From an uncultured virus (IMG/VR IMGVR_UViG_3300023108_000018) (taxonomy: Duplodnaviria > Heunggongvirae > Uroviricota > Caudoviricetes), in IMG/VR virus record IMGVR_UViG_3300023108_000018: DNA of 64,000 nucleotides; one strand, 5' to 3'. Made by a program: the position numbers and the translations under genes. Numbering within the stretch: position 1 is the stretch's first letter; the number at the start of each line of letters is the position of its first letter. This document shows, piece by piece, positions 1-64,000 of this stretch. A model generated the notes under the pieces. The model did not search any database and was not told the DNA's origin. It saw nothing but the letters and a program-made list of their open reading frames with translations.

Positions 1-23
1 TGGTCATATACCCAATGTGACAT
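1..23 (-). CDS. 5' start of a gene running off the window (MSHWVYD...)
   Basis: ATG at 23 preceded by an AAGGAG RBS and a sigma70-type promoter. Confidence 0.5.
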
Positions 24-54
24 AATTTACTCCTTATTTGTTATTTGATAGTAT

Positions 55-84
55 AGTATACTAAAAAATGAGGAGCATTGTCAA
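55..84 (-). promoter_or_regulatory. sigma70-type (early) promoter
   Basis: TTGACA-N18-TATACT on the - strand. Confidence 0.65.
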
Positions 85-87
85 GCG

Positions 88-735
88 TTACATACGGAGT
101 GTTACGTGGTCTCTATCTAGGTCTTTTGATGCTTGATCTATCATCATTTTATTGAAGTCTGAGGTAAACCATAGTGCAATAGTCCACCTAGAACACCCTC
201 TAACGGTCTCTACGCCGTGCAAATGGTGTATCCCTTGGAATAGGGTTCCTGACCCCACTTTAGGTTCTATAAACGTCTCTTCTTCGTTCAATTCAGACTG
301 TGGGAAATAGGTTCTACCGTCCCTGTAATCGTTATTTAAATTGACAATACACGTCCATTCACGTGCTGGATTTGCAGGGTCATTGTCTGATTCTAGGTCA
401 GGATTACTGTAAAGGTCAGTATGAGGTTTCTGTACTCCACCAATAGGCCACTCACATATAATAGTGGTCTCAGGATATACAGTTCGATTAGAAATCTTTT
501 TAATTTCACCCAAGAGTGAATACTCTACGTGATTTAGAAGGTCTCGGATTCGTTGATTGAAGATGTGTACTTTATTTATTGCAGTATAGTCTGACCCATC
601 ACCCACTGTTCGCAGATGGTTGTGGTGTTTCATCCACATTATCAGTTCCTTGCACACTTCCTTCGTCAACAGATTCGGCGTCCTTACGGGCTTGTGAATC
701 TCTAATTGCTTTTGCGATTGCTTGGTTTCGTTCAT
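88..735 (-). CDS. 2OG-Fe(II) oxygenase, prolyl-4-hydroxylase-like
   Basis: HTD...HGV...R-W-T motif set (HxD...H...R); start uncertain (735 vs 639/633). Confidence 0.8.
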   Translation of the reverse strand: MNETKQSQKQLEIHKPVRTPNLLTKEVCKELIMWMKHHNHLRTVGDGSDYTAINKVHIFNQRIRDLLNHVEYSLLGEIKKISNRTVYPETTIICEWPIGGVQKPHTDLYSNPDLESDNDPANPAREWTCIVNLNNDYRDGRTYFPQSELNEEETFIEPKVGSGTLFQGIHHLHGVETVRGCSRWTIALWFTSDFNKMMIDQASKDLDRDHVTLRM

Positions 736-1237
736 ACTCTAATCTTTTACGTCTCTCTTTAGGTCTTGCCTTTAGAGCTCTTTCAATTTTAAATCTTGAT
801 GCACGTTGAAGGAATATGATTCCATTCAAGTGATCTATTTCATGTTGAACACATCTTGCACCTATTCCATCAAGTGTAATAATGTGTTCCTCTCCCTCAG
901 AATCAAAATACTTTAATTCAATTACTTTTGATCTTTTGATCATCAGATAGATATCAGGAAATGATAAACATCCTTCCTTTAATAAATCTGTTTCCTGTGA
1001 CACTTTAAGTAACTCAGGATTAAAGAATGCTTTGATACCTGCATCAGCAGTTTTCATTACAAACATTCTGTATGGAAGACCAACTTGGTTTGCAGATAAT
1101 CCTATTCCACCAAATCTTTCCATCGCTTCAGACATTTTCTCTTCAATAAGTTTTGGGTCTTCAGGGGGGTTTTCGAAGTCAAATAGTTCAGGGGGGTTCC
1201 TAAGAACCTTTGATGCTTCTTCTATTAATTCTAACAT
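599..1237 (-). CDS. def: peptide deformylase
   Basis: GIGLSANQ, EGCLS and QHEIDH motifs. Confidence 0.95.
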   Translation of the reverse strand: MLELIEEASKVLRNPPELFDFENPPEDPKLIEEKMSEAMERFGGIGLSANQVGLPYRMFVMKTADAGIKAFFNPELLKVSQETDLLKEGCLSFPDIYLMIKRSKVIELKYFDSEGEEHIITLDGIGARCVQHEIDHLNGIIFLQRASRFKIERALKARPKERRKRLEYERNQAIAKAIRDSQARKDAESVDEGSVQGTDNVDETPQPSANSG

Positions 1238-1240
1238 AGT

Positions 1241-2632
1241 CTATTTCGTAATTAATCCTGATGATGTCATATATAATGCCTTACCTGACCATCCACCTGA
1301 ACTTCTAGTTCTTAGTGTAATGGGTAATACACATGTCTTACCAGTTGGTTTATGTTTAAAGTGTACTTTGAAAGACTGTTGTCCATCTTTGTACTCTATT
1401 TTAATTGAACTGTATGCACGTTTATCTTTCTCTAAGAAGATTGCTTTTAGTTCTTCGTTCTCTCCTACATCTTTGATAACAGATTTTGACTCTGCACCAA
1501 TCAGGAGTTTGTAAGGACATGGAGTTGAATCTGCATCAGGGTATGTATAGAACCCCATAGTGTTCAACATGTATTGTAAGTTGACATCTTTCTTCAGGTG
1601 TTTACTGAAACTGTCTATAAGTGTATTCCTATAAGTGTAATAGAAACCATCTTGATAAAAGTTTAATCCGTGTTTGATAAACTCTCTTGCAATCTTAACG
1701 AATGTAGATTTTGAACCACCTTCAGTGTACTTCTCTTTTGACACTTTCTTTAATAGTGGTGTGATTGATTTCTTTAATTGTACATTTTTTACATTATCAA
1801 ATGCAGCTTTGAGTGATTTATCAATGAATCCCTTGATCGTTTTGACTTGTTTAGTGTCGTTTAACTTTTCGTATTGTGCAACGATAGATGCATTCATTTT
1901 AGGTGTTGCATCTTTACCACCTGCGATCTTATTAGAATAACCTACGAAACCATCATCAAGTTCAATGATAACATCTGAAGGATTTAAATCACTAATACCA
2001 TTACCCTTTCCTCTTGGAACCCAATATAGTTTCTTTATAGTTCTACCTTTAAGGTCATTCAATACTGCAGTTGCATTTGACATTCCTATTTTGATGTCTC
2101 TTTGTGCAGTTTCATCTTTATCTAAAAGATCGACTAATTCTTCATAGGTTACTTTTCCACCTTCACCATTTAAGATACCAGTGTCACCAGTCTTACCAGC
2201 TGTAATTTTTTCCCATTCAATACTATCCATGTTCTTTTCTGCTTGATGAACCATGAAGTATACTGTTAAGAATTCATTGACGTTAGATGATGCAGTAGAG
2301 TCCTTACGTTTCTTCATTCCGAAGTGGTCTTTAACTGCAGACTTAGTTGTTCTTATATAATAGGGTTGGTCTACTCCATCCTTCTCGACTTGGAAAAAGA
2401 ATTTACCATTACCTAATGTAAGTAACTCTTCTCCTGCTGGGGTGTTGGTACACTTGAATTTGATTTCACCATCACCCACTATATTAGTGATGGGTTCCAT
2501 CTTAGTATCTAAAATATAATAGGGATTGAATACACCTTTTCGTTGATAATCAGGACTCACAGTTAACTCAGAGATAACTCTCTTAGTGTTCGTTGTAGTG
2601 TCTAATCCTGTGAACTCTGAAAAACTTTTCAT
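1241..2632 (-). CDS. hypothetical protein, possible PD-(D/E)xK nuclease-like
   Basis: 463-aa ORF; NPSDV...GYSNK resembles a nuclease motif; MKSFSEF N-terminus typical of T4-like phage proteins. Confidence 0.45.
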   Translation of the reverse strand: MKSFSEFTGLDTTTNTKRVISELTVSPDYQRKGVFNPYYILDTKMEPITNIVGDGEIKFKCTNTPAGEELLTLGNGKFFFQVEKDGVDQPYYIRTTKSAVKDHFGMKKRKDSTASSNVNEFLTVYFMVHQAEKNMDSIEWEKITAGKTGDTGILNGEGGKVTYEELVDLLDKDETAQRDIKIGMSNATAVLNDLKGRTIKKLYWVPRGKGNGISDLNPSDVIIELDDGFVGYSNKIAGGKDATPKMNASIVAQYEKLNDTKQVKTIKGFIDKSLKAAFDNVKNVQLKKSITPLLKKVSKEKYTEGGSKSTFVKIAREFIKHGLNFYQDGFYYTYRNTLIDSFSKHLKKDVNLQYMLNTMGFYTYPDADSTPCPYKLLIGAESKSVIKDVGENEELKAIFLEKDKRAYSSIKIEYKDGQQSFKVHFKHKPTGKTCVLPITLRTRSSGGWSGKALYMTSSGLITK

Positions 2633-2644
2633 AATACTATTTAT

Positions 2645-4360
2645 CTATTCTGCAATGCGACTGAAGTTTTTATGTTTCTCAAAACGAATCACATTCTCAA
2701 ACTTGTCATATAATACATCACCTTTATGACTAATAATAAATGCATTAGTCTTCTCTGTCAAGGTGTTTAGAAGTTTTAAGAAATCATCTGTTCCATTAGT
2801 GTCAAGTGAACTATCAAAAACTTCGTCTAATATCAATAGATTAGTGTTCACTGAGTTCTTCATACGTGCAACAGCTCTCCAAGTGAATAGTAATGATAAG
2901 TCAATCCTCATCTTTTCACCCTGTGAGAAGTTATCGTATTTGAATACATCCCTGAACCTAGACTTGATGGTTTCTTCAAATGATTCGTTTAATTCAAAAC
3001 CAACATAGAATTCTAATTGTGCAAGATACTTGTTAATCAGTTTGTTCATGATTGGAACGTACTGTTTGATAATCTTTTGTCTTACACCTTGATCACGTAG
3101 AAGTGTCACTGCAATATCATGATAGTGTTTCTGTTCTACTAAATTCTCTTTCTTTCTGTGTAGGATGTCTAAAGAATCTTCTTCAGTTTCTATTTCATCT
3201 TGTACATTATTGTTCCCTGTTTGTTCTTCCTCAAGTTTAGTGATCTCTCCTTGAATCTTCTTAATAAATTTTTGGTTTGAAACCACTTCCGATTGAAGAA
3301 GTCCGATATCCTTTTGTACCTTTTCGATACTATCCTGTACCTGTGAGATTTCGTCGAGTCTTGATTGTGCTGAATTAATCGTCTCCTCGATTGATGCAAT
3401 TGCATGGTTGATCTCATCTGCCTTCGCCTTGCGTTCTGCAATGTGTTTCTCCTTGTGTTCTTGATCTAACCCCTGTTTACACGTTGGACAGTCATCATTT
3501 TCCTCATAGAATTCGACATCTTTAATTGCCTTTCTACGAGCCTCTTGCAACTGTCTCTCCAATTCTGTTGCTTGTTTGAGTCTATCGCCTTGAGGGTCTT
3601 TATCCTTGATGGTGGATTTTTTCTCCACCACATCTTTCGTCTTTTCATCCACTTCTCCTAAAAGTTTATCGATGTTATTTTGTGTTTCATCAACGGTGGA
3701 TTCATACTGTTTGATTTTCTTTTCACGATTTTCACGAAGTGCATTGAGTTGATTATTAAGTCCGTTGATACGTTCTTCTAATATTTCAATTTCATGATTA
3801 TTGTCATTCACTTCAATCTTGTGGTCAGAAATCTTTTTCTTTAGTATGTCAGACATAGTTGTAAAGATAGAGATATCCAACAAGTCTTCTACAAGTTTAC
3901 GTCTTTCAACTGCCTTTAACTGCATGAAAGGTGTAAAGTTTGCAGAACCTAGTATTGCGACTTGAGTAAAGGAACGGTAACTCATTTTGAGTACGTTCTT
4001 TTCTAGGTGTTCTTGATAGTCTCTCATGGTTGCATCTTGATTGATAAGTACATCATTCATGTACAATTCAAACTTATTTGGTTTCGCACCACGGAGTACT
4101 TTGTATCGTTTCTTACCAATATCAAACTCAACCTCAACTACAAGGTCACGTCCATTGATAGAATTGATAAGAAGGTCTTTCTTGAGATTACGGAACCCTT
4201 TACCATAGAGTCCAAAACAAAGTGCATCTAATAGGGTAGACTTCCCTGCACCATTCTCTCCCAAGATTAATGTTGTTTGATGTGAGTCTAGTTGTATTTC
4301 AGTAAACTTGTTACCTGAGCTCAGTAAATTTTTGTATCTTACTTTTCGAAAATTTATCAT
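2645..4360 (-). CDS. gp46: recombination endonuclease ATPase subunit gp46 (Rad50/SbcC-like)
   Basis: Walker A GENGAGKS, CPTC zinc hook, FSQGE signature, LILDE Walker B. Confidence 0.97.
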   Translation of the reverse strand: MINFRKVRYKNLLSSGNKFTEIQLDSHQTTLILGENGAGKSTLLDALCFGLYGKGFRNLKKDLLINSINGRDLVVEVEFDIGKKRYKVLRGAKPNKFELYMNDVLINQDATMRDYQEHLEKNVLKMSYRSFTQVAILGSANFTPFMQLKAVERRKLVEDLLDISIFTTMSDILKKKISDHKIEVNDNNHEIEILEERINGLNNQLNALRENREKKIKQYESTVDETQNNIDKLLGEVDEKTKDVVEKKSTIKDKDPQGDRLKQATELERQLQEARRKAIKDVEFYEENDDCPTCKQGLDQEHKEKHIAERKAKADEINHAIASIEETINSAQSRLDEISQVQDSIEKVQKDIGLLQSEVVSNQKFIKKIQGEITKLEEEQTGNNNVQDEIETEEDSLDILHRKKENLVEQKHYHDIAVTLLRDQGVRQKIIKQYVPIMNKLINKYLAQLEFYVGFELNESFEETIKSRFRDVFKYDNFSQGEKMRIDLSLLFTWRAVARMKNSVNTNLLILDEVFDSSLDTNGTDDFLKLLNTLTEKTNAFIISHKGDVLYDKFENVIRFEKHKNFSRIAE

Positions 4361-5424
4361 AGATAGTTATGTTCATCAAGGGCTTCATTATATAATGAGG
4401 TCATCAAATCTGTAAGAGGTTTTTTCTTCCCTTGAATGTCGAGACCTTCTATGTACTTTGTGAGGATGGTTAGAGTGTCTTCAACGTCACCCATATCTTC
4501 ATCATCCATAAAGTCCATGTGTTTATTATCGTCAACAACTGAAACATGAAGAGGACTTACTGCATGTATTTTGTCTAAGAATGTATCAAACCAATAAGGA
4601 TTGTCTTTATTGACAACTACAATCTTAGTAAACTTACCAGTGTATTTTGAGTAATCTGCATTTGATATTGTTTCAAATGTTTCCTTTGTATCATCATAGA
4701 ATGCCTTTTCAAACATTGTAATAGGATTGTGTACAGGAAGTAGATCACGTGTTTCAGTATCAAAGATATGAAAGTGTTTACCATCACCATAGTCAGACCA
4801 AGTGAATTGCATCTGAGACCCTAGGTATCTGATATTTGCGAATTCAGATTTTTGATGGAAGTGTCCACTTAAAACTTTCTCGAATCGTTTTACATAAGAA
4901 TGGTCAAGTCCATGTTGACACGTCATGCCTGGCATCATCAATGCACCTTCAAATTCGAAGTGTCCCATACACCATTCTGCATTTGCGTTCATTAAGAATT
5001 CAACTGAGTCTGCATAGTTCTCAGGATTAATCCATGGAACCAGTGCAACATTAAACCCATCAAAATCCTTTACAATAGGTTCAGAAATAACGTTAACGTT
5101 TGGTTGATTGTATAACAACAACTCAGGTGCATTAACATCATTGGTATTCTTATAATAGGTGTCATGGTTACCTAGAATCAAATCCATAGTAATCCCACGT
5201 TCATTCATAGGTTCTATAAAGTGATCTAGATTTGCCTTCATAGATGCAAAGTTAATATACTTTCTTCTATCAAAGTAATCTCCTAGGTGGACAATGTGTT
5301 TAATATCATGTTCATCCAAATATGGAAAGAACACTTCATTATAAAAACGACCTTGATATTTGGCCATTTCAATCATGTCACCTCTGACACCACAATGGGT
5401 ATCGTTCAGTATCGCAAATTTCAT
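4357..5424 (-). CDS. gp47: recombination endonuclease subunit gp47 (Mre11/SbcD-like)
   Basis: DTH, GDYFD, GNHD and GHFH phosphoesterase motifs; adjacent to gp46. Confidence 0.96.
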   Translation of the reverse strand: MKFAILNDTHCGVRGDMIEMAKYQGRFYNEVFFPYLDEHDIKHIVHLGDYFDRRKYINFASMKANLDHFIEPMNERGITMDLILGNHDTYYKNTNDVNAPELLLYNQPNVNVISEPIVKDFDGFNVALVPWINPENYADSVEFLMNANAEWCMGHFEFEGALMMPGMTCQHGLDHSYVKRFEKVLSGHFHQKSEFANIRYLGSQMQFTWSDYGDGKHFHIFDTETRDLLPVHNPITMFEKAFYDDTKETFETISNADYSKYTGKFTKIVVVNKDNPYWFDTFLDKIHAVSPLHVSVVDDNKHMDFMDDEDMGDVEDTLTILTKYIEGLDIQGKKKPLTDLMTSLYNEALDEHNYL

Positions 5425-5978
5425 TCTGTAAATTTATCTAATGTTGATGTTTTCTTTTTGTTTGTTCGTTTTGATTTCCTTGGTTCGTATTCAACACGAT
5501 TCATGTTCTCTTGCATCCACTCTACGTTGGTATTGGTTAAACTTGGGTCATAGACTCCATCAATCGTTTCGAAAGCATCCATGGTCACATTCGTTGCATC
5601 AATCGCCTGTTGTTTTATGAATACCTGTTTCTTCTCCTTTTGAATTCGTCTTAGGAATGCATAATAACAGATTTGAGTGACGTATGCGAATGCATTATTT
5701 GATTTTTCTTGATTAAAGTTACCAATATACTGAATACAATTTTCAATTGCATCACAGATCATTTCATCCCTGTAAGTATAATTGATAAAGTTTGGACGTG
5801 TAGATAGTCGAGTTGCGATCTTATAGATACACTCTCCTATGTACTCGGTCATCCTTGGTGGGGTTTTCCCCTTTGATTCTGCGAGTTTAACCGCTTGATT
5901 AAAATCGGAGACTGCTTGAGTGAACTCTTTGTTGTTAACATAGTGTTCTGCCTTTTTAGGGTCTTTTTTAGTAGTCAT
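5421..5978 (-). CDS. gp55: late-transcription sigma factor gp55
   Basis: HYVNNKEF, NFINYTYRDEMICDAIENC, AFAYVTQICYYAFLRRIQKEK; likely start ATG 5978 (MTTKK). Confidence 0.95.
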   Translation of the reverse strand: MTTKKDPKKAEHYVNNKEFTQAVSDFNQAVKLAESKGKTPPRMTEYIGECIYKIATRLSTRPNFINYTYRDEMICDAIENCIQYIGNFNQEKSNNAFAYVTQICYYAFLRRIQKEKKQVFIKQQAIDATNVTMDAFETIDGVYDPSLTNTNVEWMQENMNRVEYEPRKSKRTNKKKTSTLDKFTE

Positions 5979-5984
5979 ACGTAT

Positions 5985-6013
5985 ATAATACACGAAAACC
6001 CCTGATTCTACAA
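5985..6013 (-). promoter_or_regulatory. sigma70-type promoter for gp55-47-46
   Basis: TTGTAG-N17-TATTAT, with the -10 box ending 6 nt before the ATG. Confidence 0.6.
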
Positions 6014-6022
6014 GGGGGTTTT
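5995..6022. terminator. hairpin / probable intrinsic terminator after iscA
   Basis: AAAACCCC...GGGGTTTT inverted repeat with T-tract. Confidence 0.55.
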
Positions 6023-6031
6023 ATATATTTA

Positions 6032-6355
6032 TTAAACAGTGAAATTTACAGACACACCACATCCACATGATGCAGTTTCTTTAGGATTTATAAATTTAAA
6101 AAAGGAATTGAGTCCTTCTATTACAAAGTCTAGTGTCATACCTTCTATATATGGTACACTATCTTGGTCGATTAGTATAGAGAATTTTCCATAATCTACG
6201 ATGGTATCATGTGCATCAGGAACCATAGAGCTATCAAAGATGTATTCAAAACCAGCACAACCCCCACCAGTAACACCAACTCTGATGTGGTTAAATCCAT
6301 CCCTTTGTTGCAACGATAGGATTTGAGTAATCGCCTCATTTGTAACTTCTATCAT
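6032..6355 (-). CDS. iscA: IscA/HesB Fe-S cluster carrier protein
   Basis: GGGCAGFEY and C-terminal CGCG motifs. Confidence 0.92.
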   Translation of the reverse strand: MIEVTNEAITQILSLQQRDGFNHIRVGVTGGGCAGFEYIFDSSMVPDAHDTIVDYGKFSILIDQDSVPYIEGMTLDFVIEGLNSFFKFINPKETASCGCGVSVNFTV

Positions 6356-6786
6356 AGTCCGTTTTCAGGATAGAGATTATGTTTCCTATGTGCAGTCTTT
6401 TGTTCCCAGTCCTCTATTGCTTTATGGATACTTTCCTCTGCAAGGACTGAACAGTGAATCTTAATAGGTGGTAAATCTAATGCATCTGCAATGTCTTTAT
6501 CTTTAACTAGTTTTGCTTCTTCTATTGTTTTACCTTTTAACATATCCACAAACATAGAAGAACTTGCGATTGCAGAACCACATCCGTATGTTTTAAATAC
6601 AACATCCTCGATTCTGTCATCGATATCTAGTTTTAATTGAAGTCGCATTACGTCTCCACATGCAGGAGCACCAGCCATTCCAGTTGCGACATTGGGGTCG
6701 TTGGGGTCAAATCTCCCAACGTTGAATGATTTAGGATTGTTCGTTACTTGTTCGAACCTCTCCAATACCTCTTTCGAATAGGGCAT
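6352..6786 (-). CDS. iscU: IscU Fe-S scaffold protein
   Basis: GAPACGDVM, FKTYGCGSAIASSS, LPPIKIHCS. Confidence 0.95.
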   Translation of the reverse strand: MPYSKEVLERFEQVTNNPKSFNVGRFDPNDPNVATGMAGAPACGDVMRLQLKLDIDDRIEDVVFKTYGCGSAIASSSMFVDMLKGKTIEEAKLVKDKDIADALDLPPIKIHCSVLAEESIHKAIEDWEQKTAHRKHNLYPENGL

Positions 6787-6910
6787 ATTCTATCTTCTCC
6801 AGTCGTTCTAACAACTCTTTGAACCCATCAAATTCACAAAGACCTATAGGAGGATGAGAATCCTTCTCTAAGGTTTCTATTCTTTGTATAATTTTCTGTA
6901 GTTCATCCAC
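6731..6910 (-). CDS. small hypothetical protein (59 aa, GTG start; not in ORF track)
   Basis: open frame (M)DELQKIIQRIETLEKDSHPPIGLCEFDG...; TATAAATA box 4 nt upstream; overlaps the iscU start. Confidence 0.55.
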   Translation of the reverse strand: MDELQKIIQRIETLEKDSHPPIGLCEFDGFKELLERLEKIEYALFERGIGEVRTSNEQS

Positions 6911-6914
6911 TCTA

Positions 6915-6922
6915 TATTTATA
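6915..6922 (-). promoter_or_regulatory. T4-type late promoter
   Basis: TATAAATA upstream of small ORF-iscU-iscA. Confidence 0.7.
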
Positions 6923-7007
6923 TAAAAAAAATTAAAAAAGTCCCTTGTACATTCATAAAAATATGATATACTAATTATGTCCCACAGGGGATGCTTATAT
7001 AAAGAGA

Positions 7008-7211
7008 TTATCCTGCATAGGATGGGGATAGTAACCAAAAGATTCCTAACATCCCACCAAACATCGTCAACTGTATTAACGTTGGTATGACGACGAAATA
7101 CATGAGTGGGTCAGGTTTTCCACTGCGAAAGAAGTCTGTCCTTTCCCACTCTTTAACCTCTTCAGGTGATGCATCTCTAGGTTTATTTAGAGGTAGAGAT
7201 AACTGTGACAT
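7008..7211 (-). CDS. small membrane protein
   Basis: 67 aa with a hydrophobic C-terminal segment; start abuts the upstream stop. Confidence 0.65.
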   Translation of the reverse strand: MSQLSLPLNKPRDASPEEVKEWERTDFFRSGKPDPLMYFVVIPTLIQLTMFGGMLGIFWLLSPSYAG

Positions 7212-7471
7212 CAGTCAGATTTTTTTGGACACCTGTTTCTGATCATATACTCTGATGACTTTCTAAGTTCTTTCTTAGATAGTTTACCATCTTTGTTTTT
7301 GTCAGCATGCTTAAAAAGCCCAGGCTTAACGACACAACCCATTTGTGATAATTCACTAGGGACGACGAACCCATCTGAATCTAAGTCAAATTTTCTCATT
7401 CTCCAGTCATCTGCGTATGCATTTGTTACAAACCCAAGAGTAACTATAAGTGCAAAAATTTGTTTTTTCAT
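7211..7471 (-). CDS. secreted EF-hand protein
   Basis: start MKKQIF after GGAG RBS; signal peptide ending AYA; EF-hand loops DLDSDGFVVPSE and DKNKDGKLSKKE. Confidence 0.75.
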   Translation of the reverse strand: MKKQIFALIVTLGFVTNAYADDWRMRKFDLDSDGFVVPSELSQMGCVVKPGLFKHADKNKDGKLSKKELRKSSEYMIRNRCPKKSD

Positions 7472-7479
7472 TTGTTCTC

Positions 7480-7626
7480 CTAAACGATAGGTGCAATGGC
7501 GAATGTGCAAGTCACGAATACTAAAACGAGAGTCACTAGTTCAAGTGCCTCTAAAAAGTCAGCTTCAGTAGTACCACGAATTCCATGCTCGGCATCACGT
7601 ACTAATTTTTTGACCAATTCAGTCAT
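7480..7626 (-). CDS. small membrane peptide (48 aa; not in ORF track)
   Basis: MTELVKKLVRDAEHGIRG...LVTLVLVFVTCTFAIAPIV; downstream of TATAAATA at 7682-7689. Confidence 0.55.
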   Translation of the reverse strand: MTELVKKLVRDAEHGIRGTTEADFLEALELVTLVLVFVTCTFAIAPIV

Positions 7627-7681
7627 ATTGTTTTATTAACTCCATTGATAATGTGATATAACTGCACGTTATACACGTGGA

Positions 7682-7689
7682 TATTTATA
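7682..7689 (-). promoter_or_regulatory. T4-type late promoter
   Basis: TATAAATA. Confidence 0.6.
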
Positions 7690-7728
7690 AAACTTTTATT
7701 TCTAACAGATATATTTTTGAAAATTATT

Positions 7729-7818
7729 TTATGGACAAACTTTGTATGATTTATAGAAAGTATATGCGCCTGTGATTATAGGCAACATCATTAGAGTTGC
7801 AAGTAAAAAAATTTCCAT
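7729..7818 (-). CDS. small hydrophobic peptide (29 aa; not in ORF track)
   Basis: MEIFLLATLMMLPIITGAYTFYKSYKVCP; TAATG stop/start coupling with the upstream gene. Confidence 0.45.
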   Translation of the reverse strand: MEIFLLATLMMLPIITGAYTFYKSYKVCP

Positions 7819-8351
7819 TAGTGGATTTTCTTCTTGTCTTTAGGTGGTCTTGCAGAAAAGAAATCTTCGTATTCGTCACGTTCCAAATCCAGTTCCTCTT
7901 GCATAGCCTCTAACCATTCTAGGTCTGCTTCTTCAGGATGTCTTTGCATGTCCATCATTCTTTTTACCAAGTCATCTAATTGTGACCTGACATCTACTTG
8001 GTCACCGATTGGTAAATTATTATCTAGTGGAATAGTTCCAGTCTCTACCATGTTCAACCACTTAGATGATGCGTTGTCATAGAATGGAACTATTTGTTTA
8101 TTAAGTGTGTTCCTATGTAAGATCATATCATCAGGTATTGTCACCGTAGTGTCTGATGATAAAGGTGAGTAAGGATAGAAGGTTGCAATAGTTCTACCTT
8201 TCATAGTTGCAGAGAGGTGACACATCATAGGTAATGTGACCTCGGTCTGACCTTCCAATCGTCTAGTCATACCCATAATCTCTTGACCTGTGTCAAGTCT
8301 GATTACTTCGTATTGATTAGGTACCAAATGTAAATCCTTAGGACTAGCCAT
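7818..8351 (-). CDS. conserved T4-like phage hypothetical protein following uvsW
   Basis: VIRLDTGQEI N-terminal motif, acidic C-terminus, position after uvsW. Confidence 0.7.
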   Translation of the reverse strand: MASPKDLHLVPNQYEVIRLDTGQEIMGMTRRLEGQTEVTLPMMCHLSATMKGRTIATFYPYSPLSSDTTVTIPDDMILHRNTLNKQIVPFYDNASSKWLNMVETGTIPLDNNLPIGDQVDVRSQLDDLVKRMMDMQRHPEEADLEWLEAMQEELDLERDEYEDFFSARPPKDKKKIH

Positions 8352-9801
8352 CTTTTAAATCGAACTCTTGTATTTCATACGGAAAATTTTCCTCGTTGTA
8401 TATATTTATTCGATCTTTAAGGTGGTTAAGTGTATAATTTTCGTTTTGTAGATCATCTGATATATCAAACAATCTCATTTTATCTTTACCTTCCGTTTTA
8501 CGCAATCCTCTACCAATAGACTGTAGGTTTCTGATACGTGACTTGGATGGTGATGCGAATACAATGTTGTCGATTCGTTTGATATTAACTCCTGTAGAGA
8601 AAGTTCCGTATGATGCTAGTATGACACTATTCTTAGACTTCTCAACAATCTCTCTAACCTTTTCTCTACTTTCAGTATCAGTTCCACCATACACATAGTG
8701 TAAGTCTTGTACTCTGCCATCTAACATGGGATATAAGACTTCACCATGTTTCTCTACATATTGAAACAACACTAGTGTGTTGCCCTTTAGGGATGCAACT
8801 AAATTAGTAATGAACTGATTACGTCCTTGATGACTTACGAGATAATCCATCTCTTCTTGATATGTCATCTTCTTCTGTTTAGTATGACGAAGTATGACAC
8901 AATCTATATTAATATTTGCAATCGTACCTTCTTCCATGAGTTGGTATGACGATATTACTTTTTTAACTGGCCCGAATAATCCTTCGAGTTGTAATCTATG
9001 AACTTCACTTCCATCAAGTGTACCTGTAGTACCTATACGGAAACCAGTGGAAGACATCTTCTCTAGTATACTCTTCAGTGTTTGTGCTTTGAATAAGTGT
9101 GCTTCGTCTCCGATGACTACATCGAATGACTGTAATGTTTCTTTAGGTGCTTTAGAAAAACTCTGCCATGTGGTAATGGTAATAGGTGCATCAAACACTT
9201 CTTGTCCATGATATATCTTACAGACCTTTTCTTTGTATCCATAGTCTTCGAAGTCTTTACTCATCTGTTCTACTAGAGACGTTGTAGGAACGATTATAAC
9301 GGTCTTACAGTTAGGTAAGGACATTTCCCCTTCAAACCACCTACACAACATATAAATGATTAGAGATTTACCACTTGCAGTTGGTGATAGTAGAAGTTGT
9401 CTACCATATTGCACTGCAGTTTTAAATGCATCTATTTGATAATCACGTGGTTCAAAGGGAAGACCCAAGCCTGGAATTAGGTCATCACCGTTAATAAAGA
9501 AATCAACATCCTCATCTGTAAGGAGTGTCTTTTCACCTATAACATCTTCAATACCACCAAACTCAAATCCACGTTCTCTACAGAACTCATCAACGTATGG
9601 TAATAGTCCGATATAAATCTTTTTAGTCTTCAGAGAGAAGAGTCTGACTTTACCGTCCCAAAATTTATTTCGATAGGAAGGCATGAACTTTGCATTAGGT
9701 ACAGTAAAGGAAAAGAAGTCATACAAATCACGTGCAAGTGAATCGTCGCAATTGACTTGCATGAAGACTTCATCAACTTTACGTACAGTAACTTTTTCCA
9801 T
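8344..9801 (-). CDS. uvsW: UvsW helicase
   Basis: PRDYQ, SPTASGKS, DEAH and QSIGRGLR SF2 motifs; WDGKVRLF. Confidence 0.96.
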   Translation of the reverse strand: MEKVTVRKVDEVFMQVNCDDSLARDLYDFFSFTVPNAKFMPSYRNKFWDGKVRLFSLKTKKIYIGLLPYVDEFCRERGFEFGGIEDVIGEKTLLTDEDVDFFINGDDLIPGLGLPFEPRDYQIDAFKTAVQYGRQLLLSPTASGKSLIIYMLCRWFEGEMSLPNCKTVIIVPTTSLVEQMSKDFEDYGYKEKVCKIYHGQEVFDAPITITTWQSFSKAPKETLQSFDVVIGDEAHLFKAQTLKSILEKMSSTGFRIGTTGTLDGSEVHRLQLEGLFGPVKKVISSYQLMEEGTIANINIDCVILRHTKQKKMTYQEEMDYLVSHQGRNQFITNLVASLKGNTLVLFQYVEKHGEVLYPMLDGRVQDLHYVYGGTDTESREKVREIVEKSKNSVILASYGTFSTGVNIKRIDNIVFASPSKSRIRNLQSIGRGLRKTEGKDKMRLFDISDDLQNENYTLNHLKDRINIYNEENFPYEIQEFDLKDG

Positions 9802-10481
9802 TAGATGTATGGTTTACCGACTAACCATCCTACTAGTGATATCCTTGTACCTCTTATAACTGGTGTTACTTGATGGTGTACAAAGGAAGGGAATACAATT
9901 AGACTACCTTTCTCTTGTGCAGAGAATGGAGCTCTTCTTTTTATATCTTCGATTCTAATGATATCTTCATTGTGTCTAAGATTATCAAAAGTGTGTTGTG
10001 GTTCTAACCACTCAAAATGACCACCCTCATATTCATCAGGATGGGATAATTGTAATGTGAAACTGAGTTTTCTTTGACTACCATTCTTATATGCATCTGA
10101 ACCTGCATCTGTATGCCATGTATAGAAGTCTCCTGTAACTGGTGCATCAGGTCTATGTTTATATACAGTGTATTGTAATGGTTCTAAGTAATCATATTCC
10201 CACGATGACCAATTGTTTCTTCGTGCAACTTCACCTACACCTTCGTGTATTTTTTCAAGTAGGTCTTTGGATAATGGTTGTCTTTCATCAAACCATTTAA
10301 CTTCAGATTGTCTTATTTCACTTCTTACATTGAAGTCCTCATCCAATTGATCAGGGTCACCTTCTGCAAAACCAACTCTACCCTTTTCCCATGGTAATGA
10401 ATCTGACTGTCTGTGTATCTCTTGAACTTCAGTATCAGAAAAAAACTCTGAAATATAACAACAATAACTTTCTAATAACAT
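9801..10481 (-). CDS. 2OG-Fe(II) oxygenase (PKHD-type)
   Basis: YTWHTD, RKLSFTLQL, FPSFVHHQVTPV..G.R.SLVGW. Confidence 0.9.
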   Translation of the reverse strand: MLLESYCCYISEFFSDTEVQEIHRQSDSLPWEKGRVGFAEGDPDQLDEDFNVRSEIRQSEVKWFDERQPLSKDLLEKIHEGVGEVARRNNWSSWEYDYLEPLQYTVYKHRPDAPVTGDFYTWHTDAGSDAYKNGSQRKLSFTLQLSHPDEYEGGHFEWLEPQHTFDNLRHNEDIIRIEDIKRRAPFSAQEKGSLIVFPSFVHHQVTPVIRGTRISLVGWLVGKPYI

Positions 10482-10924
10482 TACATACCACTCATAAATT
10501 TACGCCACTCAATAGTGTTCTTAATTGTTTGATGTCTCCATGTGATATTATCCATACATCTTTTTATGAAATCAATCTTCTCTTGGAGGTAATCCAGTTG
10601 TGTTCTTATCTTCATTATGTCAGGGTCTGCATCTAAAAAGATATTGATATCGTTCTTCATGATTTTAAGACCATCGAATGGGTCATCTGACCATCCTAGT
10701 TGTTTGATACGATCACCGTCCATTTTACCGTTAAACCACAGCCATTTGTCTTTTAAGAGCAGTTTATACTCCAACTGTTTACCTTTATAGGAAACAATGC
10801 TGTCAGTTAATAATTCGGAGTATTTAGCGTGTAGTTTGGGAACTTCTAATGATGATTTGTCGAGTTCAATATCATCAATCTCACAGTCTTTAGACCATTC
10901 TAATTTCAATTCATCTAATGTCAT
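10481..10924 (-). CDS. uvsY: recombination mediator UvsY
   Basis: PKLHAKY and IKNTIEWRKF motifs; synteny with uvsW. Confidence 0.9.
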   Translation of the reverse strand: MTLDELKLEWSKDCEIDDIELDKSSLEVPKLHAKYSELLTDSIVSYKGKQLEYKLLLKDKWLWFNGKMDGDRIKQLGWSDDPFDGLKIMKNDINIFLDADPDIMKIRTQLDYLQEKIDFIKRCMDNITWRHQTIKNTIEWRKFMSGM

Positions 10925-10974
10925 AATAATCCAATAGTAGTATTTTCTACTATTATACCATATTTATGGGGATT

Positions 10975-11517
10975 TTACGAGGTGTTTTTTATCTCGTAGT
11001 ATGAAAATCTAAATGATACGTTACAGGTTACTGCCTCTGACTCTGCCCCTGATTGCAATTCAATACCACTGATTGATATTGGGAATGCATCATGGAATCT
11101 AATAAATCTATTTGGAACGTTTTTGTTAGTGTTCATTACTAGTGTAATGTCTGAATACTGATTCATATCATTATCTACTGCACTGTAAGTACCTGAACCT
11201 GTTTTAACTGAATCTACATATGCCTCATACGATGAGGGGTCTGATACAGGAACAATCGCATCCATCCAATCAAAGATTTCTTTAAAGTTTTCTAAATCTT
11301 CATCCACCAAGAACGTACAGTCTAGTGTCTCAAATGACACTTTATCGCCTGGGAAGAATGCATCCAAACCAATTCCTGTTGCAGACGTTGTTTCAGTAAA
11401 TGATAAGCCTGGGATATTGCAAGACTGTATATAGTATTCCACTGTAGGAACTTTATCTATAAGAAGTCTAAAATTATTCTTATTCAGAATTGATTTGTTT
11501 ATTGTTGTTTCAGCCAT
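10975..11517 (-). CDS. gp3: tail completion / sheath stabilizer gp3
   Basis: NIPGLS, FLVDEDLENFKEIFDW, DAFPISISG; synteny. Confidence 0.85.
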   Translation of the reverse strand: MAETTINKSILNKNNFRLLIDKVPTVEYYIQSCNIPGLSFTETTSATGIGLDAFFPGDKVSFETLDCTFLVDEDLENFKEIFDWMDAIVPVSDPSSYEAYVDSVKTGSGTYSAVDNDMNQYSDITLVMNTNKNVPNRFIRFHDAFPISISGIELQSGAESEAVTCNVSFRFSYYEIKNTS

Positions 11518-11728
11518 TTAGTTTGATAATCCTTTTAGACGTTTTAGTGTCATAGTAATCTCCGTTACGATACTCTCTCTGAACTGTCTCTTCGCAAAGA
11601 TATCCATCTCTAACGTATCGTGTAGCGATAGTCCTACTAATTACATCTGTCGTTTCGACTCCATCAGGGAATGCACTTTTTTCCCATGGGCCTTCTAACA
11701 CTTTCACTGTTTTTGCATATTCACTCAT
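11510..11728 (-). CDS. hypothetical protein
   Basis: 72-aa ORF coupled to gp3. Confidence 0.6.
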   Translation of the reverse strand: MSEYAKTVKVLEGPWEKSAFPDGVETTDVISRTIATRYVRDGYLCEETVQREYRNGDYYDTKTSKRIIKLNG

Positions 11729-11766
11729 ATTGTATACCTATAAAAATTGTTACTTTATATTTAGGT

Positions 11767-11796
11767 AAAAAAAAGGGTCTCAAAGAGACCCTTTTT
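11767..11796 (-). terminator. intrinsic terminator after gp23
   Basis: GGGTCTC-aaa-GAGACCC stem flanked by A/T tracts. Confidence 0.85.
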
Positions 11797-11815
11797 AAAG
11801 TTCTTAAACTTTGGT

Positions 11816-13120
11816 TTACAGAATGTTTGAAACTGCGAACTTTCTGTAGTAGAAGTTTGAACCATCAGATGCAAGACCATTTGCAGGTGTTGAACCTACG
11901 AATGGGTTAGATACCATTCCGTATCTTGTTTTGAATCCGATTTTTGGTTGGAATGTATTCTCACCAACGGCACGAACCATTTGTAATGGAACGTATGGGC
12001 AATAGAATAGACCAGCATCGTAAGGGTTAGACCCTCTGTAACCAACTGTTAAGTAGTCAACACCAGCATAAGGGTCGATGTAGACTTTAACTCTACCGTT
12101 AAGAACACCAGCAAAAGTATTACCAGTGTCATCAACGTTTAAGTTAGTTGACAATGCAGGAGCGTAATCTAATACACCTGCCATTGAAAGAGCAGACGCT
12201 ACGTCTGAAGAACAAAGGATAAAGTTACCTTTACCTCTTCTTGATTCTTTAGCGATCACGTTTGATTCTCTTTCGATTTGGAATAACAATCCTTTGAACT
12301 TCTCTACTGACCATCTACCGTTTGCATCTACGTCAAGGTTGAAAGTACCTGCAGATGCTGTTAAAGCAGCACCTGTTTTAGCTTGAAGATTAACTTCTCT
12401 AACAACTTCTCTGTTGATTTCTGCAAGGATTTCTGATGATAGAATGTTTGCAAGTTCTGATTCTGCGTCAAGACCGTGGATTGCTTTTAAGTCTTGTGCA
12501 AGTTCGAGTGTGTACTCGGCTTTTAATGCTCTGGATTTTGCAGTAACAGTTGCCTTTTCAATTGTGAAAGACATTTCGTTAAATGCGTTAGATGATGAAT
12601 CACCTAAAGCTTCTGCAGTTGCAGTTGACATTCCGCCTACTGTATCAGTTGCATATCCACCTGCGAATGGGTCGCCTGATGGGTCAGCGTCAACACCTGC
12701 TGAACTGTTAGGGCCGTTTGTAGCGGAGTTTCCAGTTCTAGGTTCGTTGATACCTAATGCTTCTGATTGTGCTTCTCTAGCACCTGAAGGATAGTCATTA
12801 TATCTAGCCTTCATTGCGAAAATTAACCCTGTTGGGCCTGTCATTGGTTGAACACCACAAATGTCGTAAGCAACGAGATTTGGCATAGCTCTACGTACTA
12901 ATGAGATCAAAATTGGATCCCAGTTAGAAATTGCAGAACTACCAGTAGCATTTAAAGGTGCAGCTTCTTCAAGAGTAACTCTGTCTTCGTTAAGAGCTTT
13001 CTCTTGGTTTTCAAGAATAACTGCAGTAACAGCACGCTTGTAGTTATCTTCGATCTTAGGAAGATCGGAGTGTTCTAGAATCGGTTGCCACTTTTCTTGT
13101 AAGTTTTCTGATAAAAACAT
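11816..13120 (-). CDS. gp23: major capsid protein gp23
   Basis: GVQPMTGPTGLIFAM, KSRALKAEYT, FQPKIGFKTRYG. Confidence 0.98.
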   Translation of the reverse strand: MFLSENLQEKWQPILEHSDLPKIEDNYKRAVTAVILENQEKALNEDRVTLEEAAPLNATGSSAISNWDPILISLVRRAMPNLVAYDICGVQPMTGPTGLIFAMKARYNDYPSGAREAQSEALGINEPRTGNSATNGPNSSAGVDADPSGDPFAGGYATDTVGGMSTATAEALGDSSSNAFNEMSFTIEKATVTAKSRALKAEYTLELAQDLKAIHGLDAESELANILSSEILAEINREVVREVNLQAKTGAALTASAGTFNLDVDANGRWSVEKFKGLLFQIERESNVIAKESRRGKGNFILCSSDVASALSMAGVLDYAPALSTNLNVDDTGNTFAGVLNGRVKVYIDPYAGVDYLTVGYRGSNPYDAGLFYCPYVPLQMVRAVGENTFQPKIGFKTRYGMVSNPFVGSTPANGLASDGSNFYYRKFAVSNIL

Positions 13121-13140
13121 TTTAAGTTTTCCCCTTTAAA

Positions 13141-14499
13141 TTAACCTAATGGTTTTAGTTTTGATAATGCAGAAGTATACTTAGACATTGTTGGGTCAAG
13201 AACTGGTTCTTTATCTTCTGATAATTCACCTGTTCCTTCTTCAACAACAGTTTCTTCTGCAATTGTCTCACCTTCAACTGGGAAGTATGCTTCTTTCAAC
13301 TCTGAAACTTTCTCTTGGAAATCTTCAATGTCTTGGAAGTCTACACCATTTGATAGTGAAACCATCTTCTCTGTTTGTGATTCAGTTAAGTCTTTGCAGG
13401 CTTCTCTGATCACGTTACTTCTCTTGAGTGAATCTAACTCTTCAGTGACTTCCATATTCTTGGACACTTCACTGTCAAGTTTAGCTTCCATCTCGTCGAG
13501 ACGATTTGCGAGTTCATCAATAACGTCATACTTGTCTTCAGGTACATCAACGTAGTGCTCTACGAATAATGTTTTAAGACCTTCGATAAAGTTTTCGGTC
13601 ATTTCTGATCTCAAACCTCTTTCGATTGCAAGTTCGTTTTCTTTCGTCCACTCTTCTGCACAATAAGTCATGTACTTGTCCACCGCTTCTGCGAGGTCTG
13701 ACTTGACTTCTTCTGTCGAGGTTTTTAATTGTTCTTTGAATTGTTCTTCAAGTTCTGTCTTGATTTCAGATACTTTAGAAGACACTGCAGCTTTGAAGAT
13801 TGTTTTAGCCTTTTCAGTATTTTCTTCTGATAAGTCTAATGCTTCAGAGATAGCTGATAGGTCGTCATCTATTTCCATCTCAACCAACTCAGATTCGAGT
13901 TCAGCAGATGTTTCTTCATCTACTTTTTCTTCCTCGTCATCTTCGTCTTCGACTTCGTCTTCATCTGATTCCATTTCAGACATAACTTTTTTAACATCCT
14001 CATCGTCTTTCTTTTTCATAAGTTCAACGATGCTTCGAGCGATTTCTGCCTTTGTTAAGGACTCGTCAACTTCCTCTTCGTCATCTTTGACTTTAGAGTA
14101 CATTGCCTGAAGTTTTTCTTTATCCATACCCTTCATTGCGTTGACCATTGCCTTAATTGTTTCCATCTTAGATGGTGAGTCCTTCTCAGAATCTTCGCCC
14201 TCTGAAACTTTTTTCAATTTAGGTTGTGCATCAGGTTTACCCTCACCTTTTTGTTGAGCGTCACCACTTACTTCTTTAGTTTTTTCAGCGGACTTCACAG
14301 ATGCAACTGCTTTGTCAACAGGATTTTCTTCAGGTTTGACGACTTCACCTTTACCACTTTCAATTGAAGCGGCGTCAGATGAACCTTGTTTTACAGGCGC
14401 TTTGTCACCCTTTTCTGCCTTTGAATCAGGTTGTTGACCTTCTTCAATAGCCTCAACAGTTTCTTCAACTGTTTCTAGGTTTTTATCTAACTCTGCCAT
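13141..14499 (-). CDS. gp22: prohead core scaffold gp22
   Basis: acidic coiled coil, KAKTIFKAAV, EEWTKENELAIERG; lies between gp21 and gp23. Confidence 0.9.
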   Translation of the reverse strand: MAELDKNLETVEETVEAIEEGQQPDSKAEKGDKAPVKQGSSDAASIESGKGEVVKPEENPVDKAVASVKSAEKTKEVSGDAQQKGEGKPDAQPKLKKVSEGEDSEKDSPSKMETIKAMVNAMKGMDKEKLQAMYSKVKDDEEEVDESLTKAEIARSIVELMKKKDDEDVKKVMSEMESDEDEVEDEDDEEEKVDEETSAELESELVEMEIDDDLSAISEALDLSEENTEKAKTIFKAAVSSKVSEIKTELEEQFKEQLKTSTEEVKSDLAEAVDKYMTYCAEEWTKENELAIERGLRSEMTENFIEGLKTLFVEHYVDVPEDKYDVIDELANRLDEMEAKLDSEVSKNMEVTEELDSLKRSNVIREACKDLTESQTEKMVSLSNGVDFQDIEDFQEKVSELKEAYFPVEGETIAEETVVEEGTGELSEDKEPVLDPTMSKYTSALSKLKPLG

Positions 14500-14529
14500 T
14501 TGTTTCTCCTGTTTGAGTTTTTCCTTTTT

Positions 14530-14537
14530 TATTTATA
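14530..14537 (-). promoter_or_regulatory. T4-type late promoter
   Basis: TATAAATA upstream of gp22. Confidence 0.75.
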
Positions 14538-14539
14538 TG

Positions 14540-15193
14540 TTAAAGGTTTTTAACAAACCTTTTCCATGCATTTAATTTAACTTCTTCCAACTTATTGAGC
14601 TTAGCAGACCTGAATTCATCTCTAATTGACTCAATTTCAACTGCTTTGAGGATACCACCTTCCATAACCCATTCTACACCTTCCATAATACCTTCTACGA
14701 AGGCCTCAGGAGCAGAAGGGTCTGCGACGATATCACCTGCAGTTGCAAGTTGGAAATCACTTTTAACGTATTGTGCGTTTCCCTTTTGTTCTAGTGAACC
14801 TAGACCTCTAGAAGAAACACCCAACTTTGCACCATCATCGATAAGATTTTTAACAATATTACCATTTGGTGTACTTAAAATCTTTGCACGTCCCACATAG
14901 TTATCACCATCTTCTTCTAATTTAGTGATCATGTGCGACACTTTGTCAAGATTAATCGTAGGGCCGTCAGGATGTCCCAACTCACCGAATGCACGATCTT
15001 TCTCAACGAATTCTTTTACATAACGTTTTACCTCTTTCTGCATTACTTCTTTAGGGTAAACACGTCCATTTCTGTTCTTAATTTCTGACTGCATGAAGAC
15101 ACCTTCGATGAAGTAATCTTTCTTACCATCTTCGTTTTGTTCGATGATTACAGGTTGTACACCGTAATCATTAAATTCTGATATTAATTTCAT
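14540..15193 (-). CDS. gp21: prohead protease gp21
   Basis: NRNGRVYP, GELGHP, GVSSRGLGS, DIVADPSAP. Confidence 0.97.
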   Translation of the reverse strand: MKLISEFNDYGVQPVIIEQNEDGKKDYFIEGVFMQSEIKNRNGRVYPKEVMQKEVKRYVKEFVEKDRAFGELGHPDGPTINLDKVSHMITKLEEDGDNYVGRAKILSTPNGNIVKNLIDDGAKLGVSSRGLGSLEQKGNAQYVKSDFQLATAGDIVADPSAPEAFVEGIMEGVEWVMEGGILKAVEIESIRDEFRSAKLNKLEEVKLNAWKRFVKNL

Positions 15194-15479
15194 CTAGTAA
15201 ATCTCCAGTTTTAATTCCGTCATACGACATTTGTAACATGATTTTTTTCATGTCTTTTGTTTCTTTTTCTGCCGTTTTCATGTCTTTATAAGGGTTACCT
15301 CCAGTGAAATCATCACCGTTCAGGTAGACATGTATCTTACCCTTTTTGTCTTGGGTATAGACTATCTCTATCTTCTTCCCACCGACTTTTTCTATATCTC
15401 TCTTAACCTCTTTTTCACCTCTAGGTGCCTTGAACTTTGCTTCGTTCAATTCTTTAGATATAGATGCGAAAGTTTTCAT
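15171..15479 (-). CDS. small basic head-module protein (gp68 position)
   Basis: 102-aa Lys-rich ORF between portal and protease. Confidence 0.6.
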   Translation of the reverse strand: MKTFASISKELNEAKFKAPRGEKEVKRDIEKVGGKKIEIVYTQDKKGKIHVYLNGDDFTGGNPYKDMKTAEKETKDMKKIMLQMSYDGIKTGDLLDEINIRI

Positions 15480-15655
15480 TCGGAATCGTCACCTTCAGTT
15501 GTTGGATTGTCCATCCAGTCTACTTGTTTCTCAACTCGTTTCATGTCAACAGCGTCAGCAGCCTTCTGTTTGATACCATCAAAGGCAGCTTCTTTTGCAT
15601 CGTTCCATTGACCTTTTTCGATATGGTCTACAACTTTTCTTGCATTATCACTCAT
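15476..15655 (-). CDS. small prohead core protein (gp67 position; 59 aa; not in ORF track)
   Basis: MSDNARKVVDHIEKG...DDSE; ATGA coupling to the next gene; directly follows gp20. Confidence 0.7.
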   Translation of the reverse strand: MSDNARKVVDHIEKGQWNDAKEAAFDGIKQKAADAVDMKRVEKQVDWMDNPTTEGDDSE

Positions 15656-15658
15656 TTA

Positions 15659-17188
15659 TTAAAATCCTCCGAAATCATCGTCGTCTTCGTCACCACCCTC
15701 TGCCTTTTCGGTCTCGATTTGTTTGTCGAGGACTGCGATTTCGTCTTCTGTTTGTCTGAGAATATACTTACGTATATACTCATGACTATAATATTTACCA
15801 ACGTATTCTTGAGCCTGACTCAACGTATCAAGTCTTTCTCTTATGATTTCTGCATCCTTCAACTCTGTAAAGTGGTTGTCAGTTGCGAAATCAAACTGCA
15901 TGAAGTCTTTGATACCATCAAACTCTTCTGCAGAGACTACATCCTTCAATACAAGTTGTGTTCTTAATACATCTATGAACACTCTTGCAAATTTCTTTTG
16001 AAGTCTATTAGTAAACTTATTAAACTTCAATTCGTCTCTAGAAATCTCAGATGCACGACCCATGTTAAAACCATTGTCTGCTTCTAATCTAGTTCTAGGG
16101 ACATTCAGTGATTGATATAGTTTCTTCTTGAAGTATTCTATATCTTCAATCTCTGATAAATTCTGTCCGCCTGGAAGTGTACTTATCTCTGTACCTCTTC
16201 CACCTTCTCTACGTGGTAACCAAAAATCCTCTAACATCGACATGTGTTTGCGATCATCCTTGATCTCACCAGTATCTGCATTATAAACAAGTTTGTTTCT
16301 GTACTTGTTCATAACATCGGCAAGATACTGTTCTGCCTTTGCCTTTGGAAGGTTACCTACATCAATGTAGAAAATCCTTCTTTCAGGTGCTCTTGATATT
16401 CTATAGATAACAAGTGCATCCTCCATCATTGATAACTGATTTGCAGTCTTCAATGCTTTGTGAAGGTATCCGATTACAACATTCTTAGTGTAATCTAAAA
16501 GACCTGAGGTTGTATATGTAACTGCCTCAGGTGCAATTTTTAAGGTAGCACCTTCTGTACCACCTGTCTTATCAAAACCTTTATCATTAAAAACGTAGAA
16601 CTCTTCTACCTTCTTAATCTTTTCAATACCCTTTCTATCTTTTTCTTTCTCTACGTTACGTACCTTTTTAATTTTTAAAGGGTCAATGATACGTAAATCT
16701 ACAATACCAGCCTTTTGACGATTAGAATTCACTACCTTATGCAGATAAATTCTACCGTCAACGTACCACTTTCTGAAAATTTCATGAGAGTTCTGATTGA
16801 ACTTCATTAAAGATAGGATGTATGCAAACTCGTCTTGTATCTTAGTCTTGATACTATCAGAGAGTTTAACATCTCTGAGATCGAGTGAAACAATCCTATC
16901 TGCCGAATCAGATGTGATACACTCATTTATAATGTCTTCGATTGCAGAATCACACTCAGGTATTAACGACACTTCACGATATCTTCGAATGAGTTCTGCC
17001 TCATTCTTGATACCACCTTCCATGTCGACATACGAACCATACGCACCACCAGTGATAAATCCGCCTGGCTGTGACTGTATGACTGGTGTTCCGTCATCGT
17101 CTACAGGTGGAACAAACGAAGGCCCTTTGACCTCCGTTGCCCTTAACTCGTCTTTTTTACGAGTTATTTCAAACCCAAATAATTCCAT
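15659..17188 (-). CDS. gp20: portal vertex protein gp20
   Basis: WYVDGR, YRISRAPERRIFYIDVGNLPK, EDFWLPRREGGRGTEI. Confidence 0.98.
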   Translation of the reverse strand: MELFGFEITRKKDELRATEVKGPSFVPPVDDDGTPVIQSQPGGFITGGAYGSYVDMEGGIKNEAELIRRYREVSLIPECDSAIEDIINECITSDSADRIVSLDLRDVKLSDSIKTKIQDEFAYILSLMKFNQNSHEIFRKWYVDGRIYLHKVVNSNRQKAGIVDLRIIDPLKIKKVRNVEKEKDRKGIEKIKKVEEFYVFNDKGFDKTGGTEGATLKIAPEAVTYTTSGLLDYTKNVVIGYLHKALKTANQLSMMEDALVIYRISRAPERRIFYIDVGNLPKAKAEQYLADVMNKYRNKLVYNADTGEIKDDRKHMSMLEDFWLPRREGGRGTEISTLPGGQNLSEIEDIEYFKKKLYQSLNVPRTRLEADNGFNMGRASEISRDELKFNKFTNRLQKKFARVFIDVLRTQLVLKDVVSAEEFDGIKDFMQFDFATDNHFTELKDAEIIRERLDTLSQAQEYVGKYYSHEYIRKYILRQTEDEIAVLDKQIETEKAEGGDEDDDDFGGF

Positions 17189-17193
17189 ACTGA

Positions 17194-17201
17194 TATTTAT
17201 A
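17194..17201 (-). promoter_or_regulatory. T4-type late promoter
   Basis: TATAAATA 5 nt before the gp20 ATG. Confidence 0.75.
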
Positions 17202-17231
17202 ACACCCTAAAAAGGGTATTCTTCACTGTTT

Positions 17232-17729
17232 TTAGACTACTCTGTCCCAGTGAGAGAATTCAAAATCAACTGTGAACTCTTCTAATGCATCGACTGATTC
17301 GTATGAAAGTTCGATTGCACCAATGTTAGAAGGGAACATGTTAAAGAATTCGTATCTCGCCAGTACTGAGTCGTCTTTATTAAGTTGTTCTACAAATGCA
17401 CGTGATAATAAGTAATCTGTGTCAGTTGCACCTTCACCACTATCTAATGCTTGAATCTCTTGTTGCCAACCTTCTAAGGCTGTTCTTGCAGAGAATTCTA
17501 CATCATTAATGATAGTAACACTCCATGGTTCGAAGGTTCTGTCCCCTGCGAGTTTAAGAATGTGACCTCTAAAGTTTACAGGTACCACTCCAACTGTTGC
17601 AGGTGGAATTTGTGCAGCTTTACACAGGAATTCGATCTTATTACCAGCACGTGGTAAGAACACTCTAAATCGGTTAGCACGTGGGCCTCCACCGATCAAT
17701 TGTGCTTTAAATTGGTCTATTGTTGCCAT
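17232..17729 (-). CDS. gp19: tail tube protein gp19
   Basis: GGPRANRF, LAGDRTFEPWSVTIIND, EEFTVDF. Confidence 0.95.
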   Translation of the reverse strand: MATIDQFKAQLIGGGPRANRFRVFLPRAGNKIEFLCKAAQIPPATVGVVPVNFRGHILKLAGDRTFEPWSVTIINDVEFSARTALEGWQQEIQALDSGEGATDTDYLLSRAFVEQLNKDDSVLARYEFFNMFPSNIGAIELSYESVDALEEFTVDFEFSHWDRVV

Positions 17730-17742
17730 TTATCTAATCTCC

Positions 17743-19755
17743 TTAAACTGCACCGTATACTTCTTCAAACTCAACACCTGAACGTGTTGCGACGAAGTTT
17801 AATGTTACAAAGTTAATTGACTTAGCAGGTTTGATGAAGATTGAACAAACAAATTCGTTTCTATCGATAACTGAATCTGTGTTGTTTGTTTCATCACAAA
17901 CTACTGAGAAGTCTACCAAACCTCTTCTATTCTTCACATCTCTTAGGAAAGGTTCTACTGCACTTCTAAACTGAGCTCTTGTGAATGCATCATTGAATTC
18001 AAAGAGTTGTGCTTGAGCGGCAGTTGCGATTGCTTTCTCCAATACGATGAAGAGTCTTCTGACGTTAATTCTGTCGAATGCACTTGTTGTTGACAATCCT
18101 GTTTTATCACCGAAGAGAACTGTACCTTGTCCTGCGAAAGTAACCACTGGGTTAACTCTTGCACGATAAAGGTCATCTCTAGATGATTTTCTTGGATTGA
18201 AAGCAAGTTTTGTAATACCTAAGTATTGTCCTCTTGAGAAACCTGCAGGTGAGTACCATGGGTCTCTTAACAAGTCAGATCGTGCCATAATCCCTGCAGT
18301 ATGGGGGTTTGCAGGTATGTAACAATATCTGTCATTGAATCTATCGTACTGATAAACCCAAGTTGAATCGAATACAACGTATGATGAACTTGTTGCAGTA
18401 TCTACTGTTGCAATAACGTTTTTCAATCTGTTATTTTCAGATGTAGGTGCAAAGTGATTTGCTTCACTGTTTGCAGTACCCAAAACGTCTTTCTTCATTG
18501 GTGATGCAACAAGGATACAATCCTTTCTTGTTTCACAAAGTTGAATACCTTGGTTGATGATAGTTGTCCAATCTGCTAAACTATCACCGTTGTCTGTTCT
18601 AGTTGAACCTACGATCAAGAACGAGATGTCAGATGCAGATGCATCTTCAAAATGATCTTGCCATGCACCGTAGATAGTCCCAGCAGTTGGTTCTGTACCA
18701 TCTGAACCTGAACTCAATGATGAGTTATTTACTGCAGAAGGTCTTCCGAATGCTGTTGTAGCTGACTGTACATGTGTTCTATGTTCGTTAACTGTAGTGT
18801 GAGTTGATGTTGTATGCGCTGTCCAATAAACCCACTGTGAATCTCTTTCGATTACATCTCTGTAATAATTAGAGTTTCCATTTGAATCTTTTGAGTCAGA
18901 TGCAAGGGATACAAAAGGATACGATTCCAATACTGTGTTAGCAGTACCTGAAATTGTTCCATCCTCATCGACAACCACTACGTGTATTTCGTCGTCTGAA
19001 CCACCTGCTGATAATGCAGATGCAGACTTTGCTGGAGCTTTGTTGAAAATGTTGTAGAACTCCCAATACCTATTGACGTTAGTCGCCGCAGAAACAGCAA
19101 CTGTAAGTCCTGTTCCAGTAGGTTGTCCTATTGCTTCGATAGTTAATGAATCTGTTGCGATTGCAGTAATACGGTACTGTGTATTATGACCTACTTGGTC
19201 AAATTCAATGATATCTCTAACATTGAAAGAAGCACCTTCTCCTGCACCAACAGAAATTGATGTGTTACCTTCAGCCTCATTTCCTGCAACTGCACCTACA
19301 CCTGCGTTGAAATACGCATTTGCAGATGGACATACTGAAACTTTAAGTGAATTACCTAAAGCACCAGCAAATCTTGCAGTCCATTGACCTGTAGTCCCAC
19401 TCAATGCACCATCTCTGGCAATATTTTGGTAGTCTGTATCATTTTTGATAAGTTGAGTCCCACCACTTGAGTTAGAGTTATACAACCCTGAGTTGTTTAA
19501 TCTGATAACTCGTAGTGCTGAACCATATTTCAGGAACGATTCTGCTGAATAGAAGTCTTCTGCTGAAGCATCTGTATTTGCAGGTTCGTAGAAAATGTCG
19601 ACTAAACTTTTCGCATCTGAAACTGTTACTACTTCATCAACAGGGCCCCATTGAAATGTACCAGCAAATCCTCCAACCGTGGAAGAAACTGCAGGTACAA
19701 CATTTGTAAGGTCTATCTCTGAGACCTGTACGCCTGGTGATACTTGAAATGCCAT
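17743..19755 (-). CDS. gp18: tail sheath protein gp18
   Basis: SPGVQVSEID, WGPVDE, PWYSPAG, FDRINVRRLF. Confidence 0.97.
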   Translation of the reverse strand: MAFQVSPGVQVSEIDLTNVVPAVSSTVGGFAGTFQWGPVDEVVTVSDAKSLVDIFYEPANTDASAEDFYSAESFLKYGSALRVIRLNNSGLYNSNSSGGTQLIKNDTDYQNIARDGALSGTTGQWTARFAGALGNSLKVSVCPSANAYFNAGVGAVAGNEAEGNTSISVGAGEGASFNVRDIIEFDQVGHNTQYRITAIATDSLTIEAIGQPTGTGLTVAVSAATNVNRYWEFYNIFNKAPAKSASALSAGGSDDEIHVVVVDEDGTISGTANTVLESYPFVSLASDSKDSNGNSNYYRDVIERDSQWVYWTAHTTSTHTTVNEHRTHVQSATTAFGRPSAVNNSSLSSGSDGTEPTAGTIYGAWQDHFEDASASDISFLIVGSTRTDNGDSLADWTTIINQGIQLCETRKDCILVASPMKKDVLGTANSEANHFAPTSENNRLKNVIATVDTATSSSYVVFDSTWVYQYDRFNDRYCYIPANPHTAGIMARSDLLRDPWYSPAGFSRGQYLGITKLAFNPRKSSRDDLYRARVNPVVTFAGQGTVLFGDKTGLSTTSAFDRINVRRLFIVLEKAIATAAQAQLFEFNDAFTRAQFRSAVEPFLRDVKNRRGLVDFSVVCDETNNTDSVIDRNEFVCSIFIKPAKSINFVTLNFVATRSGVEFEEVYGAV

Positions 19756-19795
19756 ACTTTTTCTCCTGTTAATGTAAAAAGTTTTCTTACTGTTT

Positions 19796-19803
19796 TATTT
19801 ATA
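19796..19803 (-). promoter_or_regulatory. T4-type late promoter
   Basis: TATAAATA upstream of gp18. Confidence 0.75.
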
Positions 19804-19827
19804 AGTTTATTACTTTTAACGTTACTA

Positions 19828-21411
19828 TTATGTGTCTGTAAACCATCTATCTCCATTCACATCTACAAATGAATTACTAGATTCATCCTCTTGATGGAAG
19901 AAGCCTGGGGGTAACAGATCATCTTCAATTAGTTTTTGTTGTTCTGAGTACAATAAATCCTTTACTGCACGATCAGTTAGAAATGTAAATTGTTCTGTTG
20001 TTACAAACCAACTGAATAAAACTAAATTCATCACTGTGTCATCATTATAACCTCTATCTGCCTCATAACTATTACCCTTAATAACAAATGTCATTAATTC
20101 TGTAATAGTTGCTCTATCACATAGAAGTAATCTGTTTTCTTCTAAAAGTTCTTTGAGTGTAGAACACCCAATTCTTTTTATACGTCTGTTCATCGTTATA
20201 CCAATATCAGACGCCTTTTGAAGACCCTGTGCAAATACGTTAGGGTATTCAATGTCAAAATGCAACTGTGTTGCAACCGTAGAACCTTCTGCATTGTTTT
20301 CTATAATAACTAATGCTTCATTATACGGTCTTACGTATTTATTAATTATGTCAGGTAACAAGAGCGATGAAATCATATTATCTCTATATGTTAACACCTG
20401 TCTGAACGGTTTCGCAGATACATCGACTACGGTGAACGTAGAATAGTCCATACCACGTCCTGAGGACACGTCTACTGTACAGACATAGTTATGCTCAGGT
20501 TGAGGTAACTCATAGACTTTTACACCGTCTTTACCCCACTCATGGTCTCTTGCTCGCATTCCTAAGAGCGTATCTGCGTTGATAAGGGTTGCACCTGTCC
20601 CTAAGAAACTATTACCGTATTCCTGTTCAAATTGCGCCTCAGAGGTATTTGCAATGGTCATCTTCTTCCATTCTTCATCTCTGCCTGGCACATCGTACCA
20701 ATTAATTGTAAAATGTTTATACTCTGATTGTCCGTGAACTGCAGATTCATATATCTTATGGAACATATTACCCACACCATTTGCAGTAGATGTAATAATA
20801 ACCTTTGAGTCTTTACCTGAGGTTACCACTGGATATGTTGCAGTATAGAACTCTTCTGCACCTTCTACGAATGCAAACTCATCGAGATATAGTAAGTTGA
20901 TTGACATACCACGAATCGAACTAGAAGATGTTGCGGCTGCGACTACTTTAGAATCATTACCAAATTCTATCGAACCTTTGTTAAGAATCTTAACTCCAGG
21001 CTGCAGAAAGAATGGAACAGACTCTAACATAGTAACGAGACGTGCAATCATCTCCCTTGCAATTGCACCTTTGTTTGCAAGTATAGCAACTGTAACTTCA
21101 GGATTGAACAACAAATACCATAATAGATATGCACAAGATGTAATTGATTTACCACTCTGACGTGATGCGAGAACAACATTAAATCTGTTTGAATTATAAT
21201 GATTGATTAATTTTTCTTGATATCCACGAAGTTCAAAAGGAACTAAACCTTCGTCAAGTGATATAATTTGAGTGTAAGATTGAATGAAATAACAAGGGTC
21301 TTTAGTACACTTCAAGTACTCTTTTAATTCTTCTTCGGTATACTGGTGGTTGATGCCAGAACGTTTGATTAAGTTATTACCGAGATAACCCTCATTCTTA
21401 GGTTGTACCAT
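19828..21411 (-). CDS. gp17: terminase large subunit gp17
   Basis: SRQSGKS Walker A, LLYLDEFAF Walker B, STANG, nuclease Asp motifs. Confidence 0.97.
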   Translation of the reverse strand: MVQPKNEGYLGNNLIKRSGINHQYTEEELKEYLKCTKDPCYFIQSYTQIISLDEGLVPFELRGYQEKLINHYNSNRFNVVLASRQSGKSITSCAYLLWYLLFNPEVTVAILANKGAIAREMIARLVTMLESVPFFLQPGVKILNKGSIEFGNDSKVVAAATSSSSIRGMSINLLYLDEFAFVEGAEEFYTATYPVVTSGKDSKVIITSTANGVGNMFHKIYESAVHGQSEYKHFTINWYDVPGRDEEWKKMTIANTSEAQFEQEYGNSFLGTGATLINADTLLGMRARDHEWGKDGVKVYELPQPEHNYVCTVDVSSGRGMDYSTFTVVDVSAKPFRQVLTYRDNMISSLLLPDIINKYVRPYNEALVIIENNAEGSTVATQLHFDIEYPNVFAQGLQKASDIGITMNRRIKRIGCSTLKELLEENRLLLCDRATITELMTFVIKGNSYEADRGYNDDTVMNLVLFSWFVTTEQFTFLTDRAVKDLLYSEQQKLIEDDLLPPGFFHQEDESSNSFVDVNGDRWFTDT

Positions 21412-21803
21412 TAGTCTTTATTCTTTTTCAGAAACTTCTGCAAGTCAGATGTTGACCCCACATATAGATGATTGTGTTGTGTCTTTGGTGCATCTTCACC
21501 TTCTAGTTTCTTTAATTTACTTTGTAGATCAATAAGTTTTTCTGCAGTCTCACCCACTGTTTTAATTAATTGTCCTGCAACTTCGTATGCACGTGGATGT
21601 TCCGTTTCTTTGGATAGTTCTAAGATACCATCGATTGCATCTTGTCCTCTCTCTACGAGATTATAAAGATTCTCTCTGGCATATTTGTAATCTGTTTCGA
21701 TATTCTCTGTTCTTGCAGGAAGTTTGACTAAGTCTGTCTTTTCCTTAATATCAGAACTAATATCTAACAGATCATTGAGTTGTTGATCTACTTTGTCTGT
21801 CAT
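21411..21803 (-). CDS. gp16: terminase small subunit gp16
   Basis: DYKYARENL, HPRAYEVAGQL, VGSTSDLQ. Confidence 0.92.
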   Translation of the reverse strand: MTDKVDQQLNDLLDISSDIKEKTDLVKLPARTENIETDYKYARENLYNLVERGQDAIDGILELSKETEHPRAYEVAGQLIKTVGETAEKLIDLQSKLKKLEGEDAPKTQHNHLYVGSTSDLQKFLKKNKD

Positions 21804-21805
21804 AA

Positions 21806-22852
21806 TTAAACTGCATCACTATCTATGTCTTCTTGGAATGTAGATGGTGCGCCATCATCATAAAATGTTACCGTCTCTGCGACAACAAATGTATCTGTTG
21901 GGTCAACCGAACCTACAAACTTCAATGTAGTGTCTGCATCTAGTGTCACTGCATTACTCACTACCATTGATAATCTATCTGTTGCAATCGATGTAATAGT
22001 TGGATTCGTTGATAAGTTTGTTCCAAAAACTTCATCTGATGCACTTATCTTACTATTTATTGCACTTGAAAAAGTAATAGTTGTTGAGTTAGAAACTGCG
22101 TTAGATACTTCTGCAAATGCAGGTTCATAGTGTTTAACTTCTTTTACTAGACCTGATGAACTGATTTGTGACGTTGTAAATAACCCTGTTGCACTATTGA
22201 TATAATCTCTTTCAATAACATTTGTAATAATCTTACCAGTACTTACAGGGCCGAAGAAGTATATCTTCATTGTAAAGTCTAGTGTATATTCAATAACTCT
22301 TCTCTCTTCGAATGTCCCTTCGTACTGATCATCCATACTTACTGAATTTAAAACAATAGGAACATCCCTAGTGTCAGACATATCATCGATCATTTTCATA
22401 GTGACCGTGTATTCAGGTTGAAAGTATGGTAGAATTTGTTCTACAATTTGTAATGCATCTATAGCATTCTTTGCAAGAACACTTAGTGAGAAGTTTAGAT
22501 TATATGGTGCAGGTTGATATTGAAACCCTCTATTAACTCCATCAGATTCTAGTGTTGATTTACCATGTCTGATAATTTTGTTTTGTTGTCTAGTTGCATC
22601 ATATTCAAAACCTGCTAGTTGAAATGCCATACGTGGAAGAGAGATTGCAGTCCTGTTACCATCAGAAAGATTAGGTTCTTCTGCAAGTCTCTGTAAAAAC
22701 TTCTGTTTAGGGCCGTATGAAATAGGTACCAATTGTTCTGTTAAAACAGTACCATCTGATTTTGTTTTCTTAACTTTGATGTTATTAAAGAGAGTACCGA
22801 ATATAGAAATTGATCTTTTGATAGTCTCATTATAAAAATATGTACCAAACAT
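21806..22852 (-). CDS. gp15: tail sheath stabilizer / terminator gp15
   Basis: FGTLFNNI, VPISYGPKQKF, QIVEQILPYFQP; extra C-terminal beta-rich insertion. Confidence 0.93.
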   Translation of the reverse strand: MFGTYFYNETIKRSISIFGTLFNNIKVKKTKSDGTVLTEQLVPISYGPKQKFLQRLAEEPNLSDGNRTAISLPRMAFQLAGFEYDATRQQNKIIRHGKSTLESDGVNRGFQYQPAPYNLNFSLSVLAKNAIDALQIVEQILPYFQPEYTVTMKMIDDMSDTRDVPIVLNSVSMDDQYEGTFEERRVIEYTLDFTMKIYFFGPVSTGKIITNVIERDYINSATGLFTTSQISSSGLVKEVKHYEPAFAEVSNAVSNSTTITFSSAINSKISASDEVFGTNLSTNPTITSIATDRLSMVVSNAVTLDADTTLKFVGSVDPTDTFVVAETVTFYDDGAPSTFQEDIDSDAV

Positions 22853-23706
22853 TACGGTTCTCCAAATGGATTCGTTTCACTAAAGTCTAAGTAAGATGTG
22901 TCTTTATCTTCAAACTCTTTGTTCTGTGCGTTAGGGTCATTACTCATAGTCATGATATCTGTAATTGTTAAGATGTCGTATGATGCACCATTGTCTGCAC
23001 CTACAAGTGTGTCTCCAACTTGTAGTGTTCTAGTGTTATCTTTGATTGTAAGTTTTCTAGTAGATGCAACCCACGATACAACTTCACCTACTACGACACT
23101 ATTAAGTGTAACATTTTCATTTGCGTAGTATGTTCCAGTTCCTGTTGCATCCATTGTAAGTTCAATTGAATATGCTTGTTGATCTTCAACAAGATCAATG
23201 AATGTGTTACCAGTATCGAAATCTTCTCCACTATATTCAAACAATTCACATTGAAGTTTAAACACAAACAGTTTACCAACTTGATAGAAAGGATTTTCGT
23301 GTTCTACAAACTTGATTTCAAATAATGAACCTGACATAGGAAAATAGATTAGATCACCTTCATTTGGTCTGAGTGACGTTGCAAGGTTACTATCTAAGGA
23401 AATGAACCTTTCCCATGAACGTAAAGATAAAACAAACGTGGCTTGGTCTCTTACTTGTACACCAAACTTACTGAAAAGGTCTCCTTCTCCTTCGAAACCT
23501 TCTGTGTTTTCAATATACATTTCAACACTGTATGCATCTCCATAGATTGATTGAATGTCCTCTCCTAGTATAGAGTCCTCTTCGACTACTTCTCTAGGTA
23601 AGTAGAAACATTCGTGTCCATAGAATCGTAATGATTCAACAACTAAATCTTCGTAAAGATGTTGTTCAGTTTGGACTGCATGGTTAAAATATACATTAGT
23701 TGGCAT
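22852..23706 (-). CDS. gp14: neck protein gp14
   Basis: LFSKFG, PNEGDLIYFP, PFYQVGK, DFSETNPFG. Confidence 0.94.
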   Translation of the reverse strand: MPTNVYFNHAVQTEQHLYEDLVVESLRFYGHECFYLPREVVEEDSILGEDIQSIYGDAYSVEMYIENTEGFEGEGDLFSKFGVQVRDQATFVLSLRSWERFISLDSNLATSLRPNEGDLIYFPMSGSLFEIKFVEHENPFYQVGKLFVFKLQCELFEYSGEDFDTGNTFIDLVEDQQAYSIELTMDATGTGTYYANENVTLNSVVVGEVVSWVASTRKLTIKDNTRTLQVGDTLVGADNGASYDILTITDIMTMSNDPNAQNKEFEDKDTSYLDFSETNPFGEP

Positions 23707-23708
23707 AA

Positions 23709-24524
23709 TTATCCTATCATATCCATCACAGGCATTTCATAATTTAATCTTGATTCTTCTTCCAGTCTCTGTATCTCCTCTTGCGCTTCTTGTTTCATTT
23801 GTGAACCGTCAAGTGTCACACCGCCAGGCAGTGGTATACCTTGGAACTTAGAAAGGTTTTCTCCCCATTGATACTTAACTAATGCAGTTGCATATCGTTT
23901 CAACCACATATCATTATAGATATCTGTAAAGTCTGAGGGGTCTAATTTACGATAACATTCTATGATTAAATACTCATCATCATTGATTGCATCTAAATCC
24001 ATATCTAGATATAATCTATTCATGTGAGTGTTATATCTAATTGGTGTTCTACCGACAAGTATATGATCTAACATATTGATGTGTTGTTGTACTTGTTCGT
24101 AATATAAAATATTTGTTGACGTTAAATCCCATAAATCATTCAATCTTAATTGATACCTAAGATCAAACATATTCATATTGTGTTTATCATTAAATGGGAA
24201 TATGTTAATCACTGCAAGAACATGTTCAGGTAACACGATGTAATTCTTTTGATGTTCTGACACTTCATTAGTGTAATCGTGTGTACCAGCAGGTGTTGCA
24301 GTGAATGACTCATTAGTCTTCATTGCAGTTTTCTTGGTGTTAGTAATCTGATGTTTTAGATACGTTTTGATTGAACCATCATAGTGATACTCTCTGAAAT
24401 ATTGGAGTGCTTCATCAATTCTATCGTCGAATTGATCGTCATCAACGTTTATTTCGAGTACAGGCGCACCAAGCCTTCTCTTGATATACTCTTTTAGTGC
24501 TGATTTGCTATTTGGTTCTGACAT
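23709..24524 (-). CDS. gp13: neck protein gp13
   Basis: LGAPVLEINV, WLKRYATALVKYQWG, LPGGVTLDG. Confidence 0.94.
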   Translation of the reverse strand: MSEPNSKSALKEYIKRRLGAPVLEINVDDDQFDDRIDEALQYFREYHYDGSIKTYLKHQITNTKKTAMKTNESFTATPAGTHDYTNEVSEHQKNYIVLPEHVLAVINIFPFNDKHNMNMFDLRYQLRLNDLWDLTSTNILYYEQVQQHINMLDHILVGRTPIRYNTHMNRLYLDMDLDAINDDEYLIIECYRKLDPSDFTDIYNDMWLKRYATALVKYQWGENLSKFQGIPLPGGVTLDGSQMKQEAQEEIQRLEEESRLNYEMPVMDMIG

Positions 24525-24570
24525 AGTAGTATTCCATTAATTAAATGTGTTACTACTATTTATGCGAATT

Positions 24571-24831
24571 TTAATCTTGGAAGTAAGTTCTCGACTGTAA
24601 TCTGTCTATCTTTTCGTCTATTCGTTCTATCGTACTCATCATTCTTTGGAAGTCTGCTTCTATCTCTTCCCTTGTTACATACTCTTTTGCAATCTCTTCT
24701 CTTGTTTTATTAAGAAGTATATCGATTCTTTTCTGCTCTGCGAGAACAGACCTCACTAAAAATCCAAGTGGGAAAACGACAGCCGTGATGAATACGTGCC
24801 ACAAAAATTCAGGGTTTACAGTTACTTCCAT
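24571..24831 (-). CDS. small membrane-anchored coiled-coil protein
   Basis: N-terminal hydrophobic helix followed by a coiled coil. Confidence 0.65.
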   Translation of the reverse strand: MEVTVNPEFLWHVFITAVVFPLGFLVRSVLAEQKRIDILLNKTREEIAKEYVTREEIEADFQRMMSTIERIDEKIDRLQSRTYFQD

Positions 24832-24840
24832 ACATACTAT

Positions 24841-25542
24841 TTAGAAGATTGGGTTCCCCTCTGAGTCTATTTCAAATAGAAATTCATCAGGGTCGTGGTC
24901 AAAATTACTACAATTACTTCCATCAGGATGATGGTATTTTACTTCCATATTAAATGAGATACTATAACGATCTTTGTTACTCATGTTAGGTTCAACCATG
25001 TGCATCAAACCACTTGGGAACAGAATTAACCTTCCACTTCTTGGTTCGATATTATGACTCATTCTAAACCTAGGTGAATTAGGATGGTCAGAAACCACCT
25101 TTGTGTCTTTATCTATTAATGAAATGCATCCTTCATCACCCTCTGCATGAACGTAAAATACACCACTATACCAACAACCATTATGTAAGTGTGGAGCATT
25201 CCATGCAGAAAAATCGTTAATATTAGCCCATGAGTTACCTATATTTACTGTACACTTAGTTTGGTCTATACGATGAAACGGTAAAACCTCATCTTTAAAT
25301 TGTTGTTCTATCTTTCTCATCAATTGACTAAGTGCAGGATTTGATTCACAACCATCTACTGATTGCCATCCTGTATATTGGTTAGATACTTGTCTACCAG
25401 CAGGGTCTCTCTTTCTCATACCATCCATTGCATCTCTGCACATTTTAAGATAGTCTTCAGTGACACCTCTACGTTGATCTAGTTCAGGGTCTAATAAATC
25501 CTTCTCAAATACAAAGTTTGGAAATAATAATCTAACTGCCAT
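24841..25542 (-). CDS. putative 2OG-Fe(II) oxygenase (TIGR02466-like)
   Basis: WANIN...PHLH...SGVFY, LFPSGLMHMVEPN...RYSISFN. Confidence 0.85.
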   Translation of the reverse strand: MAVRLLFPNFVFEKDLLDPELDQRRGVTEDYLKMCRDAMDGMRKRDPAGRQVSNQYTGWQSVDGCESNPALSQLMRKIEQQFKDEVLPFHRIDQTKCTVNIGNSWANINDFSAWNAPHLHNGCWYSGVFYVHAEGDEGCISLIDKDTKVVSDHPNSPRFRMSHNIEPRSGRLILFPSGLMHMVEPNMSNKDRYSISFNMEVKYHHPDGSNCSNFDHDPDEFLFEIDSEGNPIF

Positions 25543-26425
25543 TATCTAAATCTAACTCCAATTGGTTTTCTGTTTCTTCACTTACAACTTTATGAAAAGG
25601 ACATTCAGGTGGTGGTGATTCTTCTTTATAAAACTTACCCTTCGGTTGCCAGTATTCACCTTTTCTATATGCACCCATTTGTAATGATACATTTCTTTCT
25701 TCATCACTCAACCCCTTATGTCGACCCCACTCATCCATAGATTTTGCATATTTACCATCTAAGTGAGTTGTCACACTAGAACGATTCTCTTGAAATGTTT
25801 GATGGTCGAACTGCATGTACGATGCATTCCATTCTTCTCTTTTGAAAGGTACAACCTGACATAGTGGTGTACCTTCCTTAATGGTAAATGATTTCTGTAC
25901 CTTTGGATAAAATATGATTTGTGCATTATCCATGTTACTGTTAAATGTATCAGTATCAATAATTCCTTGCCATGTTGCAAAGTATTGATTCTGAAATAAG
26001 AAGGGGTCTAAGTAGAAACATGAATAGCCTGGAGGTGTAACAATGTTCCAAGGGTTTCTCATTTTGAATGCATCATTGACAGGGCCATGAGTACCCATGT
26101 ATTCAAATGCATTTCCCATTTGTGTATGATTATGTGAAGGTGATGCATAACCATCGTTCTTATCTTTAGTATAGAACTCTGTTGAATCGGAATCTGTTCC
26201 TACACCACAGTTAACTTCCATATCTCTATTTGCAACGAGATACCATCCCATCTTTAACCAGTCATCCATTGCAGGACAGGCACGTACTGTTGTTATACGT
26301 TTTCCATGTACATCCATACCAACCTTGAGGGTTTTCCACCACTCAGGTTGAACCGTTTTCGCAAGAACTGGTCTAAAGTTCTTAACCGTGTCCGTATCGT
26401 ATGAATGGAATTCTATCGTCGGCAC
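25532..26425 (-). CDS. conserved phage hypothetical protein associated with oxygenase clusters
   Basis: CPAMDD, NPWNIVTPPGYS, GIIDTD and GTPLCQVVPFKRE motifs. Confidence 0.7.
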   Translation of the reverse strand: MPTIEFHSYDTDTVKNFRPVLAKTVQPEWWKTLKVGMDVHGKRITTVRACPAMDDWLKMGWYLVANRDMEVNCGVGTDSDSTEFYTKDKNDGYASPSHNHTQMGNAFEYMGTHGPVNDAFKMRNPWNIVTPPGYSCFYLDPFLFQNQYFATWQGIIDTDTFNSNMDNAQIIFYPKVQKSFTIKEGTPLCQVVPFKREEWNASYMQFDHQTFQENRSSVTTHLDGKYAKSMDEWGRHKGLSDEERNVSLQMGAYRKGEYWQPKGKFYKEESPPPECPFHKVVSEETENQLELDLDNGS

Positions 26426-27125
26426 TGTACTTCGTCCTCCTGTCTGTTAATTTAACCTCGTCTCCTCTGATTACTATGGAACGTCTATCCATGTATCTTG
26501 CACTTTCATTTGGTGCATCTGCACCATGAGGTATTCTACCATCAAATAAAACTAAACGATTTGGTACAAATTCCACTTCTGCAATTTGATGGTTTTTAAT
26601 ATGTTCGTTTCTTCCTTGAAGACCCTGTTGTGGTGAATCATAAATTCTTAATGTACCACCCCATTTAGGGTTCCAAAATCTGTTATAATAATATAAAAAA
26701 GATAAGTTCCAATCATCATGATCATCACAATCTGAGTGTGTAGTTCCATGACATCCATGTGTTTGAGAATTTAAACCTGCATACTGAAATCTAACCCACT
26801 CAAATTCAAAATCTGTTTGAAGTTTTCTATTAAACCAAATCGGAACGACTGCATCTAAACGATCAATATCTCCTTCAAGATTGTCCCCACGAAGAAAACT
26901 TGCACCCCAAAAAGAATGCATGGGTAATCCTGTAGGATTGTCTCCACCGACTTGATTGGTTTTAGACCAAATTGATGTTCTAGTAAATAGGTTGTCTATG
27001 TGGTGATGAAGTTCATCACTTAAATAATTATCTATTACATAAACTTTATCTAAAGGCAACTCGCAAATTTTAAAAGGTTCGTCTAAGTAGACGACCTCTA
27101 ATTGATCATCATCCTGTTTGACCAT
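26382..27125 (-). CDS. 2OG-Fe(II) oxygenase (prolyl-hydroxylase-like)
   Basis: HSD, WGGTL, PNRLVLFDGRIPHGA...R; likely start MVKQ at 27125. Confidence 0.85.
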   Translation of the reverse strand: MVKQDDDQLEVVYLDEPFKICELPLDKVYVIDNYLSDELHHHIDNLFTRTSIWSKTNQVGGDNPTGLPMHSFWGASFLRGDNLEGDIDRLDAVVPIWFNRKLQTDFEFEWVRFQYAGLNSQTHGCHGTTHSDCDDHDDWNLSFLYYYNRFWNPKWGGTLRIYDSPQQGLQGRNEHIKNHQIAEVEFVPNRLVLFDGRIPHGADAPNESARYMDRRSIVIRGDEVKLTDRRTKYSADDRIPFIRYGHG

Positions 27126-27696
27126 TTCCCTGCGTTTCCATATAAGAGTCAGGAGCAAGTAACGGTGTTGGTATAACAACACAGTAGTCATCTACTTCCT
27201 TTAAGAAATCCTCTCTAGTGTTATTAATTTCATCTTCGATTTGTACATAACAACACCACACTGCATCAGCATATTCTGCAACTCTTCTGGCCGCTGACCT
27301 TCTAGGATGTGAAGACCCTTCTCTACCTGCAAAAACAACTTCAATCAAATCATCAAAACCGTATCTATGCACAACCTCTTTAATGAATTCATGACAAATA
27401 TTATTGATTTCTTGTTTGTGTTGTTGATTTAAATTAAAACCGATAGGTGGTTCAGAGTTTTCAATGTATAGTTCAATCGCATCCTTTTCTTCATCTGTTA
27501 AGGGAAGTGCATCTTGTTTTTCAAAATCTACACCATCTTTCCATTTTACAATCTTAATTTCTAAGTCTGCGTACACTAACATTTCATAATCAAAACCCAA
27601 GTCAGGTGCATCGCAATTGTCAAAACTGTATCTCAAACCATTAGGTTTAGTGATTTGTAGATTACCGTCTTCTGTAAATATTAATTCACTTTTCAT
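27109..27696 (-). CDS. hypothetical protein, possible tail-fibre assembly chaperone-like
   Basis: acidic 195 aa; YGFDD...YADAVW segment resembles phage fibre-assembly proteins (impression only). Confidence 0.45.
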   Translation of the reverse strand: MKSELIFTEDGNLQITKPNGLRYSFDNCDAPDLGFDYEMLVYADLEIKIVKWKDGVDFEKQDALPLTDEEKDAIELYIENSEPPIGFNLNQQHKQEINNICHEFIKEVVHRYGFDDLIEVVFAGREGSSHPRRSAARRVAEYADAVWCCYVQIEDEINNTREDFLKEVDDYCVVIPTPLLAPDSYMETQGNGQTG

Positions 27697-27716
27697 TTAT
27701 TAAATACCTCTTTCAT

Positions 27717-27745
27717 ATTATAACCTGTCATTGACTTTTTGTCAA
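27717..27745 (-). promoter_or_regulatory. consensus sigma70 promoter for the oxygenase block
   Basis: TTGACA-N17-TATAAT; the -35 box lies in the palindrome TTGAC-N5-GTCAA. Confidence 0.85.
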
Positions 27746-29310
27746 GCAAGTACTCTCCATTTTTTATAGATGTCTAAATTATTTATGTGGTCACAATCCA
27801 TACCTTCTACCCAAGGGCCTCCCCTAGTATAATGGATACCACTGAAATCCCACTTAACATCAGGGTCATCATATCCTTCTACAAATATGTATTTCTCAGG
27901 AATCTTACTGATCTTATCAGTCCATTCAAACTGATGGAGTTGTTTACCTGTCCAAGTGTTCACTGTTTCAGGTGTAAGTTTTTTACAATCTTCATGACCA
28001 TTATTAAATATCATCATACTAGACCATAATTTTTTTGGATAGTCTATGTTCACTTCTCCGTTAAACTTAGTTTCATCATGTTTATATTGAGGATACTGAA
28101 TACATGCAACTGCATCATCAGGATGTAGATAATAGAACATAGGTAATAAAGTTTTTTCAAAAATAAAATCATCATCTATGAAAATACTAAAACCCTCGTA
28201 ATTTTCTAAGTAAGGAATTAAAAACCTACTGTATGTAAACTCTGTTGATTGATTTGCATACTCTCTAGTATATTCAGGTATCTTTGATACATCTAATAGT
28301 TTTATTTCAGGTTCGTATCTTATTTCATTAATTAAATGTCCTGCACCTGTATCTTTAAAAATACTTTGTTCAATAGAAATTTTAGATACTTCTGCGAGGT
28401 TACCATGTCTACTATCGTAACCAATGTAAATGTTTAATGGTTTACCTTTACTTAAACTATGAACCTTTTTATTCCAATTGTAAATTTTTGGTCTGAACTC
28501 TTGCACATTCATCAGGTTACTGTTATATTCTAATGCACCCTGTATCAGTGTGAATGACACATTATAGTGTCCACCCATACCCATTCTTTGTCCAAGGTCT
28601 TCTCGTAGACTTAATTTGGTTTTCCAATACTCCATGAAATCTTCGAATCCAATGGGTTCTTGATCGATGGTGTCGTATGCATCTGTAATACACAATTCCA
28701 TATCAGGGTCACCCATCTCTTCAAAACAACCTGAACGTATAGAGCCTGGATGAATTCTTAGTTGATATCTACTATCTTTAACTAATTCTATTACTTGTCC
28801 TTGTATAGGTGCCCAAAGACCATCTTCTTGTATACTGTGTATTAACCAATGTGCCTTTGCACTATGGTAATACATTGAGTTTAAAGATTCTAAATCTCGT
28901 TTGGATAATGCATATTCTTGTTCATTGACATGATCTCTTAAATCAATATACTCACCATTTGTATCGACTGTATCCATACCTGCAATTTGATTTTCATGAT
29001 TGGGACGAGGTTTTTCAGTCCATCCTACTGGTAAGAATTTATGATAACATGGTGATTCGTTTTTTAGTCCATTGAACAAAGACCACTTTTCTCTTTTTCG
29101 TTCTTTCTCAAAATCTCCCCATTTAAAAATTTTTATAGGGGGTATAATTTCTTCAAAAACATATTTAAGAATTGCGTATGTTTCTTTATCCTTGTATTCT
29201 TGATCTAATTGAAGTGACCCAAAATGATAATAGGTATCTTTCCAGTCAGTTTTACCTGCTAGTTCTTCTTTTGCTTGGGATACGGATTCTATTTTAATAA
29301 AATTACTCAT
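27742..29310 (-). CDS. glycosyltransferase (GT-A, GT8/CDI-like C-terminal domain) with an extra N-terminal domain
   Basis: IYIGYDSR, STEFTYSRFLIPYL, IFIDDDF (DxD), YPKKLWSSMM, HYTRGGPW. Confidence 0.82.
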   Translation of the reverse strand: MSNFIKIESVSQAKEELAGKTDWKDTYYHFGSLQLDQEYKDKETYAILKYVFEEIIPPIKIFKWGDFEKERKREKWSLFNGLKNESPCYHKFLPVGWTEKPRPNHENQIAGMDTVDTNGEYIDLRDHVNEQEYALSKRDLESLNSMYYHSAKAHWLIHSIQEDGLWAPIQGQVIELVKDSRYQLRIHPGSIRSGCFEEMGDPDMELCITDAYDTIDQEPIGFEDFMEYWKTKLSLREDLGQRMGMGGHYNVSFTLIQGALEYNSNLMNVQEFRPKIYNWNKKVHSLSKGKPLNIYIGYDSRHGNLAEVSKISIEQSIFKDTGAGHLINEIRYEPEIKLLDVSKIPEYTREYANQSTEFTYSRFLIPYLENYEGFSIFIDDDFIFEKTLLPMFYYLHPDDAVACIQYPQYKHDETKFNGEVNIDYPKKLWSSMMIFNNGHEDCKKLTPETVNTWTGKQLHQFEWTDKISKIPEKYIFVEGYDDPDVKWDFSGIHYTRGGPWVEGMDCDHINNLDIYKKWRVLA

Positions 29311-29342
29311 AATATAAACTGTGATTTATTAGTATTTAGTTA

Positions 29343-30044
29343 CTATGTAATCGGTGTTGCTGGCCACTGTTGTGACAATACACCATCCCATCTTGCGACA
29401 GGAGTTCTACCTTGTCTAGCATACGTTGCAGGTTGTCTGTTCTGATATGTGAAAGGTGTTTGACCTTGTCTCGCATACGTACTAGGTTGTCTGTTTTGAT
29501 ATGTGAACGGTGTCTGCGAGTTCGAAGGATTTCTATATGTAAACGGCGACCTGTGATTATATGTAGAAGGTTGTCTTGCGTTTGCAATATAAGGATACGG
29601 TTGTTGTGCATCCCTAATGTTAGGTTCCTGTGCATTCTTAATAGTAGGTTGTTGTCCATTTCTAATGTTAGGTTCTTGTGCATTCCTAATATTAGGTTCT
29701 TGTGCATTTACTGGATTTCTATATGTAAATGGTGACCTATAGTTATATGTAAACGGTTGTCTTGCATTTGCACGATATGGAACCCTATATGTAAATGGCA
29801 CTCTATATGTAAAAGGTTGTCTCGCATTCGCAATATAAGGAACACGATATGTGAAAGGTGACTGATAAGTCACAGGTTGTTGTGCGTTAGCAGGGTACCT
29901 TGCACTGTATGTGAAAGGAGACTGATAAGTTACAGGCTGTTGAGCATTCGCAGGATATCTTGCGTTGTAAGTAAACGGTGCTTGGCTGTTGACCGTGGCA
30001 CGAGCCTGACCTTGCATCGATTGTCTGTGGAAACCTGTTGCCAT
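29343..30044 (-). CDS. Pro/Tyr/Gln-rich repeat protein A (zipper partner of 30063-31367)
   Basis: 26 Pro-terminated units of 6/8/10 aa (aa 24-215); GAGG RBS upstream. Confidence 0.85.
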   Translation of the reverse strand: MATGFHRQSMQGQARATVNSQAPFTYNARYPANAQQPVTYQSPFTYSARYPANAQQPVTYQSPFTYRVPYIANARQPFTYRVPFTYRVPYRANARQPFTYNYRSPFTYRNPVNAQEPNIRNAQEPNIRNGQQPTIKNAQEPNIRDAQQPYPYIANARQPSTYNHRSPFTYRNPSNSQTPFTYQNRQPSTYARQGQTPFTYQNRQPATYARQGRTPVARWDGVLSQQWPATPIT

Positions 30045-30062
30045 CTTACTTAATTCCTCTCA

Positions 30063-31367
30063 TTATTTCGTACTAATATTATGAACCATTAAACTATTTG
30101 CAAAGAAGTTATGATGTGGACTGTCTACACCAAAGTGATAAACCATCTCTTCATCTGCTTCTTCTATAGATTCAATAATTGACTCTGATAAATTTTGTTT
30201 TAAAATTGCATTGTTGATGTCTTTAATTGCATCACCGATCTGCAATTCTCCGTTGACTTCTTTCATGTCATCGGCATGTCCTAATTCTACTTCTTTATTC
30301 CAATCTTCTAAATTAATAACCTTCCATCCCTGATCTTCAACATAGAATGGATGACCACCTGTTACTTTTAACCACCCACCGTCTGTAAGTTGTAGTTTAT
30401 AAACTTTACACTCTCTTGGTTCCATGACATTTGATACACTTACTCTTTCCAGTTCGTTACTTTCTAGATTAAGTGAATACACCACATCACCCACTTGGAT
30501 GTTTTCTATAGGTGTCATTGAAGTGTCACCCATCCAAACTTGTGTTCCAGCAGCGAAACATCCTCCTCCACCGTAGAAGTAAACTGCTAAGAAACGGAAA
30601 GGATATGTATACGGTTGTTGCGAAGAACTAGGTTGTCTTGCGTTTGCAATATAAGGCACCCTATATGTAAACGGTGATCTAAATGCAACTGGTTGTCTTG
30701 CGTTAGCAATATAAGGTACTCGATATGTGAAAGGAGACCTAAATGCAACTGGTTGTCTTGCGTTTGCAGGATATCTAGCATTATACGTAAATGGTGTTTG
30801 ACCGTTTGCAGGATATCTAGCATTTGCAGGATATCTAGCATCATACGTAAATGGTGTTTGTCCGTTTCTTATATTAGGTTGTTGTGCATTTACAGGGTTT
30901 CTATATGTAAATGGAGACCTATGGTTATAGGTAAACGGTGATCTGTGTTGATACGTAAATGGTGACCTATGTTGATACGTAAATGGTGACCTATGTTGAT
31001 ACGTAAATGGTGATCGACCTGTTGCCTGATACGTGAAAGGTGTTTGTGCGTTCCTTATATTAGGTTCTTGTGCATTTACTGGATTCTGATATTCTGCAGG
31101 TTGTCTTGCGTTTGCAATGTAAGGTGTTTGTGCGTTTGCAATGTAAGGATAAGGTTGTTGTGCGTTAGCAATATAAGGCGTCTGACTGTTTGCAATGTAA
31201 GGATAAGGATTTTGAGTTGCTTCTTGACCTGATGCATTATTCCACCCTGTAGGTGTCTTAATATAAATCTGATCAACTGCTTTCCATGCTGTGGGAGTCT
31301 TTACCCATGCACCCCTAGTTGCATTCCAACCTGTAGGTGTTTTTACGCTTTGATTACCTGATGCCAT
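30063..31367 (-). CDS. repeat protein B: 3x (V/I)KTPTxW cap + Pro-repeat region + C-terminal Hint domain
   Basis: repeats at aa 55-246; GGGG|CFAAGT, TGGHPF and HNFFANSLMVHN Hint motifs. Confidence 0.88.
   Translation of the reverse strand: MASGNQSVKTPTGWNATRGAWVKTPTAWKAVDQIYIKTPTGWNNASGQEATQNPYPYIANSQTPYIANAQQPYPYIANAQTPYIANARQPAEYQNPVNAQEPNIRNAQTPFTYQATGRSPFTYQHRSPFTYQHRSPFTYQHRSPFTYNHRSPFTYRNPVNAQQPNIRNGQTPFTYDARYPANARYPANGQTPFTYNARYPANARQPVAFRSPFTYRVPYIANARQPVAFRSPFTYRVPYIANARQPSSSQQPYTYPFRFLAVYFYGGGGCFAAGTQVWMGDTSMTPIENIQVGDVVYSLNLESNELERVSVSNVMEPRECKVYKLQLTDGGWLKVTGGHPFYVEDQGWKVINLEDWNKEVELGHADDMKEVNGELQIGDAIKDINNAILKQNLSESIIESIEEADEEMVYHFGVDSPHHNFFANSLMVHNISTK
30946..31015. repeat. about three 24-nt tandem coding repeats (RSPFTYQH)
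   Basis: gttgatacgtaaatggtgacctat units. Confidence 0.85.
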
Positions 31368-31401
31368 TTACCTTTAATCCTCTAAAATATACTCCTATTT
31401 A

Positions 31402-33030
31402 TTAGGAGTATAAAATCCACAAATCACCAACTGCACCATCTGAAGAAGTTGGAGCAGAGGTTGATTGATACACATTCCTTGCAACACCACCACTGTTATT
31501 TGCGTAGTTTGTAGTAATTTGTGTAAATTCTACGTTTGATGATGTTGATACTGCCTGACCGATTGCAACTTCACCTGAACTGATTGAAACACCAGTTCCT
31601 GCAGTGATATGAGCTCTTACTTCAGCAGCACTTGGCCCTGTGTATGTAATTGTTCCACCACTGTATGCAAGTGAACCATCTCCACCAGCGTCAGTTACAG
31701 TAATTGCAGCTCTCGCTCTTGTATCAGTATAATACAAGTTGGATGACCCTTCTGAAACATCGTCTGTATCATGGTTTGACACATCTGAAACTGTTCCAGT
31801 TACATTACCAGTTAGGTTACCTTCGAATGTTCCTGCAACAAAAGTTTCTGAACCTACTGTCCATTTGTCATTTGTTTCGTCCCAAAGAAGTGTCTTAGCA
31901 GTAGAACCACCTCTAGTGACACTAATACCTGTATCTTCTGTAGGTGAACCTGAAGTGAAGTTACTGTTTAATGCAATGATATTATCTGCAAGGTTAATTG
32001 TTTCTGAGTTTACAGTTGTTGTAGTTCCTGAAACTGTTAAGTCACCTGAGACTGTTAGTGAATCATTAACTGCAACTACACCTGTTCCGTTTGCAGTAAG
32101 AACTAGGTTTGTATCTGCACTTCTTGACTCAATTGCATCTACATCAATTGAGTTTGAAAATGAGATTGCATTTCCATCTGATGAAGCAACGTTTGAACCT
32201 GCCTGTACTGAGATCGGCCCTTTTAATTGGATACTACCTGAACCTGTTGGGTCTAATTCAACGTCACCTGAACCTGATGTTTGGACACTAACATTTTGGT
32301 TCGCATCAGCAGAAACAACGATTGTTCCTGAACTATCTGATACTACTTGTTGACCGTTAACATATAATGACCCTGGCCCGACATACACATCTCTCCAAGT
32401 ATATGAAGATGAACCTAAGTCGTATGTGTTGTCTGCACTTGGTACGATATGACCTGTTACGTCTGAATCTGCAGTAAGTGTTATACCTGCGAATGAAGGT
32501 TTATCTGAAGTTCCAACTGCCTGACCGATACTAACTTCACCTGAACTGATTCCAACACCAGTTCCAGCAGTGATATGTGCCTGTACTTCTGATGCACTAG
32601 GCCCTGTGTAAGTGAGTACACCTGTACTGTTATCGTATGCAAGTGAACCATCTCCACCTGAATCTGTTACTGAAATCTTTCCTCTGATAGCAGCGTCAGT
32701 AATTGATAAATCAACTGCACCGTCTCCTGCATCATCGTAAGATGCAGTAATGTTAGTATGTGAACCGTTAGTTACTAACTGAGCACCAACGATATCTTGA
32801 ATTTCTTCTTCAGTTTTACCAGTTGATGAGATTGTGATAGTGTCGTTTGTATCATCATAAGTTACAGTTGTTGAACCTGAACCTTGAATGATACCACCAA
32901 TCTTATCTGCAATTGCTTCGTCTAAAGCAGTTCCTACTGCACTTGCAGTGATACTACCTGAACTATCAATGACTTCGGTTGTACCAACCGTAAGTCCGTT
33001 CTTGATTATGAAATTCTTTTCTCCTGCCAT
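31402..33030 (-). CDS. tail fibre protein
   Basis: G/S/T-rich; [18 protein letters not shown] shaft motif; internal duplicated TDxGGDGSLAY...HITAGTGV block; C-terminal SAPTSSDGAVGDLW. Confidence 0.8.
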   Translation of the reverse strand: MAGEKNFIIKNGLTVGTTEVIDSSGSITASAVGTALDEAIADKIGGIIQGSGSTTVTYDDTNDTITISSTGKTEEEIQDIVGAQLVTNGSHTNITASYDDAGDGAVDLSITDAAIRGKISVTDSGGDGSLAYDNSTGVLTYTGPSASEVQAHITAGTGVGISSGEVSIGQAVGTSDKPSFAGITLTADSDVTGHIVPSADNTYDLGSSSYTWRDVYVGPGSLYVNGQQVVSDSSGTIVVSADANQNVSVQTSGSGDVELDPTGSGSIQLKGPISVQAGSNVASSDGNAISFSNSIDVDAIESRSADTNLVLTANGTGVVAVNDSLTVSGDLTVSGTTTTVNSETINLADNIIALNSNFTSGSPTEDTGISVTRGGSTAKTLLWDETNDKWTVGSETFVAGTFEGNLTGNVTGTVSDVSNHDTDDVSEGSSNLYYTDTRARAAITVTDAGGDGSLAYSGGTITYTGPSAAEVRAHITAGTGVSISSGEVAIGQAVSTSSNVEFTQITTNYANNSGGVARNVYQSTSAPTSSDGAVGDLWILYS

Positions 33031-33263
33031 TAGATACTACCTCCATCAATTTGCACGTTTGCAAGTGTTTTTGATGCAGAACTATCGGCGAGATGCGTGT
33101 CTACTCTTGAAGTAGAAAAATACAAATTACTTGACCCTTCTGAAAGGTTGTCGGTGTCTAAGTCTGAGATTGCAGCTGCTTGTAATTTACCTGAACTGTT
33201 AATAATTTCCGTAGACCCAACTGTCAAACCGTATTCGATAACAAATGTGTTTTTAGTTGCCAT
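33030..33263 (-). CDS. small fibre-associated protein
   Basis: N-terminus paralogous to 31402-33030; DTDNLSEGSSNLYF; C-terminal IDGGSI. Confidence 0.7.
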   Translation of the reverse strand: MATKNTFVIEYGLTVGSTEIINSSGKLQAAAISDLDTDNLSEGSSNLYFSTSRVDTHLADSSASKTLANVQIDGGSI

Positions 33264-33328
33264 TTTTCGTGTGTCCTATGTCAAAATGTGGGTTATTATA
33301 CTTTTATTTATGAAAGTATGACGTTCAA

Positions 33329-34165
33329 TCAAACATCTATTTCAATTTTTTTATATTTAAATACAGTTGAATTGGTTGAAGCAGGTGAAATTTTTAGTTT
33401 CACATTACCACTTTCAATTGCAACTGAGAATGTAGCGAGTTCCGTAGTTCCTCCTGCAAGTACGGTACCAAACTGAGAGAAGAATGCATTACTTCCATCA
33501 TGTAATACATGTATCTCAGTCATCTGATATTCAGATGCAGTAGAATCGGATATCGATATAGTATATTTAACAGATCGATACGTTGAAGCGGAGAAAGAAT
33601 CTAAATCGGTTTCTGATGTCGAGGTAGTTGTTGCAGTTCCTGAAGTTAATCCTGTTCCTGCATCCTGAAATGATAGTGTACCACTACCATTGGTTGTGAG
33701 AACTTGACCATTTGTTCCATCTGTTGTTGGATATGCAATGTTTGAACCAGTGATACTATTCGTTACATTAAGTGTCGTTGCAGTCAAATCTCCTACTTCT
33801 AAGGCTGCTTTTGCGTATCCTGTTCCTGAAGTGTTGACTGTTGTAGTTGGTTCAACCTCTAAACCATCGAATAGTTTCCAAGTAGAATCTGATGCATCTC
33901 TGAATAAACCTGTGTATTCACTTGCACCTCCATCTGATAAACCATCATCATAATTACCATACAAACCAATGTCAAGTGTGTCAGAACTCGTATTTGCATT
34001 TGCGAGTTCAAGCATTGAGTCTGCGACTGATGTAGTTGTTGAGTTAACTGTAATTGTTGTTCCATTTACAGTGAGGTTGCCTGCAATCGTAGTGTTACCA
34101 TCGACAATCAAATCACCATTTGTAGAAAGCCCAATATCCGATAATAATTTTTGTTTTGTCGCCAT
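33329..34165 (-). CDS. tail fibre protein
   Basis: GNLTVNGTT shaft; DGTNGQVLTTNGSG; C-terminal YRSVKY...HDG domain. Confidence 0.75.
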   Translation of the reverse strand: MATKQKLLSDIGLSTNGDLIVDGNTTIAGNLTVNGTTITVNSTTTSVADSMLELANANTSSDTLDIGLYGNYDDGLSDGGASEYTGLFRDASDSTWKLFDGLEVEPTTTVNTSGTGYAKAALEVGDLTATTLNVTNSITGSNIAYPTTDGTNGQVLTTNGSGTLSFQDAGTGLTSGTATTTSTSETDLDSFSASTYRSVKYTISISDSTASEYQMTEIHVLHDGSNAFFSQFGTVLAGGTTELATFSVAIESGNVKLKISPASTNSTVFKYKKIEIDV

Positions 34166-34170
34166 AGTAC

Positions 34171-34178
34171 TATTTATA
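34171..34178 (-). promoter_or_regulatory. T4-type late promoter
   Basis: TATAAATA 5 nt before ATG. Confidence 0.75.
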
Positions 34179-34196
34179 CTTTTTTAAAAGTACAGA

Positions 34197-34226
34197 TAAA
34201 AAGAAGGGGACGTAGTGTCCCCCTCT
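34197..34226 (-). terminator. intrinsic terminator
   Basis: GGGGAC-N5-GTCCCC stem followed by a T-tract on the - strand. Confidence 0.75.
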
Positions 34227-34245
34227 AAAGATTGCTTACTGTTAA

Positions 34246-34656
34246 TTAAGCGTCAACTACAATCCTATCGAATTGGATAACTGTAGAAGATGAAGATGCT
34301 GGTGTTACCAACAATCTTACATCACTTCCGTCGATATCTGCATCGAAAGTTGCAAGTGAACTAGACTTCAGTGTACCATATTGAGTCATTGTTACACTAC
34401 TACCATCGTGGACAAGCATAACTTCTGTTGAATGGAAGTCACTACCTTGTGACATAGCGACGATATAACGTGCAGCTCTGAAATCTGTCTTTGCAAAGGT
34501 GTCGAGACTAAACTCAGTTGTAGAGGTTCTTGTTGAATTACCTCTCTTTGAGTTTTTATCTCTTGTTTTCTTTGCAGTAACGATTTCATCATTTGACGTA
34601 TCGTATGAGAATACACGAATTAACTCAGCAATTTTAAAAGCATTTGTCTTAGCCAT
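34246..34656 (-). CDS. fibre-associated structural protein
   Basis: C-terminal FRAARY...HSTEVMLVHDG...QYG domain shared with neighbours. Confidence 0.7.
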   Translation of the reverse strand: MAKTNAFKIAELIRVFSYDTSNDEIVTAKKTRDKNSKRGNSTRTSTTEFSLDTFAKTDFRAARYIVAMSQGSDFHSTEVMLVHDGSSVTMTQYGTLKSSSLATFDADIDGSDVRLLVTPASSSSTVIQFDRIVVDA

Positions 34657-34669
34657 TTCTTATATCCTC

Positions 34670-35494
34670 CTATGACATCCTAATTTGGAATGTATCCACT
34701 GTTGTATTAGTGTTAACAGGTGTAATGAGAAGTCTCATATTACCTGAATTAACGTCTGAACTCAATGAGAACAATGATGCGTTTGAATATGTATCACCGT
34801 ATTGTACGAAGTACGCATTCGACCCATCATTGATCAATAACACTTCTGCGGCATGTGTTCCTGCACTCGCATGAGTGGCAGTAATCACATACTTCACAGC
34901 CTTGTTTGCAACTGCATTAGATGATAAAACTTGATCAGATGTTGTTGCAGTGAAAGTATTTGCAGTAAAGAAACCTTGAACTAAGTTCGCAGCCTCTGTG
35001 ATTGCAACTACTTCTACAACGTCACCTGAAATGGCGTTCTCAGTAAGTGTAATAACTGTACTACTTGTTGCAGTATAGTCAGAACCTGAGACTAACTTAA
35101 CACCGTTAATATACACTTGTTCTGTTCCTGAGGAATATGAAAGTGTATTACTATTATCATCTGCACCTGTAATTGAAGTACCAGTTGATGTAATAGAGTA
35201 GGTAAAAGTTACAACCCCTGAAGACGGTTGAGCGGCGAAACTTATTGTTCCACTACCATCTGTCTGTAGGACTTGACCTGAAGTACCATCTGAAGTTGGG
35301 AAAGAGTACGCATCGTTAACAGTAAGAGTTGCAGGATTTGACCCTACTTCAACAATTGAAGCAGAACCATCATCCTTCTCAGTATAGACTCTACCGTGAT
35401 AGGTATTAATACCTATCTCACCTAATGATAAATCACTAGTTGATGGTACAGAATTCTGAGTTGAACTCCTCTTGAATTGAATTACTGTTGCCAT
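34670..35494 (-). CDS. tail fibre protein
   Basis: MATVIQFKRS...LGEIGIN N-terminus; VYINGVKL domain; shared C-terminal domain. Confidence 0.75.
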   Translation of the reverse strand: MATVIQFKRSSTQNSVPSTSDLSLGEIGINTYHGRVYTEKDDGSASIVEVGSNPATLTVNDAYSFPTSDGTSGQVLQTDGSGTISFAAQPSSGVVTFTYSITSTGTSITGADDNSNTLSYSSGTEQVYINGVKLVSGSDYTATSSTVITLTENAISGDVVEVVAITEAANLVQGFFTANTFTATTSDQVLSSNAVANKAVKYVITATHASAGTHAAEVLLINDGSNAYFVQYGDTYSNASLFSLSSDVNSGNMRLLITPVNTNTTVDTFQIRMS

Positions 35495-35523
35495 TTGCTA
35501 CTCCTGTTATAGACTAAGTGTTA

Positions 35524-37095
35524 TTAAAATGTTCCACCGTCGATAGCAGTAATGCTTACAGCTCCTGAACTCACTGTAAAGTTATTTGAATCGTAAGAAG
35601 CAATACCTTTTGCAGATGTTGTTGCATCGTCGATAGCAACATCACCTGAAGTTACAGTGAAATATGAACCTGAGAATGAAGCAATACCTTTATTTGAGTC
35701 TGTTGCATCCTCACCTGCGATAGTGATAGCACCATCTGCATTAGTGATGTCAACACCTTCTCCAGCTGTTAAAGCTGCAAGTTCCATGTCTCCGTTAGAG
35801 CCATTACCAATCATCAATTGACCTGCTGTTGGAGCAGCGCCGTCTAATGATGTGATTGAACCTGAAAGTGCAAGACCTGATGCCTCTAAACCACCAAATA
35901 CTGCGTTACCGACTGAACCTGAGAATACTGATGAAGAGTCAGTTGCATCTTGGATGAACTTAAACTTACCATCTGAATCGTCCATACCAAAGAAACCAAC
36001 TTTAGCAGCTGAACCATTGTGCCACTTAAATTTGATACCTCTGTCTAGGTTGTCATCTGATGCATCATCACCGATTTCAAATACAGGGTCTGCAACTGAA
36101 GTAGTTGTAGAGTTTACAGTTGTAGTTGTACCATTAACAGTTAAGTTTCCTGAAACTGTTAAGTTACCTGAAGCAGCGATATTAGTTGATGTAATATCGT
36201 CTGATGTCAGTGTACCGTCTACTTGAACATTGTTAAATTGAACGTTGTCAGATGTACCAACTGACTGACCAATTGCAAATGTAACTGCTTGGTTAGCGGC
36301 AGATGTTGTTACACCTGTTCCACCTGTGAAAGTGATTGATTGTGAATCTAAATCGATTGCACCAGTACCACTGTCAGCAGCGACATCTAAGTCTTGAGCT
36401 GTTACTTGAGAGTCAACGTATGCTTTAACTGATTGTTGTGAAGGAACTTTGACATCTGAATCAGAAGACATGTCATCTTCGTCAACAAAGAAGTCAATCA
36501 TACCGAGTTCAACAGCGCTGTTTGCGATTGTTACAGCACCTGCTGAATCCATTGTTACATCACCACTGATTGCTACGTTATCAAATGAATCTGAACCGTC
36601 ATGGACAAGAATGTGTCCTGATGCAGGGCTAGAAATATCTGAGTCTGTTGCGCCAGCAAGTGTTGAAGTAGTAGATAGGAATGAAAGTGAACCACTTCCG
36701 TCTGTTCCTAGTACTTGGTTTGCACTACCATCAGCTGAAGGTAATGTAAACGTTACATTAGAAGCTACTGAATCAGGAGCTTTAAGTGCTACATAGTTTA
36801 CACCATTGTCAGAATCTTCTAATAACTGAACCTCACCACCAGCAGTCGAACCATTACCAACTTTAAAGTTAGCAGGTGTTGCAGAAGAACCTGCAAGAAT
36901 GTCTGTGTAGTATTTACCACCAATCGCATGGATTAATGGGGTTGAGTTATCGGAATCAACTGATTCGATAAACAGTTTAGCACCAGCACCTGAATTACTT
37001 CTGTCCTGAATATACGCTAATTCACCTTCCGATAAATCTGATACTGTAGGCGCAGAAGAACCAGTACTTCTTTTAATTTGAATTACTGTTGCCAT
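35524..37095 (-). CDS. tail fibre protein
   Basis: [10 protein letters not shown]...EGELAY N-terminus; [24 protein letters not shown] repeats; C-terminal IDGGTF. Confidence 0.8.
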
Positions 37096-37143
37096 TTTTT
37101 TCTCCTAAAAAATTTTATTTTTTATAAAAGTAATTTACGTAAA

Positions 37144-37220
37144 TTTCTCTTCACTATCCGAGAAAGATCATTATATATACAGTCCTCTCACTATGAGGGT
37201 CGTGTCTCACTGAATGACAC
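37144..37220 (-). promoter_or_regulatory. structured 5' leader: three hairpins with AGUGA loops
   Basis: stems TTTCTC/GAGAAA, CCTC/GAGG and GTGTC/GACAC, each enclosing TCACT on the + strand. Confidence 0.6.
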
Positions 37221-37235
37221 CTTGATTTGTAATAG

Positions 37236-37243
37236 TATTTATA
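37236..37243 (-). promoter_or_regulatory. T4-type late promoter
   Basis: TATAAATA upstream of the structured leader. Confidence 0.75.
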
Positions 37244-37246
37244 AAA

Positions 37247-37495
37247 CTAGAATGTTCCACCATCTATTGATGTGGTTGTTTCCCACTTATCAGTAGTTGC
37301 GTTGTATGAGAGAAGTCCATCATCTGTTTCAGATGCATTAACATCTGATAACTCTTGAATTGATTTAGTTGCAAGATTAACACTTGTTGATGAGTTACCG
37401 ATTGCAACTTGTTTTGCACGTATATTTGTTGCACCTGCAATCCTAGCACCAACTGAACCTGTCGATCTATTTAATGTCCCTTTAATGTTTGCCAT
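37247..37495 (-). CDS. small fibre adaptor-like protein
   Basis: LSDV...DGLLSYNATTDKW motif; C-terminal IDGGTF. Confidence 0.7.
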   Translation of the reverse strand: MANIKGTLNRSTGSVGARIAGATNIRAKQVAIGNSSTSVNLATKSIQELSDVNASETDDGLLSYNATTDKWETTTSIDGGTF

Positions 37496-37497
37496 AA

Positions 37498-37830
37498 TTA
37501 ACTCCTCGTTACTCCTGGCGTTACAATCGCTTGTCCTTCTATAACTCTAGTTGTATTTGAACCACTAGTTATATTTAGATCATAAACATATCTTCCAGCA
37601 TTCAATGCAGCAGTTTGAGTGTCATCAAGTGATAATGTAACCTGTCCAGTTGCAGCTGCAATACTAGTTCCAAATGTCGCAGAGACAGTAGAAGAACTAT
37701 ATGTTTTTCTTATCTGTGCGGCCGCAGTATATCCATTTAAGTCTAAGATATCACCTGCTGAGTCAGTCACATCAACAGTAATACTGAAGTCTGTTCCTTG
37801 ATCTATGTATAGGTTTGCAATTATAGCCAT
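37498..37830 (-). CDS. virion structural protein (Ig-like adaptor)
   Basis: NLYIDQGTDF, AQIRK, GRYVYDL, RVIEG..VTPGVT motifs common in T4-like marine phages. Confidence 0.75.
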   Translation of the reverse strand: MAIIANLYIDQGTDFSITVDVTDSAGDILDLNGYTAAAQIRKTYSSSTVSATFGTSIAAATGQVTLSLDDTQTAALNAGRYVYDLNITSGSNTTRVIEGQAIVTPGVTRS

Positions 37831-37835
37831 ATAAC

Positions 37836-37843
37836 TATTTATA
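37836..37843 (-). promoter_or_regulatory. T4-type late promoter
   Basis: TATAAATA 5 nt before ATG. Confidence 0.75.
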
Positions 37844-38555
37844 CCTGAGTGTTACTTGGGTTCTTAGAGAACCTTGCAGTTGGTACAGATTGATGTATTT
37901 TTTCTACAGTACCTGTTTTATTTACGTACACTTCACTTAATTTTCTAAGTGTACCATTATCATTTACATATACTCCTTTCACTTTTGCAATCGGGCCTAC
38001 AGTTCTAGTAGTTGAATATGGTGCTTGATATGTAAATGGTGACCTCACCGTGTAAGGGAACTGATAGGTTACTTGATATATAAACGGTGATTGTGCATTC
38101 GCAATATATGGTGATTGTGCATTTGCAGTGACCCTATATGTTGACGGTGATCTATGTTGATACGTAAACGGATTCCTTGCGTTTGCAGGATTGGGTTGTT
38201 GTGCATTCCTAATATTAGGTTCTTGTGCATTTGCAATATAAGGACTTGGATTTTGTGCCTGATATGTATTAGGTTGTCTTGCGTTTCCAGTCGCTCTATA
38301 AATTAAAGGTTGTCTTGCATTTCTAATATTAGGTTCTTGTGCAGATGTAGGGTTTCTATATGTAAACGGAGACCTATGGTTATAGGTGAAAGGACTCTGT
38401 TTAGTTGCACGATATGTAAATGGTGACCTTGCAATATACGGATAAGGTGTTTGACCAATAAGAGGTTGTCTTGCCTGATAAGTCGTTTGACCTTGCGCTT
38501 GATAAGTTGTAGGTTGTTGTGCAATATATGGTATTTGATAGTATCCTGTTGCCAT
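37839..38555 (-). CDS. Pro/Tyr/Gln-rich repeat protein C (zipper partner of 38557-39717)
   Basis: Pro-delimited even-length units at aa 10-179; two C-terminal VYVN motifs. Confidence 0.85.
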   Translation of the reverse strand: MATGYYQIPYIAQQPTTYQAQGQTTYQARQPLIGQTPYPYIARSPFTYRATKQSPFTYNHRSPFTYRNPTSAQEPNIRNARQPLIYRATGNARQPNTYQAQNPSPYIANAQEPNIRNAQQPNPANARNPFTYQHRSPSTYRVTANAQSPYIANAQSPFIYQVTYQFPYTVRSPFTYQAPYSTTRTVGPIAKVKGVYVNDNGTLRKLSEVYVNKTGTVEKIHQSVPTARFSKNPSNTQV

Positions 38556-38556
38556 T

Positions 38557-39717
38557 TTATATTCCTAATGCCTGTCCATAAGTTGCGTTTAATGATATCA
38601 TACCATGACTATATGTTGATGTATATACATTATTACTTGAATCCACACCCTTAACTGTGAAACTAACACCTTGTGCTTGTGTCCATGTAGTACCATTAGG
38701 GTTTGGGCCGTTTGGTGTTACACATGCCTTCCACAGGAATTGTCTTGCACCACTAGTTGGAACACTATAGTAAGTACCTGAACTATATCCAGCGTTAGTT
38801 GGTAATGGCCCTGAACTATAAGAGTAACAATAACTTGAACTACAGTCTTTACCACTACATGCTTGACTTGATACATCATATTTTACTGTAAATGTGGAAC
38901 TGGTTGTCAATAGACCTTGATATAAAATGTAATCAGAATAAACAGTCGCCTGATATTGATTTGTATAACCAAACCACAATGCCTTAATAGAACTTTGGGC
39001 AGTTGCATTTGAGAACTCCATTGAACACCCTACCTCAGGTGGAGGGTTTGTGGATGCTCTTGATTGCGTAGTATACCAGTACCCAGCTGAACCAGTACCA
39101 GGCCCCCAAACTTGTTCTAGTGGGTCATAGATATATGCAGCTGGTTGTCTTGCATTATAAGACGATCTTGCGTTTGCAATGTATGGATAAGGTGTTCTTC
39201 CTATAAATGGAGACTGATATGAATATGGTGTTTGACCAATTGTAGGCACTGGTTGTTGTGCGTTACTAGGTGATTGATATGACTGTTGTGCATTTCTAAT
39301 CACTGGTTGTTGTGCATTTGTAGGATTTCTATATGTAAACGGTGACCTATAGTTGTACGTAAACGGTGATTGTTTATTTGCTGGTACCTGATATGTAAAT
39401 GGTGTCTGCGAATTTGCAATATAAGGATTCGCTTGTTGTGCCGAATATGTAAATGGTGATCTGTGTTGATAAGTAAACGGAGACCTAACAGTGTAATTGA
39501 AAGGTTGTTGTGCGTTTCTTATAAACGGAGATTGTTGAACAGCAGGTGTCCTATATGTTACAGGTTGTCTGTTGTTGTATGTTAGGGGTTGTCTTGCCTG
39601 TGCAGGTGTTCTACCAGTTGCCTGTTTGGTTTCAGGTGATTGTGCGTTAACTACTGCTTGCCCTTGATAGGGTTGTTGGAAAGTCGTCCCTGTGTTTATA
39701 TAGATTTCATCAGCCAT
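38557..39717 (-). CDS. repeat protein D: Pro-repeat region + C-terminal Cys/Tyr/Ser-rich domain
   Basis: repeats at aa 17-192; about 190-aa non-repetitive C-terminal domain with 5 Cys. Confidence 0.85.
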   Translation of the reverse strand: MADEIYINTGTTFQQPYQGQAVVNAQSPETKQATGRTPAQARQPLTYNNRQPVTYRTPAVQQSPFIRNAQQPFNYTVRSPFTYQHRSPFTYSAQQANPYIANSQTPFTYQVPANKQSPFTYNYRSPFTYRNPTNAQQPVIRNAQQSYQSPSNAQQPVPTIGQTPYSYQSPFIGRTPYPYIANARSSYNARQPAAYIYDPLEQVWGPGTGSAGYWYTTQSRASTNPPPEVGCSMEFSNATAQSSIKALWFGYTNQYQATVYSDYILYQGLLTTSSTFTVKYDVSSQACSGKDCSSSYCYSYSSGPLPTNAGYSSGTYYSVPTSGARQFLWKACVTPNGPNPNGTTWTQAQGVSFTVKGVDSSNNVYTSTYSHGMISLNATYGQALGI

Positions 39718-39718
39718 A

Positions 39719-40798
39719 TCATATCACAAACCATAAGTGTCCATTAGACGTACTTCCTACACTTGACGGTGCAGAAGATACTGTCTCGTAATCTAACACT
39801 ACATTATCACTATCCGTTTTAATTCCGTTAGAAGTGTTGACACTCATAGTTGTCCCTGTAAGGTCTAGACCATCTCCACCTGTTACTGAATTCGAACCTG
39901 TAAACGATATAGTGTTATTCGCATCATCATAAGATACAGTGATATTAGTATGTGTACCAGCAGCAATTGCAGTTGCAACTGCATCTTGTGCCTGTTCGTC
40001 AGTGTAGTTTGCAGGTGCATCAGCGGATTCCCAATTCGTTGTTGAAGAGTTGTAGATTAACATCTGACCATTATTAGGAGATGATGCATCTACGTTACCC
40101 AACGATGCTAAATTGTGATTTGTTATACTGGATACGGTTCCTGTTACATTACCGACAACATTACCCTGTACATCACCTTTAACTAATGCACCACTTGGTA
40201 AGTTGATATGATTTTGGAAATATACTTCACCATCAAATTCGATAGGTGCAGAAGTAGTTAAGAGTGTTGTCTTAGTTGCACCGTCACCATTGAAGATTAA
40301 TCCATTGTCGTTTGTATTATAAATTGTATTAGCGGCAGTTTCAGAAAAGTAACCTACAGATGCACTTCCTTGTCCTGTAAATCCTAAGTAAGAACCAGTA
40401 AATGAATAAATTACAATCTTATCTGAGTTTGCAGCTGCTGAAACTAGGTCTATTCTATTATATGTTCCATCACCTTGAACATTACCTAATGAATAGTCAT
40501 CACCCTCAAATAGGTGAACACCATTCTTAAAAACTTGTATTCTGTTTGCAACAAATTTTAGAGTATATCCAAAGTTATCTACACCAGTAAATCTTGTATT
40601 ACCGTTAGTTCCATCTGAACCAGTAAAGATATACTCTTGTAAGAAGAAAGACTTGTCTTCAAGACTGTTTAATGCATCGATAATATTACTTTTTTCAGTT
40701 GTGCGTAATCCTGATATCGCACCGACATCATTTGCAAGATCGTTGTACTGTCTTCTAAAGTCTTCTATCGTACTGTGATTGTCAACTGTCCTAGCCAC
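39719..40798 (-). CDS. short tail fibre / fibre-like protein
   Basis: TIEDFRRQYN N-terminus; QVFKNG domain; C-terminal SAPSSVGSTSNGHLWFVI. Confidence 0.75.
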   Translation of the reverse strand: MARTVDNHSTIEDFRRQYNDLANDVGAISGLRTTEKSNIIDALNSLEDKSFFLQEYIFTGSDGTNGNTRFTGVDNFGYTLKFVANRIQVFKNGVHLFEGDDYSLGNVQGDGTYNRIDLVSAAANSDKIVIYSFTGSYLGFTGQGSASVGYFSETAANTIYNTNDNGLIFNGDGATKTTLLTTSAPIEFDGEVYFQNHINLPSGALVKGDVQGNVVGNVTGTVSSITNHNLASLGNVDASSPNNGQMLIYNSSTTNWESADAPANYTDEQAQDAVATAIAAGTHTNITVSYDDANNTISFTGSNSVTGGDGLDLTGTTMSVNTSNGIKTDSDNVVLDYETVSSAPSSVGSTSNGHLWFVI

Positions 40799-40997
40799 TT
40801 ACTTTCTCCATCAATTGTTTTAACATCTCTTTCATTTCAGACATGTCTTCTTTAAGTGTATTTATCTCTTCTGTTTGCATTTTAAATCTTTGTCTTCTCA
40901 TTTTCTGCAACTTCCACGCTTCTTTATCTGTGGAAACGATTGCAGTAGTGTCTTCGTCTCTTTCTAAGTAAGAATGTCCGTCTACTCTAATACCCAT
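40791..40997 (-). CDS. small conserved coiled-coil protein
   Basis: LERD..TTAIV...EINTLKEDMSEMKEML; typical neighbour of the VrlC-like gene. Confidence 0.7.
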   Translation of the reverse strand: MGIRVDGHSYLERDEDTTAIVSTDKEAWKLQKMRRQRFKMQTEEINTLKEDMSEMKEMLKQLMEKVSG

Positions 40998-43900
40998 TAT
41001 CCTGTCGCAATAGCTCTAAATGCAGAGATTAAAGGTGGTTTAGAAGTATTATACCCCTGTCCTACAATCTTAATTATGAATGAAGAGAACTCAGGTAAAT
41101 CTTCAACGTTATACTCATACTCTTTGAAGTTTCTTCCATCTGCACCTATTTGTGAATCAGGTGAACCATCTGTGTTAAAGAATTCATATCCTATTTCATC
41201 AAACTTACGTTCATCGTCAACCTTAACGGTCTTAAATAAAACTTTAACATCAGTTCCTGCATTTTTCATGCAATCAAACATAACTCTGATACCAGTTGCA
41301 GGGTTCTTCAAGTTAATCTTCTTAGTTACATAACAGAATGCGTTGTCTTCACCTAGTGATTCCTGACTAATATTAATTGAACTTGAGAATGAATTGTCAT
41401 TTGAATTTTTCTGCAACCCATTAATTCTATTTGCAAATGCAATTCCACCTAAAGTTTGTGTATCAACAAAAGGTGAAATGTATTGATTTCTAGAGAACAT
41501 CATACACTTCAACTGCAGTGACCTTCCACTTGACATCTCGTTAATCTCATTGATTCTAGATGCAATAATACTTGGTCTACTGAAGAATGCATTTTCGTTA
41601 AGTGTTACATTATCACCACTAATTCTTCTCTGATAAACTGTACCATCAATATATCCTTCAGGTGAATTCATTGGTGTTCCTACTGCATTAATAAACATTC
41701 CTGTATTTGCACAAAGAATGTTTTGTACTTGAGTGTGGATTCCATCATAGTAAATATTTTTAGATGTTACAACATTTCTTCCACCACCAACTGTAGTGTC
41801 TGTTGCTTTATAGTCTGAAACATAATCAGGGAATAGTGCTTGTCCTATTGTTGTAATATCTGAATTAGCATCTACGTCTGATTGAACTGCAGTTGCACTA
41901 AGATTAGGTGTAAACGAGAATGTATCTATTGTAAAGTCTGCACCAATACTAGTATGTGAATCATCTGTTGAAGTGTTTATTGCACGAACTGGAATTCCAC
42001 CTAGTGTTTGTCCAATTCCTTCTACAGTTGTTGTGAAACTCCATGAAGAACCAACTGTTACTGTAACGACATCTCCTACTGCGAAATTATCACCTGCTTG
42101 TAATATTTTACATGCAGTAATATCTGATACACCATTTGATGTAGAAACTGTAATTCTAAATGCGACTCCTGTTCCAGTTGTGTTTCCATCACTTGGAGTC
42201 GTATCAGCTTTAACAGCAGATATTGATACATTGTCTGAACCCAATGTACTTGAAGTTCCAGTGTTATACGGTAGAGTTCCGTGTATTAAATTATATGTAC
42301 CATCAACAGGAAGTGTTCCTGAATCGGTTGCATCAGAAATTCTATACACACCTCCATTCCTATCACCTATTACACCATTAATTTGTACATTAGATGAAGT
42401 GTTGTAATGTCCATGGAAGAAACTTTGCATTGTAATTGATGATGAATCTGCAACGGTTGAAATTGGATTTTCAGGAATGTGGTTTTCCACATCATCTTCA
42501 TCTGTGGAGTTGATATCTATTGTTTCATCTGCATTATACCAAGGTATGTCTGCATTTGTCAAATTAAAACTTGAACTCTGTGCAATATCAAACTCTGCAT
42601 AGTTTAGACAATATTTAATATCGTCTTCTTGTCTTGCAGTCCATGTTGAACTGTTTTGTGATACAAACATAGAACCCATATTAGAAGCTGCGACTGCAAC
42701 CTCAAGACCGTTAGCAATATCTTTATCACCTGCATGAGCGTACCAAATTTCATATTGGTCTGAACTTGTATAAACCACAAAACAATATTCCATTTGTGAT
42801 TTAATAATAATAGGGTTCTCAAAAGTAAATTTAGTTACTGCAGATGCATCTTCTGAAACATTAATTTCATCAGGAGTTTTTGTAACTACTGACAAAGGTA
42901 TAGGTGTTTGAGTTGGATAACCATTTTCCATACCTCTTAATTCAACAGTGATCTCTTTGTTAACATCTTTTGTTTTGAAATACAGGTCAATACTTGTTAA
43001 CACCATATTTGTACCTACTGATTCAGGGGCTGCAAATGATTGTGCAACTGGGTCAAACCAAATTCCTGTTGGGAACATACCTGCATCAAATCTAAAATCA
43101 CCTATATCGATAGGTGGAAATCCTGGCGGAAGATTAGGTGGCCAATTAGGGTCATCACCACCATCTGAAATAAGTGGGCCATCGCCTGGGCCCTCAGGGT
43201 CTTCAGCACCAATTTCGTCTATTTGTGTTTGAAGATCATCAATTCTATCGTCTAATTCTGTAAATGGATTAGGGCCTGGGTCTGATTCATTAAAGGTTGC
43301 ATTGATGGTTTCACCTCTAGTTGTTATTGTTCTCGAATCATTAGTTGGAACTCTTGTAATTCTAGAAGTTCTTGTAGTTACTGTATGTCTATCAATATTT
43401 GCAACCATACCTGTTGAGGTATACAATGCAGTTGCAGATGATACTGGATTTGGTGAATTATACTTTTGTGAAGTTACAATTAATTCTTTAGTACCACTTG
43501 TAAAGGTATTTGCACGGAGATAGAATCGTGCCTTCAATCTACCATTTGCATCAGTCTGTAATTGAGCACCTGTGTTACCTAATGTACCTGAAGTATGCGA
43601 AGGAGAATAATAATAAGTAGCACTTGGGCTTCCATAAGTCCATCTTTCACTTCGCATTCGTGTACTAACATCTATACCATCAAAATAAACGTAATGATAA
43701 GTGTTAGGTTTTAATCCTTGACAAGTAACTGTGATAGTCCTTTGTTTCATGAACCTTTCAAGTTGAATATTTCTGACTCTATTTCTCTCGTCTACGGATA
43801 CGTCAGTTGCATAATCAAACATCATACCATTACGTGCTTGAACTTCAGGGGTTTCTGTGATCTCTCTTGTAAGGTCTATGCCTGGCTGCCATTCACCACC

Positions 43901-46900
43901 TTGTTCAGCAGACCCTGACCATGAACCTGAAGTTGATATCATAGGTTCTGTAGTCGTAACTGGTGTTCCTGTCCAAGTGGTTTCCCAATCATTCCAAAGT
44001 GTTCCTGTACCATTTCTTCTAAGACCTCGTAATTCTGCTTGAATTGCACTTAAATTAGATACTGTTTGGGATGTAGGAGTAATAGAAGATGGTGTTCCAG
44101 GCCTTGTATCCATATCAGGACTGAGATTACATGTACCAGTAAATGATGTGACAAGGAATGGGTTAACATTAATTGATCTAGATGCTTGAGTTACAAACAT
44201 AGATGTAAATGCTGTATCTGATGCCTTTCTCTCTGTATATGGAAGTGTTAGGAAATCACCTGTTTGTTGAGTGTGTACTAATGACCCTGCCTCTACTTCC
44301 ATTGGGAAGTCTTGAGAAACATGAGAAGGTCTCAATTGACCCATTTTCATATCAATAGCGGCGTTATAATCAGTGTTTAATACATCACTTGCACGTTGAT
44401 TCCTAAAGTTATCAACTAAGAAACCTGATTTAAATTTATCAAATCCATCTGCATCTAAAATTTGTGTAGAACGTGTGTCTGATTCAAGTAATGACAATGT
44501 GGTTACTGTTTCTAATGCAGTAACCCTTTGAGATATTCTACCGATATCTCGCATTGTAAATCTGCGATGATCTTTAGTTTTAACTCTGATGTCTTTAGGG
44601 TCTTTTGTAAATGCAGGTATTTTTAATTCTGCAATCTCTATTGCACCATCAACATGTGGTGGTCTTGTAGGTGTAATTCCTGCAATACCACTTGCAATTT
44701 GGAATTGACCTGATTTGTGCAAGAATAATTTATCAATTCTTGGAACATAAAATTTAAGGTCACCTTGAATTGCAGATGCATCTTTAGGTGTAGGCATAAT
44801 TGCAGGGTTAGTAGAATAATTAAATCCTGTATTAGTTTCTTTCTTATCTCTTGATGATTTAAAACTTACTCCATCTTCATAAGAAAAGTGTGCATATTCA
44901 ATGATTGAACTTATACTCGATATATTTGTTAAGTCTACTGTTTGTGTTAAATCTTTATCATATAGTTGTCCTGCAACTGGTCTGTAGTCTAAACAATCTG
45001 AAAGTTCAAATGTTCCGTCAGGTTCATTACCTCCCAAGTCAACTCTGTTTGCAGCGTAAATAGGAATGTCTTTGTAAGGAACACTATATGAATTTACATC
45101 AAAGAATTCTCCTGCACCATGAGAGAAGTAATCAAATACAACCAACACTTCACCAATTGGTGCAGCTCGTCCTTGTTTTCTAATTAATTTTGAGATACCA
45201 TAGTATCCATCTTTTTGACCATCGTCAAAAAGGAAACTCTCTGTAATTTCTTTTGAACCTGCACTAAGTGAATCTATAGTTACCTGAGATTTATTGTTTT
45301 GTCCAACTGCAATCTCACCCTCTACAAATCTTTTCTTTGTTAGGTAATAGAAGTATGTTGTTGCACCTGCATTATAGTCAATTATAATTGCACGTGCATC
45401 TGAGGTTTGTCCTTTAATTTCTTCATGCAATTGTAATGCAGGAAAGGTCGCAAGGTCTTCTTGTAACGTTGCACTAGGAGTTATAGGAGCACTATCTACA
45501 CCATCATAGATACCACGTATTTTAAATACATCTGCAACACCAAGTGTTATTTCCTGATCATCCATTGCAGATGTATAAACACCTGAGTATCCTGCTGATC
45601 TTTTACCTGTTATTTTTAATACTCTACCTTTATGAAGTGTTTTTGATTTTCTCTGAGGTGTTGTTACTAGAACTGAATATGTTATTCTTAACACAACTCC
45701 ATCATTTGCAGAACCAAAGTCTCCTAGTGTAATAGACTGACCACTACCGTTTGTTGCAGGATTAGCGTCTTTATAACTTTCTATATCTAATAGGTCACCC
45801 TTACTAAATGTTGGGTTTGATGCTCCTGATATATCAACCACTGCAATTGAGAAGTTATCTGTATTTTGATCTTCAAATGCACCGTCTTGTTGTGCAATAG
45901 TTACTTCACCACTTCCGATAGTTTGTACTGTTTGTTTTTTGATGTGAATTAAATCACATGTATGTTCACTGATGAAATCTCTTTCGTATGCGAAAATAGA
46001 CACTGCTTGTTGAGGTCTATGGATTTGTGATCTAAGTCTAGTACAGGATTCACCAGTAAATGATGTCTGTGTATTTGAACCTGAAATTGCACCACCAGTG
46101 TTTCTAACTGTCATTGAAGTGTCACTAGTGATTGCAGATACTGTTACTAATTCACCAGTACCCAATCTTCTAATAACATCACCTACTCTTAATTGACTTG
46201 CAAATAACGTTTCAATACCAGTTACCGTAGCACTGTTTGCAGTAAATGTCAATTGACCTCTGAGAGAAAATTCTAAATCTTTCTTAATGTCTCCAAAGAA
46301 GTATTGTGTACTACCACCTGCAGTTGGTTCTTGAGTAATTAATCCAGCCTGTTCGTAGTTGAAGTTTACTACCCCATCATTCTGTGAATCTGTAATTGCA
46401 AAATCACCTTTACCGATACATGAGATTGCATCATTACCACTAAATGAACCGATTACATCGTGGATGTATAAACAACTTCTGTTAGGGTCATCGTATGCAA
46501 TGATACCTGTTGCACCAGTAGCACTACCTGTAACGTGATCACCTGTTTGTGCAGTACCTGTATGTGCAGAATAACTAATCTTAGTAAACATTTTTATATC
46601 AAATGCAGATAAGTTAAATTCTGTAGTATCTTCGTTATATTCTCCTGCAGTTGATGAACCTGTATGATGTGTTATGTCTCTTAAACGTGCATAACCGATT
46701 TGTTCAGGACTGTTTTGATCTGTTGTTAAGGGTTCTCTATTATTTGCGATAGGGCCATCAGATGCATGTGAATCTGAAGTCATGTGATCAGAACCCATGT
46801 TCCAAAGTTTACATAGTTTATGTGCTTCTATGTTAGTTGCGTTAATACCCTTTGTGATTTCAGGTAAACCATGACAGTTAGTAACTCTAATAATGTTACC

Positions 46901-48088
46901 AACATTTGCAGTTGTCAACATGTCTTCTTCTGAGACTATTGTTCTTGCCTTAGGAAATGGAACTGTTTCTGAACCTGTTTTTGCAACTTCAAAACCTTGT
47001 ACGTATGCTTTTCCAGGCGACATCTGCATGACAAATTTAGTTTCATCACCACCGACATCTTTTTTGAACATTCCATTATTTGTTTCATCATTTAAGTGTT
47101 CTTTTAATTCGTATTCAAAGTTCTTTAATACAAAATCTCCACTTGCATCATGTGTTCTTCTTGCCATTGATTTTTCAAGAACATTATATGTTGGGTCAGT
47201 AATTTGTACTGCAATGTTACCTTTTTCAACCCTTGCAAGTTCAACAAAGTTTGAGTCTTCTATACTATCAACTGGATATTTTTTAAGTGTTAAATCTAAT
47301 TGTAATCTATCTGCACCAGCAGCGTTCTGATTTGAAGCACCAGTTGCATTGTCTTGTAATGTAGCATCTTCTGCATTGGAAATTAACTTTTCTTCGATGT
47401 TTAAACCAATTTTATAAGTTGGTTGAACACTATATTTTTCCAATATGAGACTTTGTGCATCTACTTTAATGAAAAAACCTCTGAGATAGATTACACCTTC
47501 GTCTAAATCTATCGCAGAACCTTGTCCTGTAGGTTTACTGGTATCACCAGTAGTTAAGACTTTAAATTCGTTGTTGTTTGTTCCAACAATTGAGTAAACA
47601 CCAGCTGCGTTTACTGTAACTTCTTGTAATTCTTCTCCCTGTATAAATGTCATACGGTTATCAAGACCGTTTACAACATACTTGAGGAACAGAGTCATCT
47701 CATCTGTTTGATTGTTTACAGTTTCTTTAGGAGTAGATTTTTTAACCTTTGCGATAACACCTGAAGTTTTACCCTGAAGAAATTTACCATGGAAGGATGT
47801 TCTATAGGTTTCTACATCAGCGTCACCTGCTGTGTTTGGGTTTTCTGTACTTACTTTTACATAGTACAATTCGAGATCGATATCAGTTCTGATTCCATCA
47901 ACGATAGAACCATTTTTAAAAATATGATTACCAAATCTTTCAATTTGGTTTTGAAGAATTGATTGTGATTGCGTTAACTCTCTTGCTTGAAGAGGTCTAC
48001 CTGCCTTAAATAGTATTTTATGATATTTTTTACTATCATCATAATCATCGAAGTAAGGTGCAATATTTAAATCGGTTTTCTCTGGCAT
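40997..48088 (-). CDS. very large virion structural protein (VrlC/DUF4815-like)
   Basis: LNIAPYFDDYD, QARELTQSQSILQNQ, FKSGFLVDNF, DPVAQSF; 2363 aa. Confidence 0.85.
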   Translation of the reverse strand: MPEKTDLNIAPYFDDYDDSKKYHKILFKAGRPLQARELTQSQSILQNQIERFGNHIFKNGSIVDGIRTDIDLELYYVKVSTENPNTAGDADVETYRTSFHGKFLQGKTSGVIAKVKKSTPKETVNNQTDEMTLFLKYVVNGLDNRMTFIQGEELQEVTVNAAGVYSIVGTNNNEFKVLTTGDTSKPTGQGSAIDLDEGVIYLRGFFIKVDAQSLILEKYSVQPTYKIGLNIEEKLISNAEDATLQDNATGASNQNAAGADRLQLDLTLKKYPVDSIEDSNFVELARVEKGNIAVQITDPTYNVLEKSMARRTHDASGDFVLKNFEYELKEHLNDETNNGMFKKDVGGDETKFVMQMSPGKAYVQGFEVAKTGSETVPFPKARTIVSEEDMLTTANVGNIIRVTNCHGLPEITKGINATNIEAHKLCKLWNMGSDHMTSDSHASDGPIANNREPLTTDQNSPEQIGYARLRDITHHTGSSTAGEYNEDTTEFNLSAFDIKMFTKISYSAHTGTAQTGDHVTGSATGATGIIAYDDPNRSCLYIHDVIGSFSGNDAISCIGKGDFAITDSQNDGVVNFNYEQAGLITQEPTAGGSTQYFFGDIKKDLEFSLRGQLTFTANSATVTGIETLFASQLRVGDVIRRLGTGELVTVSAITSDTSMTVRNTGGAISGSNTQTSFTGESCTRLRSQIHRPQQAVSIFAYERDFISEHTCDLIHIKKQTVQTIGSGEVTIAQQDGAFEDQNTDNFSIAVVDISGASNPTFSKGDLLDIESYKDANPATNGSGQSITLGDFGSANDGVVLRITYSVLVTTPQRKSKTLHKGRVLKITGKRSAGYSGVYTSAMDDQEITLGVADVFKIRGIYDGVDSAPITPSATLQEDLATFPALQLHEEIKGQTSDARAIIIDYNAGATTYFYYLTKKRFVEGEIAVGQNNKSQVTIDSLSAGSKEITESFLFDDGQKDGYYGISKLIRKQGRAAPIGEVLVVFDYFSHGAGEFFDVNSYSVPYKDIPIYAANRVDLGGNEPDGTFELSDCLDYRPVAGQLYDKDLTQTVDLTNISSISSIIEYAHFSYEDGVSFKSSRDKKETNTGFNYSTNPAIMPTPKDASAIQGDLKFYVPRIDKLFLHKSGQFQIASGIAGITPTRPPHVDGAIEIAELKIPAFTKDPKDIRVKTKDHRRFTMRDIGRISQRVTALETVTTLSLLESDTRSTQILDADGFDKFKSGFLVDNFRNQRASDVLNTDYNAAIDMKMGQLRPSHVSQDFPMEVEAGSLVHTQQTGDFLTLPYTERKASDTAFTSMFVTQASRSINVNPFLVTSFTGTCNLSPDMDTRPGTPSSITPTSQTVSNLSAIQAELRGLRRNGTGTLWNDWETTWTGTPVTTTEPMISTSGSWSGSAEQGGEWQPGIDLTREITETPEVQARNGMMFDYATDVSVDERNRVRNIQLERFMKQRTITVTCQGLKPNTYHYVYFDGIDVSTRMRSERWTYGSPSATYYYSPSHTSGTLGNTGAQLQTDANGRLKARFYLRANTFTSGTKELIVTSQKYNSPNPVSSATALYTSTGMVANIDRHTVTTRTSRITRVPTNDSRTITTRGETINATFNESDPGPNPFTELDDRIDDLQTQIDEIGAEDPEGPGDGPLISDGGDDPNWPPNLPPGFPPIDIGDFRFDAGMFPTGIWFDPVAQSFAAPESVGTNMVLTSIDLYFKTKDVNKEITVELRGMENGYPTQTPIPLSVVTKTPDEINVSEDASAVTKFTFENPIIIKSQMEYCFVVYTSSDQYEIWYAHAGDKDIANGLEVAVAASNMGSMFVSQNSSTWTARQEDDIKYCLNYAEFDIAQSSSFNLTNADIPWYNADETIDINSTDEDDVENHIPENPISTVADSSSITMQSFFHGHYNTSSNVQINGVIGDRNGGVYRISDATDSGTLPVDGTYNLIHGTLPYNTGTSSTLGSDNVSISAVKADTTPSDGNTTGTGVAFRITVSTSNGVSDITACKILQAGDNFAVGDVVTVTVGSSWSFTTTVEGIGQTLGGIPVRAINTSTDDSHTSIGADFTIDTFSFTPNLSATAVQSDVDANSDITTIGQALFPDYVSDYKATDTTVGGGRNVVTSKNIYYDGIHTQVQNILCANTGMFINAVGTPMNSPEGYIDGTVYQRRISGDNVTLNENAFFSRPSIIASRINEINEMSSGRSLQLKCMMFSRNQYISPFVDTQTLGGIAFANRINGLQKNSNDNSFSSSINISQESLGEDNAFCYVTKKINLKNPATGIRVMFDCMKNAGTDVKVLFKTVKVDDERKFDEIGYEFFNTDGSPDSQIGADGRNFKEYEYNVEDLPEFSSFIIKIVGQGYNTSKPPLISAFRAIATG

Positions 48089-48138
48089 ATCCTATCTCTT
48101 ATAAGTTATTTATTTGACCCCAAAATGAGGTCAAATGA

Positions 48139-49611
48139 TTACATTTCGACGATAAGTTTAATATCTTCGATCTGATCAGCGGCACGTGTTACTGCACCTC
48201 TGTTTTCAATATACATGATGTTTCCACTGTATCTTTCTACTTCAGGATGAACTGTACTGATACCACTGGAACCAATTGTTGCAACTTCAACTGCATCAAC
48301 ATATACAGAATCTGAGTTTACAAAACTCACATATTGTCCACCTGAGTTTGCAACAGGTATGTATTTGACAATTGCATTTGTTGAATCGACAGATACCACT
48401 CTACCAACTGCTACTGATGCACCATTTGTTTGTGCATTTTGAATTAAGTCATCAACACTGATATTTGCAACGTTTGATGCAACAAATTGATGATATGCAG
48501 TCAATGTATCACTTGTAGATACGGTAGTTGTTCCTAGATTGAATGGGTCTTGAATTAGACCAATTCTTCTGAAGTCGTTATCTGTTGGGAAGTCACCTGC
48601 ACCTTCGTTAAACTCTAATCTTGAGTTAACAATAATGTAGTTACCACCTAGTTCTTCTACAGGGTCTGCACCATGTCCAATTAACGGTGATATAATAACT
48701 TTTACAGCACCATTTGAACCTGCCCCAATACCTGATATACTTGCGATATCGACTGATGCACGTTTATAACCTGAACCTTCTGTTGATACTTCAACGTGTG
48801 AAATTGCACCACCCACTACGTGAACTGTACATACACCGTTTTGACCGTCACCTAAAATAGGGACTCCTGTATATCCTGAAGAAGGAGAGTCGTTATAACC
48901 TGTTCCACCAGCAGTTACCACAATGTGATGCACAGCACCATCAACTGCTTGGTTTTCAACATCCCATTGAGATGAACCATCATCGGTGGCAGCAGTACCG
49001 AGTCCAGTTTCACCATAAATTTCTGTTTGAGCACCAAGTGTCTTAACAGGGATGAAATCGTTTGTTACGAATTTAATTGTATCTGAAGCGGAGACTGAGT
49101 ACATATATTTCCAAATGTATCCTCTACCAGTTGCGGCACCTGTATCAGATGTCTCGACTAATGAAGTTGGACTTGTACCTGAAGGTTTAACAGTTGAAGC
49201 AACCACTGAACCACTAGAATCTCTACCAGTTCTAATACACTTGTATACGTGATACTCATCTGTAATTACATAGAATGTTGCATCATACAAGTTAGTAGCA
49301 CCTGATGCTACGCCTGGGTTTGATGAAGAGATATCATGTTGATACTCATCATAAGATGTATTCTCTGCCCAGTTTCTTCTAACTAAACCGTGTGATACAT
49401 CGGCTGTAGTTACTTTCTTGAGTGCAATCATATCTGAGAATGCATCTACTTCTTCTCCTACTGAGTTTGCAGGTGAAGGAGGTGAATTCTCATCCGTCCA
49501 GTCGAATGAACGACCAATAAAAACATACGTTGAAGAAGCTGCTTCTCCAAAGTCTTCTCTGAATTGTTTCGCATTGTGGACACGAAACTTTTCTGTTATA
49601 ATAGCTGCCAT
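48139..49611 (-). CDS. gp8: baseplate wedge subunit gp8
   Basis: MAAIITEKFR, YVFIGR, VYKCI, GYIWKYMY, YIENR...QIEDIKL. Confidence 0.9.
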   Translation of the reverse strand: MAAIITEKFRVHNAKQFREDFGEAASSTYVFIGRSFDWTDENSPPSPANSVGEEVDAFSDMIALKKVTTADVSHGLVRRNWAENTSYDEYQHDISSSNPGVASGATNLYDATFYVITDEYHVYKCIRTGRDSSGSVVASTVKPSGTSPTSLVETSDTGAATGRGYIWKYMYSVSASDTIKFVTNDFIPVKTLGAQTEIYGETGLGTAATDDGSSQWDVENQAVDGAVHHIVVTAGGTGYNDSPSSGYTGVPILGDGQNGVCTVHVVGGAISHVEVSTEGSGYKRASVDIASISGIGAGSNGAVKVIISPLIGHGADPVEELGGNYIIVNSRLEFNEGAGDFPTDNDFRRIGLIQDPFNLGTTTVSTSDTLTAYHQFVASNVANISVDDLIQNAQTNGASVAVGRVVSVDSTNAIVKYIPVANSGGQYVSFVNSDSVYVDAVEVATIGSSGISTVHPEVERYSGNIMYIENRGAVTRAADQIEDIKLIVEM

Positions 49612-49630
49612 TTTTAATAATCTCCTAAGA

Positions 49631-49649
49631 TATTTATATACTATTTATA
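49631..49649 (-). promoter_or_regulatory. two tandem T4-type late promoters
   Basis: TATAAATA at 49631-49638 and 49642-49649. Confidence 0.65.
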
Positions 49650-49652
49650 AAC

Positions 49653-52600
49653 CTACGCAGAATTTACATAGGCACTAAATGCAATATTTGTTCTTTTTCT
49701 TTCATGAAGTGGGTAATCAGGAATATGCATTGCAGGAAAGTAAGTTTCATAATCTGAAATTCTAATACCTTCTGATTTAGTTTCTTCAGACATGAATACA
49801 CCTGTTCCATCTTCTAATAAGAAGTCATCATTATCCGTCTCATCTTTGATGAAGTACGCAATACGATAACTTCTTTGACTCTGTATTTTATTTAGTGTTC
49901 GTAAAGTATGGCCTAAAGGTGTAAATGTACTAATGTTATTTTCTGAAGATAGTTCATGCACCATCGGTGATTCATCTTCCATAACAAGTCTATTCCAATC
50001 CTCAGTATATAAATTGTTATCAAATAAATCTATTGATCTTTCACTAACAAAATAATGAGTTTCCATCTCTACTGTTGCACTTTCTAAAATTGCAACATCG
50101 TCATTTTCTAATCTAATACGATCACCATGTGTTCCTTTTACATTTGCATCTTTATCAGGTTCAAATCGTATATGGTGTACGTGTTCTTCTAATAAAATTT
50201 TATGACCATCTTCTAATACAAGTATTTCATCTTCTTTAGTATATGATGAGAATATCTTTCCTTGGTCTGATGGTCTTCTTTCAGGTGTAGACCCAAACTG
50301 ATTTATTGGTGTTTGCATCTCTCCATGGTTGTCATCTGAACGACATAGGTTCAAGACTGACATCATGTCATCCAGTCTAGGTGAATACTGAACTGGAGTA
50401 TGTGCGAGTGATGCTATAACATTAACGTTAAAGTGTCTGTTCTTACTTTCTGTGTCATAGTATTCTGCACGTTCACCTAAGTCAATACCAGCAGGGTTAG
50501 TAATATGGTCGACACCAAGTACCGTTCCAGTTGTATTAACTCCATTTGTTACAACTGCTGATGTTGTTGTTAATGGATATGACACTGAAGTGTCTACTGT
50601 TGGTGTGTTGTTCTCTAATCCAGCAGGCATTAACACCAATAATGGGTCAGGTGTAGTGTCTTCCATTCGGAAGTAGTTTGATTGACCTGAAATAAATCCT
50701 GTTGTCTTATCTTCCAATACAGGTTTATACCCATCTTCAAATATAATATCTCCGTGTGGGAAAAAGTCATGTAACTCAATTTCTCTACTTGAGTTATAGA
50801 ATGCTTGTGATATTCTAGTAGAGTCAAGTTCTTGAATCATTCCTCCACCACTAATATAACCATCCATCTGATCGTAGAAACCATCTAAGAGAATTCTACC
50901 TAAAGATTGTCCAAATGTTTGAGAGTTGATATCCTGATCGTCCTCTAGAACAATATTAAATTCTTCAGTATCACCGTGGATGATAATTGTAGGTCTAAAA
51001 GTAGTTTGAAGATCAAGTGAATTATCAATTGGGTCACCAGTTACTGGGTCTCTATCGACTGGTATGTTTACATTAGTAAGTGTAGTATCTTCACCGAACT
51101 GAGAGTTAGTGTCAGCAGAGACCACAACCTTTTTAATTGCAACTTCACCAAAGAAGATATGTCCAGCAGGATGTAATAAATCTTTTACTGCGGCTCTCCA
51201 CTTGTTGATTGATTCTCCAATCTTAACAACATAGGAGTGTGATTGATAATAAAGGTTATCGTGTATATTAGATGCAGTTACAGATAACTGTCCTCTGTCA
51301 CCTAGTGTACCTTCTTCAATAATACCTTCACCACCAACTAAACCTCTTCCGTCAAAACGGAAGTTCTTGATAACTTCAAAGGAATCTGTAAGATTAAAGT
51401 TAACCTCTTCTCCATCTAAGAAGTCACCATCTAAATCTGTATATGTTAATATGTGTCTGTCACTATCATAACTAACAACTGATGCAGTTGTACCTGATGC
51501 TTCACCAGTTATTACAATTCCAGTAGTTAGACTTGTTGAAGGTGTTTTAATTAACATAGGATGGTGAGATGATGATGCAACTAAACCATCTTCACTAAAG
51601 TTATAACCTTGTGATTCTATATTAATCGAACCAACACCACCGATAGTACTTGACCATGCAAATAGTTTTGCACCTGTACCACTTGATACGTTTACTTGTT
51701 TTGCAGTTTGTTGATTTAAAGATACTGCACCTTTTATGATTTTACTTGCAACGAAAGTTCCTGTGTCTGTTGATCTTCTTGCAACTATTAATCTGTTTCT
51801 ATCTTTTTCAATTTTTAAAAGTAGACCAGTTGCACTAACTGTAACACCGTCACCTTCTATTTGTTGAAGTTCTTCTCCTAGTTGATACCCACTTAAATCA
51901 TCAACAAAAATATATCCACCAGTGTAAACTTTCGGTACTGTTCTATACCCATGTCCACCGTTATGAATATTAATTGTTCTAATTCTTGAATCGGTTGTTT
52001 CTAAATTGATGCGAGTTCCGTCTTCGTATGTTAGATTATTGAATTCTTGATAGATATCAACTGTTTCTCCTCCTACTAGAGGTGTGTTTAAAACAATCCT
52101 ATCATTTTTTCTTGTATAACCTAATACTGCATCACTTCTTGCATATTCGATTCCATCAACAAAGACTCTAACCTTCTCATCATTAAAGATGAGATTGAAA
52201 CCATGATTGTCTTTACCAGTAAATAATGTTTGACCTGCAGTTGCTGTGAACTCAAATTGACCATATACATCTTTATTTTCTAAAATTATTTCATCACCAA
52301 CTGAACCAATAATTGCACTTGCACTTCCAGCTCCTTGTTGACCTGCATCATCAAACACCAATTGTTGTGGTAGACCAATTTGTAAAATGTCTCCACTACT
52401 TAAACTTAATTTTTCATTGACTCTCATAGATGTTCTATCATCTGAGATTTCAACTACTTGTACTCTTGGAAGATATGTACCAAAAACTTCTTGACCAACT
52501 CTGATTGAAGTGTCTAATGGTTGAGAGAAAATAAGTAAATCAGAACTTGTTGATTGTTCAGAAACTACTTTGTTTCCATCTTCATAGACGAGGTCTTGTA

Positions 52601-54182
52601 AATCTTCTGTTAACAGTTGATCAACTGTACCATCACAAACTGCAGTGAATGTGTTATGGAATCCAGTACCTGCATCTTCAATGTAAATGTGTTCGATTCC
52701 ACCACCGACTAGTGCATCTACAATACCTGTTGCTTTGACTGCATCTTTATCTCTATTTGAACCAACAAAATCTATTCTATCATTAAGTTTATAGAGTGAA
52801 CCTCTTTGATCAAGTTCGTATACAATACCTGAACTTGCATTTCTAATAATAGTGTCATTAGGAACGTCAGTTTCCAAACCTGTACCAAAAGGTTGATTTA
52901 TTTGTTCAATAGTAAGTATACTTAAATCTTTAATATCAATAATACGATATTGTGTAGTGTGATTATCAAACTCAACAATATCACCTTCACTAAATTTACC
53001 CACATAACTACCACCATTATCCTCTGAGATAATGTTAATGTTTATTTCTTGTTTACCTTGTAGTTGTTCTTGGGTAGTTTTAGATAGAATTGTTGTTTCT
53101 AACACTACAGTGTCTTCGTCATCCGTTTTCATATACGTACTTGACTGTCCGTATTTTACGTCACTAACGACACCTAAGATTCTTGCGAACTCACTTGTAA
53201 CACCATCTCTATCTAAAAGTGTTACAGTTCCATTGTTTGTAAAGGTACCTATGTGATTGTCTGTTATCTCTAATGAGTAAATACCTTTATCTGATTCTAA
53301 TACATATACGTTTTCAACTATAGACTCTGCAACTTTAACTGTAGACCCAGGCTCATATTGTACAATCTTGTCTGTTGCGACAGGTAATGCACTTTCATTT
53401 TCCATCCTGATGACCATACGTCTTCTCTGACTAAAGTCAGATGTTGACAGATGAAGTGTCTCATCTACAGGATAACGTATTTCAGCGTCCTCTGCAAAGA
53501 GGATACGCATTAAAAACTTGAGTGACTCTTCTGTTCCTTTCTTCTTGTATAAAGAAGTCATATTCTTTATTGCAAGACGTTTACTCTTAATGTTATTAAT
53601 GTTTAATGAAGGAACAAAGTCTTTCGTAAAATACTCTAAGAATTGTTCAGTTGTATGATCAATATCTGAATAATCTAAGAGTCTGTTTTGTGCGAGTATG
53701 GTATTTTCTTTATATGTTTTTACAACACCAGTACGATTACCATCTCGTCCTTGTATAGTTTCGCCTGGCGCAAATCCATTTCCTGATATTGCATTTAGAT
53801 ATAACGTAAGTCCGTTGATAACTGTTACCTGTGCAACGGAACCACTGGTTTGACCAATGATATATTCTCCAACTTGAAACGGTTCAACCCCAACTAGTAC
53901 ACTATTAATACTTTTGGTTTTTTCTTGAACAATTTTAGATGTTGCAGAATCAGGAGATGGTGCAGTGGTAAAGGGTTCCAAAAGAATGGAACCCTGACCA
54001 TCTTCTAAAAGAATGTCCCCTATCTCTTCTTCAGATTCGAGGACAATTATTTCGGATTCTAGATACTCAAAATATGCTTTTAAAAACTGTTCGAATGCAG
54101 GAGATTCCTCCTGAATAAAATTCGGTATCAGTTGCGATAATCTATGAGATAGTTTATCTATTACAAAGTTATCGTGAGACAT
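49653..54182 (-). CDS. gp7: baseplate wedge initiator gp7-like
   Basis: FLKAYFEYLE, YKKKGTEESLKFLMRILF, YYQSHSYVVK, LLHPAG; lies between gp6 and gp8. Confidence 0.8.
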   Translation of the reverse strand: MSHDNFVIDKLSHRLSQLIPNFIQEESPAFEQFLKAYFEYLESEIIVLESEEEIGDILLEDGQGSILLEPFTTAPSPDSATSKIVQEKTKSINSVLVGVEPFQVGEYIIGQTSGSVAQVTVINGLTLYLNAISGNGFAPGETIQGRDGNRTGVVKTYKENTILAQNRLLDYSDIDHTTEQFLEYFTKDFVPSLNINNIKSKRLAIKNMTSLYKKKGTEESLKFLMRILFAEDAEIRYPVDETLHLSTSDFSQRRRMVIRMENESALPVATDKIVQYEPGSTVKVAESIVENVYVLESDKGIYSLEITDNHIGTFTNNGTVTLLDRDGVTSEFARILGVVSDVKYGQSSTYMKTDDEDTVVLETTILSKTTQEQLQGKQEININIISEDNGGSYVGKFSEGDIVEFDNHTTQYRIIDIKDLSILTIEQINQPFGTGLETDVPNDTIIRNASSGIVYELDQRGSLYKLNDRIDFVGSNRDKDAVKATGIVDALVGGGIEHIYIEDAGTGFHNTFTAVCDGTVDQLLTEDLQDLVYEDGNKVVSEQSTSSDLLIFSQPLDTSIRVGQEVFGTYLPRVQVVEISDDRTSMRVNEKLSLSSGDILQIGLPQQLVFDDAGQQGAGSASAIIGSVGDEIILENKDVYGQFEFTATAGQTLFTGKDNHGFNLIFNDEKVRVFVDGIEYARSDAVLGYTRKNDRIVLNTPLVGGETVDIYQEFNNLTYEDGTRINLETTDSRIRTINIHNGGHGYRTVPKVYTGGYIFVDDLSGYQLGEELQQIEGDGVTVSATGLLLKIEKDRNRLIVARRSTDTGTFVASKIIKGAVSLNQQTAKQVNVSSGTGAKLFAWSSTIGGVGSINIESQGYNFSEDGLVASSSHHPMLIKTPSTSLTTGIVITGEASGTTASVVSYDSDRHILTYTDLDGDFLDGEEVNFNLTDSFEVIKNFRFDGRGLVGGEGIIEEGTLGDRGQLSVTASNIHDNLYYQSHSYVVKIGESINKWRAAVKDLLHPAGHIFFGEVAIKKVVVSADTNSQFGEDTTLTNVNIPVDRDPVTGDPIDNSLDLQTTFRPTIIIHGDTEEFNIVLEDDQDINSQTFGQSLGRILLDGFYDQMDGYISGGGMIQELDSTRISQAFYNSSREIELHDFFPHGDIIFEDGYKPVLEDKTTGFISGQSNYFRMEDTTPDPLLVLMPAGLENNTPTVDTSVSYPLTTTSAVVTNGVNTTGTVLGVDHITNPAGIDLGERAEYYDTESKNRHFNVNVIASLAHTPVQYSPRLDDMMSVLNLCRSDDNHGEMQTPINQFGSTPERRPSDQGKIFSSYTKEDEILVLEDGHKILLEEHVHHIRFEPDKDANVKGTHGDRIRLENDDVAILESATVEMETHYFVSERSIDLFDNNLYTEDWNRLVMEDESPMVHELSSENNISTFTPLGHTLRTLNKIQSQRSYRIAYFIKDETDNDDFLLEDGTGVFMSEETKSEGIRISDYETYFPAMHIPDYPLHERKRTNIAFSAYVNSA

Positions 54183-54199
54183 CTAGATTAAGTTCCTAT

Positions 54200-54676
54200 T
54201 TAAGCAACAACAATAGTTGCATTGTTGTTAGCAACTGGTAACCATACAGAACCGTTCCAAATTAAAACACATCCATCTCCAGCATCTTCTAGTTGAATCT
54301 GAGGCGCAGATGCACCTGAAGCGAACCATGAAGATACAGTAATGTCTGCATCATAAGAAGCATGCATTCCTGAACATGCGATGATTTTAATTTGACCAAC
54401 ATCAGTACCATTGTCTAATGTGAATGCAACGTCTGCTGAGAAGTTAGTACCATCGATGATGGTAATTGCAGTTGCAGCTAAATCTGTTGCAGCTGCTGTC
54501 TCAGTTGAGATGTCATTCAATGCAAGGTGAGTTGGAACGTTTTCAAAAAGTTGACCGATAGTCATCTTTTTGTTTACTGGGGTACCACTTGGGTTATCTA
54601 CGATATGCAACAAGTCATCTGACCCAATATCTGAATCTGCGACTGATGATAACGCACTAATTTTTTTATCTGCCAT
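54200..54676 (-). CDS. virion structural / fibre-like protein
   Basis: MADKKISAL N-terminus; strong AGGAGG RBS. Confidence 0.7.
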   Translation of the reverse strand: MADKKISALSSVADSDIGSDDLLHIVDNPSGTPVNKKMTIGQLFENVPTHLALNDISTETAAATDLAATAITIIDGTNFSADVAFTLDNGTDVGQIKIIACSGMHASYDADITVSSWFASGASAPQIQLEDAGDGCVLIWNGSVWLPVANNNATIVVA

Positions 54677-54746
54677 TCTATTTTCCTCCTATAATCCAAT
54701 TGAATGGGAAACTACTCAGGGGACTCCTGACCACTTTCTTCATAAG

Positions 54747-56618
54747 TTAATATGATGTACTAGATGTAGTTGTAAACCCTACACCAGCACTCGTTTCACC
54801 ACTTGCGATGGTGTCTACTTCACCTTTGACTTTAACATTTTCTATATCAATGTCAATCAAACTACCCCTTGTTGCGACAACATCGTCACCGTCAGGGATA
54901 ATAGTGAAGTCAATCGAGCTATCAACGTTCTTCGTGGAAGTAAACGTGATGGCGTTGATTGTAATAATTCCTTTAGTATAATCGATAGTACCTGCTTCTT
55001 TGTCTGCAAAGATTCTATTAGAACCTTGTAAGTAATATCTTCTTAATACTCCGTTTCCGTCATCGTCAAAATATTGATCATTGACGGAATCTCCTTGTAC
55101 TTTAAAACTTGTAGTAACTAATATACCACCTGAGGATGCATTATGTCCTGAGTGTGGATGATAAAATGCGTTTCCAAACTTAACATCGTATCCTTGTTTT
55201 TTATTAGCTTCTACAACTCTTGCTTTACGTAATCTGATATTTGTAGTGTTTGATAATATAGCACTGTTTGCATCATCAACAGCCCTTGTTAGTTTTGAAT
55301 GTCTAAACACTGCATCAAAGTTGTTTAGGTTTACATTATCATAGTTTGTAATTGCGTTTAACACTACGGTCTCTAATTCACCACTTGTAAGATCAGTTTG
55401 TTTCTCATCATACTTGAATGTGGTAGAGATTAAAATTTTAGTTATGTCAGGAGATATAATAATAGGTCTTACCGTTAATATGTTCAGTGCCTTTAATTTG
55501 TTCTCCACTTGTCTCTTTTCTGTGTCTGATAAGTAGTCTGCGTTTTTAGGTTTGATTGCAAGAAACACTTTACCATATTCAGGTGGGTCATTATCTTCAC
55601 CACCCCACACTGCGATTGCATCTGCATTCGGATAGTATTCAGACACTTTACCTTTATAGTCATTAAGTGTCACAAGTCTGTTTTGTGATGTGTAAAATTT
55701 GTTTGCCTTAAATTTAATTGAGTCAATAGATTCTTTCTCTGCACCACCTGTTGATGCAACTTTAGTTGATATGACTGCATCAACAAATCCGTTAATACTT
55801 TCTCTTAAATTAAATATGTTTGCACCATCAGCGTGTAATGCATCAACTATAATATAAGTTGCAGTGATAATGTCACCGTCCTTTAGTTGTTTACCTAATA
55901 CCCCATCACCAAAATAAATTTCCGTATATCCTTCGTCGTTTTCTTGTGCATAATAAACTCTAGATTCAGTTGATACGTTTGATATATCAGTTGATAATGT
56001 GTATGTTTCTAATTGACCATCTGAGTCAACTGTAACTTTAAGGTGTGATTTATCTATTCTCAAATTTGAGAGTACATACTTACCATTCTTGATCTGAGAG
56101 TCATACACGTATTTGTCTGTCATGTACGAACCTTGAACAAGTTGTACGTCTGCATATTGATATGTATTACCATTTGCAACAGGTCTTACTGGATTTGAAA
56201 CAACATACTCATAGTTTTTACCATCGTATGCAGTTGAAAATCTAGTTCCTCTAGGGATTGTCATTTCAGTAGTTGTAGGATATGTCTGATCAGCATTACG
56301 AACATTTCTTAGATTCATATCTACAATTGCAGAAGATGCCTTTTCTGATGCAGGAGTGAATCCTAAATCTTTTGCACGTGCAACAACGTTCTTTCTTAGT
56401 TGTGCAGAATCTAAAAACAATTCAGAAGCTGCAAGGTTAGTGTTAATTGCACCAATATGTGCAGTGTATGCCATTAGATCAATGAGAATCGACATTGTTG
56501 AACCATCGAAGTCATAATCTTTAAATTTTTGTTGTCCCTTTAGATATGATTTAAGATTCTTTGCGATATCTTCAAAATCTAAATCTGAAACTGATATTTT
56601 TGAACTGTCTACTGCCAT
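54747..56618 (-). CDS. gp6: baseplate wedge subunit gp6
   Basis: DLDFEDI, DYDFDGS, ELFLDSA, QNRLVTLNDY, WGGEDNDPPEYGKVF. Confidence 0.95.
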   Translation of the reverse strand: MAVDSSKISVSDLDFEDIAKNLKSYLKGQQKFKDYDFDGSTMSILIDLMAYTAHIGAINTNLAASELFLDSAQLRKNVVARAKDLGFTPASEKASSAIVDMNLRNVRNADQTYPTTTEMTIPRGTRFSTAYDGKNYEYVVSNPVRPVANGNTYQYADVQLVQGSYMTDKYVYDSQIKNGKYVLSNLRIDKSHLKVTVDSDGQLETYTLSTDISNVSTESRVYYAQENDEGYTEIYFGDGVLGKQLKDGDIITATYIIVDALHADGANIFNLRESINGFVDAVISTKVASTGGAEKESIDSIKFKANKFYTSQNRLVTLNDYKGKVSEYYPNADAIAVWGGEDNDPPEYGKVFLAIKPKNADYLSDTEKRQVENKLKALNILTVRPIIISPDITKILISTTFKYDEKQTDLTSGELETVVLNAITNYDNVNLNNFDAVFRHSKLTRAVDDANSAILSNTTNIRLRKARVVEANKKQGYDVKFGNAFYHPHSGHNASSGGILVTTSFKVQGDSVNDQYFDDDGNGVLRRYYLQGSNRIFADKEAGTIDYTKGIITINAITFTSTKNVDSSIDFTIIPDGDDVVATRGSLIDIDIENVKVKGEVDTIASGETSAGVGFTTTSSTSY

Positions 56619-57040
56619 TATCGTACCCTACTTACTGAGAATTCTACTTGATTATTTCGTTTACCATTGATGATAGAATAGGTTACTGTAACATCTAATC
56701 TATTACTGTTTGTTACAGGTGCAAATCTTACACCAACATTAGTAACACGTGGTTCAATGATTTCTATTTGTTCTTTCAGTTGTCTTTTAAGACGATTAAT
56801 CTGTACAGAAGTGTCTAACTCAAACAATGCACTCTGTAGATTTCCACCAAAATTTGGTTTAAAAGGTCTTTCATATTTATTGGTTAATAGAATATTTCTA
56901 ACTGCACGTCTTACTGCATCTGTGTCATACTTCAATGCAAGATCACCTGTAATAGGATGTGCCTTAAATTGCAAATCTAAATCTGCTGATGCAGGGTCAA
57001 TCGCAACTGTCTTACCATTGGGTTTTACGTAATCTACCAT
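56618..57040 (-). CDS. gp25: baseplate wedge subunit gp25
   Basis: AVRNILLTNKYERPF.P.FG, EPRV. Confidence 0.92.
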   Translation of the reverse strand: MVDYVKPNGKTVAIDPASADLDLQFKAHPITGDLALKYDTDAVRRAVRNILLTNKYERPFKPNFGGNLQSALFELDTSVQINRLKRQLKEQIEIIEPRVTNVGVRFAPVTNSNRLDVTVTYSIINGKRNNQVEFSVSRVR

Positions 57041-57066
57041 AATTCTATTTATGTCACCTTACCTAA

Positions 57067-59037
57067 TTAAACTGCAAGTTGGATTGAAACTAATCCACTA
57101 TTTGGTGCATCTGTAAACTGTATGATCTGATTTTCGACATCGATTGTGTATAGACTAGGGTCAATTAATTTATTACGAATAAAAACATCGACATTATTTG
57201 CAGTCATCGTTCCACCACCCTGCACATTGAAGTCTGTTTGACCGTCATCTGCAAATTCTCTGTCCTCTCCAAACACTGAAATAAACTTTCCTGCTTCAGG
57301 TGGAGTACTAAACACTATGTTACCACTACTTTCAGTGAAACCACCACTTTGTCTTACACCATCTATAAACACGTATGTATTACTACCACTTCCTGCGATT
57401 GGGAATGTATCTCTTACACCATCTGTTTCAAATGCGTTTTCTGTTGGTTCAGTATCATCATTATTAGTAGGTCTAGGTATTTTAGGTTTTTTCAGACTTG
57501 AATTTACTACTCCATCTATACTTGAAAGGGAAAGACCAATCGTTAGAGGTAAGAAACCAATTAACTCTAAGAAATCACAGAAAGTTAAGAAGAGTACATC
57601 AAATATTTTACCTAATCCAATCTTATCTAAAAACTTCTTAATCTTTTTAACCCATAAGAAAAGAACTCTCTTGTACCAGTTTACTTTAAATTTTTCTAAT
57701 GCAATCATCATATCTGCAATTTCTTCTTCAAGTGATTGTGCAGTTGATTCTATTTCTGCACCTATGATTTCTCTTACAGTAAAACCAAAAATAGATAAAC
57801 CTAAAATTTTATCTCGTATCATTTGTTGGAACTTTCTTTGTTCGTCCATTATTTGATCTTCTAATTCTTTACGTCCTTCTAAAAGAATCTCTCTCGCAGC
57901 CACATCACTTTTATAGGGTTCTTCTTCTAGTAACTTATCAATTTCATCGATTTGTAATTGAATACCCAGTCTAGTTTTCTTAAACTCCTCTTTAATAATC
58001 TCTGTGACTCCATGAACCATTTCAGGAATATCCATTGATAATATGTCTGCAAGTTCACTGAAAGGTAAATCAGGTAATCCTAATAAATCCCATATTTCAT
58101 CAAACAGGTCTATAAGTTTTTCAAATGCTTTAACGTGCCAGTTATTCAACCAATCTTCAATTTCAGTTTGTATACACTGGAATGCTAACTGCGCTTTCGC
58201 TTCTACATCTAAAACACCATACTCTCCGTCAAATTGTCTACATGTGGAAGGTAAGAATGAGAATAGTTTATCAACCAATTGTGTTCTTAAATTTTCCTTG
58301 GTTAAAATATCACTTTCGATTCTTTCAATCTCTGCCTTTATTGCCTCTTCTTCTGCCTCTGTATATGCAATAGGGTCGTCTTTTAATTTACGTAGTTCTT
58401 CATGTTGATTTTCGATTTCACCTCTTAATCCCTGAATCTCTTTAACGATTTCACTTCCCATTATCTGTGCTTCAATTTCTTTTTTATAGTTTGGTGAAGT
58501 GATAATTGCAATAATGTCTATAGATATTCCATAAACATTAATTGTAAAATTGATAGGGACAAATTTACTGATGAACTCTGCAATTTTTGCTGGAACGTAT
58601 ACGTGGAATTCTGCGAGGAATTTAGTTACTGCCTGATTCGCTTCTTGTTGCCAGTTTCTTTTTTGTCCGTCTTTTTGCCAGTAAGGTGAAAGAAGTTCCT
58701 CAATTTTCTCTTTAACCTTTTCAACTTCTTCTACCATCTCTTCAATCTCTTCTTCCAATGCAGTGAGGACAGGATAGATTGATGATTCTAATGCATTAAT
58801 CTCTTCAATTATAGCATCCTTTTCTTCCTTTGTCAAATTTGGGTCATTTAATCTGTCCCAAAGTTCTTTTATTTCTTTTTCCTTTTCTGCCTTTTCTTCT
58901 AAGAATGCGGCTCTCAACTTCATTGGTAAAGAACCAATTGAATTCAATGCATTAACTATTTCTGCTTTAGATGGAAGGTCAAAGATGTCCCCTTCAGGAC
59001 ATACTATTGCTGTAGGAATCTCAATATTAATGGACAT
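57067..59037 (-). CDS. hypothetical baseplate-region protein (helical, with C-terminal beta repeats)
   Basis: 656-aa ORF between gp5 and gp25. Confidence 0.6.
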   Translation of the reverse strand: MSINIEIPTAIVCPEGDIFDLPSKAEIVNALNSIGSLPMKLRAAFLEEKAEKEKEIKELWDRLNDPNLTKEEKDAIIEEINALESSIYPVLTALEEEIEEMVEEVEKVKEKIEELLSPYWQKDGQKRNWQQEANQAVTKFLAEFHVYVPAKIAEFISKFVPINFTINVYGISIDIIAIITSPNYKKEIEAQIMGSEIVKEIQGLRGEIENQHEELRKLKDDPIAYTEAEEEAIKAEIERIESDILTKENLRTQLVDKLFSFLPSTCRQFDGEYGVLDVEAKAQLAFQCIQTEIEDWLNNWHVKAFEKLIDLFDEIWDLLGLPDLPFSELADILSMDIPEMVHGVTEIIKEEFKKTRLGIQLQIDEIDKLLEEEPYKSDVAAREILLEGRKELEDQIMDEQRKFQQMIRDKILGLSIFGFTVREIIGAEIESTAQSLEEEIADMMIALEKFKVNWYKRVLFLWVKKIKKFLDKIGLGKIFDVLFLTFCDFLELIGFLPLTIGLSLSSIDGVVNSSLKKPKIPRPTNNDDTEPTENAFETDGVRDTFPIAGSGSNTYVFIDGVRQSGGFTESSGNIVFSTPPEAGKFISVFGEDREFADDGQTDFNVQGGGTMTANNVDVFIRNKLIDPSLYTIDVENQIIQFTDAPNSGLVSIQLAV

Positions 59038-59042
59038 ATCAT

Positions 59043-60101
59043 TTAAAATACAACTTTCTTACCAGCAAGTACTAGATCACCTGCGGCCTGAATTCTCATG
59101 TTTTTACCTGACTTAATTGTCAGATCATCTGAAACATCAAGTAACCCTTTACCGTATGCAGTTATTTCTGCATTACCATTTGCATGAATGTTTGCGTTAC
59201 CTAATACTCTTATATTCACTTTACCACCAACATACATTTCGTGGTCTTTACATACAACATGATAGTGGTCATTTACAATGTGATGTACTTCAGAACCATC
59301 AGGATGAATTTCTGTAAATGTTCCTGATCTATGTTCTATTGCAAGACGTTCCTTTTCGAAAGTGTCATCAATTTCTAAGACGTGTCCTGACTCTGAATGC
59401 CATACATGGTTATATGGGTACTTGGGGTCTGCAGGTGAATTAGGGTAGTGTTCCATACCTTTAATTTCATTTATGTTTCGAACACTATAATCTCCTTCTC
59501 CTCTTGCAAACTTTGAAATATCTGATTCATCAAAATACAATGGATAGAATGGTAAATCTTTTTCTGCATCAATTTCATAATGGTCAACAGTTGACCCTGT
59601 TCCATCATAGTTAACAGTTCTTCCTTCTTCTGATGGTTGTTTAGGTGCAGTGTCTAATGCTTGTTCTAGTCCCCAAGTTCTAACTGAATTTTGTGCAGGG
59701 TTTGCCCCATCTGCAGTTCCTTCGTAATCTGCAGGGGTCATTCTTCTAGGGTCATTAAATCCTTTATCTACTAATCTAGATAATATGGTTCCTTCGACTG
59801 TTTCTCTGTAACCATCAACTGTAACTCCAGTCGCAACCCCTATAATAATTGGGTCTTGTTTTGTGGAGTCTCTCCAAAATCCAAATACCGTAGACCCCTC
59901 AACAAGTCCGTGAGAGTTCATACCGATACCTGAGAGACCACTTGACGTTGGTGGAAGAATTACCTGTGCCCATGGTAAATCAGGTGTTGCAATCGCAAGT
60001 TTATCATCTGTATGAACACCATGAACACGTACACGTACTCTTCCTATCATGAGAGGGTCATGTCTGTCTTCAACTATTCCGTAAAAATATTCTGCGTTCA
60101 T
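59043..60101 (-). CDS. gp5: baseplate hub / spike gp5 (no lysozyme domain)
   Basis: GIVEDRHDPL..GRVRVR OB-fold, LPWA, YPYNHV.HSESGH, short beta-helix repeats. Confidence 0.9.
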   Translation of the reverse strand: MNAEYFYGIVEDRHDPLMIGRVRVRVHGVHTDDKLAIATPDLPWAQVILPPTSSGLSGIGMNSHGLVEGSTVFGFWRDSTKQDPIIIGVATGVTVDGYRETVEGTILSRLVDKGFNDPRRMTPADYEGTADGANPAQNSVRTWGLEQALDTAPKQPSEEGRTVNYDGTGSTVDHYEIDAEKDLPFYPLYFDESDISKFARGEGDYSVRNINEIKGMEHYPNSPADPKYPYNHVWHSESGHVLEIDDTFEKERLAIEHRSGTFTEIHPDGSEVHHIVNDHYHVVCKDHEMYVGGKVNIRVLGNANIHANGNAEITAYGKGLLDVSDDLTIKSGKNMRIQAAGDLVLAGKKVVF

Positions 60102-61579
60102 TATGTATCCTGTACTGTATTTTGGATTCTTTCAGGGCCAGATGCGTTCTGTAATGGTCTGTAATCTTCTATTTTACCTGAGAAACTTTCTTTAACCGCT
60201 TCTATATGAAGAAACCCTGTGTTTTTAGTTGGGTCTGCATCCATACACATATCTGTTACAAGATAACGATTATCATTTACATTACTTTCAATCGAACTGT
60301 CAGGTCTCTTTAATTCAGGTTCAGGTATAATTAATTTAACTATAGACCCAACTGTGAAATCTGTTCTGAGAGGAACCGTAAATTTTATTCTGTTCTGTTG
60401 GAGTGTTTCTAATAATGCCTTTCTTTCCAGTGGCCCTGTGTTATCTGATTTAAGTCCTATTAATGGTTCGTTTGAAGTTACGTCTGTTGCATCACCAAAA
60501 GAATGTGTAGTAGTGTAAGTGTATTCAACAACACTATCGAATGCTTTATTCGGAGCTGCATCTGCATCTAACTCATCGTAATCTGCAGGTAACATACTGT
60601 CTGTTTGGTTTCTTGCCTTCAATATAACTTCAGGTTCATCTAAACGTACCATTGGAAAGTTTCCACTTACGTGTGTACCCTTATCCATAACTTCTTTCAT
60701 ATCGTAATGATATGTTCTATCCATTTTTCTAAGAGGGTCGTATACATGCATAGTTGCAGAATAAGAACCTGCAACTGTTCCTCTTAAAGTGTCAAATAGT
60801 TGAGGTCTAGAATATGAAAGTATTGTAGAATTCAATCCCACACCTGGCACGTTTACAGGTGCATTGAGTGAATCTATTTGAGAAGTCTTAGGTCTATATT
60901 CAAATTGTTGTCCGTGTTCTCTCCCACACATTTCATCCATGGACATAAACCTAAAACCACCGTTTAGTGTTTGGAATAAAAAGAATCCTTGTTTCCAACT
61001 ACCACTATTATCTTTCTCTGCGTTCTGAATAGTGTAGTCTAAAAATTTATTAACTGACCAATTAGGACAAATGAATTGAACGTTACTTGGGTCTGATTCT
61101 TCCCAAAAATCAATTTCAGTTCCTTTCATGTTACCGTAATCTTGCATTACACCCAAACAAATCTCTGACCATGAACCTGTCCACGTCCCACTTATTCTTT
61201 GTTTCTGTAAATAGAATAGACGAGGTTCACATAATTGTAAGACGTATGATTGTGTCTTGTCATCAACTCTCAGATTGTTTTGTACTTTATAAACTCTAAA
61301 AACTTTATCAATAGAATTTGAAAGTTCAGATTCTGACCCATCATTTTCTTTACCACGTAATGCAATACGAACATACTCTTGTCCGACTAGTTTGAAATTC
61401 TTTAAAATGTTGAGGGAGTCAACTATTGAAATGTCTGCACTAACAAACTTAGAGTAGATACTTTCATACATGCGAAAGTTAACAACAATATCTTCAATTG
61501 CAAGTGTGTCACCATCTGCATTAACTAATGTCATTGACTCTAGTGCAAACTCACCAGGCCTGTAATTTCTTTGTTCCAT
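60101..61579 (-). CDS. baseplate hub protein (gp27-like)
   Basis: MYESIY...SADISIVDS, FFLFQTLNGGFRFMS; lies between gp53 and gp5. Confidence 0.65.
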   Translation of the reverse strand: MEQRNYRPGEFALESMTLVNADGDTLAIEDIVVNFRMYESIYSKFVSADISIVDSLNILKNFKLVGQEYVRIALRGKENDGSESELSNSIDKVFRVYKVQNNLRVDDKTQSYVLQLCEPRLFYLQKQRISGTWTGSWSEICLGVMQDYGNMKGTEIDFWEESDPSNVQFICPNWSVNKFLDYTIQNAEKDNSGSWKQGFFLFQTLNGGFRFMSMDEMCGREHGQQFEYRPKTSQIDSLNAPVNVPGVGLNSTILSYSRPQLFDTLRGTVAGSYSATMHVYDPLRKMDRTYHYDMKEVMDKGTHVSGNFPMVRLDEPEVILKARNQTDSMLPADYDELDADAAPNKAFDSVVEYTYTTTHSFGDATDVTSNEPLIGLKSDNTGPLERKALLETLQQNRIKFTVPLRTDFTVGSIVKLIIPEPELKRPDSSIESNVNDNRYLVTDMCMDADPTKNTGFLHIEAVKESFSGKIEDYRPLQNASGPERIQNTVQDT

Positions 61580-62289
61580 TAACTACTCATTACACGTTCA
61601 AATTCACGAACAACTCTAGACATTATCTGAGGTTTAATGAATTTAATCAAACGTTTTTGTTCATTCTCTTCGTCTTCCATCTGCCAGTTACTTACTTCTG
61701 TATAACCTGTTGCAGAAAAATTTTGTCTTTTACCTTCTGAATCTTGGTAGTATGCGACACCATCTATCATGTCAATAACAGAATTTATTTCAAGGGTCTT
61801 TCCACTTACTTCACCAGTTAGTGTTTCTCCAACTATCCAATTACCTTTTGTTACTGCAATCCTCTTATATGTAGGTTCCACTTGTAAGACTCTTCCGTTA
61901 CCACTATGTGACCTAACCTTTTCTCCTATTAAAAACTTCCTGTCTTGTTGAATGATATCTGAAACATTTTGCACTACGATATAATTGCCTGGATATTTTT
62001 CCTCCATATAAGTTTCCATGGTGCGTTGATCTTTATACCAATCAAGATAATTTTCCATGTCATTGACTAAGAAGAATGTCCAATGTAATTTACTAGAACC
62101 GTATAATCTATGTGCAACAATATCAGGTCTCTCACCTTCTTTTATCTCGTAAAACTCATAATCAATTAATGAGTTAACTGCATCCTGTTCAATCTTTGCC
62201 TTTCTGAAAAAGTCACGTACAGTTACCCACTTACCATTTTGGAGTTTGTAATTTATCTTTGGAAAATTTTTAAAATATTTTTGTGCCAT
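61579..62289 (-). CDS. gp53: baseplate wedge subunit gp53
   Basis: YFKNFPKINY, GERPDIVAHRLYGS..LHW, ENEQKRLI. Confidence 0.9.
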   Translation of the reverse strand: MAQKYFKNFPKINYKLQNGKWVTVRDFFRKAKIEQDAVNSLIDYEFYEIKEGERPDIVAHRLYGSSKLHWTFFLVNDMENYLDWYKDQRTMETYMEEKYPGNYIVVQNVSDIIQQDRKFLIGEKVRSHSGNGRVLQVEPTYKRIAVTKGNWIVGETLTGEVSGKTLEINSVIDMIDGVAYYQDSEGKRQNFSATGYTEVSNWQMEDEENEQKRLIKFIKPQIMSRVVREFERVMSS

Positions 62290-63365
62290 TATCCACCTCT
62301 CATATTATCTTCTAATGCACTTGCGCTTTGTTCTCCACCAGCACCAAGTGCAGTTGCAGTCGGACTGATTGCAAGATAATTATTTTGTGATAGAATTTTG
62401 ATTTCTAAAAACTCTAGTGTCATTGTTGTTTTCATAGGTTGTCCATCTGCATGAACAGAGAATTTTTGTCCACCTGTATGATCAACATCACACTTGGTAC
62501 ACACCATAGGTAAGAACCCATCTAATTTGGATGCAATAGGCCCTACGTAAGTTACATCGAATATGTTTGGATAGTTAAAGAAGTTTTCTGTTTCTGAACC
62601 ACCTACTGATGCGAATGTATCAGGTAACATTGATGACCTAAACCCAAAAATTATATTATTGACCATGGTTGCTTCTTCTTGACTTCTTGGATAGAAGTCA
62701 TAACTAAAGTTCCATGATCTAAATGCAACCCCATCCAACATTTGTTCTTGCATAGGATTGATTGCACGACCTGCCATGAAGTTTGAAACGTCACCTGTTA
62801 ATTTGTTCCAAGTGTTTTGTCCTGCAGCTTTGATTGCGTTAAGTGCTTCTTCTCCTGCAGTCTTTAAGAAATCACCCTCAACATCGTTAGATGCAGCATT
62901 TATTGATCTCATCAAACCTTGTTTTGCAGGGCCAAAGTCTTTAGCCGCATAAGTTACGTTTGCTTGAGAGATAACTGAGTCAGGTACGTATAGGTGTGCA
63001 GAGAATCCATCGAATGGTGTTGATTGACCTGACATTAGATTTCCTGGCTGGTGTTTACGTGGTCTTGTTTCAAAATGAATATAATTGTTAAACAATTCAT
63101 GTTGAGGATAAACTGTGTCTAGGTATCTTACATTAGTACTACTTTCATACCATGAACCCACTTCGACTGCTGAACTGACCTGTGCTTCAAGTGCATCTCT
63201 TCTTTCTTTAAGTTTCTCTCTCGCTTCAGTTGCTTGCTCACCTAATTCATCAATGAGGTTATCATAGTTTAATCTTTCGATTTTACTTTGAATACCTTTA
63301 ATTGAATTAATGGTTTTGTTTGCTTTACCTACTAAGTCGAGTAACTTATCTACGAAATTTGACAT
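62289..63365 (-). CDS. gp48: baseplate tail-tube cap gp48
   Basis: INPMQEQMLDGVAFRSWNFSYDFYPRSQEEA, LEFLE. Confidence 0.8.
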   Translation of the reverse strand: MSNFVDKLLDLVGKANKTINSIKGIQSKIERLNYDNLIDELGEQATEAREKLKERRDALEAQVSSAVEVGSWYESSTNVRYLDTVYPQHELFNNYIHFETRPRKHQPGNLMSGQSTPFDGFSAHLYVPDSVISQANVTYAAKDFGPAKQGLMRSINAASNDVEGDFLKTAGEEALNAIKAAGQNTWNKLTGDVSNFMAGRAINPMQEQMLDGVAFRSWNFSYDFYPRSQEEATMVNNIIFGFRSSMLPDTFASVGGSETENFFNYPNIFDVTYVGPIASKLDGFLPMVCTKCDVDHTGGQKFSVHADGQPMKTTMTLEFLEIKILSQNNYLAISPTATALGAGGEQSASALEDNMRGG

Positions 63366-63375
63366 TTAAATACCT

Positions 63376-63383
63376 TATAAATA
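63376..63383 (+). promoter_or_regulatory. T4-type late promoter for gp4
   Basis: TATAAATA on the + strand; a divergent CATAAATA at 63404-63411 on the - strand faces gp48. Confidence 0.7.
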
Positions 63384-63408
63384 AACTAAAAGAGTTTTAC
63401 AGTTATTT

Positions 63409-63855
63409 ATGTCATACAGTGGAAAGTTCAAACCGAAGAACTATAAAAAATACAAAGGTGACCCTACTAAAATCTTCTATCGTTCTCTATGGGAACGTAA
63501 ATTTATGGTGTATTGCGATAATAACGATGCAATTATAGAATGGGGTAGTGAAGAAATTGTAATTCCATACAAATCACCTATCGATAAGAAACCACATAGA
63601 TACTTCCCTGACTTCTATATAAAATACGTGAATAGTAAGGGTCAGTCTGTTCGTGAAATTATAGAAGTTAAACCAAAGGCACAGACACTACCACCCAAAG
63701 AACAGAAACGTAAGACACAGAAATTTTTACGTGAGATAGCAACCTACGCAACCAATCAGGCAAAATGGAAAGCCGCAGAAGAGTATTGTGCAGATCGAAG
63801 AATGCACTTTCGTATATTAACAGAAGATCATCTTCTACCCAAGAAAAAGAAATGA
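63409..63855 (+). CDS. gp4: head completion nuclease gp4
   Basis: YSGKFKPKN..KY.GD, YRSLWE, YFPDF, IEVKP, NQAKW. Confidence 0.93.
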   Translation: MSYSGKFKPKNYKKYKGDPTKIFYRSLWERKFMVYCDNNDAIIEWGSEEIVIPYKSPIDKKPHRYFPDFYIKYVNSKGQSVREIIEVKPKAQTLPPKEQKRKTQKFLREIATYATNQAKWKAAEEYCADRRMHFRILTEDHLLPKKKK

Positions 63856-64000
63856 AAGCAGTTGTATTTGATTTAGATGGAGTGTTAATAGATTCTCTTC
63901 CTAATATGAAAATGGCATGGGGGATAGTGCAACTCCATCATAAGATTGACATACCATTTTCTGAATATGAGAAACAGATTGGTAAACCCTTCTTTGATAT
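63852..64000 (+). CDS. HAD-family hydrolase (partial, runs off the window)
   Basis: MKAVVFDLDGVLIDS (DxD motif I); ATGA overlap with the gp4 stop. Confidence 0.8.
   Translation, partial: MKAVVFDLDGVLIDSLPNMKMAWGIVQLHHKIDIPFSEYEKQIGKPFFD

Follow-up and report, generated by a model that had tools for sequence, protein, structure and literature searches.

Mirrored repeat arrays in two adjacent genes of an uncultured T4-like phage suggest an antiparallel, beta-type fibre shaft built from two chains

Why would two neighboring genes encode the same series of repeat lengths in opposite directions? We address this question for a gene pair in a window of 64,000 nucleotides (the whole stretch of DNA analyzed here) from an uncultured virus of the Caudoviricetes (IMG/VR record IMGVR_UViG_3300023108_000018). 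A preliminary description, made from the nucleotide sequence, placed the two genes correctly; we add that both genes, called B and A below, are on the minus strand, with B upstream of A. The pair is laid out as follows.

30063..31367, minus strand: gene B, 434 amino acids, consisting of a head, a 26-unit array, a Gly run, a Hint domain and a 4-residue tail
31206..31367, minus strand: B head (aa 1-54), with the motif (V/I)KTPTxW three times
30630..31205, minus strand: B array (aa 55-246), 26 units of 6, 8 or 10 residues, each ending in Pro
30561..30629, minus strand: B linker (aa 247-269), SSSQQP YTYP FRFLAVYFY GGGG, at the turn end of the array
30078..30560, minus strand: Hint / intein-splicing domain (B aa 270-430), identified by PF14890 and motifs
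30045..30062, minus strand: B-A spacer of 18 nt, containing the Shine-Dalgarno-like GAGGAA
29343..30044, minus strand: gene A, 233 amino acids, consisting of a leader, a 26-unit array and a conserved tail
29400..29975, minus strand: A array (aa 24-215), 26 units mirroring the B array
29346..29399, minus strand: A tail (aa 216-233), VARWDGVLSQQWPATPIT, conserved and adjoining the B head in mirror register

The head is the most conserved part of B, with 38 of the 42 invariant columns of the B alignment (A1) in aa 1-59; in the A alignment (A2), 17 of 23 invariant columns fall in aa 178-231. B has 456 homologues at E<=1e-3, and all eight homologue clusters looked up are metagenomic, unnamed or annotated as "hypothetical/uncharacterized." Gene A matches no PHROG family and no Pfam family above the cut-off; a Cementoin match (E 0.0024, below cut-off) was dismissed as compositional. 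The identical gene pair occurs on two further IMG/VR contigs (L001 and L002), and matches of at least 99% to it are found on contigs from one DNA run and three RNA libraries, runs that possibly belong to one campaign. The RNA-library contigs cover parts of both genes and bridge the B-A junction; we do not claim them as evidence of expression, because such contigs do not prove transcription. There is no T4 late-promoter motif TATAAATA directly upstream of B, the nearest on the same strand being at 34178, 37243 and 37843.

We parsed both arrays by cutting at each Pro while keeping a leading YP within its unit. The unit lengths of B (aa 55-246) are 10,8,10,8,6,6,8,10,8,8,8,8,6,6,8,8,6,6,8,6,6,6,8,6,6,8. 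As the preliminary description had claimed, A carries exactly this series reversed (26/26 units, 192 amino acids in each array), one of 3.5e9 distinct orderings that its unit lengths permit. The best count of mirrored Pro boundaries common to both proteins is 26, and the maximum in 500 unit-order shuffles is 19. Facing units had also been said to be of opposite types. This is so for 24 of the 26, where an aromatic FTY unit faces an NA(Q/R) unit, and VAFRSP facing VTYQSP (2 of 26 units) is indeed the sole exception. When the units of A are shuffled within their length class, a chance test of the kind first proposed, the number of opposite pairs averages 13.0 with a maximum of 22, and 24 is reached in 0 of 20000 shuffles.

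Does the mirror hold beyond this window? Our comparison set comprises 54 distinct B/A gene pairs on viral metagenome contigs, identical pairs being collapsed, with 40 distinct architectures and arrays of 162-532 residues. Over the set, mirroring brings 2005 of 2305 Pro boundaries into coincidence, a count that, like the others over these pairs, is inflated by phylogenetic relatedness in these statistics, which ignore kinship. The Jaccard score is at least 0.9 in 37 of the 54 pairs, 29 pairs have no discordance outside the last 30 residues, and for 41 of the 54 B proteins the cognate A scores best or ties for best. The controls are far lower: a median of 0.23 for non-cognate pairs (n=2846), a mean of 0.12 and a maximum of 0.5 for shuffled unit order (n=10800), and a median of 0.01 for the direct, unmirrored order. 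Types are opposite in 1840 of 1925 facing units (within-length-class shuffles: mean 1129, maximum 1184). Even unit length, already pointed out for the window, extends to 4273 of 4310 units (99%) across the homologues, which fits a two-residue beta period.

The two genes are close together, with a B-A gap of no more than 51 nt in 41 of the 54 pairs and a start/stop overlap in five, and only two array genes per locus score high. At three loci (L005, L007, L015) the gene order is A then B, and the mirror holds there too; on an independent contig from a metagenome-assembled genome (MAG), L090, it is 23/23. The preliminary description had asked whether homologous arrays always mirror. The mirror is kept across the 54 pairs and their 40 architectures, but "always" is too strong: four pairs (L017, L028, L035, L074) are out of step and regain register only at offsets of 44, 88, 44 and 18 residues, respectively. 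Given these uncompensated blocks of 18, 44 or 88 residues, either the match is not absolute or repeats have been collapsed or misassembled. In one divergent pair with long, Pro-poor units (L091), 25 of 94 boundaries are shared under the parse used.

A finer signal is found inside the facing units. Mutual information, computed on distinct F/N unit pairs, is in excess at odd positions only and along the antidiagonal, as expected from antiparallel contact. In 8-mers, F1 couples with N7 and N5, F5 with N3 and N1, and F7 with N1 and N3; in 10-mers the strongest coupling is that of F1 with N9. Even positions are conserved and do not covary with the partner. For both 8-mers and 6-mers the sum of mutual information is largest along i+j=L. 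Since the covarying positions are also linked within units (NIR vs YIA; HRS vs NRQ or ARY), i+j=L is the favored candidate for the exact facing register.

The window holds other genes that bear on the nature of the pair:

38557..39717, minus strand: gene C, 386 amino acids, first partner of a second mirror pair
37839..38555, minus strand: gene D, 238 amino acids, partner of C
31402..33030, minus strand: fibre-like gene directly upstream of B, a phrog_697 structural protein ending in ...DLWILYS

The arrays of C and D (37839-39717) mirror each other, with 0 of 500 shuffles as good, whereas B-D and C-A, the cross pairs, do no better than chance (86/500 and 85/500 shuffles as good, respectively). 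Judged by unit order, C/D is a second mirror pair in the window, orthogonal to B/A. The C-terminal domain of C (approximately 190 amino acids) is Cys-rich and predicted to be all-beta (AlphaFold2, 3-row alignment, pLDDT 43.8), though the model is too weak to serve as a query for fold comparison. The motif VYVNxxGT occurs twice at the C-terminus of D and once at the N-terminus of C.

The B/A site is surrounded by fibre genes, with a VrlC-like giant gene on one side and the neck genes on the other. PHROG matches on either side trace a same-strand T4-like structural operon (baseplate wedge, fibre, neck, sheath, portal, MCP), and two 2OG-Fe(II) oxygenases and a sub-threshold GT8-like protein are encoded just downstream of the pair. 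By this genomic context, A and B would belong to a phage tail-fibre module. In the accessible text of one study, the corresponding region is called the "host recognition cluster" (PMC7029224). The uncultured marine T4-like phages concerned are related to those of SAR11 and OM43. Relatives also occur on contigs of 25-121 kb in three MAG bins (Sphingobacteriales, Rhodobacterales, Flavobacteriales); we infer no host from bins of three different orders, which probably contain mis-binned phage DNA.

The end of B beyond the array is variable. Homologues carry a short Gly-rich stub, a domain of approximately 150 amino acids accompanied by a small downstream gene, or a Hint domain; at the 13 loci where B ends in a folded domain, an additional ORF of 64-100 amino acids (86-100 in 12 of them) lies between B and A. 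Hint domains are defined by an N-terminal Cys/Ser nucleophile, a block-B TxxH and a C-terminal His-Asn. In the window, B aa 280-430 matches PF14890 (E 1.2e-11, 45.1 bits vs a cut-off of 35.8), and the motifs are Cys270 right after GGGG, a TGGH block and the C-terminal VHN430, followed by Ile431. Homologues have G, M, F or R in place of this Ile. With Ile rather than Cys, Ser or Thr at this position, canonical splicing chemistry is unavailable; we therefore rule out a canonical protein-splicing intein and file the domain as BIL-like/self-cleaving. Only about 12 of the 54 B homologues have this domain, which is predicted to be an optional self-removing insert. As a speculative extension, which we consider very improbable, a Hint thioester at the C-terminus of B might be resolved by the nearby N-terminal amine of A, closing the hairpin covalently.

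B and A are separate genes in all 54 viral-contig pairs. Only one contig, L092, has a single ORF, which carries a B head, an A tail and arms of 142 and 138 residues. Its synteny is as in the window, and its gene in the position of the 31402..33030 gene has the same C-terminal ending. The two arms fail to mirror each other in their Pro boundaries (4 shared, 1670/2000 shuffles as good). A close homologue of the fused ORF was not found, the best match having 43% identity over 71% of its length, and none of 324 retrieved proteins carries both a B head and an A tail. The fused ORF lends weak support to an out-and-back topology of the two chains.

Structure prediction and searches for relatives add little. 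AlphaFold2 gives A alone (39-row alignment) an uninformative model, with a mean pLDDT of 39.7 and no secondary structure. A complex prediction for B aa 1-268 and A aa 1-233, made from separate alignments of the two chains, scores 0.00 in a run without controls and favors neither binding nor its absence. In the PDB, phmmer with A returns a single chance match, to an esterase (E 0.27), and the profile of the B alignment (A1) returns nothing at E<=1. The top score in the ESM Atlas is 0.81, beneath the meaningful level, and one row at 0.78, no more than a lead, carries gp37_trimer. Among 50,697 phage records there is no blastn or tblastn match to the region or to B; the low-complexity filter may mask the arrays in such a search, though it should leave the Hint part visible. 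The A profile gives 0 candidates in the whole genomes of HTVC008M, Melnitz and Mosig, and none of the cultured phages searched carries the A/B genes. No description of such a mirrored pair was found in the accessible text of literature outside subscription journals, and six unit peptides of the arrays have no match in literature text.

What structure would account for these patterns? We think it likely, on the evidence of sequence comparison, that A and B, as products of the host-recognition cluster, make up a beta-type fibre shaft in which their chains pair antiparallel and in register. A and B would be two halves of one shaft: B would run outward from its conserved N-terminal head, and A would return alongside in the opposite direction, so that its conserved C-terminal tail ends beside the B head. 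Each unit would face one that has the same length but the other type, with FTY (aromatic) set against NA (small/polar). Both chains would be extended and beta-like, because nearly all units are even in length; a fully extended strand of 192 residues at 0.33 nm each would measure about 60 nm. In the likely register, Pro stands opposite Pro and the two chains turn their odd positions to a common face, which would carry the code, with Tyr3 over Ala5 and positions 1, 5 and 7 against 7, 3 and 1. The succession of lengths and types along the array would serve as an address that sets register and partner choice, and two such pairs could then coexist in one phage without mixing. The conserved end, with the B head and the A tail, is probably the attachment end. 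The variable end, with the C-terminus of B and the N-terminus of A, is probably the distal tip, which would bear a Gly-rich stub, the domain of approximately 150 amino acids with its small gene or, as here, the self-removing Hint domain. Trimers are the rule among phage fibres; the data accommodate a plain heterodimer as well as a trimer of heterodimers. Physical pairing, beta conformation, end polarity, presence in the virion and any trimerization are what we infer from these comparisons.

Could the mirror have arisen without any pairing of the two proteins? The simplest artefact would be an antisense or inverted duplication, with A being the opposite strand of a B-like sequence, and long open frames do lie opposite both arrays. 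The opposite-strand translations, however, are unlike A or B. In ungapped comparisons at every offset from -60 to +60, the B array and the reverse-complemented A array reach a best identity of 0.34, which is background and agrees with the earlier statement that facing units are not reverse complements; the reversed and the complemented A/B array DNA are at background too. The direct comparison gives up to 0.44, because both genes draw on one unit vocabulary. Four inverted-repeat pairs of 15-18 nt were found, none of which links the A array with the B array. We regard this artefact as practically dismissed. Alternatively, both proteins might be Pro-rich spacers or coat proteins, either extended or disordered and possibly modified by hydroxylation or glycosylation, with the mirror a by-product of the origin of the repeats. 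The oxygenases and the GT8-like protein downstream would suit this, as would the lack of a predicted fold for A alone; yet no process at the nucleic-acid level mirrors the order and inverts the types on one strand while leaving no reverse-complement similarity, chance is excluded by the shuffles, and the mirror is specific to the cognate partner and persists through large changes in unit number. Such an origin seems highly implausible.

Other explanations keep a partner but change its role. A and B might never touch, both lining a third periodic partner (a fibre protein or a polysaccharide) in opposite directions. Such a template could account for the mirrored lengths, and the conserved, non-covarying even-position face may contact something constant. 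It leaves the opposite-type rule and the antidiagonal covariation unexplained, however, and it would have to vary in step over 40 architectures at loci that contain no third co-varying array gene; we give it little credence, hardly more than the unpaired coat. A less remote alternative, though still an unlikely one, is that A is an assembly ruler or register chaperone, antiparallel to B only during folding and then released, so that the mature fibre would be B alone, e.g., as a homotrimer. The mirror and the code suit transient pairing as well as permanent pairing, and according to the accessible text of PMC9659904, a small assembly-factor gene (gp38/Tfa) often follows phage fibre genes. Against this, A matches the B array in length and grows with it, up to 532 residues, which would be costly for a chaperone; the ORF of 64-100 amino acids already occupies the chaperone position at 13 loci; A has its own conserved tail beside the B head; and the single ORF of L092 would hold both arms in one molecule. 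We prefer the permanently paired shaft.

Register and partner choice written in sequence are known for nucleic acids, coiled coils and collagen heterotrimers; we found no description of a unit code of this kind for beta strands. It is tempting to hypothesize, at roughly even odds in our judgment, that the arrays constitute a sequence-addressable protein duplex, in which a binary alphabet of units in three or four lengths works for beta strands much as base pairing does. The order would fix register and partner, a single phage could assemble two or more orthogonal duplexes (B/A and C/D), and fibre length could vary among lineages through unit insertions in one gene that are compensated in the other. 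If true, this would be nature's way of building very long, thin beta structures from two chains with a simple unit code; protein designers could draw on hundreds of natural beta zippers that vary in length and are orthogonal to one another, and fibre-length tuning in the host-recognition cluster of abundant uncultured marine T4-like phages would be explained. The comparative data make the pairing idea directly testable.

How does the proposed shaft compare with known systems? The needle of gp37, at the tip of the T4 long tail fibre, is short and binds iron through His, whereas the A/B arrays have 162-532 residues with a unit-level pairing code and both lack the HxH motif; A and B have no sequence similarity to any PDB chain. 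The needle belongs, like the pair, to a T4-type tail-fibre module with a small assembly gene beside the fibre gene, but its outward and returning strands come from one chain of a homotrimer rather than from two genes (Bartual et al. 2010, as described in the accessible text of PMC9659904). The likeness to BIL/Hint domains (PF14890 and relatives) consists of the profile match, Cys1, the TxxH block and the terminal His-Asn, and is confined to the optional C-terminal module of B rather than the zipper. A collagen-like triple helix, with Gly in every third position, was rejected, since the consensus of the units, FTYxxRSP or NIRNAQxP, contains no G-X-Y repeat.

Heterodimeric and antiparallel coiled coils, such as leucine zippers and the arms of SMC/Rad50, also have long paired segments lying side by side, equal arms, and a register and partner choice encoded in repeats. 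Their code is that of heptad positions a/d/e/g, while that of A/B would be binary unit type plus unit length. A coiled-coil zipper was rejected for the arrays themselves, since a Pro ending every unit of 4-10 residues and a two-residue period, with 99% even lengths, exclude alpha-helices. In the stalk of streptococcal antigen I/II, an Ala-rich helix is wound with a Pro-rich PPII helix; here, too, two complementary repeat regions run antiparallel in a very long, thin stalk. The antigen I/II regions, however, belong to one polypeptide, adopt different conformations and have unequal numbers of residues per repeat. Facing units of A and B have equal residue counts and even lengths, which suggests the same extended conformation in both chains.

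In the window, two adjacent genes, B and A, encode proteins that carry long arrays of units ending in proline. Their layout is as follows.

30063-31367, minus strand: gene B, ORF of 434 amino acids
B amino acids 1-54: head, with three (V/I)KTPTxW motifs
B amino acids 55-246: array of 26 Pro-ended units
B, after the array: short linker ending in YFYGGGG
B amino acids 270-430: Hint/intein-splicing domain (PF14890, E 1.2e-11, above cut-off)
B, after the Hint domain: C-terminal end of four residues
Between B and A, minus strand: spacer of 18 nt, containing GAGGAA
29343-30044, minus strand: gene A, ORF of 233 amino acids, adjacent to B
A, N-terminal 23 residues: leader
A amino acids 24-215: array of 26 units
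A, after the array: C-terminal tail, VARWDGVLSQQWPATPIT

The preliminary description held that the unit lengths of B are those of A read backwards, that facing units are of complementary types, and that the facing arrays are not reverse complements as DNA. All three statements stand. Under the earlier parsing rule the two series agree in 26/26 units (192 residues each), and the unit lengths of A allow 3.5e9 distinct orderings. The 26 shared Pro boundaries are reached by none of 500 unit-order shuffles (maximum 19). When a unit is called F (aromatic, FTY-type) if its third residue is aromatic and N (small-polar, NA-type) otherwise, F pairs with N at 24 of the 26 facing positions, the exceptions being two cases of VAFRSP facing VTYQSP; shuffling the units of A within length classes gives a mean of 13.0 and a maximum of 22, and 0/20000 shuffles reach 24. 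The best ungapped identity of the facing arrays as reverse complements is 0.34 (offsets -60 to +60). Direct comparison of the arrays gives up to 0.44, because both genes draw on one unit vocabulary, and none of the 4 inverted DNA repeats found (15-18 nt) pairs one array with the other. The unit-by-unit mirror of B and A is confirmed.

The sequence cannot be put down to faulty assembly of a single sample. An identical B/A pair lies on two IMG/VR contigs, and it is matched at 99% or better by contigs from three RNA libraries and a DNA run, which break inside the repeats. A minor variant at 29682-29734, seen in contigs from one DNA run and one RNA library, has a joint stepping back 53 bases with 7 letters between, a 60-nt (20-residue) tandem duplication in the A array; these contigs show no matching change in B. 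At 30951-31031, B has three identical FTYQHRSP units whose 24-nt coding repeats hardly differ, which implies that the duplication or conversion was recent. The units of A that face this run have diverged (NIRNAQEP, NIRNGQQP, TIKNAQEP, NIRDAQQP); facing units are matched in type and length without being matched in identity.

We are interested in whether homologous arrays always mirror each other, as had been proposed. A scan of viral contigs with B gave 80 loci, of which 78 have two adjacent array genes and two (L040, L057) are cut by the contig end. The 78 loci were collapsed to 54 distinct B/A pairs, and Pro boundaries were counted in residues from the conserved anchors, the end of the B head and the start of the A tail. 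The proposal holds across the 54 pairs as a set, with 2005 of 2305 boundaries coinciding in mirror register, and fails in four pairs that are out of step. The Jaccard index is at least 0.9 in 37 pairs, 11 of them perfect. Leaving aside the last 30 residues at the turn end (the array end opposite head and tail), 29 pairs show no discordance and 39 show at most two. Since the mirror is kept over 40 distinct architectures spanning 162 to 532 residues, both genes change together. As controls, B combined with the A of another locus gives a median of 0.23 (n=2846), unit-order shuffles a mean of 0.12 and a maximum of 0.5 (n=10800), and the unmirrored order a median of 0.01. For 41 of the 54 B proteins the cognate, same-locus A is unbeaten by any other, and for 10 more exactly one non-cognate A outscores it. 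The mirror is also kept where the gene order is reversed, with A before B, in three loci (L005, L007, L015), and it is 23/23 in L090, a pair on an independent MAG contig found later. In L091, a divergent MAG-contig pair with long Pro-poor units, only 25 of 94 boundaries are shared under this parse, making it an exception to the rule. Of 1925 facing unit pairs, 1840 combine opposite types (within-length-class shuffles: mean 1129, maximum 1184). The rest are 70 F-F pairs, nearly all of them 6-mers (e.g., VAFRSP/VTYQSP, RGYRNP/VGYQLP), and 15 N-N pairs.

In the out-of-step pairs (L017, L028, L035, L074) the mirror is lost midway and regained at offsets of exactly 44, 88, 44 and 18 residues, respectively. 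All four are variants of pairs that match well, and differ from them by a higher-order block that one of the two genes gained or lost: L016 and L017 have their B in common, and L027, L028 and L035 share one partner. These pairs reflect either short-read repeat collapse or real one-step intermediates of array evolution.

How might the two chains lie against each other? We calculated the excess mutual information between F-unit and N-unit positions over distinct pairs (357 eight-mers, 166 six-mers, 106 ten-mers). Covariation is limited to odd positions and is antidiagonal. For 8-mers the values in bits are F1-N7 0.67, F1-N5 0.80, F5-N3 0.77, F5-N1 0.74, F7-N1 0.52 and F7-N3 0.57, and same-end couplings are weak (e.g., F1-N1 0.11). 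The largest summed signal falls on i+j = unit length for both 8-mers and 6-mers, as does the strongest signal in 10-mers, F1-N9. This register, which we favor, would set the Pro residues of both chains against each other and the invariant Tyr3 against the small residue N5 (mostly Ala); the exact register is unproven because of couplings between positions of the same unit. At the even positions (Thr/Ile2, Asn/Gln4, Arg/Gln6, Pro) the residues are conserved and show no covariation with those of the partner. The even unit length reported for the window pair extends to 4273 of 4310 units when relatives are included.

Facing units with equal numbers of residues, a period of two residues and a single coded face are what established strand geometry would predict for extended antiparallel beta pairing. 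The same three features disfavor helices, a polyproline-II conformation, with its period of three, and an alpha/PPII hybrid. Of the explanations considered, only antiparallel, register-coded pairing would account at once for the mirrored order, the opposite types, the preference for the cognate partner, the antidiagonal covariation and the even period.

A second pair in the window uses the same unit vocabulary, and a single-chain relative occurs on a MAG contig (L092) with the same synteny as the window.

38557-39717, minus strand: gene C, 386 amino acids, first partner of the second mirror pair
37839-38555, minus strand: gene D, 238 amino acids, partner of C
L092:4001-5137: single-chain ORF, 378 amino acids

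At their best mirrored offset C and D have 17 Pro boundaries in common, a number reached by 0/500 shuffles. The cross pairs are at chance (86/500 shuffles as good for B-D, 85/500 for C-A). Together these results suggest an address code, which predicts two non-mixing duplexes in one phage. The head-like motif is split in this pair, with one copy at the N-terminus of C and two at the C-terminus of D, and C ends in a Cys-rich domain of about 190 amino acids, predicted to be all-beta, with only 2 homologues. The L092 ORF joins a B head to an A tail through arms of 142 and 138 residues with a Gly/Pro-rich turn between them. This would fit an out-and-back hairpin. We give the ORF little weight: its arms show no significant Pro-boundary mirror (4 shared, 1670/2000 shuffles as good), and no close relative of the ORF was found. 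The ORF could have arisen as a rare natural fusion, or through an assembly deletion.

Invariant alignment columns lie almost entirely at amino acids 1-59 of B and cluster at amino acids 178-231 of A; the constant end is therefore that of head and tail, the opposite one being variable. Judged from the tail sequences of the 54 pairs, the B C-terminus takes three forms: about 12 pairs have a Hint domain, about 12 an unrelated domain of some 150 amino acids, and the remainder a short Gly-rich stub. In B, Cys270 directly follows GGGG, and a TGGH block and a terminal VHN are present. The residue after the Hint Asn is Ile here and G, M, F or R in homologues, and Hint-less homologues end in a Gly run and a few residues, often with Lys last. 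For BIL-type domains, cleavage or splicing is possible with no nucleophile at +1. From its motifs, its non-canonical +1 residue and the Hint-less homologues, the domain looks like an optional, self-removing, BIL-like insert near the C-terminus, outside the zipper.

At 13 of the 54 loci, B and A are separated by about 300 nt, and this gap contains an ORF, of 86-100 amino acids in 12 and at most 64 in L019; these loci (L010, L018, L019, L026, L049, L054, L058, L060, L061, L067, L069, L075, L078) are mostly those with the non-Hint domain on B. In the account of T4- and lambda-type fibres in PMC9659904, an assembly factor occupies the same position. We infer that the variable end is the distal tip and the head/tail end the attachment end.

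Across the window lies the structural operon of a T4-like myovirus, comprising baseplate wedge proteins, a VrlC-like protein (2363 amino acids), fibre-like genes, both mirror pairs, enzymes, neck, sheath, terminase, portal, scaffold and MCP. For the MCP, identity to the proteins of Pelagibacter phages HTVC008M and Mosig and of Methylophilales phage Melnitz is 64-67%, and the A profile has no match in these three genomes; the B/A region and B gave no blastn or tblastn match in the phage collection. The 8 homologue clusters looked up are all metagenomic and nameless or "hypothetical/uncharacterized." A profile search of 1.84 billion representatives returned 205 proteins at E<=1e-3, of which 109 reach E<=1e-10. 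The repeat-protein family is real but narrow. The pair sits between VrlC and gp14, a region described as a host recognition cluster, with mention of fibres and glycosyltransferases (PMC7029224); in the available text of that article the cluster description contains no such repeats, and "proline" and "intein" each occur 0 times. The genes immediately downstream of A, in order, are as follows.

24841-29310, minus strand: enzyme block as a whole
within the block, minus strand: protein of 522 amino acids, sub-threshold GT8 match (E 0.017)
within the block, minus strand: ORF of 195 amino acids
26382-27191, minus strand: 2OG-Fe(II) oxygenase (PF13640)
within the block, minus strand: ORF of 297 amino acids
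24841-25542, minus strand: second oxygenase (PF13759)

The L092 contig has the same enzyme gene order. L090, L091 and L092 lie on contigs of 25-121 kb in MAG bins of Sphingobacteriales, Rhodobacterales and Flavobacteriales. These bins belong to three different orders, and the contigs are probably mis-binned phage DNA, so that they do not indicate a host.

In listings and abstracts of papers outside subscription journals, our literature search found no published description of such a mirror pair. Coiled-coil zippers and the antigen I/II stalk are alike in having complementary repeats paired in register; Pro spacing and the even period exclude both families for B/A. The nearest system that we can name would be the gp37 needle of the T4 long tail fibre, described as six-stranded and antiparallel, with strands running out to the tip and back (PMC9659904). 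In contrast to the needle, which is built from one chain, B/A is encoded by two genes; it has no sequence similarity to gp37 or other solved fibre chains, and the HxH motifs of the needle were not found in its arrays. What the two have in common is their genomic setting and an out-and-back topology, the latter inferred for B/A.

What the first reader, a model, noticed from the sequence alone, without database searches (positions are those of the whole stretch)
29400..39670. A shared pairing codebook, including a self-complementary peptide 'palindrome' in all four proteins
Seen: the same pairings recur in both gene pairs. FTYRNP faces x(N/S)(A/S)QxP, FTY(Q/N)(H/Y)RSP faces xIRNAQxP, and 10-mer xPYIAN..P faces 10-mer (F/x)TY..P. 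All four proteins contain the block FTYN(H/Y)RSP-FTYRNP-x(N/S)AQxP-xIRNxxx (8-6-6-8), which under this code is its own complement, like a DNA palindrome. In each pair it aligns with the partner's copy. Inference: this may be the ancestral homodimeric seed from which heterodimers diverged, and it may be a programmable peptide-pairing alphabet useful for protein design.
Basis: partly seen in the sequence, partly recalled or inferred. Interest (0 to 1): 0.8.

Follow-up and report, generated by a model that had tools for sequence, protein, structure and literature searches.

The report
Pairing code of mirror-matched fibre proteins
Two neighbouring gene pairs of an uncultured marine phage encode proline-punctuated repeat proteins that match unit for unit when one partner is read backwards, following a simple pairing code that dozens of related phages keep; the "peptide palindrome" is real but is a by-product of that code, not its ancestral seed.

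Summary
Observation confirmed. Four repeat proteins (A 233 aa, B 434 aa, C 238 aa, D 386 aa) sit in the tail-fibre island of an uncultured marine T4-like myophage. Read antiparallel and without gaps, 27 of A's 28 arm prolines face a proline of B, and 17 of C's 25 face one of D (0 of 2000 shuffles reach either). In 29 non-redundant pairs, a Thr-Tyr ("TY") unit faces a NAQ/YIAN/NIR unit in 807 of 866 matched 6-, 8- and 10-residue unit pairs, where about 431 are expected. Tyr faces Ala/Gly, Arg faces Ile, and all 1962 Pro-Pro spacings are even.

The 28-residue block is in all four proteins and faces its partner's copy. It is not universal: 7 of 29 pairs have it and 10 lack even its 12-residue core. 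Such local dyads follow from a binary code.

Natural single-chain fusions of D and C exist. The best reading is therefore an antiparallel, in-register two-chain (or fold-back) beta-type fibre shaft. The unit order acts as a barcode for partner and register.

The structure is inferred. AlphaFold2 gave no model of the arms and the complex predictor was unavailable. This scan has already found the family on other genomes. I found no description in print.

The parts
29343..30044 (-). Gene A (233 aa), the short chain of pair 1. Repeat arm about aa 24-215 (29400-29975). C-terminal motif RWDGxLSQQWPATP is conserved in relatives.
29670..29753 (-). 28-residue self-complementary block in A (FTYNYRSP-FTYRNP-VNAQEP-NIRNAQEP)
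30063..31367 (-). Gene B (434 aa), the long chain of pair 1. N-terminal KTPxGW x3 motif region (31206-31367), repeat arm aa 55-256 (30600-31205), Gly4, then a Hint domain.
30078..30560 (-). Hint / intein-like domain of B (aa 270-430). It starts GGGG|C, contains TGGH and ends HN followed by Ile. Present in 7 of the 16 B-type chains aligned.
   Evidence: (PF14890, 45.1 bits, cut-off 35.8)
30852..30935 (-). 28-residue block in B (FTYNHRSP-FTYRNP-VNAQQP-NIRNGQTP). It faces A's copy.
37839..38555 (-). Gene C (238 aa), the short chain of pair 2. Repeat arm aa 10-179 (38019-38528). C-terminal AKVKGVYVNDxGTLRK...EKIHQ motifs (37842-38018).
38307..38390 (-). 28-residue block in C (FTYNHRSP-FTYRNP-TSAQEP-NIRNARQP)
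38557..39717 (-). Gene D (386 aa), the long chain of pair 2. N-terminal MADEIYINTG motif, repeat arm aa 17-192 (39142-39669), C-terminal all-beta domain aa 199-386 (38560-39123).
39280..39363 (-). 28-residue block in D (FTYNYRSP-FTYRNP-TNAQQP-VIRNAQQS). It faces C's copy. Its last unit lacks the closing Pro.
31402..37830 (-). Tail-fibre-like genes between the two pairs (542, 278, 136, 274 and 523 aa, and a 110-aa LtfC-like protein). They place the pairs in a fibre module.

Best explanation
Each gene pair makes one thin fibre shaft from two chains that lie antiparallel and in register, residue for residue.

Architecture:
- The long chain (B or D) carries an N-terminal anchor motif, a repeat arm and a variable C-terminal domain at the far end.
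- The short chain (A or C) starts at the far end and runs back. It ends in an anchor motif next to the long chain's N-terminus.

The code within the arms:
- Pro faces Pro.
- Between Pro pairs, an aromatic 'TY' unit (xTYxxP, xTYxxRxP, xTYxxxGxxP) of one chain faces a 'small/amide' unit (xNAQxP, YIANxxxP or NIRNxxxP, xPYIANxxxP) of the other.
- At residue level, Tyr lies over Ala/Gly, Arg over Ile, Thr over Gln/Arg and Asn over Asn.
- Sub-types co-vary: His with Arg, Asn with Val, Val with Ala.

The aperiodic order of 6-, 8- and 10-residue units works as a barcode. It fixes both the partner (A/B against C/D) and the register.

A TY unit followed by its complement must face the same two units in the partner. 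The 28-residue 'palindrome' is such a local dyad, shared as a module by all four proteins.

Shown here: the mirror register, the unit code, its conservation through matched length changes, and the existence of fused single-chain forms.

Inferred:
- The chains touch.
- The conformation is a two-stranded antiparallel beta-ribbon with all Pro on the outer, non-hydrogen-bonded edge. This follows from the strictly even spacing.
- The A/B shaft is roughly 70 nm long, at about 3.3 A per residue (textbook beta-strand rise).

The number of heterodimers per fibre is unknown.
For: Window: 27 of 28 (A/B) and 17 of 25 (C/D) prolines coincide in gapless antiparallel alignment, and 0 of 2000 shuffles reach this. 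Parallel, non-cognate and self combinations score 12-17. No DNA palindrome explains the mirror.

Family:
- 235 related stretches were found in viral contigs and 79 loci were kept.
- 68 of the 79 loci hold two adjacent same-strand repeat ORFs of 190-739 aa.
- All 49 distinct pairs beat every one of 200 unit-order shuffles, with z 7.2-13.7. One example has 70 of 73 prolines matched.
- In 29 non-redundant pairs the Pro-centred local alignment is gapless over 137-532 columns.
- Partner repeat spans correlate at r = 0.93, and Pro-Pro spacings are 1962 even to 0 odd.
- The cognate is the best partner for 27 of 29 chains. The matched-Pro fraction is 0.88 for cognates against 0.56 for non-cognates.

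Code:
- TY faces non-TY in 293 of 335, 395 of 409 and 119 of 122 unit pairs, where 166, 204 and 61 are expected.
- Facing residues include Y:A/G, R:I (375 of 395) and G:Y (115 of 119).
- Co-varying positions reach mutual information (MI) of 1.19, 0.86 and 0.53 bits, against at most 0.10 in shuffles.
- Co-variation sits on odd positions, while even positions are nearly invariant. This is the two-residue periodicity expected of strands.

Topology:
- 11 relatives are single chains with D's N-terminus, two arms, a non-repeat centre and C's C-terminus. In 7 of these 11 the arms mirror each other above all 200 shuffles.
- AlphaFold2 on one of them gives strands only at residues 4-9 and 447-480 (pLDDT 65-75). 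This puts the two termini in one small sheet.
- Long chains of other pairs carry roughly 150-aa non-repeat C-terminal domains.

The D family also forms pairs: 10 distinct pairs, all above their shuffles.
Against: - There is no structural or biochemical evidence. AlphaFold2 left both arms at pLDDT about 32 and the complex predictor was unavailable.
- 'Facing' is an alignment relation, not a contact. A constant register offset cannot be excluded.
- The C/D match is weaker: 17 of 25 Pro, and 10 of 14 unit pairs obey the rule.
- 4 of 11 fused forms do not exceed shuffles in the gapless measure.
- One sub-family (L115-L119) fits my TY classifier poorly, at 2-5 of 6-13 units.
- Mutual-information values are inflated by unit duplication and shared ancestry.
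- 38 of 335 six-residue pairs are non:non.
- Stoichiometry is unknown. Phage fibres are usually trimers, and prolines on both outer edges would hinder a hydrogen-bonded six-stranded tube.
Confidence: 0.7

Rival explanations
1. The palindromic 28-mer is the ancestral homodimeric seed from which the heterodimers diverged.
For: All four window proteins carry it, with 22-24 of 28 residues identical. It lies on a Pro:Pro dyad facing the partner's copy. Four-unit dyads are modestly enriched across the family: 32 against 18.1 +/- 4.3.
Against: - The 28-mer faces itself in only 7 of 29 non-redundant pairs, and in 5, 3 and 2 copies in three of them.
- Its 12-residue core is absent from 10 of 29 pairs.
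- Two-unit dyads are not enriched: 122 against 128 +/- 9.
- The whole proteins have no self-antiparallel match.
- Fused hairpin forms give another route to a split pair.
Confidence: 0.1
2. The heterodimer is only the repeating element of a larger bundle. One candidate is three A/B pairs forming a six-stranded fold-back needle like the tip of T4 gp37, with one face of each ribbon buried.
For: - Phage fibres are as a rule trimeric (general knowledge).
- In T4 gp37 the chain runs out and back (D10 is residues 811-881 plus 1010-1026), and a Gly in a strand packs on a Phe of another subunit (passages read in PMC6957217).
- Here one face (even positions) is almost invariant and the other co-varies.
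- The near end carries three copies of a hairpin-like motif. B has three KTPxGW copies. D has one and C has two of the YxNxxG type.
Against: - There is no sequence similarity to any solved chain.
- There are no HxH iron sites in the arms.
- Prolines on both outer edges argue against inter-ribbon hydrogen bonding.
- Nothing here measures stoichiometry.
Confidence: 0.25
3. The two chains do not touch each other. Each binds with opposite polarity along a third component, such as another fibre protein or a host polymer, and the mirror reflects that scaffold.
For: Each pair follows a fibre gene (the 542-aa and 359-aa ORFs). Contact between A and B is not shown.
Against: - Facing residues co-vary by size and type: Y:A/G, H:R, N:V, V:A.
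- Partners change length together without gaps.
- Fused forms link the two arms in one chain.
- No neighbouring protein shows a matching Pro barcode.
Confidence: 0.04
4. The arms are disordered Pro-rich low-complexity linkers, and the apparent mirror is a by-product of shared short repeats.
For: AlphaFold2 gives very low confidence for the arms. Composition is biased towards Q, N, P, Y, T and R.
Against: - 0 of 2000 unit-order shuffles reach the observed match.
- All 49 pairs exceed their shuffles.
- Parallel alignments score much lower.
- There are zero odd Pro spacings among 1962.
- The cognate is the best partner in 27 of 29 cases.
Confidence: 0.02

Closest known systems
Needle (domains D10-D11) of the T4 long-tail-fibre tip protein gp37
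   Same: It is a phage fibre element in which the chain runs to the tip and folds back, giving long antiparallel strands. A Gly in a strand packs against an aromatic residue of another strand (G921-F970). These points come from passages read in PMC6957217. The fused D-C relatives have the same out-and-back topology.
   Different: - gp37 is a homotrimer held by seven His-coordinated iron ions, and one chain supplies both directions.
- Here two different chains (or two arms) pair.
- Here there are no HxH motifs, a strict Pro punctuation with even spacing, and a unit-level complement code.
- Aligned lengths here reach 532 residues.
- There is no sequence similarity.
Leucine-zipper / coiled-coil heterodimer codes (recalled from my own knowledge)
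   Same: It works alike: a short-period sequence code readable from the primary structure sets partner choice and orientation of two long chains. Orthogonal pairs coexist.
   Different: Coiled coils are alpha-helical with a 7-residue period and a hydrophobic core. The present arms have a 2-residue period, Pro boundaries, variable unit length (6, 8 or 10) and a polar/aromatic make-up. They are not members of that family.
Streptococcal antigen I/II stalk (A-region helix wound with P-region polyproline helix). The lead came from earlier scan note e1-5903225; the structure is recalled, not read here.
   Same: It is a fold-back stalk in which two distant repeat regions of complementary kind pair antiparallel into a long thin rod that presents a distal domain.
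   Different: It pairs an alpha-helix with a polyproline II (PPII) helix within one chain of a bacterial adhesin. There is no even-spacing Pro rule, no two-gene form and no similarity in sequence.
Hint / bacterial intein-like domains (for the C-terminus of B only)
   Same: The Pfam Intein_splicing hit is above its cut-off. The domain has an N-terminal Cys after Gly4, a TGGH block and a terminal His-Asn.
   Different: The residue after His-Asn is Ile, not Cys/Ser/Thr, so classical splicing is not expected. The domain is optional, present in 7 of 16 aligned B-type chains. The others end a few residues after the Gly run.
Single-layer beta-sheet rods and polar zippers (OspA, SasG, Perutz's Gln/Asn zippers; recalled)
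   Same: These are elongated beta structures without a conventional hydrophobic core, stabilised by cross-strand side-chain pairs.
   Different: They are single chains or homopolymers. None has a two-protein mirror code or a proline barcode.

Membership tests
Mirror-coded Pro-punctuated fibre pairs (the family defined by this scan's comparative data) | Two adjacent same-strand genes, or one fused gene, encoding Pro-punctuated repeat arms | tested here: met
   Window pairs B-A and D-C. 68 of 79 related loci hold such pairs. There are 11 fused forms.
Mirror-coded Pro-punctuated fibre pairs (the family defined by this scan's comparative data) | Gapless antiparallel coincidence of prolines far above unit-order shuffles | tested here: met
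   A/B 27 of 28 and C/D 17 of 25, with 0 of 2000 shuffles reaching either.
Mirror-coded Pro-punctuated fibre pairs (the family defined by this scan's comparative data) | TY-type unit faces NAQ/YIAN/NIR-type unit of equal length | tested here: met
   24 of 26 (B/A) and 10 of 14 (D/C) unit pairs. Family-wide, 807 of 866.
Two-stranded antiparallel beta-ribbon (structural class) | Two-residue periodicity along both chains | tested here: met
   1962 even and 0 odd Pro-Pro spacings. Co-variation is confined to odd positions, and even positions are near-invariant.
Two-stranded antiparallel beta-ribbon (structural class) | Direct evidence of strand conformation and cross-strand hydrogen bonding | tested here: inconclusive
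   AlphaFold2 of a fused relative left the arms at pLDDT about 32.
T4 gp37-type needle | Sequence similarity to the solved gp37 fragment or any solved fibre | tested here: not met
   phmmer against PDB sequences gave only a chance hit for A (E 0.27) and none for D.
T4 gp37-type needle | His-x-His iron-binding sites along the shaft | tested here: not met
   There is no HxH in the arms of A, B, C or D (sequences). The motif definition is recalled; the iron sites are described in PMC6957217.
T4 gp37-type needle | Homotrimer | not testable with these tools
   Stoichiometry cannot be read from sequence.
Collagen-like triple helix | Gly at every third residue | tested here: not met
   Units are xTYxxP, xNAQxP and the like, with no G-X-Y period.
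Hint / intein (C-terminus of B) | Profile match above the curated cut-off, with N-terminal Cys and C-terminal His-Asn | tested here: met
   PF14890 E 1.2e-11, 45.1 bits against a 35.8 cut-off. GGGG|C...TGGH...VHN is seen in the sequence.
Hint / intein (C-terminus of B) | Nucleophile (Cys/Ser/Thr) after the terminal Asn, needed for splicing | tested here: not met
   The next residue is Ile (HN-ISTK). This suggests a cleaving domain rather than a splicing one. Activity was not tested.
Curli / CsgA-like amyloid repeats | Match to curlin repeat profiles | tested here: not met
   No such Pfam hit for A-D. The curli operon of pelagimyophages lies elsewhere in the genome (passages of PMC7029224).

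The most novel reading that the evidence does not exclude
These phages use a natural, sequence-readable pairing code for two-stranded antiparallel protein 'duplexes'. Complementarity is binary (aromatic TY unit against small/amide NAQ unit) with sub-type matches. A length barcode of 6-, 8- and 10-residue units between prolines sets partner and register over up to about 530 residues. The code lets one virion carry orthogonal shafts (A/B and C/D). It works equally in two chains or in one fold-back chain, and it could be transplanted to design orthogonal beta zippers. Self-complementary words such as the 28-mer would then behave like DNA palindromes, pairing with themselves.
Probability: 0.4. Interest if true: 0.9.

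Novelty: categorically new. Interest (0 to 1): 0.78.

Why it matters
If the inferred pairing is physical, this would be the first natural beta-type counterpart of the coiled-coil code. It would be a rule set readable from sequence that says which chain pairs with which, in which direction and in which register, over hundreds of residues.

It would explain how abundant marine myophages build long, thin, length-variable host-recognition fibres from two genes. It would also explain why those genes must change in step.

It would give protein designers a tested alphabet with natural examples of orthogonal pairs. The specific 'palindrome' offers a small, synthesisable test object.

Tried and rejected
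- DNA-level explanation: inverted repeats between the paired genes are only 15-21 nt long. Rejected.
- Self-complementarity of single proteins: background values for A-D. No fully self-complementary single ORF in the A/B-type loci.
- AlphaFold2 of a natural fused relative (L104, 11-row alignment A5): mean pLDDT 36.7, with no usable model of the arms.
- D's C-terminal domain: AlphaFold2 gave pLDDT 65.2 and 12 strands. Foldseek against the PDB gave nothing at E <= 0.001 and TM at most 0.30. VIA-align wide gave a best Z of 5.5 to fimbrial subunits, within the noise range stated by the tool. The fold is unassigned.
- Known families: no Pfam family for C or D. A has only a sub-threshold Cementoin hit, and PHROGs gave nothing for the arms.
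- The protein atlas gave only scores of 0.81 or less.
- GenBank phage records: no match for the region or for B(1-270), C or D. BLAST's low-complexity filter was on, which may hide repeat matches.
- Literature: searches for fibre/antiparallel/heterodimer/proline terms and for five motif strings found no description. The pelagimyophage paper PMC7029224 (passages read) describes the host-recognition island but not these proteins.
- Searches for the papers on aromatic-glycine cross-strand pairs and on edge-strand negative design did not return the originals. Those ideas are recalled only.

Full report
CONTEXT. The window comes from an uncultured marine T4-like myophage.
- Its tail sheath is 48% identical to those of Pelagibacter phages Mosig and HTVC008M.
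- The nearest record held is an IMG/VR contig, G001.
- Gene order is baseplate wedge genes, a 2363-aa DUF4815 protein, a fibre island, neck genes, terminase, sheath, portal and capsid.
- This matches the 'host recognition cluster' described for pelagimyophages (passages read in PMC7029224).
- Four repeat proteins lie in that island, all on the - strand: D (38557-39717) directly followed by C (37839-38555), and B (30063-31367) followed 18 bases later by A (29343-30044).

- Cutting the proteins after each Pro gives units of almost only even length.
- The block FTYN[HY]RSP-FTYRNP-xxAQxP-xIRNxxxx occurs once in each protein. The copies share 22-24 of 28 residues and 65-71 of 84 bases. Codons differ at many identical residues, so the copies are related but not recent copies of one another.
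- When A is written N to C over B written C to N, without any gap, 27 of the 28 prolines of A's arm face a proline of B. Permuting B's units gives mean 13.4 and max 20, and 0 of 2000 permutations reach 27.
- C over D gives 17, against mean 8.8 and max 15, again 0 of 2000.
- Parallel alignments, non-cognate combinations (A/D, C/B, A/C, B/D) and self-alignments give 12-17.
- The genes share no DNA inverted repeat longer than 21 nt. The mirror exists only at protein level.
- In these alignments each 28-mer faces the partner's 28-mer, centred on the Pro of FTYRNP.

THE CODEBOOK GENERALISES.
- A search of viral contigs with A found 235 related stretches, of which 79 loci were kept.
- 68 of the 79 loci hold two adjacent same-strand repeat ORFs of 190-739 aa.
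- In the other 11 loci the match starts within 1,433 bases of the start of the DNA held, so a partner may be cut off. I did not examine these further.
- All 49 distinct pairs exceed every one of 200 unit-order shuffles, with z 7.2-13.7. One example has 70 of 73 prolines matched. Parallel alignment is always lower.
- I added the window's two pairs and removed near-duplicates (over 85% identity of the second chain). This left 29 pairs. In every one a Pro-centred local alignment is gapless, over 137-532 columns.
- Repeat spans of partners correlate at r = 0.93. All 1962 Pro-Pro spacings in the aligned regions are even.
- The cognate chain is the best partner for 27 of 29 chains. The matched-Pro fraction is 0.88 for cognates against 0.56 for 812 non-cognate combinations.

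UNIT AND RESIDUE PAIRINGS.
- The aligned regions yield 892 matched unit pairs: 335 of six residues, 409 of eight, 122 of ten and 26 longer.
- Units that begin x-Thr-Tyr/Phe face units that do not in 293 of 335, 395 of 409 and 119 of 122 cases. Random pairing within a length class would give 166, 204 and 61.
- There is one pairing it did not list: YIANxxxP with xTYxxR[SQ]P or xTYxARYP (144 + 77).
- Residue by residue, Tyr faces Ala or Gly, Arg faces Ile (375 of 395 eight-residue pairs), Thr faces Gln or Arg, and Gly faces Tyr in ten-residue units (115 of 119).
- Variable positions co-vary. These are Asn:Val and Val:Ala at position 5 of six-residue units (1.19 bits), His:Arg against Asn/Ala:Ala at position 5 (0.86 bits), and Ser:Asn against Gln/Tyr:Tyr at position 7 (0.53 bits) of eight-residue units. 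Shuffles give at most 0.10 bits.
- Co-variation is confined to odd positions, both facing and two residues along. Even positions are nearly invariant.
- This two-residue alternation, with the strictly even Pro spacing, is what strands would give. A three-residue polyproline II (PPII) period would not give it. These information values are inflated by unit duplication and common descent, so I use the contrast between positions rather than the absolute values.

THE PALINDROME IS A COROLLARY OF THE CODE.
- Under a binary code, any unit followed by its complement must face the same two units in the partner.
- Across the 29 pairs the full 28-mer faces itself in 7 pairs, with 5, 3 and 2 copies in three of them.
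- The 12-residue core xTYRxP-xNAQxP faces itself in 19 pairs. 10 pairs have no such core.
- Counted by length and type class, two-unit dyads are as frequent as in order-shuffled arrays (122 against 128 +/- 9). Four-unit dyads are modestly enriched (32 against 18.1 +/- 4.3, max 34), and so are six-unit dyads (7 against 2.7 +/- 1.6).
- The block is therefore a shared, somewhat favoured module. It is not a universal or demonstrably ancestral seed.

TOPOLOGY.
- A search with D found 32 loci. 10 distinct D-C type pairs again exceed their shuffles.
- 11 loci instead hold one ORF of 443-531 aa. It has D's N-terminus (MADEIYIN...), one arm, a non-repeat centre, a second arm and C's C-terminus (...AKVKGVYVNDxGTLRK...EKIHQ).
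- In 7 of these 11 the two arms mirror each other above all 200 shuffles. In 4 (L102, L107, L108, L117) they do not, in the gapless measure. L104 obeys the unit code in 12 of 14 matched units. The L115-L119 sub-family fits my classifier poorly.
- The split pair thus corresponds to a fold-back chain cut at its tip.
- In the B family the long chain ends in a Hint domain (7 of 16 aligned), in a few residues after a Gly run (9 of 16), or in a roughly 150-aa non-repeat domain.
- D ends in an all-beta domain: pLDDT 65.2, with no convincing fold match.
- A variable domain at one end and conserved motifs at the other end fit a fibre with a distal binding tip and a proximal anchor. That assignment is inference.
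- AlphaFold2 on fused L104 gave no model of the arms (pLDDT about 32). Its only strands are residues 4-9 and 447-480, at pLDDT 65-75. A strand assignment needs a partner, so the model puts the two termini in one small sheet.

MECHANISM. I conclude, at about 0.7, that the arms pair antiparallel and in register, and that the unit order is a barcode for partner and register. Three further steps are inferred:
- The pair forms a two-stranded beta-ribbon with prolines on the outer edges.
- Tyr over Ala/Gly acts as a large-over-small fit. Aromatic-glycine cross-strand pairs and proline as edge protection are recalled from the literature. My searches did not retrieve those papers.
- The shaft is roughly 70 nm long for 210 columns.

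How many heterodimers form one fibre is open.

COMPARISON WITH WHAT IS KNOWN.
- No solved chain resembles A or D in sequence.
- Homologues are unnamed metagenomic proteins. 118 scored E <= 1e-10. Among 1.84 billion cluster representatives, 157 scored E <= 0.001.
- No GenBank phage record matched.
- The literature searches found no description.
- The nearest known structure by design is the fold-back needle of T4 gp37 (passages of PMC6957217). It is a homotrimer with iron sites and no such code.

EARLIER NOTES OF THIS SCAN. The same family has been reported on other genomes, including fused forms. I treated those notes as leads and re-derived every count above on this window and on my own locus sets.

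Noticed in passing
window 24841-25542, 26382-27191 and 27742-29310 (- strand): Directly downstream of gene A lie two 2OG-Fe(II) oxygenase genes (PF13759 and PF13640, the superfamily that includes prolyl hydroxylases). There is also a 522-aa protein with a DDD motif that matches phrog_28018. They might modify the Pro/Asn-rich arms, but nothing here shows that.
   Followed up: partly
window 30078-30560 (B aa 270-430); alignment A2: B's Hint domain follows a Gly4 run and ends His-Asn-Ile. Only 7 of 16 aligned B-type chains have it. The rest stop a few residues after the Gly run, so the mature ends may be alike. In the antiparallel model the cleavage site lies next to A's N-terminus.
   Followed up: partly
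L096, L102-L104, L107, L108, L115-L119 (viral contigs): Single-gene fusions of the D and C types (443-531 aa), with two mirror arms around a non-repeat centre of roughly 100 aa.
   Followed up: yes
window 31206-31367 (B N-terminus), 39670-39717 (D N-terminus), 37842-38018 (C C-terminus): The presumed near end of each shaft carries three copies of a short hairpin-like motif. B has three KTPxGW copies. D has one copy and C has two of the Y(I/V)Nxx G type. This could imitate a trimeric attachment. Speculative.
   Followed up: no
window 29336-29707 (-) and 29412-29735 (+): Long alternative-frame ORFs overlap gene A. They are repeat artefacts: their translations are Arg/Leu/Cys-rich and unrelated to the family.
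   Followed up: no
window 31402-33030 and 39719-40798 (- strand): Each repeat pair is preceded by a fibre-like gene. The two share motifs such as TNIT(V/A)SYDD and a C-terminal G(H/D)LW(F/I). This suggests two parallel fibre modules.
   Followed up: no
window 40997-48088 (- strand): A 2363-aa protein (phrog_358 over its full length, DUF4815) borders the fibre island, like the VrlC gene that bounds the host recognition cluster in pelagimyophages (PMC7029224).
   Followed up: partly

Follow-up and report, generated by a model that had tools for sequence, protein, structure and literature searches.

Fibrous phage proteins are normally parallel homotrimers, and T4 gp37 carries a His-x-His pattern with metal-binding rungs; collagen-like and polyproline-II fibres have a three-residue period (Gly-X-Y). 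The gp37 needle is described as six-stranded and antiparallel, built from three chains (PMC9659904). In the stalk of the streptococcal antigen I/II protein SpaP, as described in PMC7732690, two antiparallel repeat regions interlock, Tyr residues from one arm slotting into pockets on its partner. This stalk carries a variable binding domain at its tip, at a distance of more than 50 nm, and N- and C-terminal parts of the protein lock the base. Phage fibres with self-cleaving C-terminal domains of the S74 type, which aid oligomerisation, are also known (bioRxiv 10.1101/2024.10.28.620165).

Here we describe two genes, D and C, that are neighbours on the minus strand of DNA from an uncultured marine T4-like phage (IMG/VR record IMGVR_UViG_3300023108_000018; the whole stretch of 64,000 nucleotides is called the window), as read from its list of open reading frames and their translations. 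Our main reading, to which we give a probability of about 0.7, is that D and C together make one long and thin fibre shaft in this T4-like marine phage, shaped like a hairpin, in which each protein supplies one of two antiparallel arms that complementary unit types hold in register. The genes, their parts and their immediate neighbours are:

39719..40798, minus strand: upstream neighbour, 359 aa, fibre-like, with a phrog_13853 motif; syntenic in the related locus L117
38557..39717, minus strand: gene D, 386 aa (open reading frame and translation); base segment, outward arm and tip domain
39634..39717, minus strand: D residues 1-28, base segment (MADEIYIN...), common to the N-terminus of fused single-gene forms
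39142..39633, minus strand: D residues 29-192, outward arm of 23 Pro-ended units, every length even
38560..39141, minus strand: D residues 193-386, tip domain containing Cys, modelled as beta-rich with middling confidence
37839..38555, minus strand: gene C, 238 aa, starting MATGY; return arm and base domain
38037..38528, minus strand: C residues 10-173, return arm that mirrors and complements D 29-192
37842..38036, minus strand: C residues 174-238, base domain, common to the C-terminus of fused forms
37498..37830, minus strand: 110-aa LtfC-like product of the next gene downstream, a candidate factor for fibre assembly

The original prediction described a gene with an extra domain followed by a near-pure repeat gene, and this layout is borne out: the stop of D and the start of C lie 1 nt apart, AGGA stands about 9 nt 5′ of the C ATG, and the D ATG itself begins 1 nt past the point where the upstream gene stops. 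Both C and gene B of a further pair, A/B, open with the word MATG(F/Y), which has just these two occurrences in the window against an expectation of 0. The N-terminal columns of D are nearly invariant in homologue alignments A1 and A2, and the base domain of C contains two hairpin-like VYVN..GT..K motifs, with a phrog_13729 match over C residues 189-223 (E 1.4e-5, PHROG search).

D 29-192 and C 10-173 are equal in length, at 164 residues each, and align antiparallel without a gap, D 29-192 facing C 173-10 (1-based i+j = 201) with 15/23 prolines coinciding. A block-by-block antiparallel match of these two segments had been predicted, and the block list given for it is reproduced exactly when the proteins are cut after each Pro, which yields even block lengths in 23/23 cases in both D 29-192 and C 10-179; the boundaries that remain, where blocks had been merged, are sites at which a Pro is lost on one side. 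For a chance test, the Pro-delimited blocks of one partner were shuffled 2000 times and the best register was kept per shuffle. The 15 prolines shared by C and D in the antiparallel direction compare with 10.4±1.1 in the shuffles, whose maximum was 16 and of which 7/2000 reached 15 or more; the parallel direction gave 12 shared prolines, a value matched by 315/2000 shuffles. The A/B pair shares 25/27 prolines in the antiparallel direction against 13.4±1.4, with 0/2000 shuffles reaching that number, and the combinations A/C, A/D, B/C and B/D, as well as the self comparisons, lie at null level.

Taken on its own, the proline test is only moderately strong for C/D, and much stronger support comes from a cross-validated residue-pair score. 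The matrix behind this score was trained on 53 A/B-family pairs, contained no D-family pairs and excluded the window's own pairs. With it, D×C scored 93 bits over 165 positions, compared with 8 for the second-best register and a null of 9±7 (maximum 36 of 100), and A×B scored 263 bits, whereas the non-cognate combinations stayed at null (D×B 7, A×C 15, A×D 5 and B×C 9 bits), as did the parallel ones. C/D is a genuine second mirrored pair with a unit series unlike that of A/B, and the proposed comparison of cognate with non-cognate partners, made here by sequence scoring, places the non-cognate ones out of register at 5-15 bits; each arm may thus be specific for its partner.

The first pair comprises two further genes:

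30063..31367, minus strand: gene A, 434 aa; base domain 1-54, arm 55-246, Hint domain 270-430
29343..30044, minus strand: gene B, 233 aa; return arm 24-215 and an 18-residue base tail

Residues 280-430 of A match Pfam Intein_splicing (E 1.2e-11; 45.1 bits against a cutoff of 35.8), and the Hint blocks are all present and look intact (Cys270, T336-x-x-H339, H429-N430) in a domain that sits at the tip end of the protein. Splicing requires a Cys, Ser or Thr nucleophile directly after such a domain; in A this position is taken by Ile431, with only S-T-K before the stop, and classical splicing is therefore not expected. D lacks a Hint domain, and its tip is, according to the model described below, an unrelated beta-rich domain.

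Mirroring is universal among the related gene pairs (X and Y denote the two members of a pair, and L-numbers the related loci). All 64 of 64 distinct adjacent pairs, with arms of 154-532 residues, have an antiparallel z above 3 against a block-shuffle null that keeps the vocabulary (range 5.0-11.9, median 8.9), and in 59/64 the cognate partner is the best mirror. The base segments are short and constant in length (54 residues on X, 19 on Y). Covariation between the two genes had been suggested as a check, and indels between close homologues are indeed mirrored in size and order: the window's D/C compared with L002 has X indels of 2, 20, 6, -4, 4, 2 and Y indels of -4, 10, -4, 6, 20, 2; L088/L100 has -18, -16, -12 on X and -12, -16, -18 on Y; and L059/L066 has +88 on one partner and +88 on the other. 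Some pairs have unequal arms (L049, L060, L067, and L083 versus L084), and the D-type pair L022/L027 reaches only 11 bits in ungapped whole-protein scoring, yet has a proline z of 5.0. Array spans taken by a crude unit regex correlated at only r = 0.865, because tip domains contribute stray units, and this measure was dropped in favour of an architecture table.

These data bear on the idea that the mirror arose by chance in low-complexity sequence or is left over from the history of the DNA (a duplication in inverted orientation, coding on the antisense strand or a hairpin in the mRNA), which we consider extremely improbable. The small vocabulary of 6- and 8-residue units does raise the number of background matches, and the parallel z also exceeds 3 in 27/64 pairs, but the vocabulary-keeping null was exceeded in every pair. 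At the DNA level there are no inverted repeats of note, A/B having none and the D/C region only three weak arms of 16-21 nt, and we reject a DNA-level origin. Both genes lie on the same strand, and because Pro (CCN) cannot face Pro in frame on the antisense strand, the mirror exists at the protein level only.

Two types of unit can be distinguished within the arms: T units, of the form F-T-Y-x-x-R-x-P or F-T-Y-R-x-P, and A units, of the form [NY]-I-[RA]-N-A-[QR]-x-P or x-N-A-Q-x-P. T units, with their TY..R core, face A units, with their NAQ core, 1037 times, like stands opposite like 26 times (T/T 25, A/A 1), and T faces an unclassified non-T unit 609 times. In the unit logos, T2, Y3 and R6 of the T units are conserved at 96-98% and I2 of the A units at 98%; the logos and the residue-pair matrix both place Tyr opposite Ala or Gly between arms. 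Covariation between T and A units is found only at odd-odd positions (T1-A5/A7, T5-A1/A3 and T7-A1/A3, at 0.55-0.81 bits), with all remaining cells at or below 0.16 bits. A shared template, in which D and C never touch and each aligns oppositely along a third periodic partner (a fibre protein or a host polymer), is very unlikely in our view: it would favour like units at one level, contrary to these counts, and the position-specific covariation between chains, together with fused hairpin forms, points to direct contact.

Pro-Pro spacing is even in 5059/5067 cases within the arms compared with 191/443 outside them, and the units are 2, 4, 6, 8 or 10 residues long, 8 being the commonest (2486/5067 spacings). 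A period of two kept this strictly points to extended strands of the beta type. The unit lengths do not fit a collagen-like or polyproline-II reading, and the even spacing, which is neither 7- nor 3-residue, does not fit helix and polyproline-II arms of the antigen I/II type.

An indication of how the two arms are related comes from relatives that encode the N-terminus of D and the C-terminus of C in a single chain. By BLASTP, D 1-180 matches residues 1-172 of the fused protein P0005 (45% identity, E 6e-33), and C 20-232 matches its residues 337-531 (53% identity, E 4e-58). In the ungapped proline test, 25/37 fused proteins have a self-mirror z above 3 and the other 12/37 show no significant self-mirror. 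The gene order of L117 has the fused gene in the place that D and C together take in the window. Unlike these fused relatives, the chain in the window is split after the tip domain. Because the fused forms occur at the same syntenic position, D and C are most likely better described as two arms of one hairpin split at the tip; the reversed unit-for-unit match, combined with relatives that carry both halves as one protein, makes it most likely that they are arms of one fibre.

In such a fibre, D would run from the base to the distal tip and bear its C-terminal beta-rich domain there, and C would begin at the tip and return, with both chain ends at the base. The 164-residue arms would lie side by side, antiparallel, residue by residue and in a single register, as extended beta-type strands in which a T unit is always opposite an A unit of the same length and Tyr faces Ala or Gly. 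The arms of D and C would then pair physically, in a probable beta conformation and presumably within the virion, and the tip domain would be the working end, probably receptor-binding.

The arms might instead pair across molecules, giving swapped or staggered polymers, sheets or a mesh, or three hairpins might form a six-stranded, gp37-like needle; we judge these arrangements unlikely. The sequence fixes the antiparallel register only and not which molecules pair, the strong conservation of both strand faces suggests contacts past one partner strand, and Tyr opposite Ala or Gly would suit the tight shared core of a bundle. However, the fused chains and the constant, short base segments most simply fit one out-and-back unit, and staggered polymers are hard to reconcile with a register that runs the full length from first unit to last.

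Structures were also predicted. A complex of D 17-200 and C 1-188, modelled by ESMFold2 without alignments, scored 0.00 with a partner pLDDT under 50, an outcome that weighs neither for nor against pairing. The AF2 model of fused P0005, made on a 30-sequence alignment, had a mean pLDDT of 37.9, and its only long stretch above 50 was the part homologous to the base domain of C, with four strands; the ESM Atlas model of C had a pLDDT of 0.47. For the tip domain of D, AF2 on alignment A2 gave 12 strands at a mean pLDDT of 63.2 and a pTM of 0.62, and this model, of middling confidence, suggests that the domain is beta-rich. Compared with the PDB, the tip model had no Foldseek match at E <= 0.001 (best 0.05), and the highest Z from VIA-align across 48,161 chains, 4.9, is of the size that common beta arrangements reach. 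The domain has no Pfam or PHROG family, and its homologues fall in three protein clusters and in IMG/VR loci. Searched against PDB sequences, C and D returned nothing at E <= 1, and the single match of B (E 0.27) was set aside as chance level; the ESM Atlas returned unnamed viral clusters only, with scores below 0.9.

A bolder proposal, to which we give somewhat less than even odds, is that a genuine code for protein pairing is written into the arms. Its letters would be the T and A units, each in 6- and 8-residue form, pairing only with each other and in antiparallel, with a residue rule beneath (Y with A/G, F with E/Q, T with Q, H with R, R with I, S with N and P with P). The order of units would serve as an address that sets the register and lets at least two fibres form next to each other without mixing, as A/B and D/C would in a single phage, and arrays would lengthen or shorten through compensating duplications at mirrored sites in the two genes. 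If true, such a code would be a natural protein analogue of nucleic-acid complementarity, and possibly re-programmable.

D and C lie directly 3′ of a DUF4815/VrlC-like giant protein, among tail-fibre genes (Pfam, PHROG). Genes for 2OG-Fe(II) oxygenases are also found nearby. Such a region is what PMC7029224 describes as the 'host recognition cluster' in both pelagimyophages and cyanomyophages, in passages that do not mention the mirror-pair family. The downstream neighbour matches phrog_3304 'L-shaped tail fiber protein assembly' (E 5.1e-23) and Pfam LtfC at 22.1 bits, under the cutoff of 27, and an LtfC-like gene also directly follows the fused gene in L117. No cultured phage carrying the family was found in the GenBank phage collection or among the nearest cultured relatives: megablast, blastn of both pairs, and tblastn of B, D and the A N-terminus gave no match in the collection, with a low-complexity filter that may hide repeats, and B found nothing in Melnitz, HTVC008M, Mosig and S-BM3 (positive control E 4.8e-42). 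Literature searches on the unit strings and on cyanophage, Hint, repeat and tail fibre yielded nothing about the family.

The proposed pairing rule of the mirrored arms is not known to have been described before. If our reading is true, a shaft whose strands are 'reverse complements', sometimes encoded by two genes, would amount to a design principle new among protein fibres. The mirror would make register and choice of partner readable from sequence by a rule, would offer a natural case of coupled evolution in two repeat arrays, and would supply a scaffold, freely variable in length and in tip domain, to abundant marine phages that recognise their hosts in poorly understood ways.

Among the known systems, T4 gp37 offers the likeness of chains that run out to a tip and back as long antiparallel beta strands, with a receptor-binding head at the far end, and the D/C mirror register and the self-mirror of the fused forms agree with this out-and-back course at the level of sequence. 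C and D have no sequence relation to gp37 (no Pfam or PHROG fibre-tip family and no PDB match at E <= 1), and no His-x-His pattern is visible in the arms of C, D, A or B; moreover, the gp37 needle is short, whereas the mirrored arms of the related pairs span 154-532 residues, are made of units of two types that complement each other, and are in some cases divided between two genes. Self-cleaving C-terminal modules of phage fibres, and Hint domains and inteins, find their counterpart in the predicted C-terminal Hint domain of A; D differs in having none. Antigen I/II, to which no sequence relation of D/C was found, is bacterial and cell-wall anchored and combines an alanine-rich, alpha-helical heptad arm with a proline-rich polyproline-II (PxxP) arm, whereas D/C is viral, its arms are possibly separate gene products, and each arm holds both unit types with a period of two. 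In topology, the fused D-C relatives appear to follow the same plan as antigen I/II, with a tip between antiparallel arms and the termini at the base, and in the window this plan is split between two genes.

The adjacent genes D and C, whose stop and start codons, respectively, are 1 nt apart, had been proposed in the original prediction as a second mirrored pair besides A and B, meaning that the proline-delimited repeat arm of one partner, read backwards, matches that of the other unit for unit.

38557-39717, minus strand: D, 386 aa
37839-38555, minus strand: C, 238 aa
30063-31367, minus strand: A, first mirrored pair
29343-30044, minus strand: B, first mirrored pair

Dividing the sequences behind every proline yields 23 blocks in D 29-192 and 23 in C 10-179, all of even length. 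In the ungapped antiparallel alignment of D 29-192 with C 173-10, prolines coincide at 15 of 23 places; when one partner's blocks are shuffled and the best register is kept (2000 shuffles), the number is 10.4±1.1, with at least 15 in 7/2000. The parallel orientation gives 12, a null-level value reached by 315/2000 shuffles, and by the same block-shuffle measure of proline coincidence all non-cognate combinations of C/D with A/B are at null level. For A/B, 25/27 prolines coincide antiparallel, which 0/2000 shuffles equal. The Pro-cut blocks and the alignment recovered the proposed C/D block pairs, including sites where a proline is lost on one side.

The mirror also has a pairing rule. Logos built from matched unit pairs (969 eight-residue, 677 six-residue) define T units, F-T-Y-[QNS]-[HNAY]-R-[SQ]-P and F-T-Y-R-N-P, and A units, [NY]-I-[RA]-[NSD]-A-[QR]-[QE]-P and [VA]-[NS]-[AG]-[QR]-x-P; T units lie opposite A units of equal length when the partners are aligned as mirrors. 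Across 64 distinct gene pairs T faces A 1037 times, an unclassified non-T unit 609 times and T 25 times, and A faces A once; these counts leave out 456 blocks with an inner proline on one side. When proline is set against proline, the T-unit residue Tyr3 sits across from Ala/Gly5 of the A unit. We derived a log-odds matrix of residue pairs from 53 A-family pairs, excluding the window's own pairs and all D-family pairs; its top residue pairs are E-F, H-R, I-R, G-Y, P-P, N-V, F-Q, A-Y, Q-T and N-S. With this matrix D×C scores 93 bits over 165 positions in its best antiparallel register, against 8 in the second-best register and 9±7 (maximum 36) in 100 shuffles, and A×B scores 263 bits (null 14±8). 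The comparison of cognate with non-cognate arms, made in silico only, gives 7 bits for D×B, 15 for A×C, 5 for A×D and 9 for B×C; every parallel scan gives 5 bits or less. By these scores, C/D follows the A-family pairing rule in a single register without matching the A/B arms. Together, the proline coincidence and this cross-family transfer test bear out C/D as a second mirrored pair; the mirror is real and far beyond chance.

Eight contigs, the window included, carry a D-type gene or pair plus an A-type pair. In the five genomes where both types are split pairs, cross-family scores are at most 16 bits and cognate scores 62-604 bits, except for the D-type pair of the near-identical genomes L022 and L027 (11 bits). 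In silico, the cognate versus cross-family scores fit the earlier idea of a partner-specifying 'barcode'.

To follow the mirror beyond the window, we collected IMG/VR relatives (32 loci for D; 102 for A, of which 80 were kept). In these 112 loci the query strand carries two repeat ORFs in 88 cases, one in 13 and three in 11, and removal of identical pairs left 64 distinct adjacent pairs, with arms of 154-532 residues. The antiparallel proline z is above 3 in every pair (5.0-11.9, median 8.9); the parallel z has a median of 2.9 and exceeds 3 in 27/64. In many pairs proline coincidence is near-complete (for example 59/60 and 44/44). Among partners <80% similar, the best mirror is the cognate partner in 59/64 pairs (mean coincidence 0.85 vs 0.51), the others being L022, L023, L049, L060 and L067. 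Three loci (L037, L039, L047) have the inverted order, with a short return-arm gene before a base-plus-Hint gene, and 22-23 of 23 prolines still coincide. In L049, L060 and L067, and in L083 compared with L084, arms are unequal by 18-88 residues or carry unequal indels; such pairs may be repeat assembly collapses or natural bulged intermediates. Searches gave the arms no match among solved structures, Pfam, PHROG, named Atlas clusters, GenBank phages or papers, and entries in the protein collection carry only the name 'hypothetical protein'.

Mirrored indels in homologues, which the original prediction anticipated, do occur: between close homologues, indels in the first gene (X) are mirrored in size and order in the second (Y). 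Specifically, L074 vs L078 has −18 at 218 in X (expected at 138 in Y) and −18 at 135 in Y; L088 vs L100 has −18, −16, −12 in X and −12, −16, −18 in Y; L053 vs L057 has 36, 10, 2, 24 and 22, 2, 2, 10, 36; L059 vs L066 has +88 in both; and L002 vs the window's D/C has 2, 20, 6, −4, 4, 2 and −4, 10, −4, 6, 20, 2. The exception is L083 vs L084 (X −36, Y +18; elsewhere 99-100% identical), which could be a repeat assembly error or a genuine mismatch. In DNA, tandem duplications in A (30630-31205) have periods of 54, 24 × 4.6 copies and 60 in gene order, and those in B (29400-29975) 60, 24 × 4.6 and 54, with copy divergence alike in both (84-88%); the two arrays appear to have grown in concert. We also considered that the mirror might be an artefact of the DNA. 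A and B share no inverted DNA repeat, the D/C region has just three weak inverted-repeat arms of 16-21 nt, each pair's two genes share one strand, and an in-frame antisense reading can never place Pro opposite Pro. At the protein level alone does the mirror exist, and it must therefore be maintained by selection on the proteins. As a separate observation, the B ATG lies in A's reading frame, with just A's stop and six codons intervening (30045-30062 lies between the genes); this is probably coincidence because other pairs are not consistently in frame.

The spacing of the units speaks to the conformation of the arms. Pro-Pro spacings are even in 5059/5067 cases inside the arms of the 64 pairs, compared with 191/443 downstream of them. 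Mutual information between facing T and A units appears only at odd-odd positions (T1-A5/A7, T5-A1/A3, T7-A1/A3; 0.55-0.81 bits), the remaining cells having at most 0.16 bits, and the near-invariant even positions are T2, R6 and I2. This period of two matches what would be expected of extended strands with alternating faces and all prolines on one side, and argues against a three-residue period, as in polyproline or collagen. Period two alone would also be compatible with a stack of short strands; however, the parity is strict even across two-residue 'YP' insertions, which are matched by opposite 10-residue units, and this is unexpected for such a stack. AF2 could not model the arms. On the sequence evidence, we consider an antiparallel two-arm fibre shaft the best explanation, with a probability of about 70%. 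An extended strand spans ~0.33 nm per residue; if the arms are extended, the shafts would be ~55 nm long in D/C, ~65 nm in A/B and up to ~175 nm in relatives.

Single-gene forms suggest how the pair is related to one chain. Eleven D-related loci have a single repeat ORF (443-531 aa) with a D-like start (MADEIYIN...) and a C-like end. One of them, P0005, was compared by BLASTP: its residues 1-172 align with D 1-180 (45% identity, E 6e-33) and its residues 337-531 with C 20-232 (53% identity, E 4e-58). Of 37 collected proteins with both end marks, 25 are self-mirrored at z > 3; in the other 12 the self-mirror is not significant by the ungapped proline test. In the 25, the symmetry centre lies slightly N-terminal of the middle, as expected because the C-terminal base is longer. 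At one locus (L117, JAAXIF010000105.1), a 121-kb contig binned in a Sphingobacteriales MAG, the fused gene is flanked by a homologue of the 359-aa gene upstream of D and by the LtfC-like 110-aa gene, followed by 81-aa and ~525-aa fibre genes, same as in the window. This contig is probably of phage origin despite its place in a bacterial MAG, so the label is no sure guide to host. Its synteny and the end homologies indicate that D+C fills the place of one gene elsewhere; D/C is therefore a split hairpin. A split arising from misassembly was rejected: many independent contigs show it, and a ribosome-binding site of its own precedes C. It is in the split forms that the first protein ends in a globular domain of 190-280 residues, and we infer that splitting allows a domain with only one attached end to be placed at the hairpin tip.

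The proposed architecture would have a base (D 1-28 with C 174-238), a shaft (D 29-192 facing C 173-10) and a tip (D 193-386). By eye, the D N-terminus (IYINTGT) and the C tail (two VYVN..GT motifs) resemble the A N-terminus (three VKTPTGW motifs); the motif [VI]-[YK]-[VI]-x-T/D-x-x-G-[TW], also read by eye, occurs three times in A 1-54, once in D 1-15 and twice in C 189-223. A-family arms have constant flanks of 54 residues on the N-side of the first-protein arm and 19 beyond the second-protein arm. The tip end of the A-family first protein takes three forms: 11-39 residues only, a Hint domain of ~170-200 residues behind a GGGG-Cys junction, or an unrelated domain of ~150-165 residues. A itself has the second form.

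30078-30560, minus strand: Hint domain of A, residues 270-430 (Cys270, T336-x-x-H339, H429-N430)

The usual catalytic marks are complete, yet Ile431 comes next, which makes self-cleavage, rather than splicing, the likely reaction. Tip-less relatives end roughly where GGGG|C cleavage would leave A, which suggests that the Hint domain is removed after assembly. The AF2 model of the D tip is middling (pLDDT 63.2, pTM 0.62, 12 strands), and structure comparison found it no convincing structural relative; judging only by its position, the tip would be the receptor-binding end.

The window, minus strand throughout, is a T4-like myovirus structural module with gp8-/gp6-like wedge proteins, sheath, portal, major head protein (65-67% identical to its counterparts in Methylophilales phage Melnitz and Pelagibacter phage HTVC008M), terminase and neck proteins. 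The mirrored genes lie directly downstream of a 2363-residue DUF4815 protein, amid several tail-fibre-like genes. The locus corresponds to what is described in pelagimyophages and cyanomyophages as the 'host recognition cluster', a hypervariable stretch with VrlC on one side and the neck genes on the other (PMC7029224). A few genes downstream of B are two genes for 2OG-Fe(II) oxygenases.

26382-27191, minus strand: 2OG-Fe(II) oxygenase gene (PF13640, E 2.8e-9)
24841-25542, minus strand: 2OG-Fe(II) oxygenase gene (PF13759, E 3.5e-20)

PF13640 includes prolyl-hydroxylase-like enzymes, and it is conceivable that the regularly spaced arm prolines are candidate substrates of these neighbours.

Two known systems come close in architecture to the proposed mirrored fibre. 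In the accounts consulted, the chains of the T4 gp37 needle run out and then back (PMC9659904, PMC3004832), and the streptococcal antigen I/II stalk interlocks two unlike repeat arms of one chain via tyrosines, holding a variable domain >50 nm out while the termini lock the base (PMC7732690). As far as those accounts describe them, what sets the mirrored fibre apart from both the needle and the stalk is its intermixed complementary unit types, its two-residue code and its separately encoded, co-changing arms.
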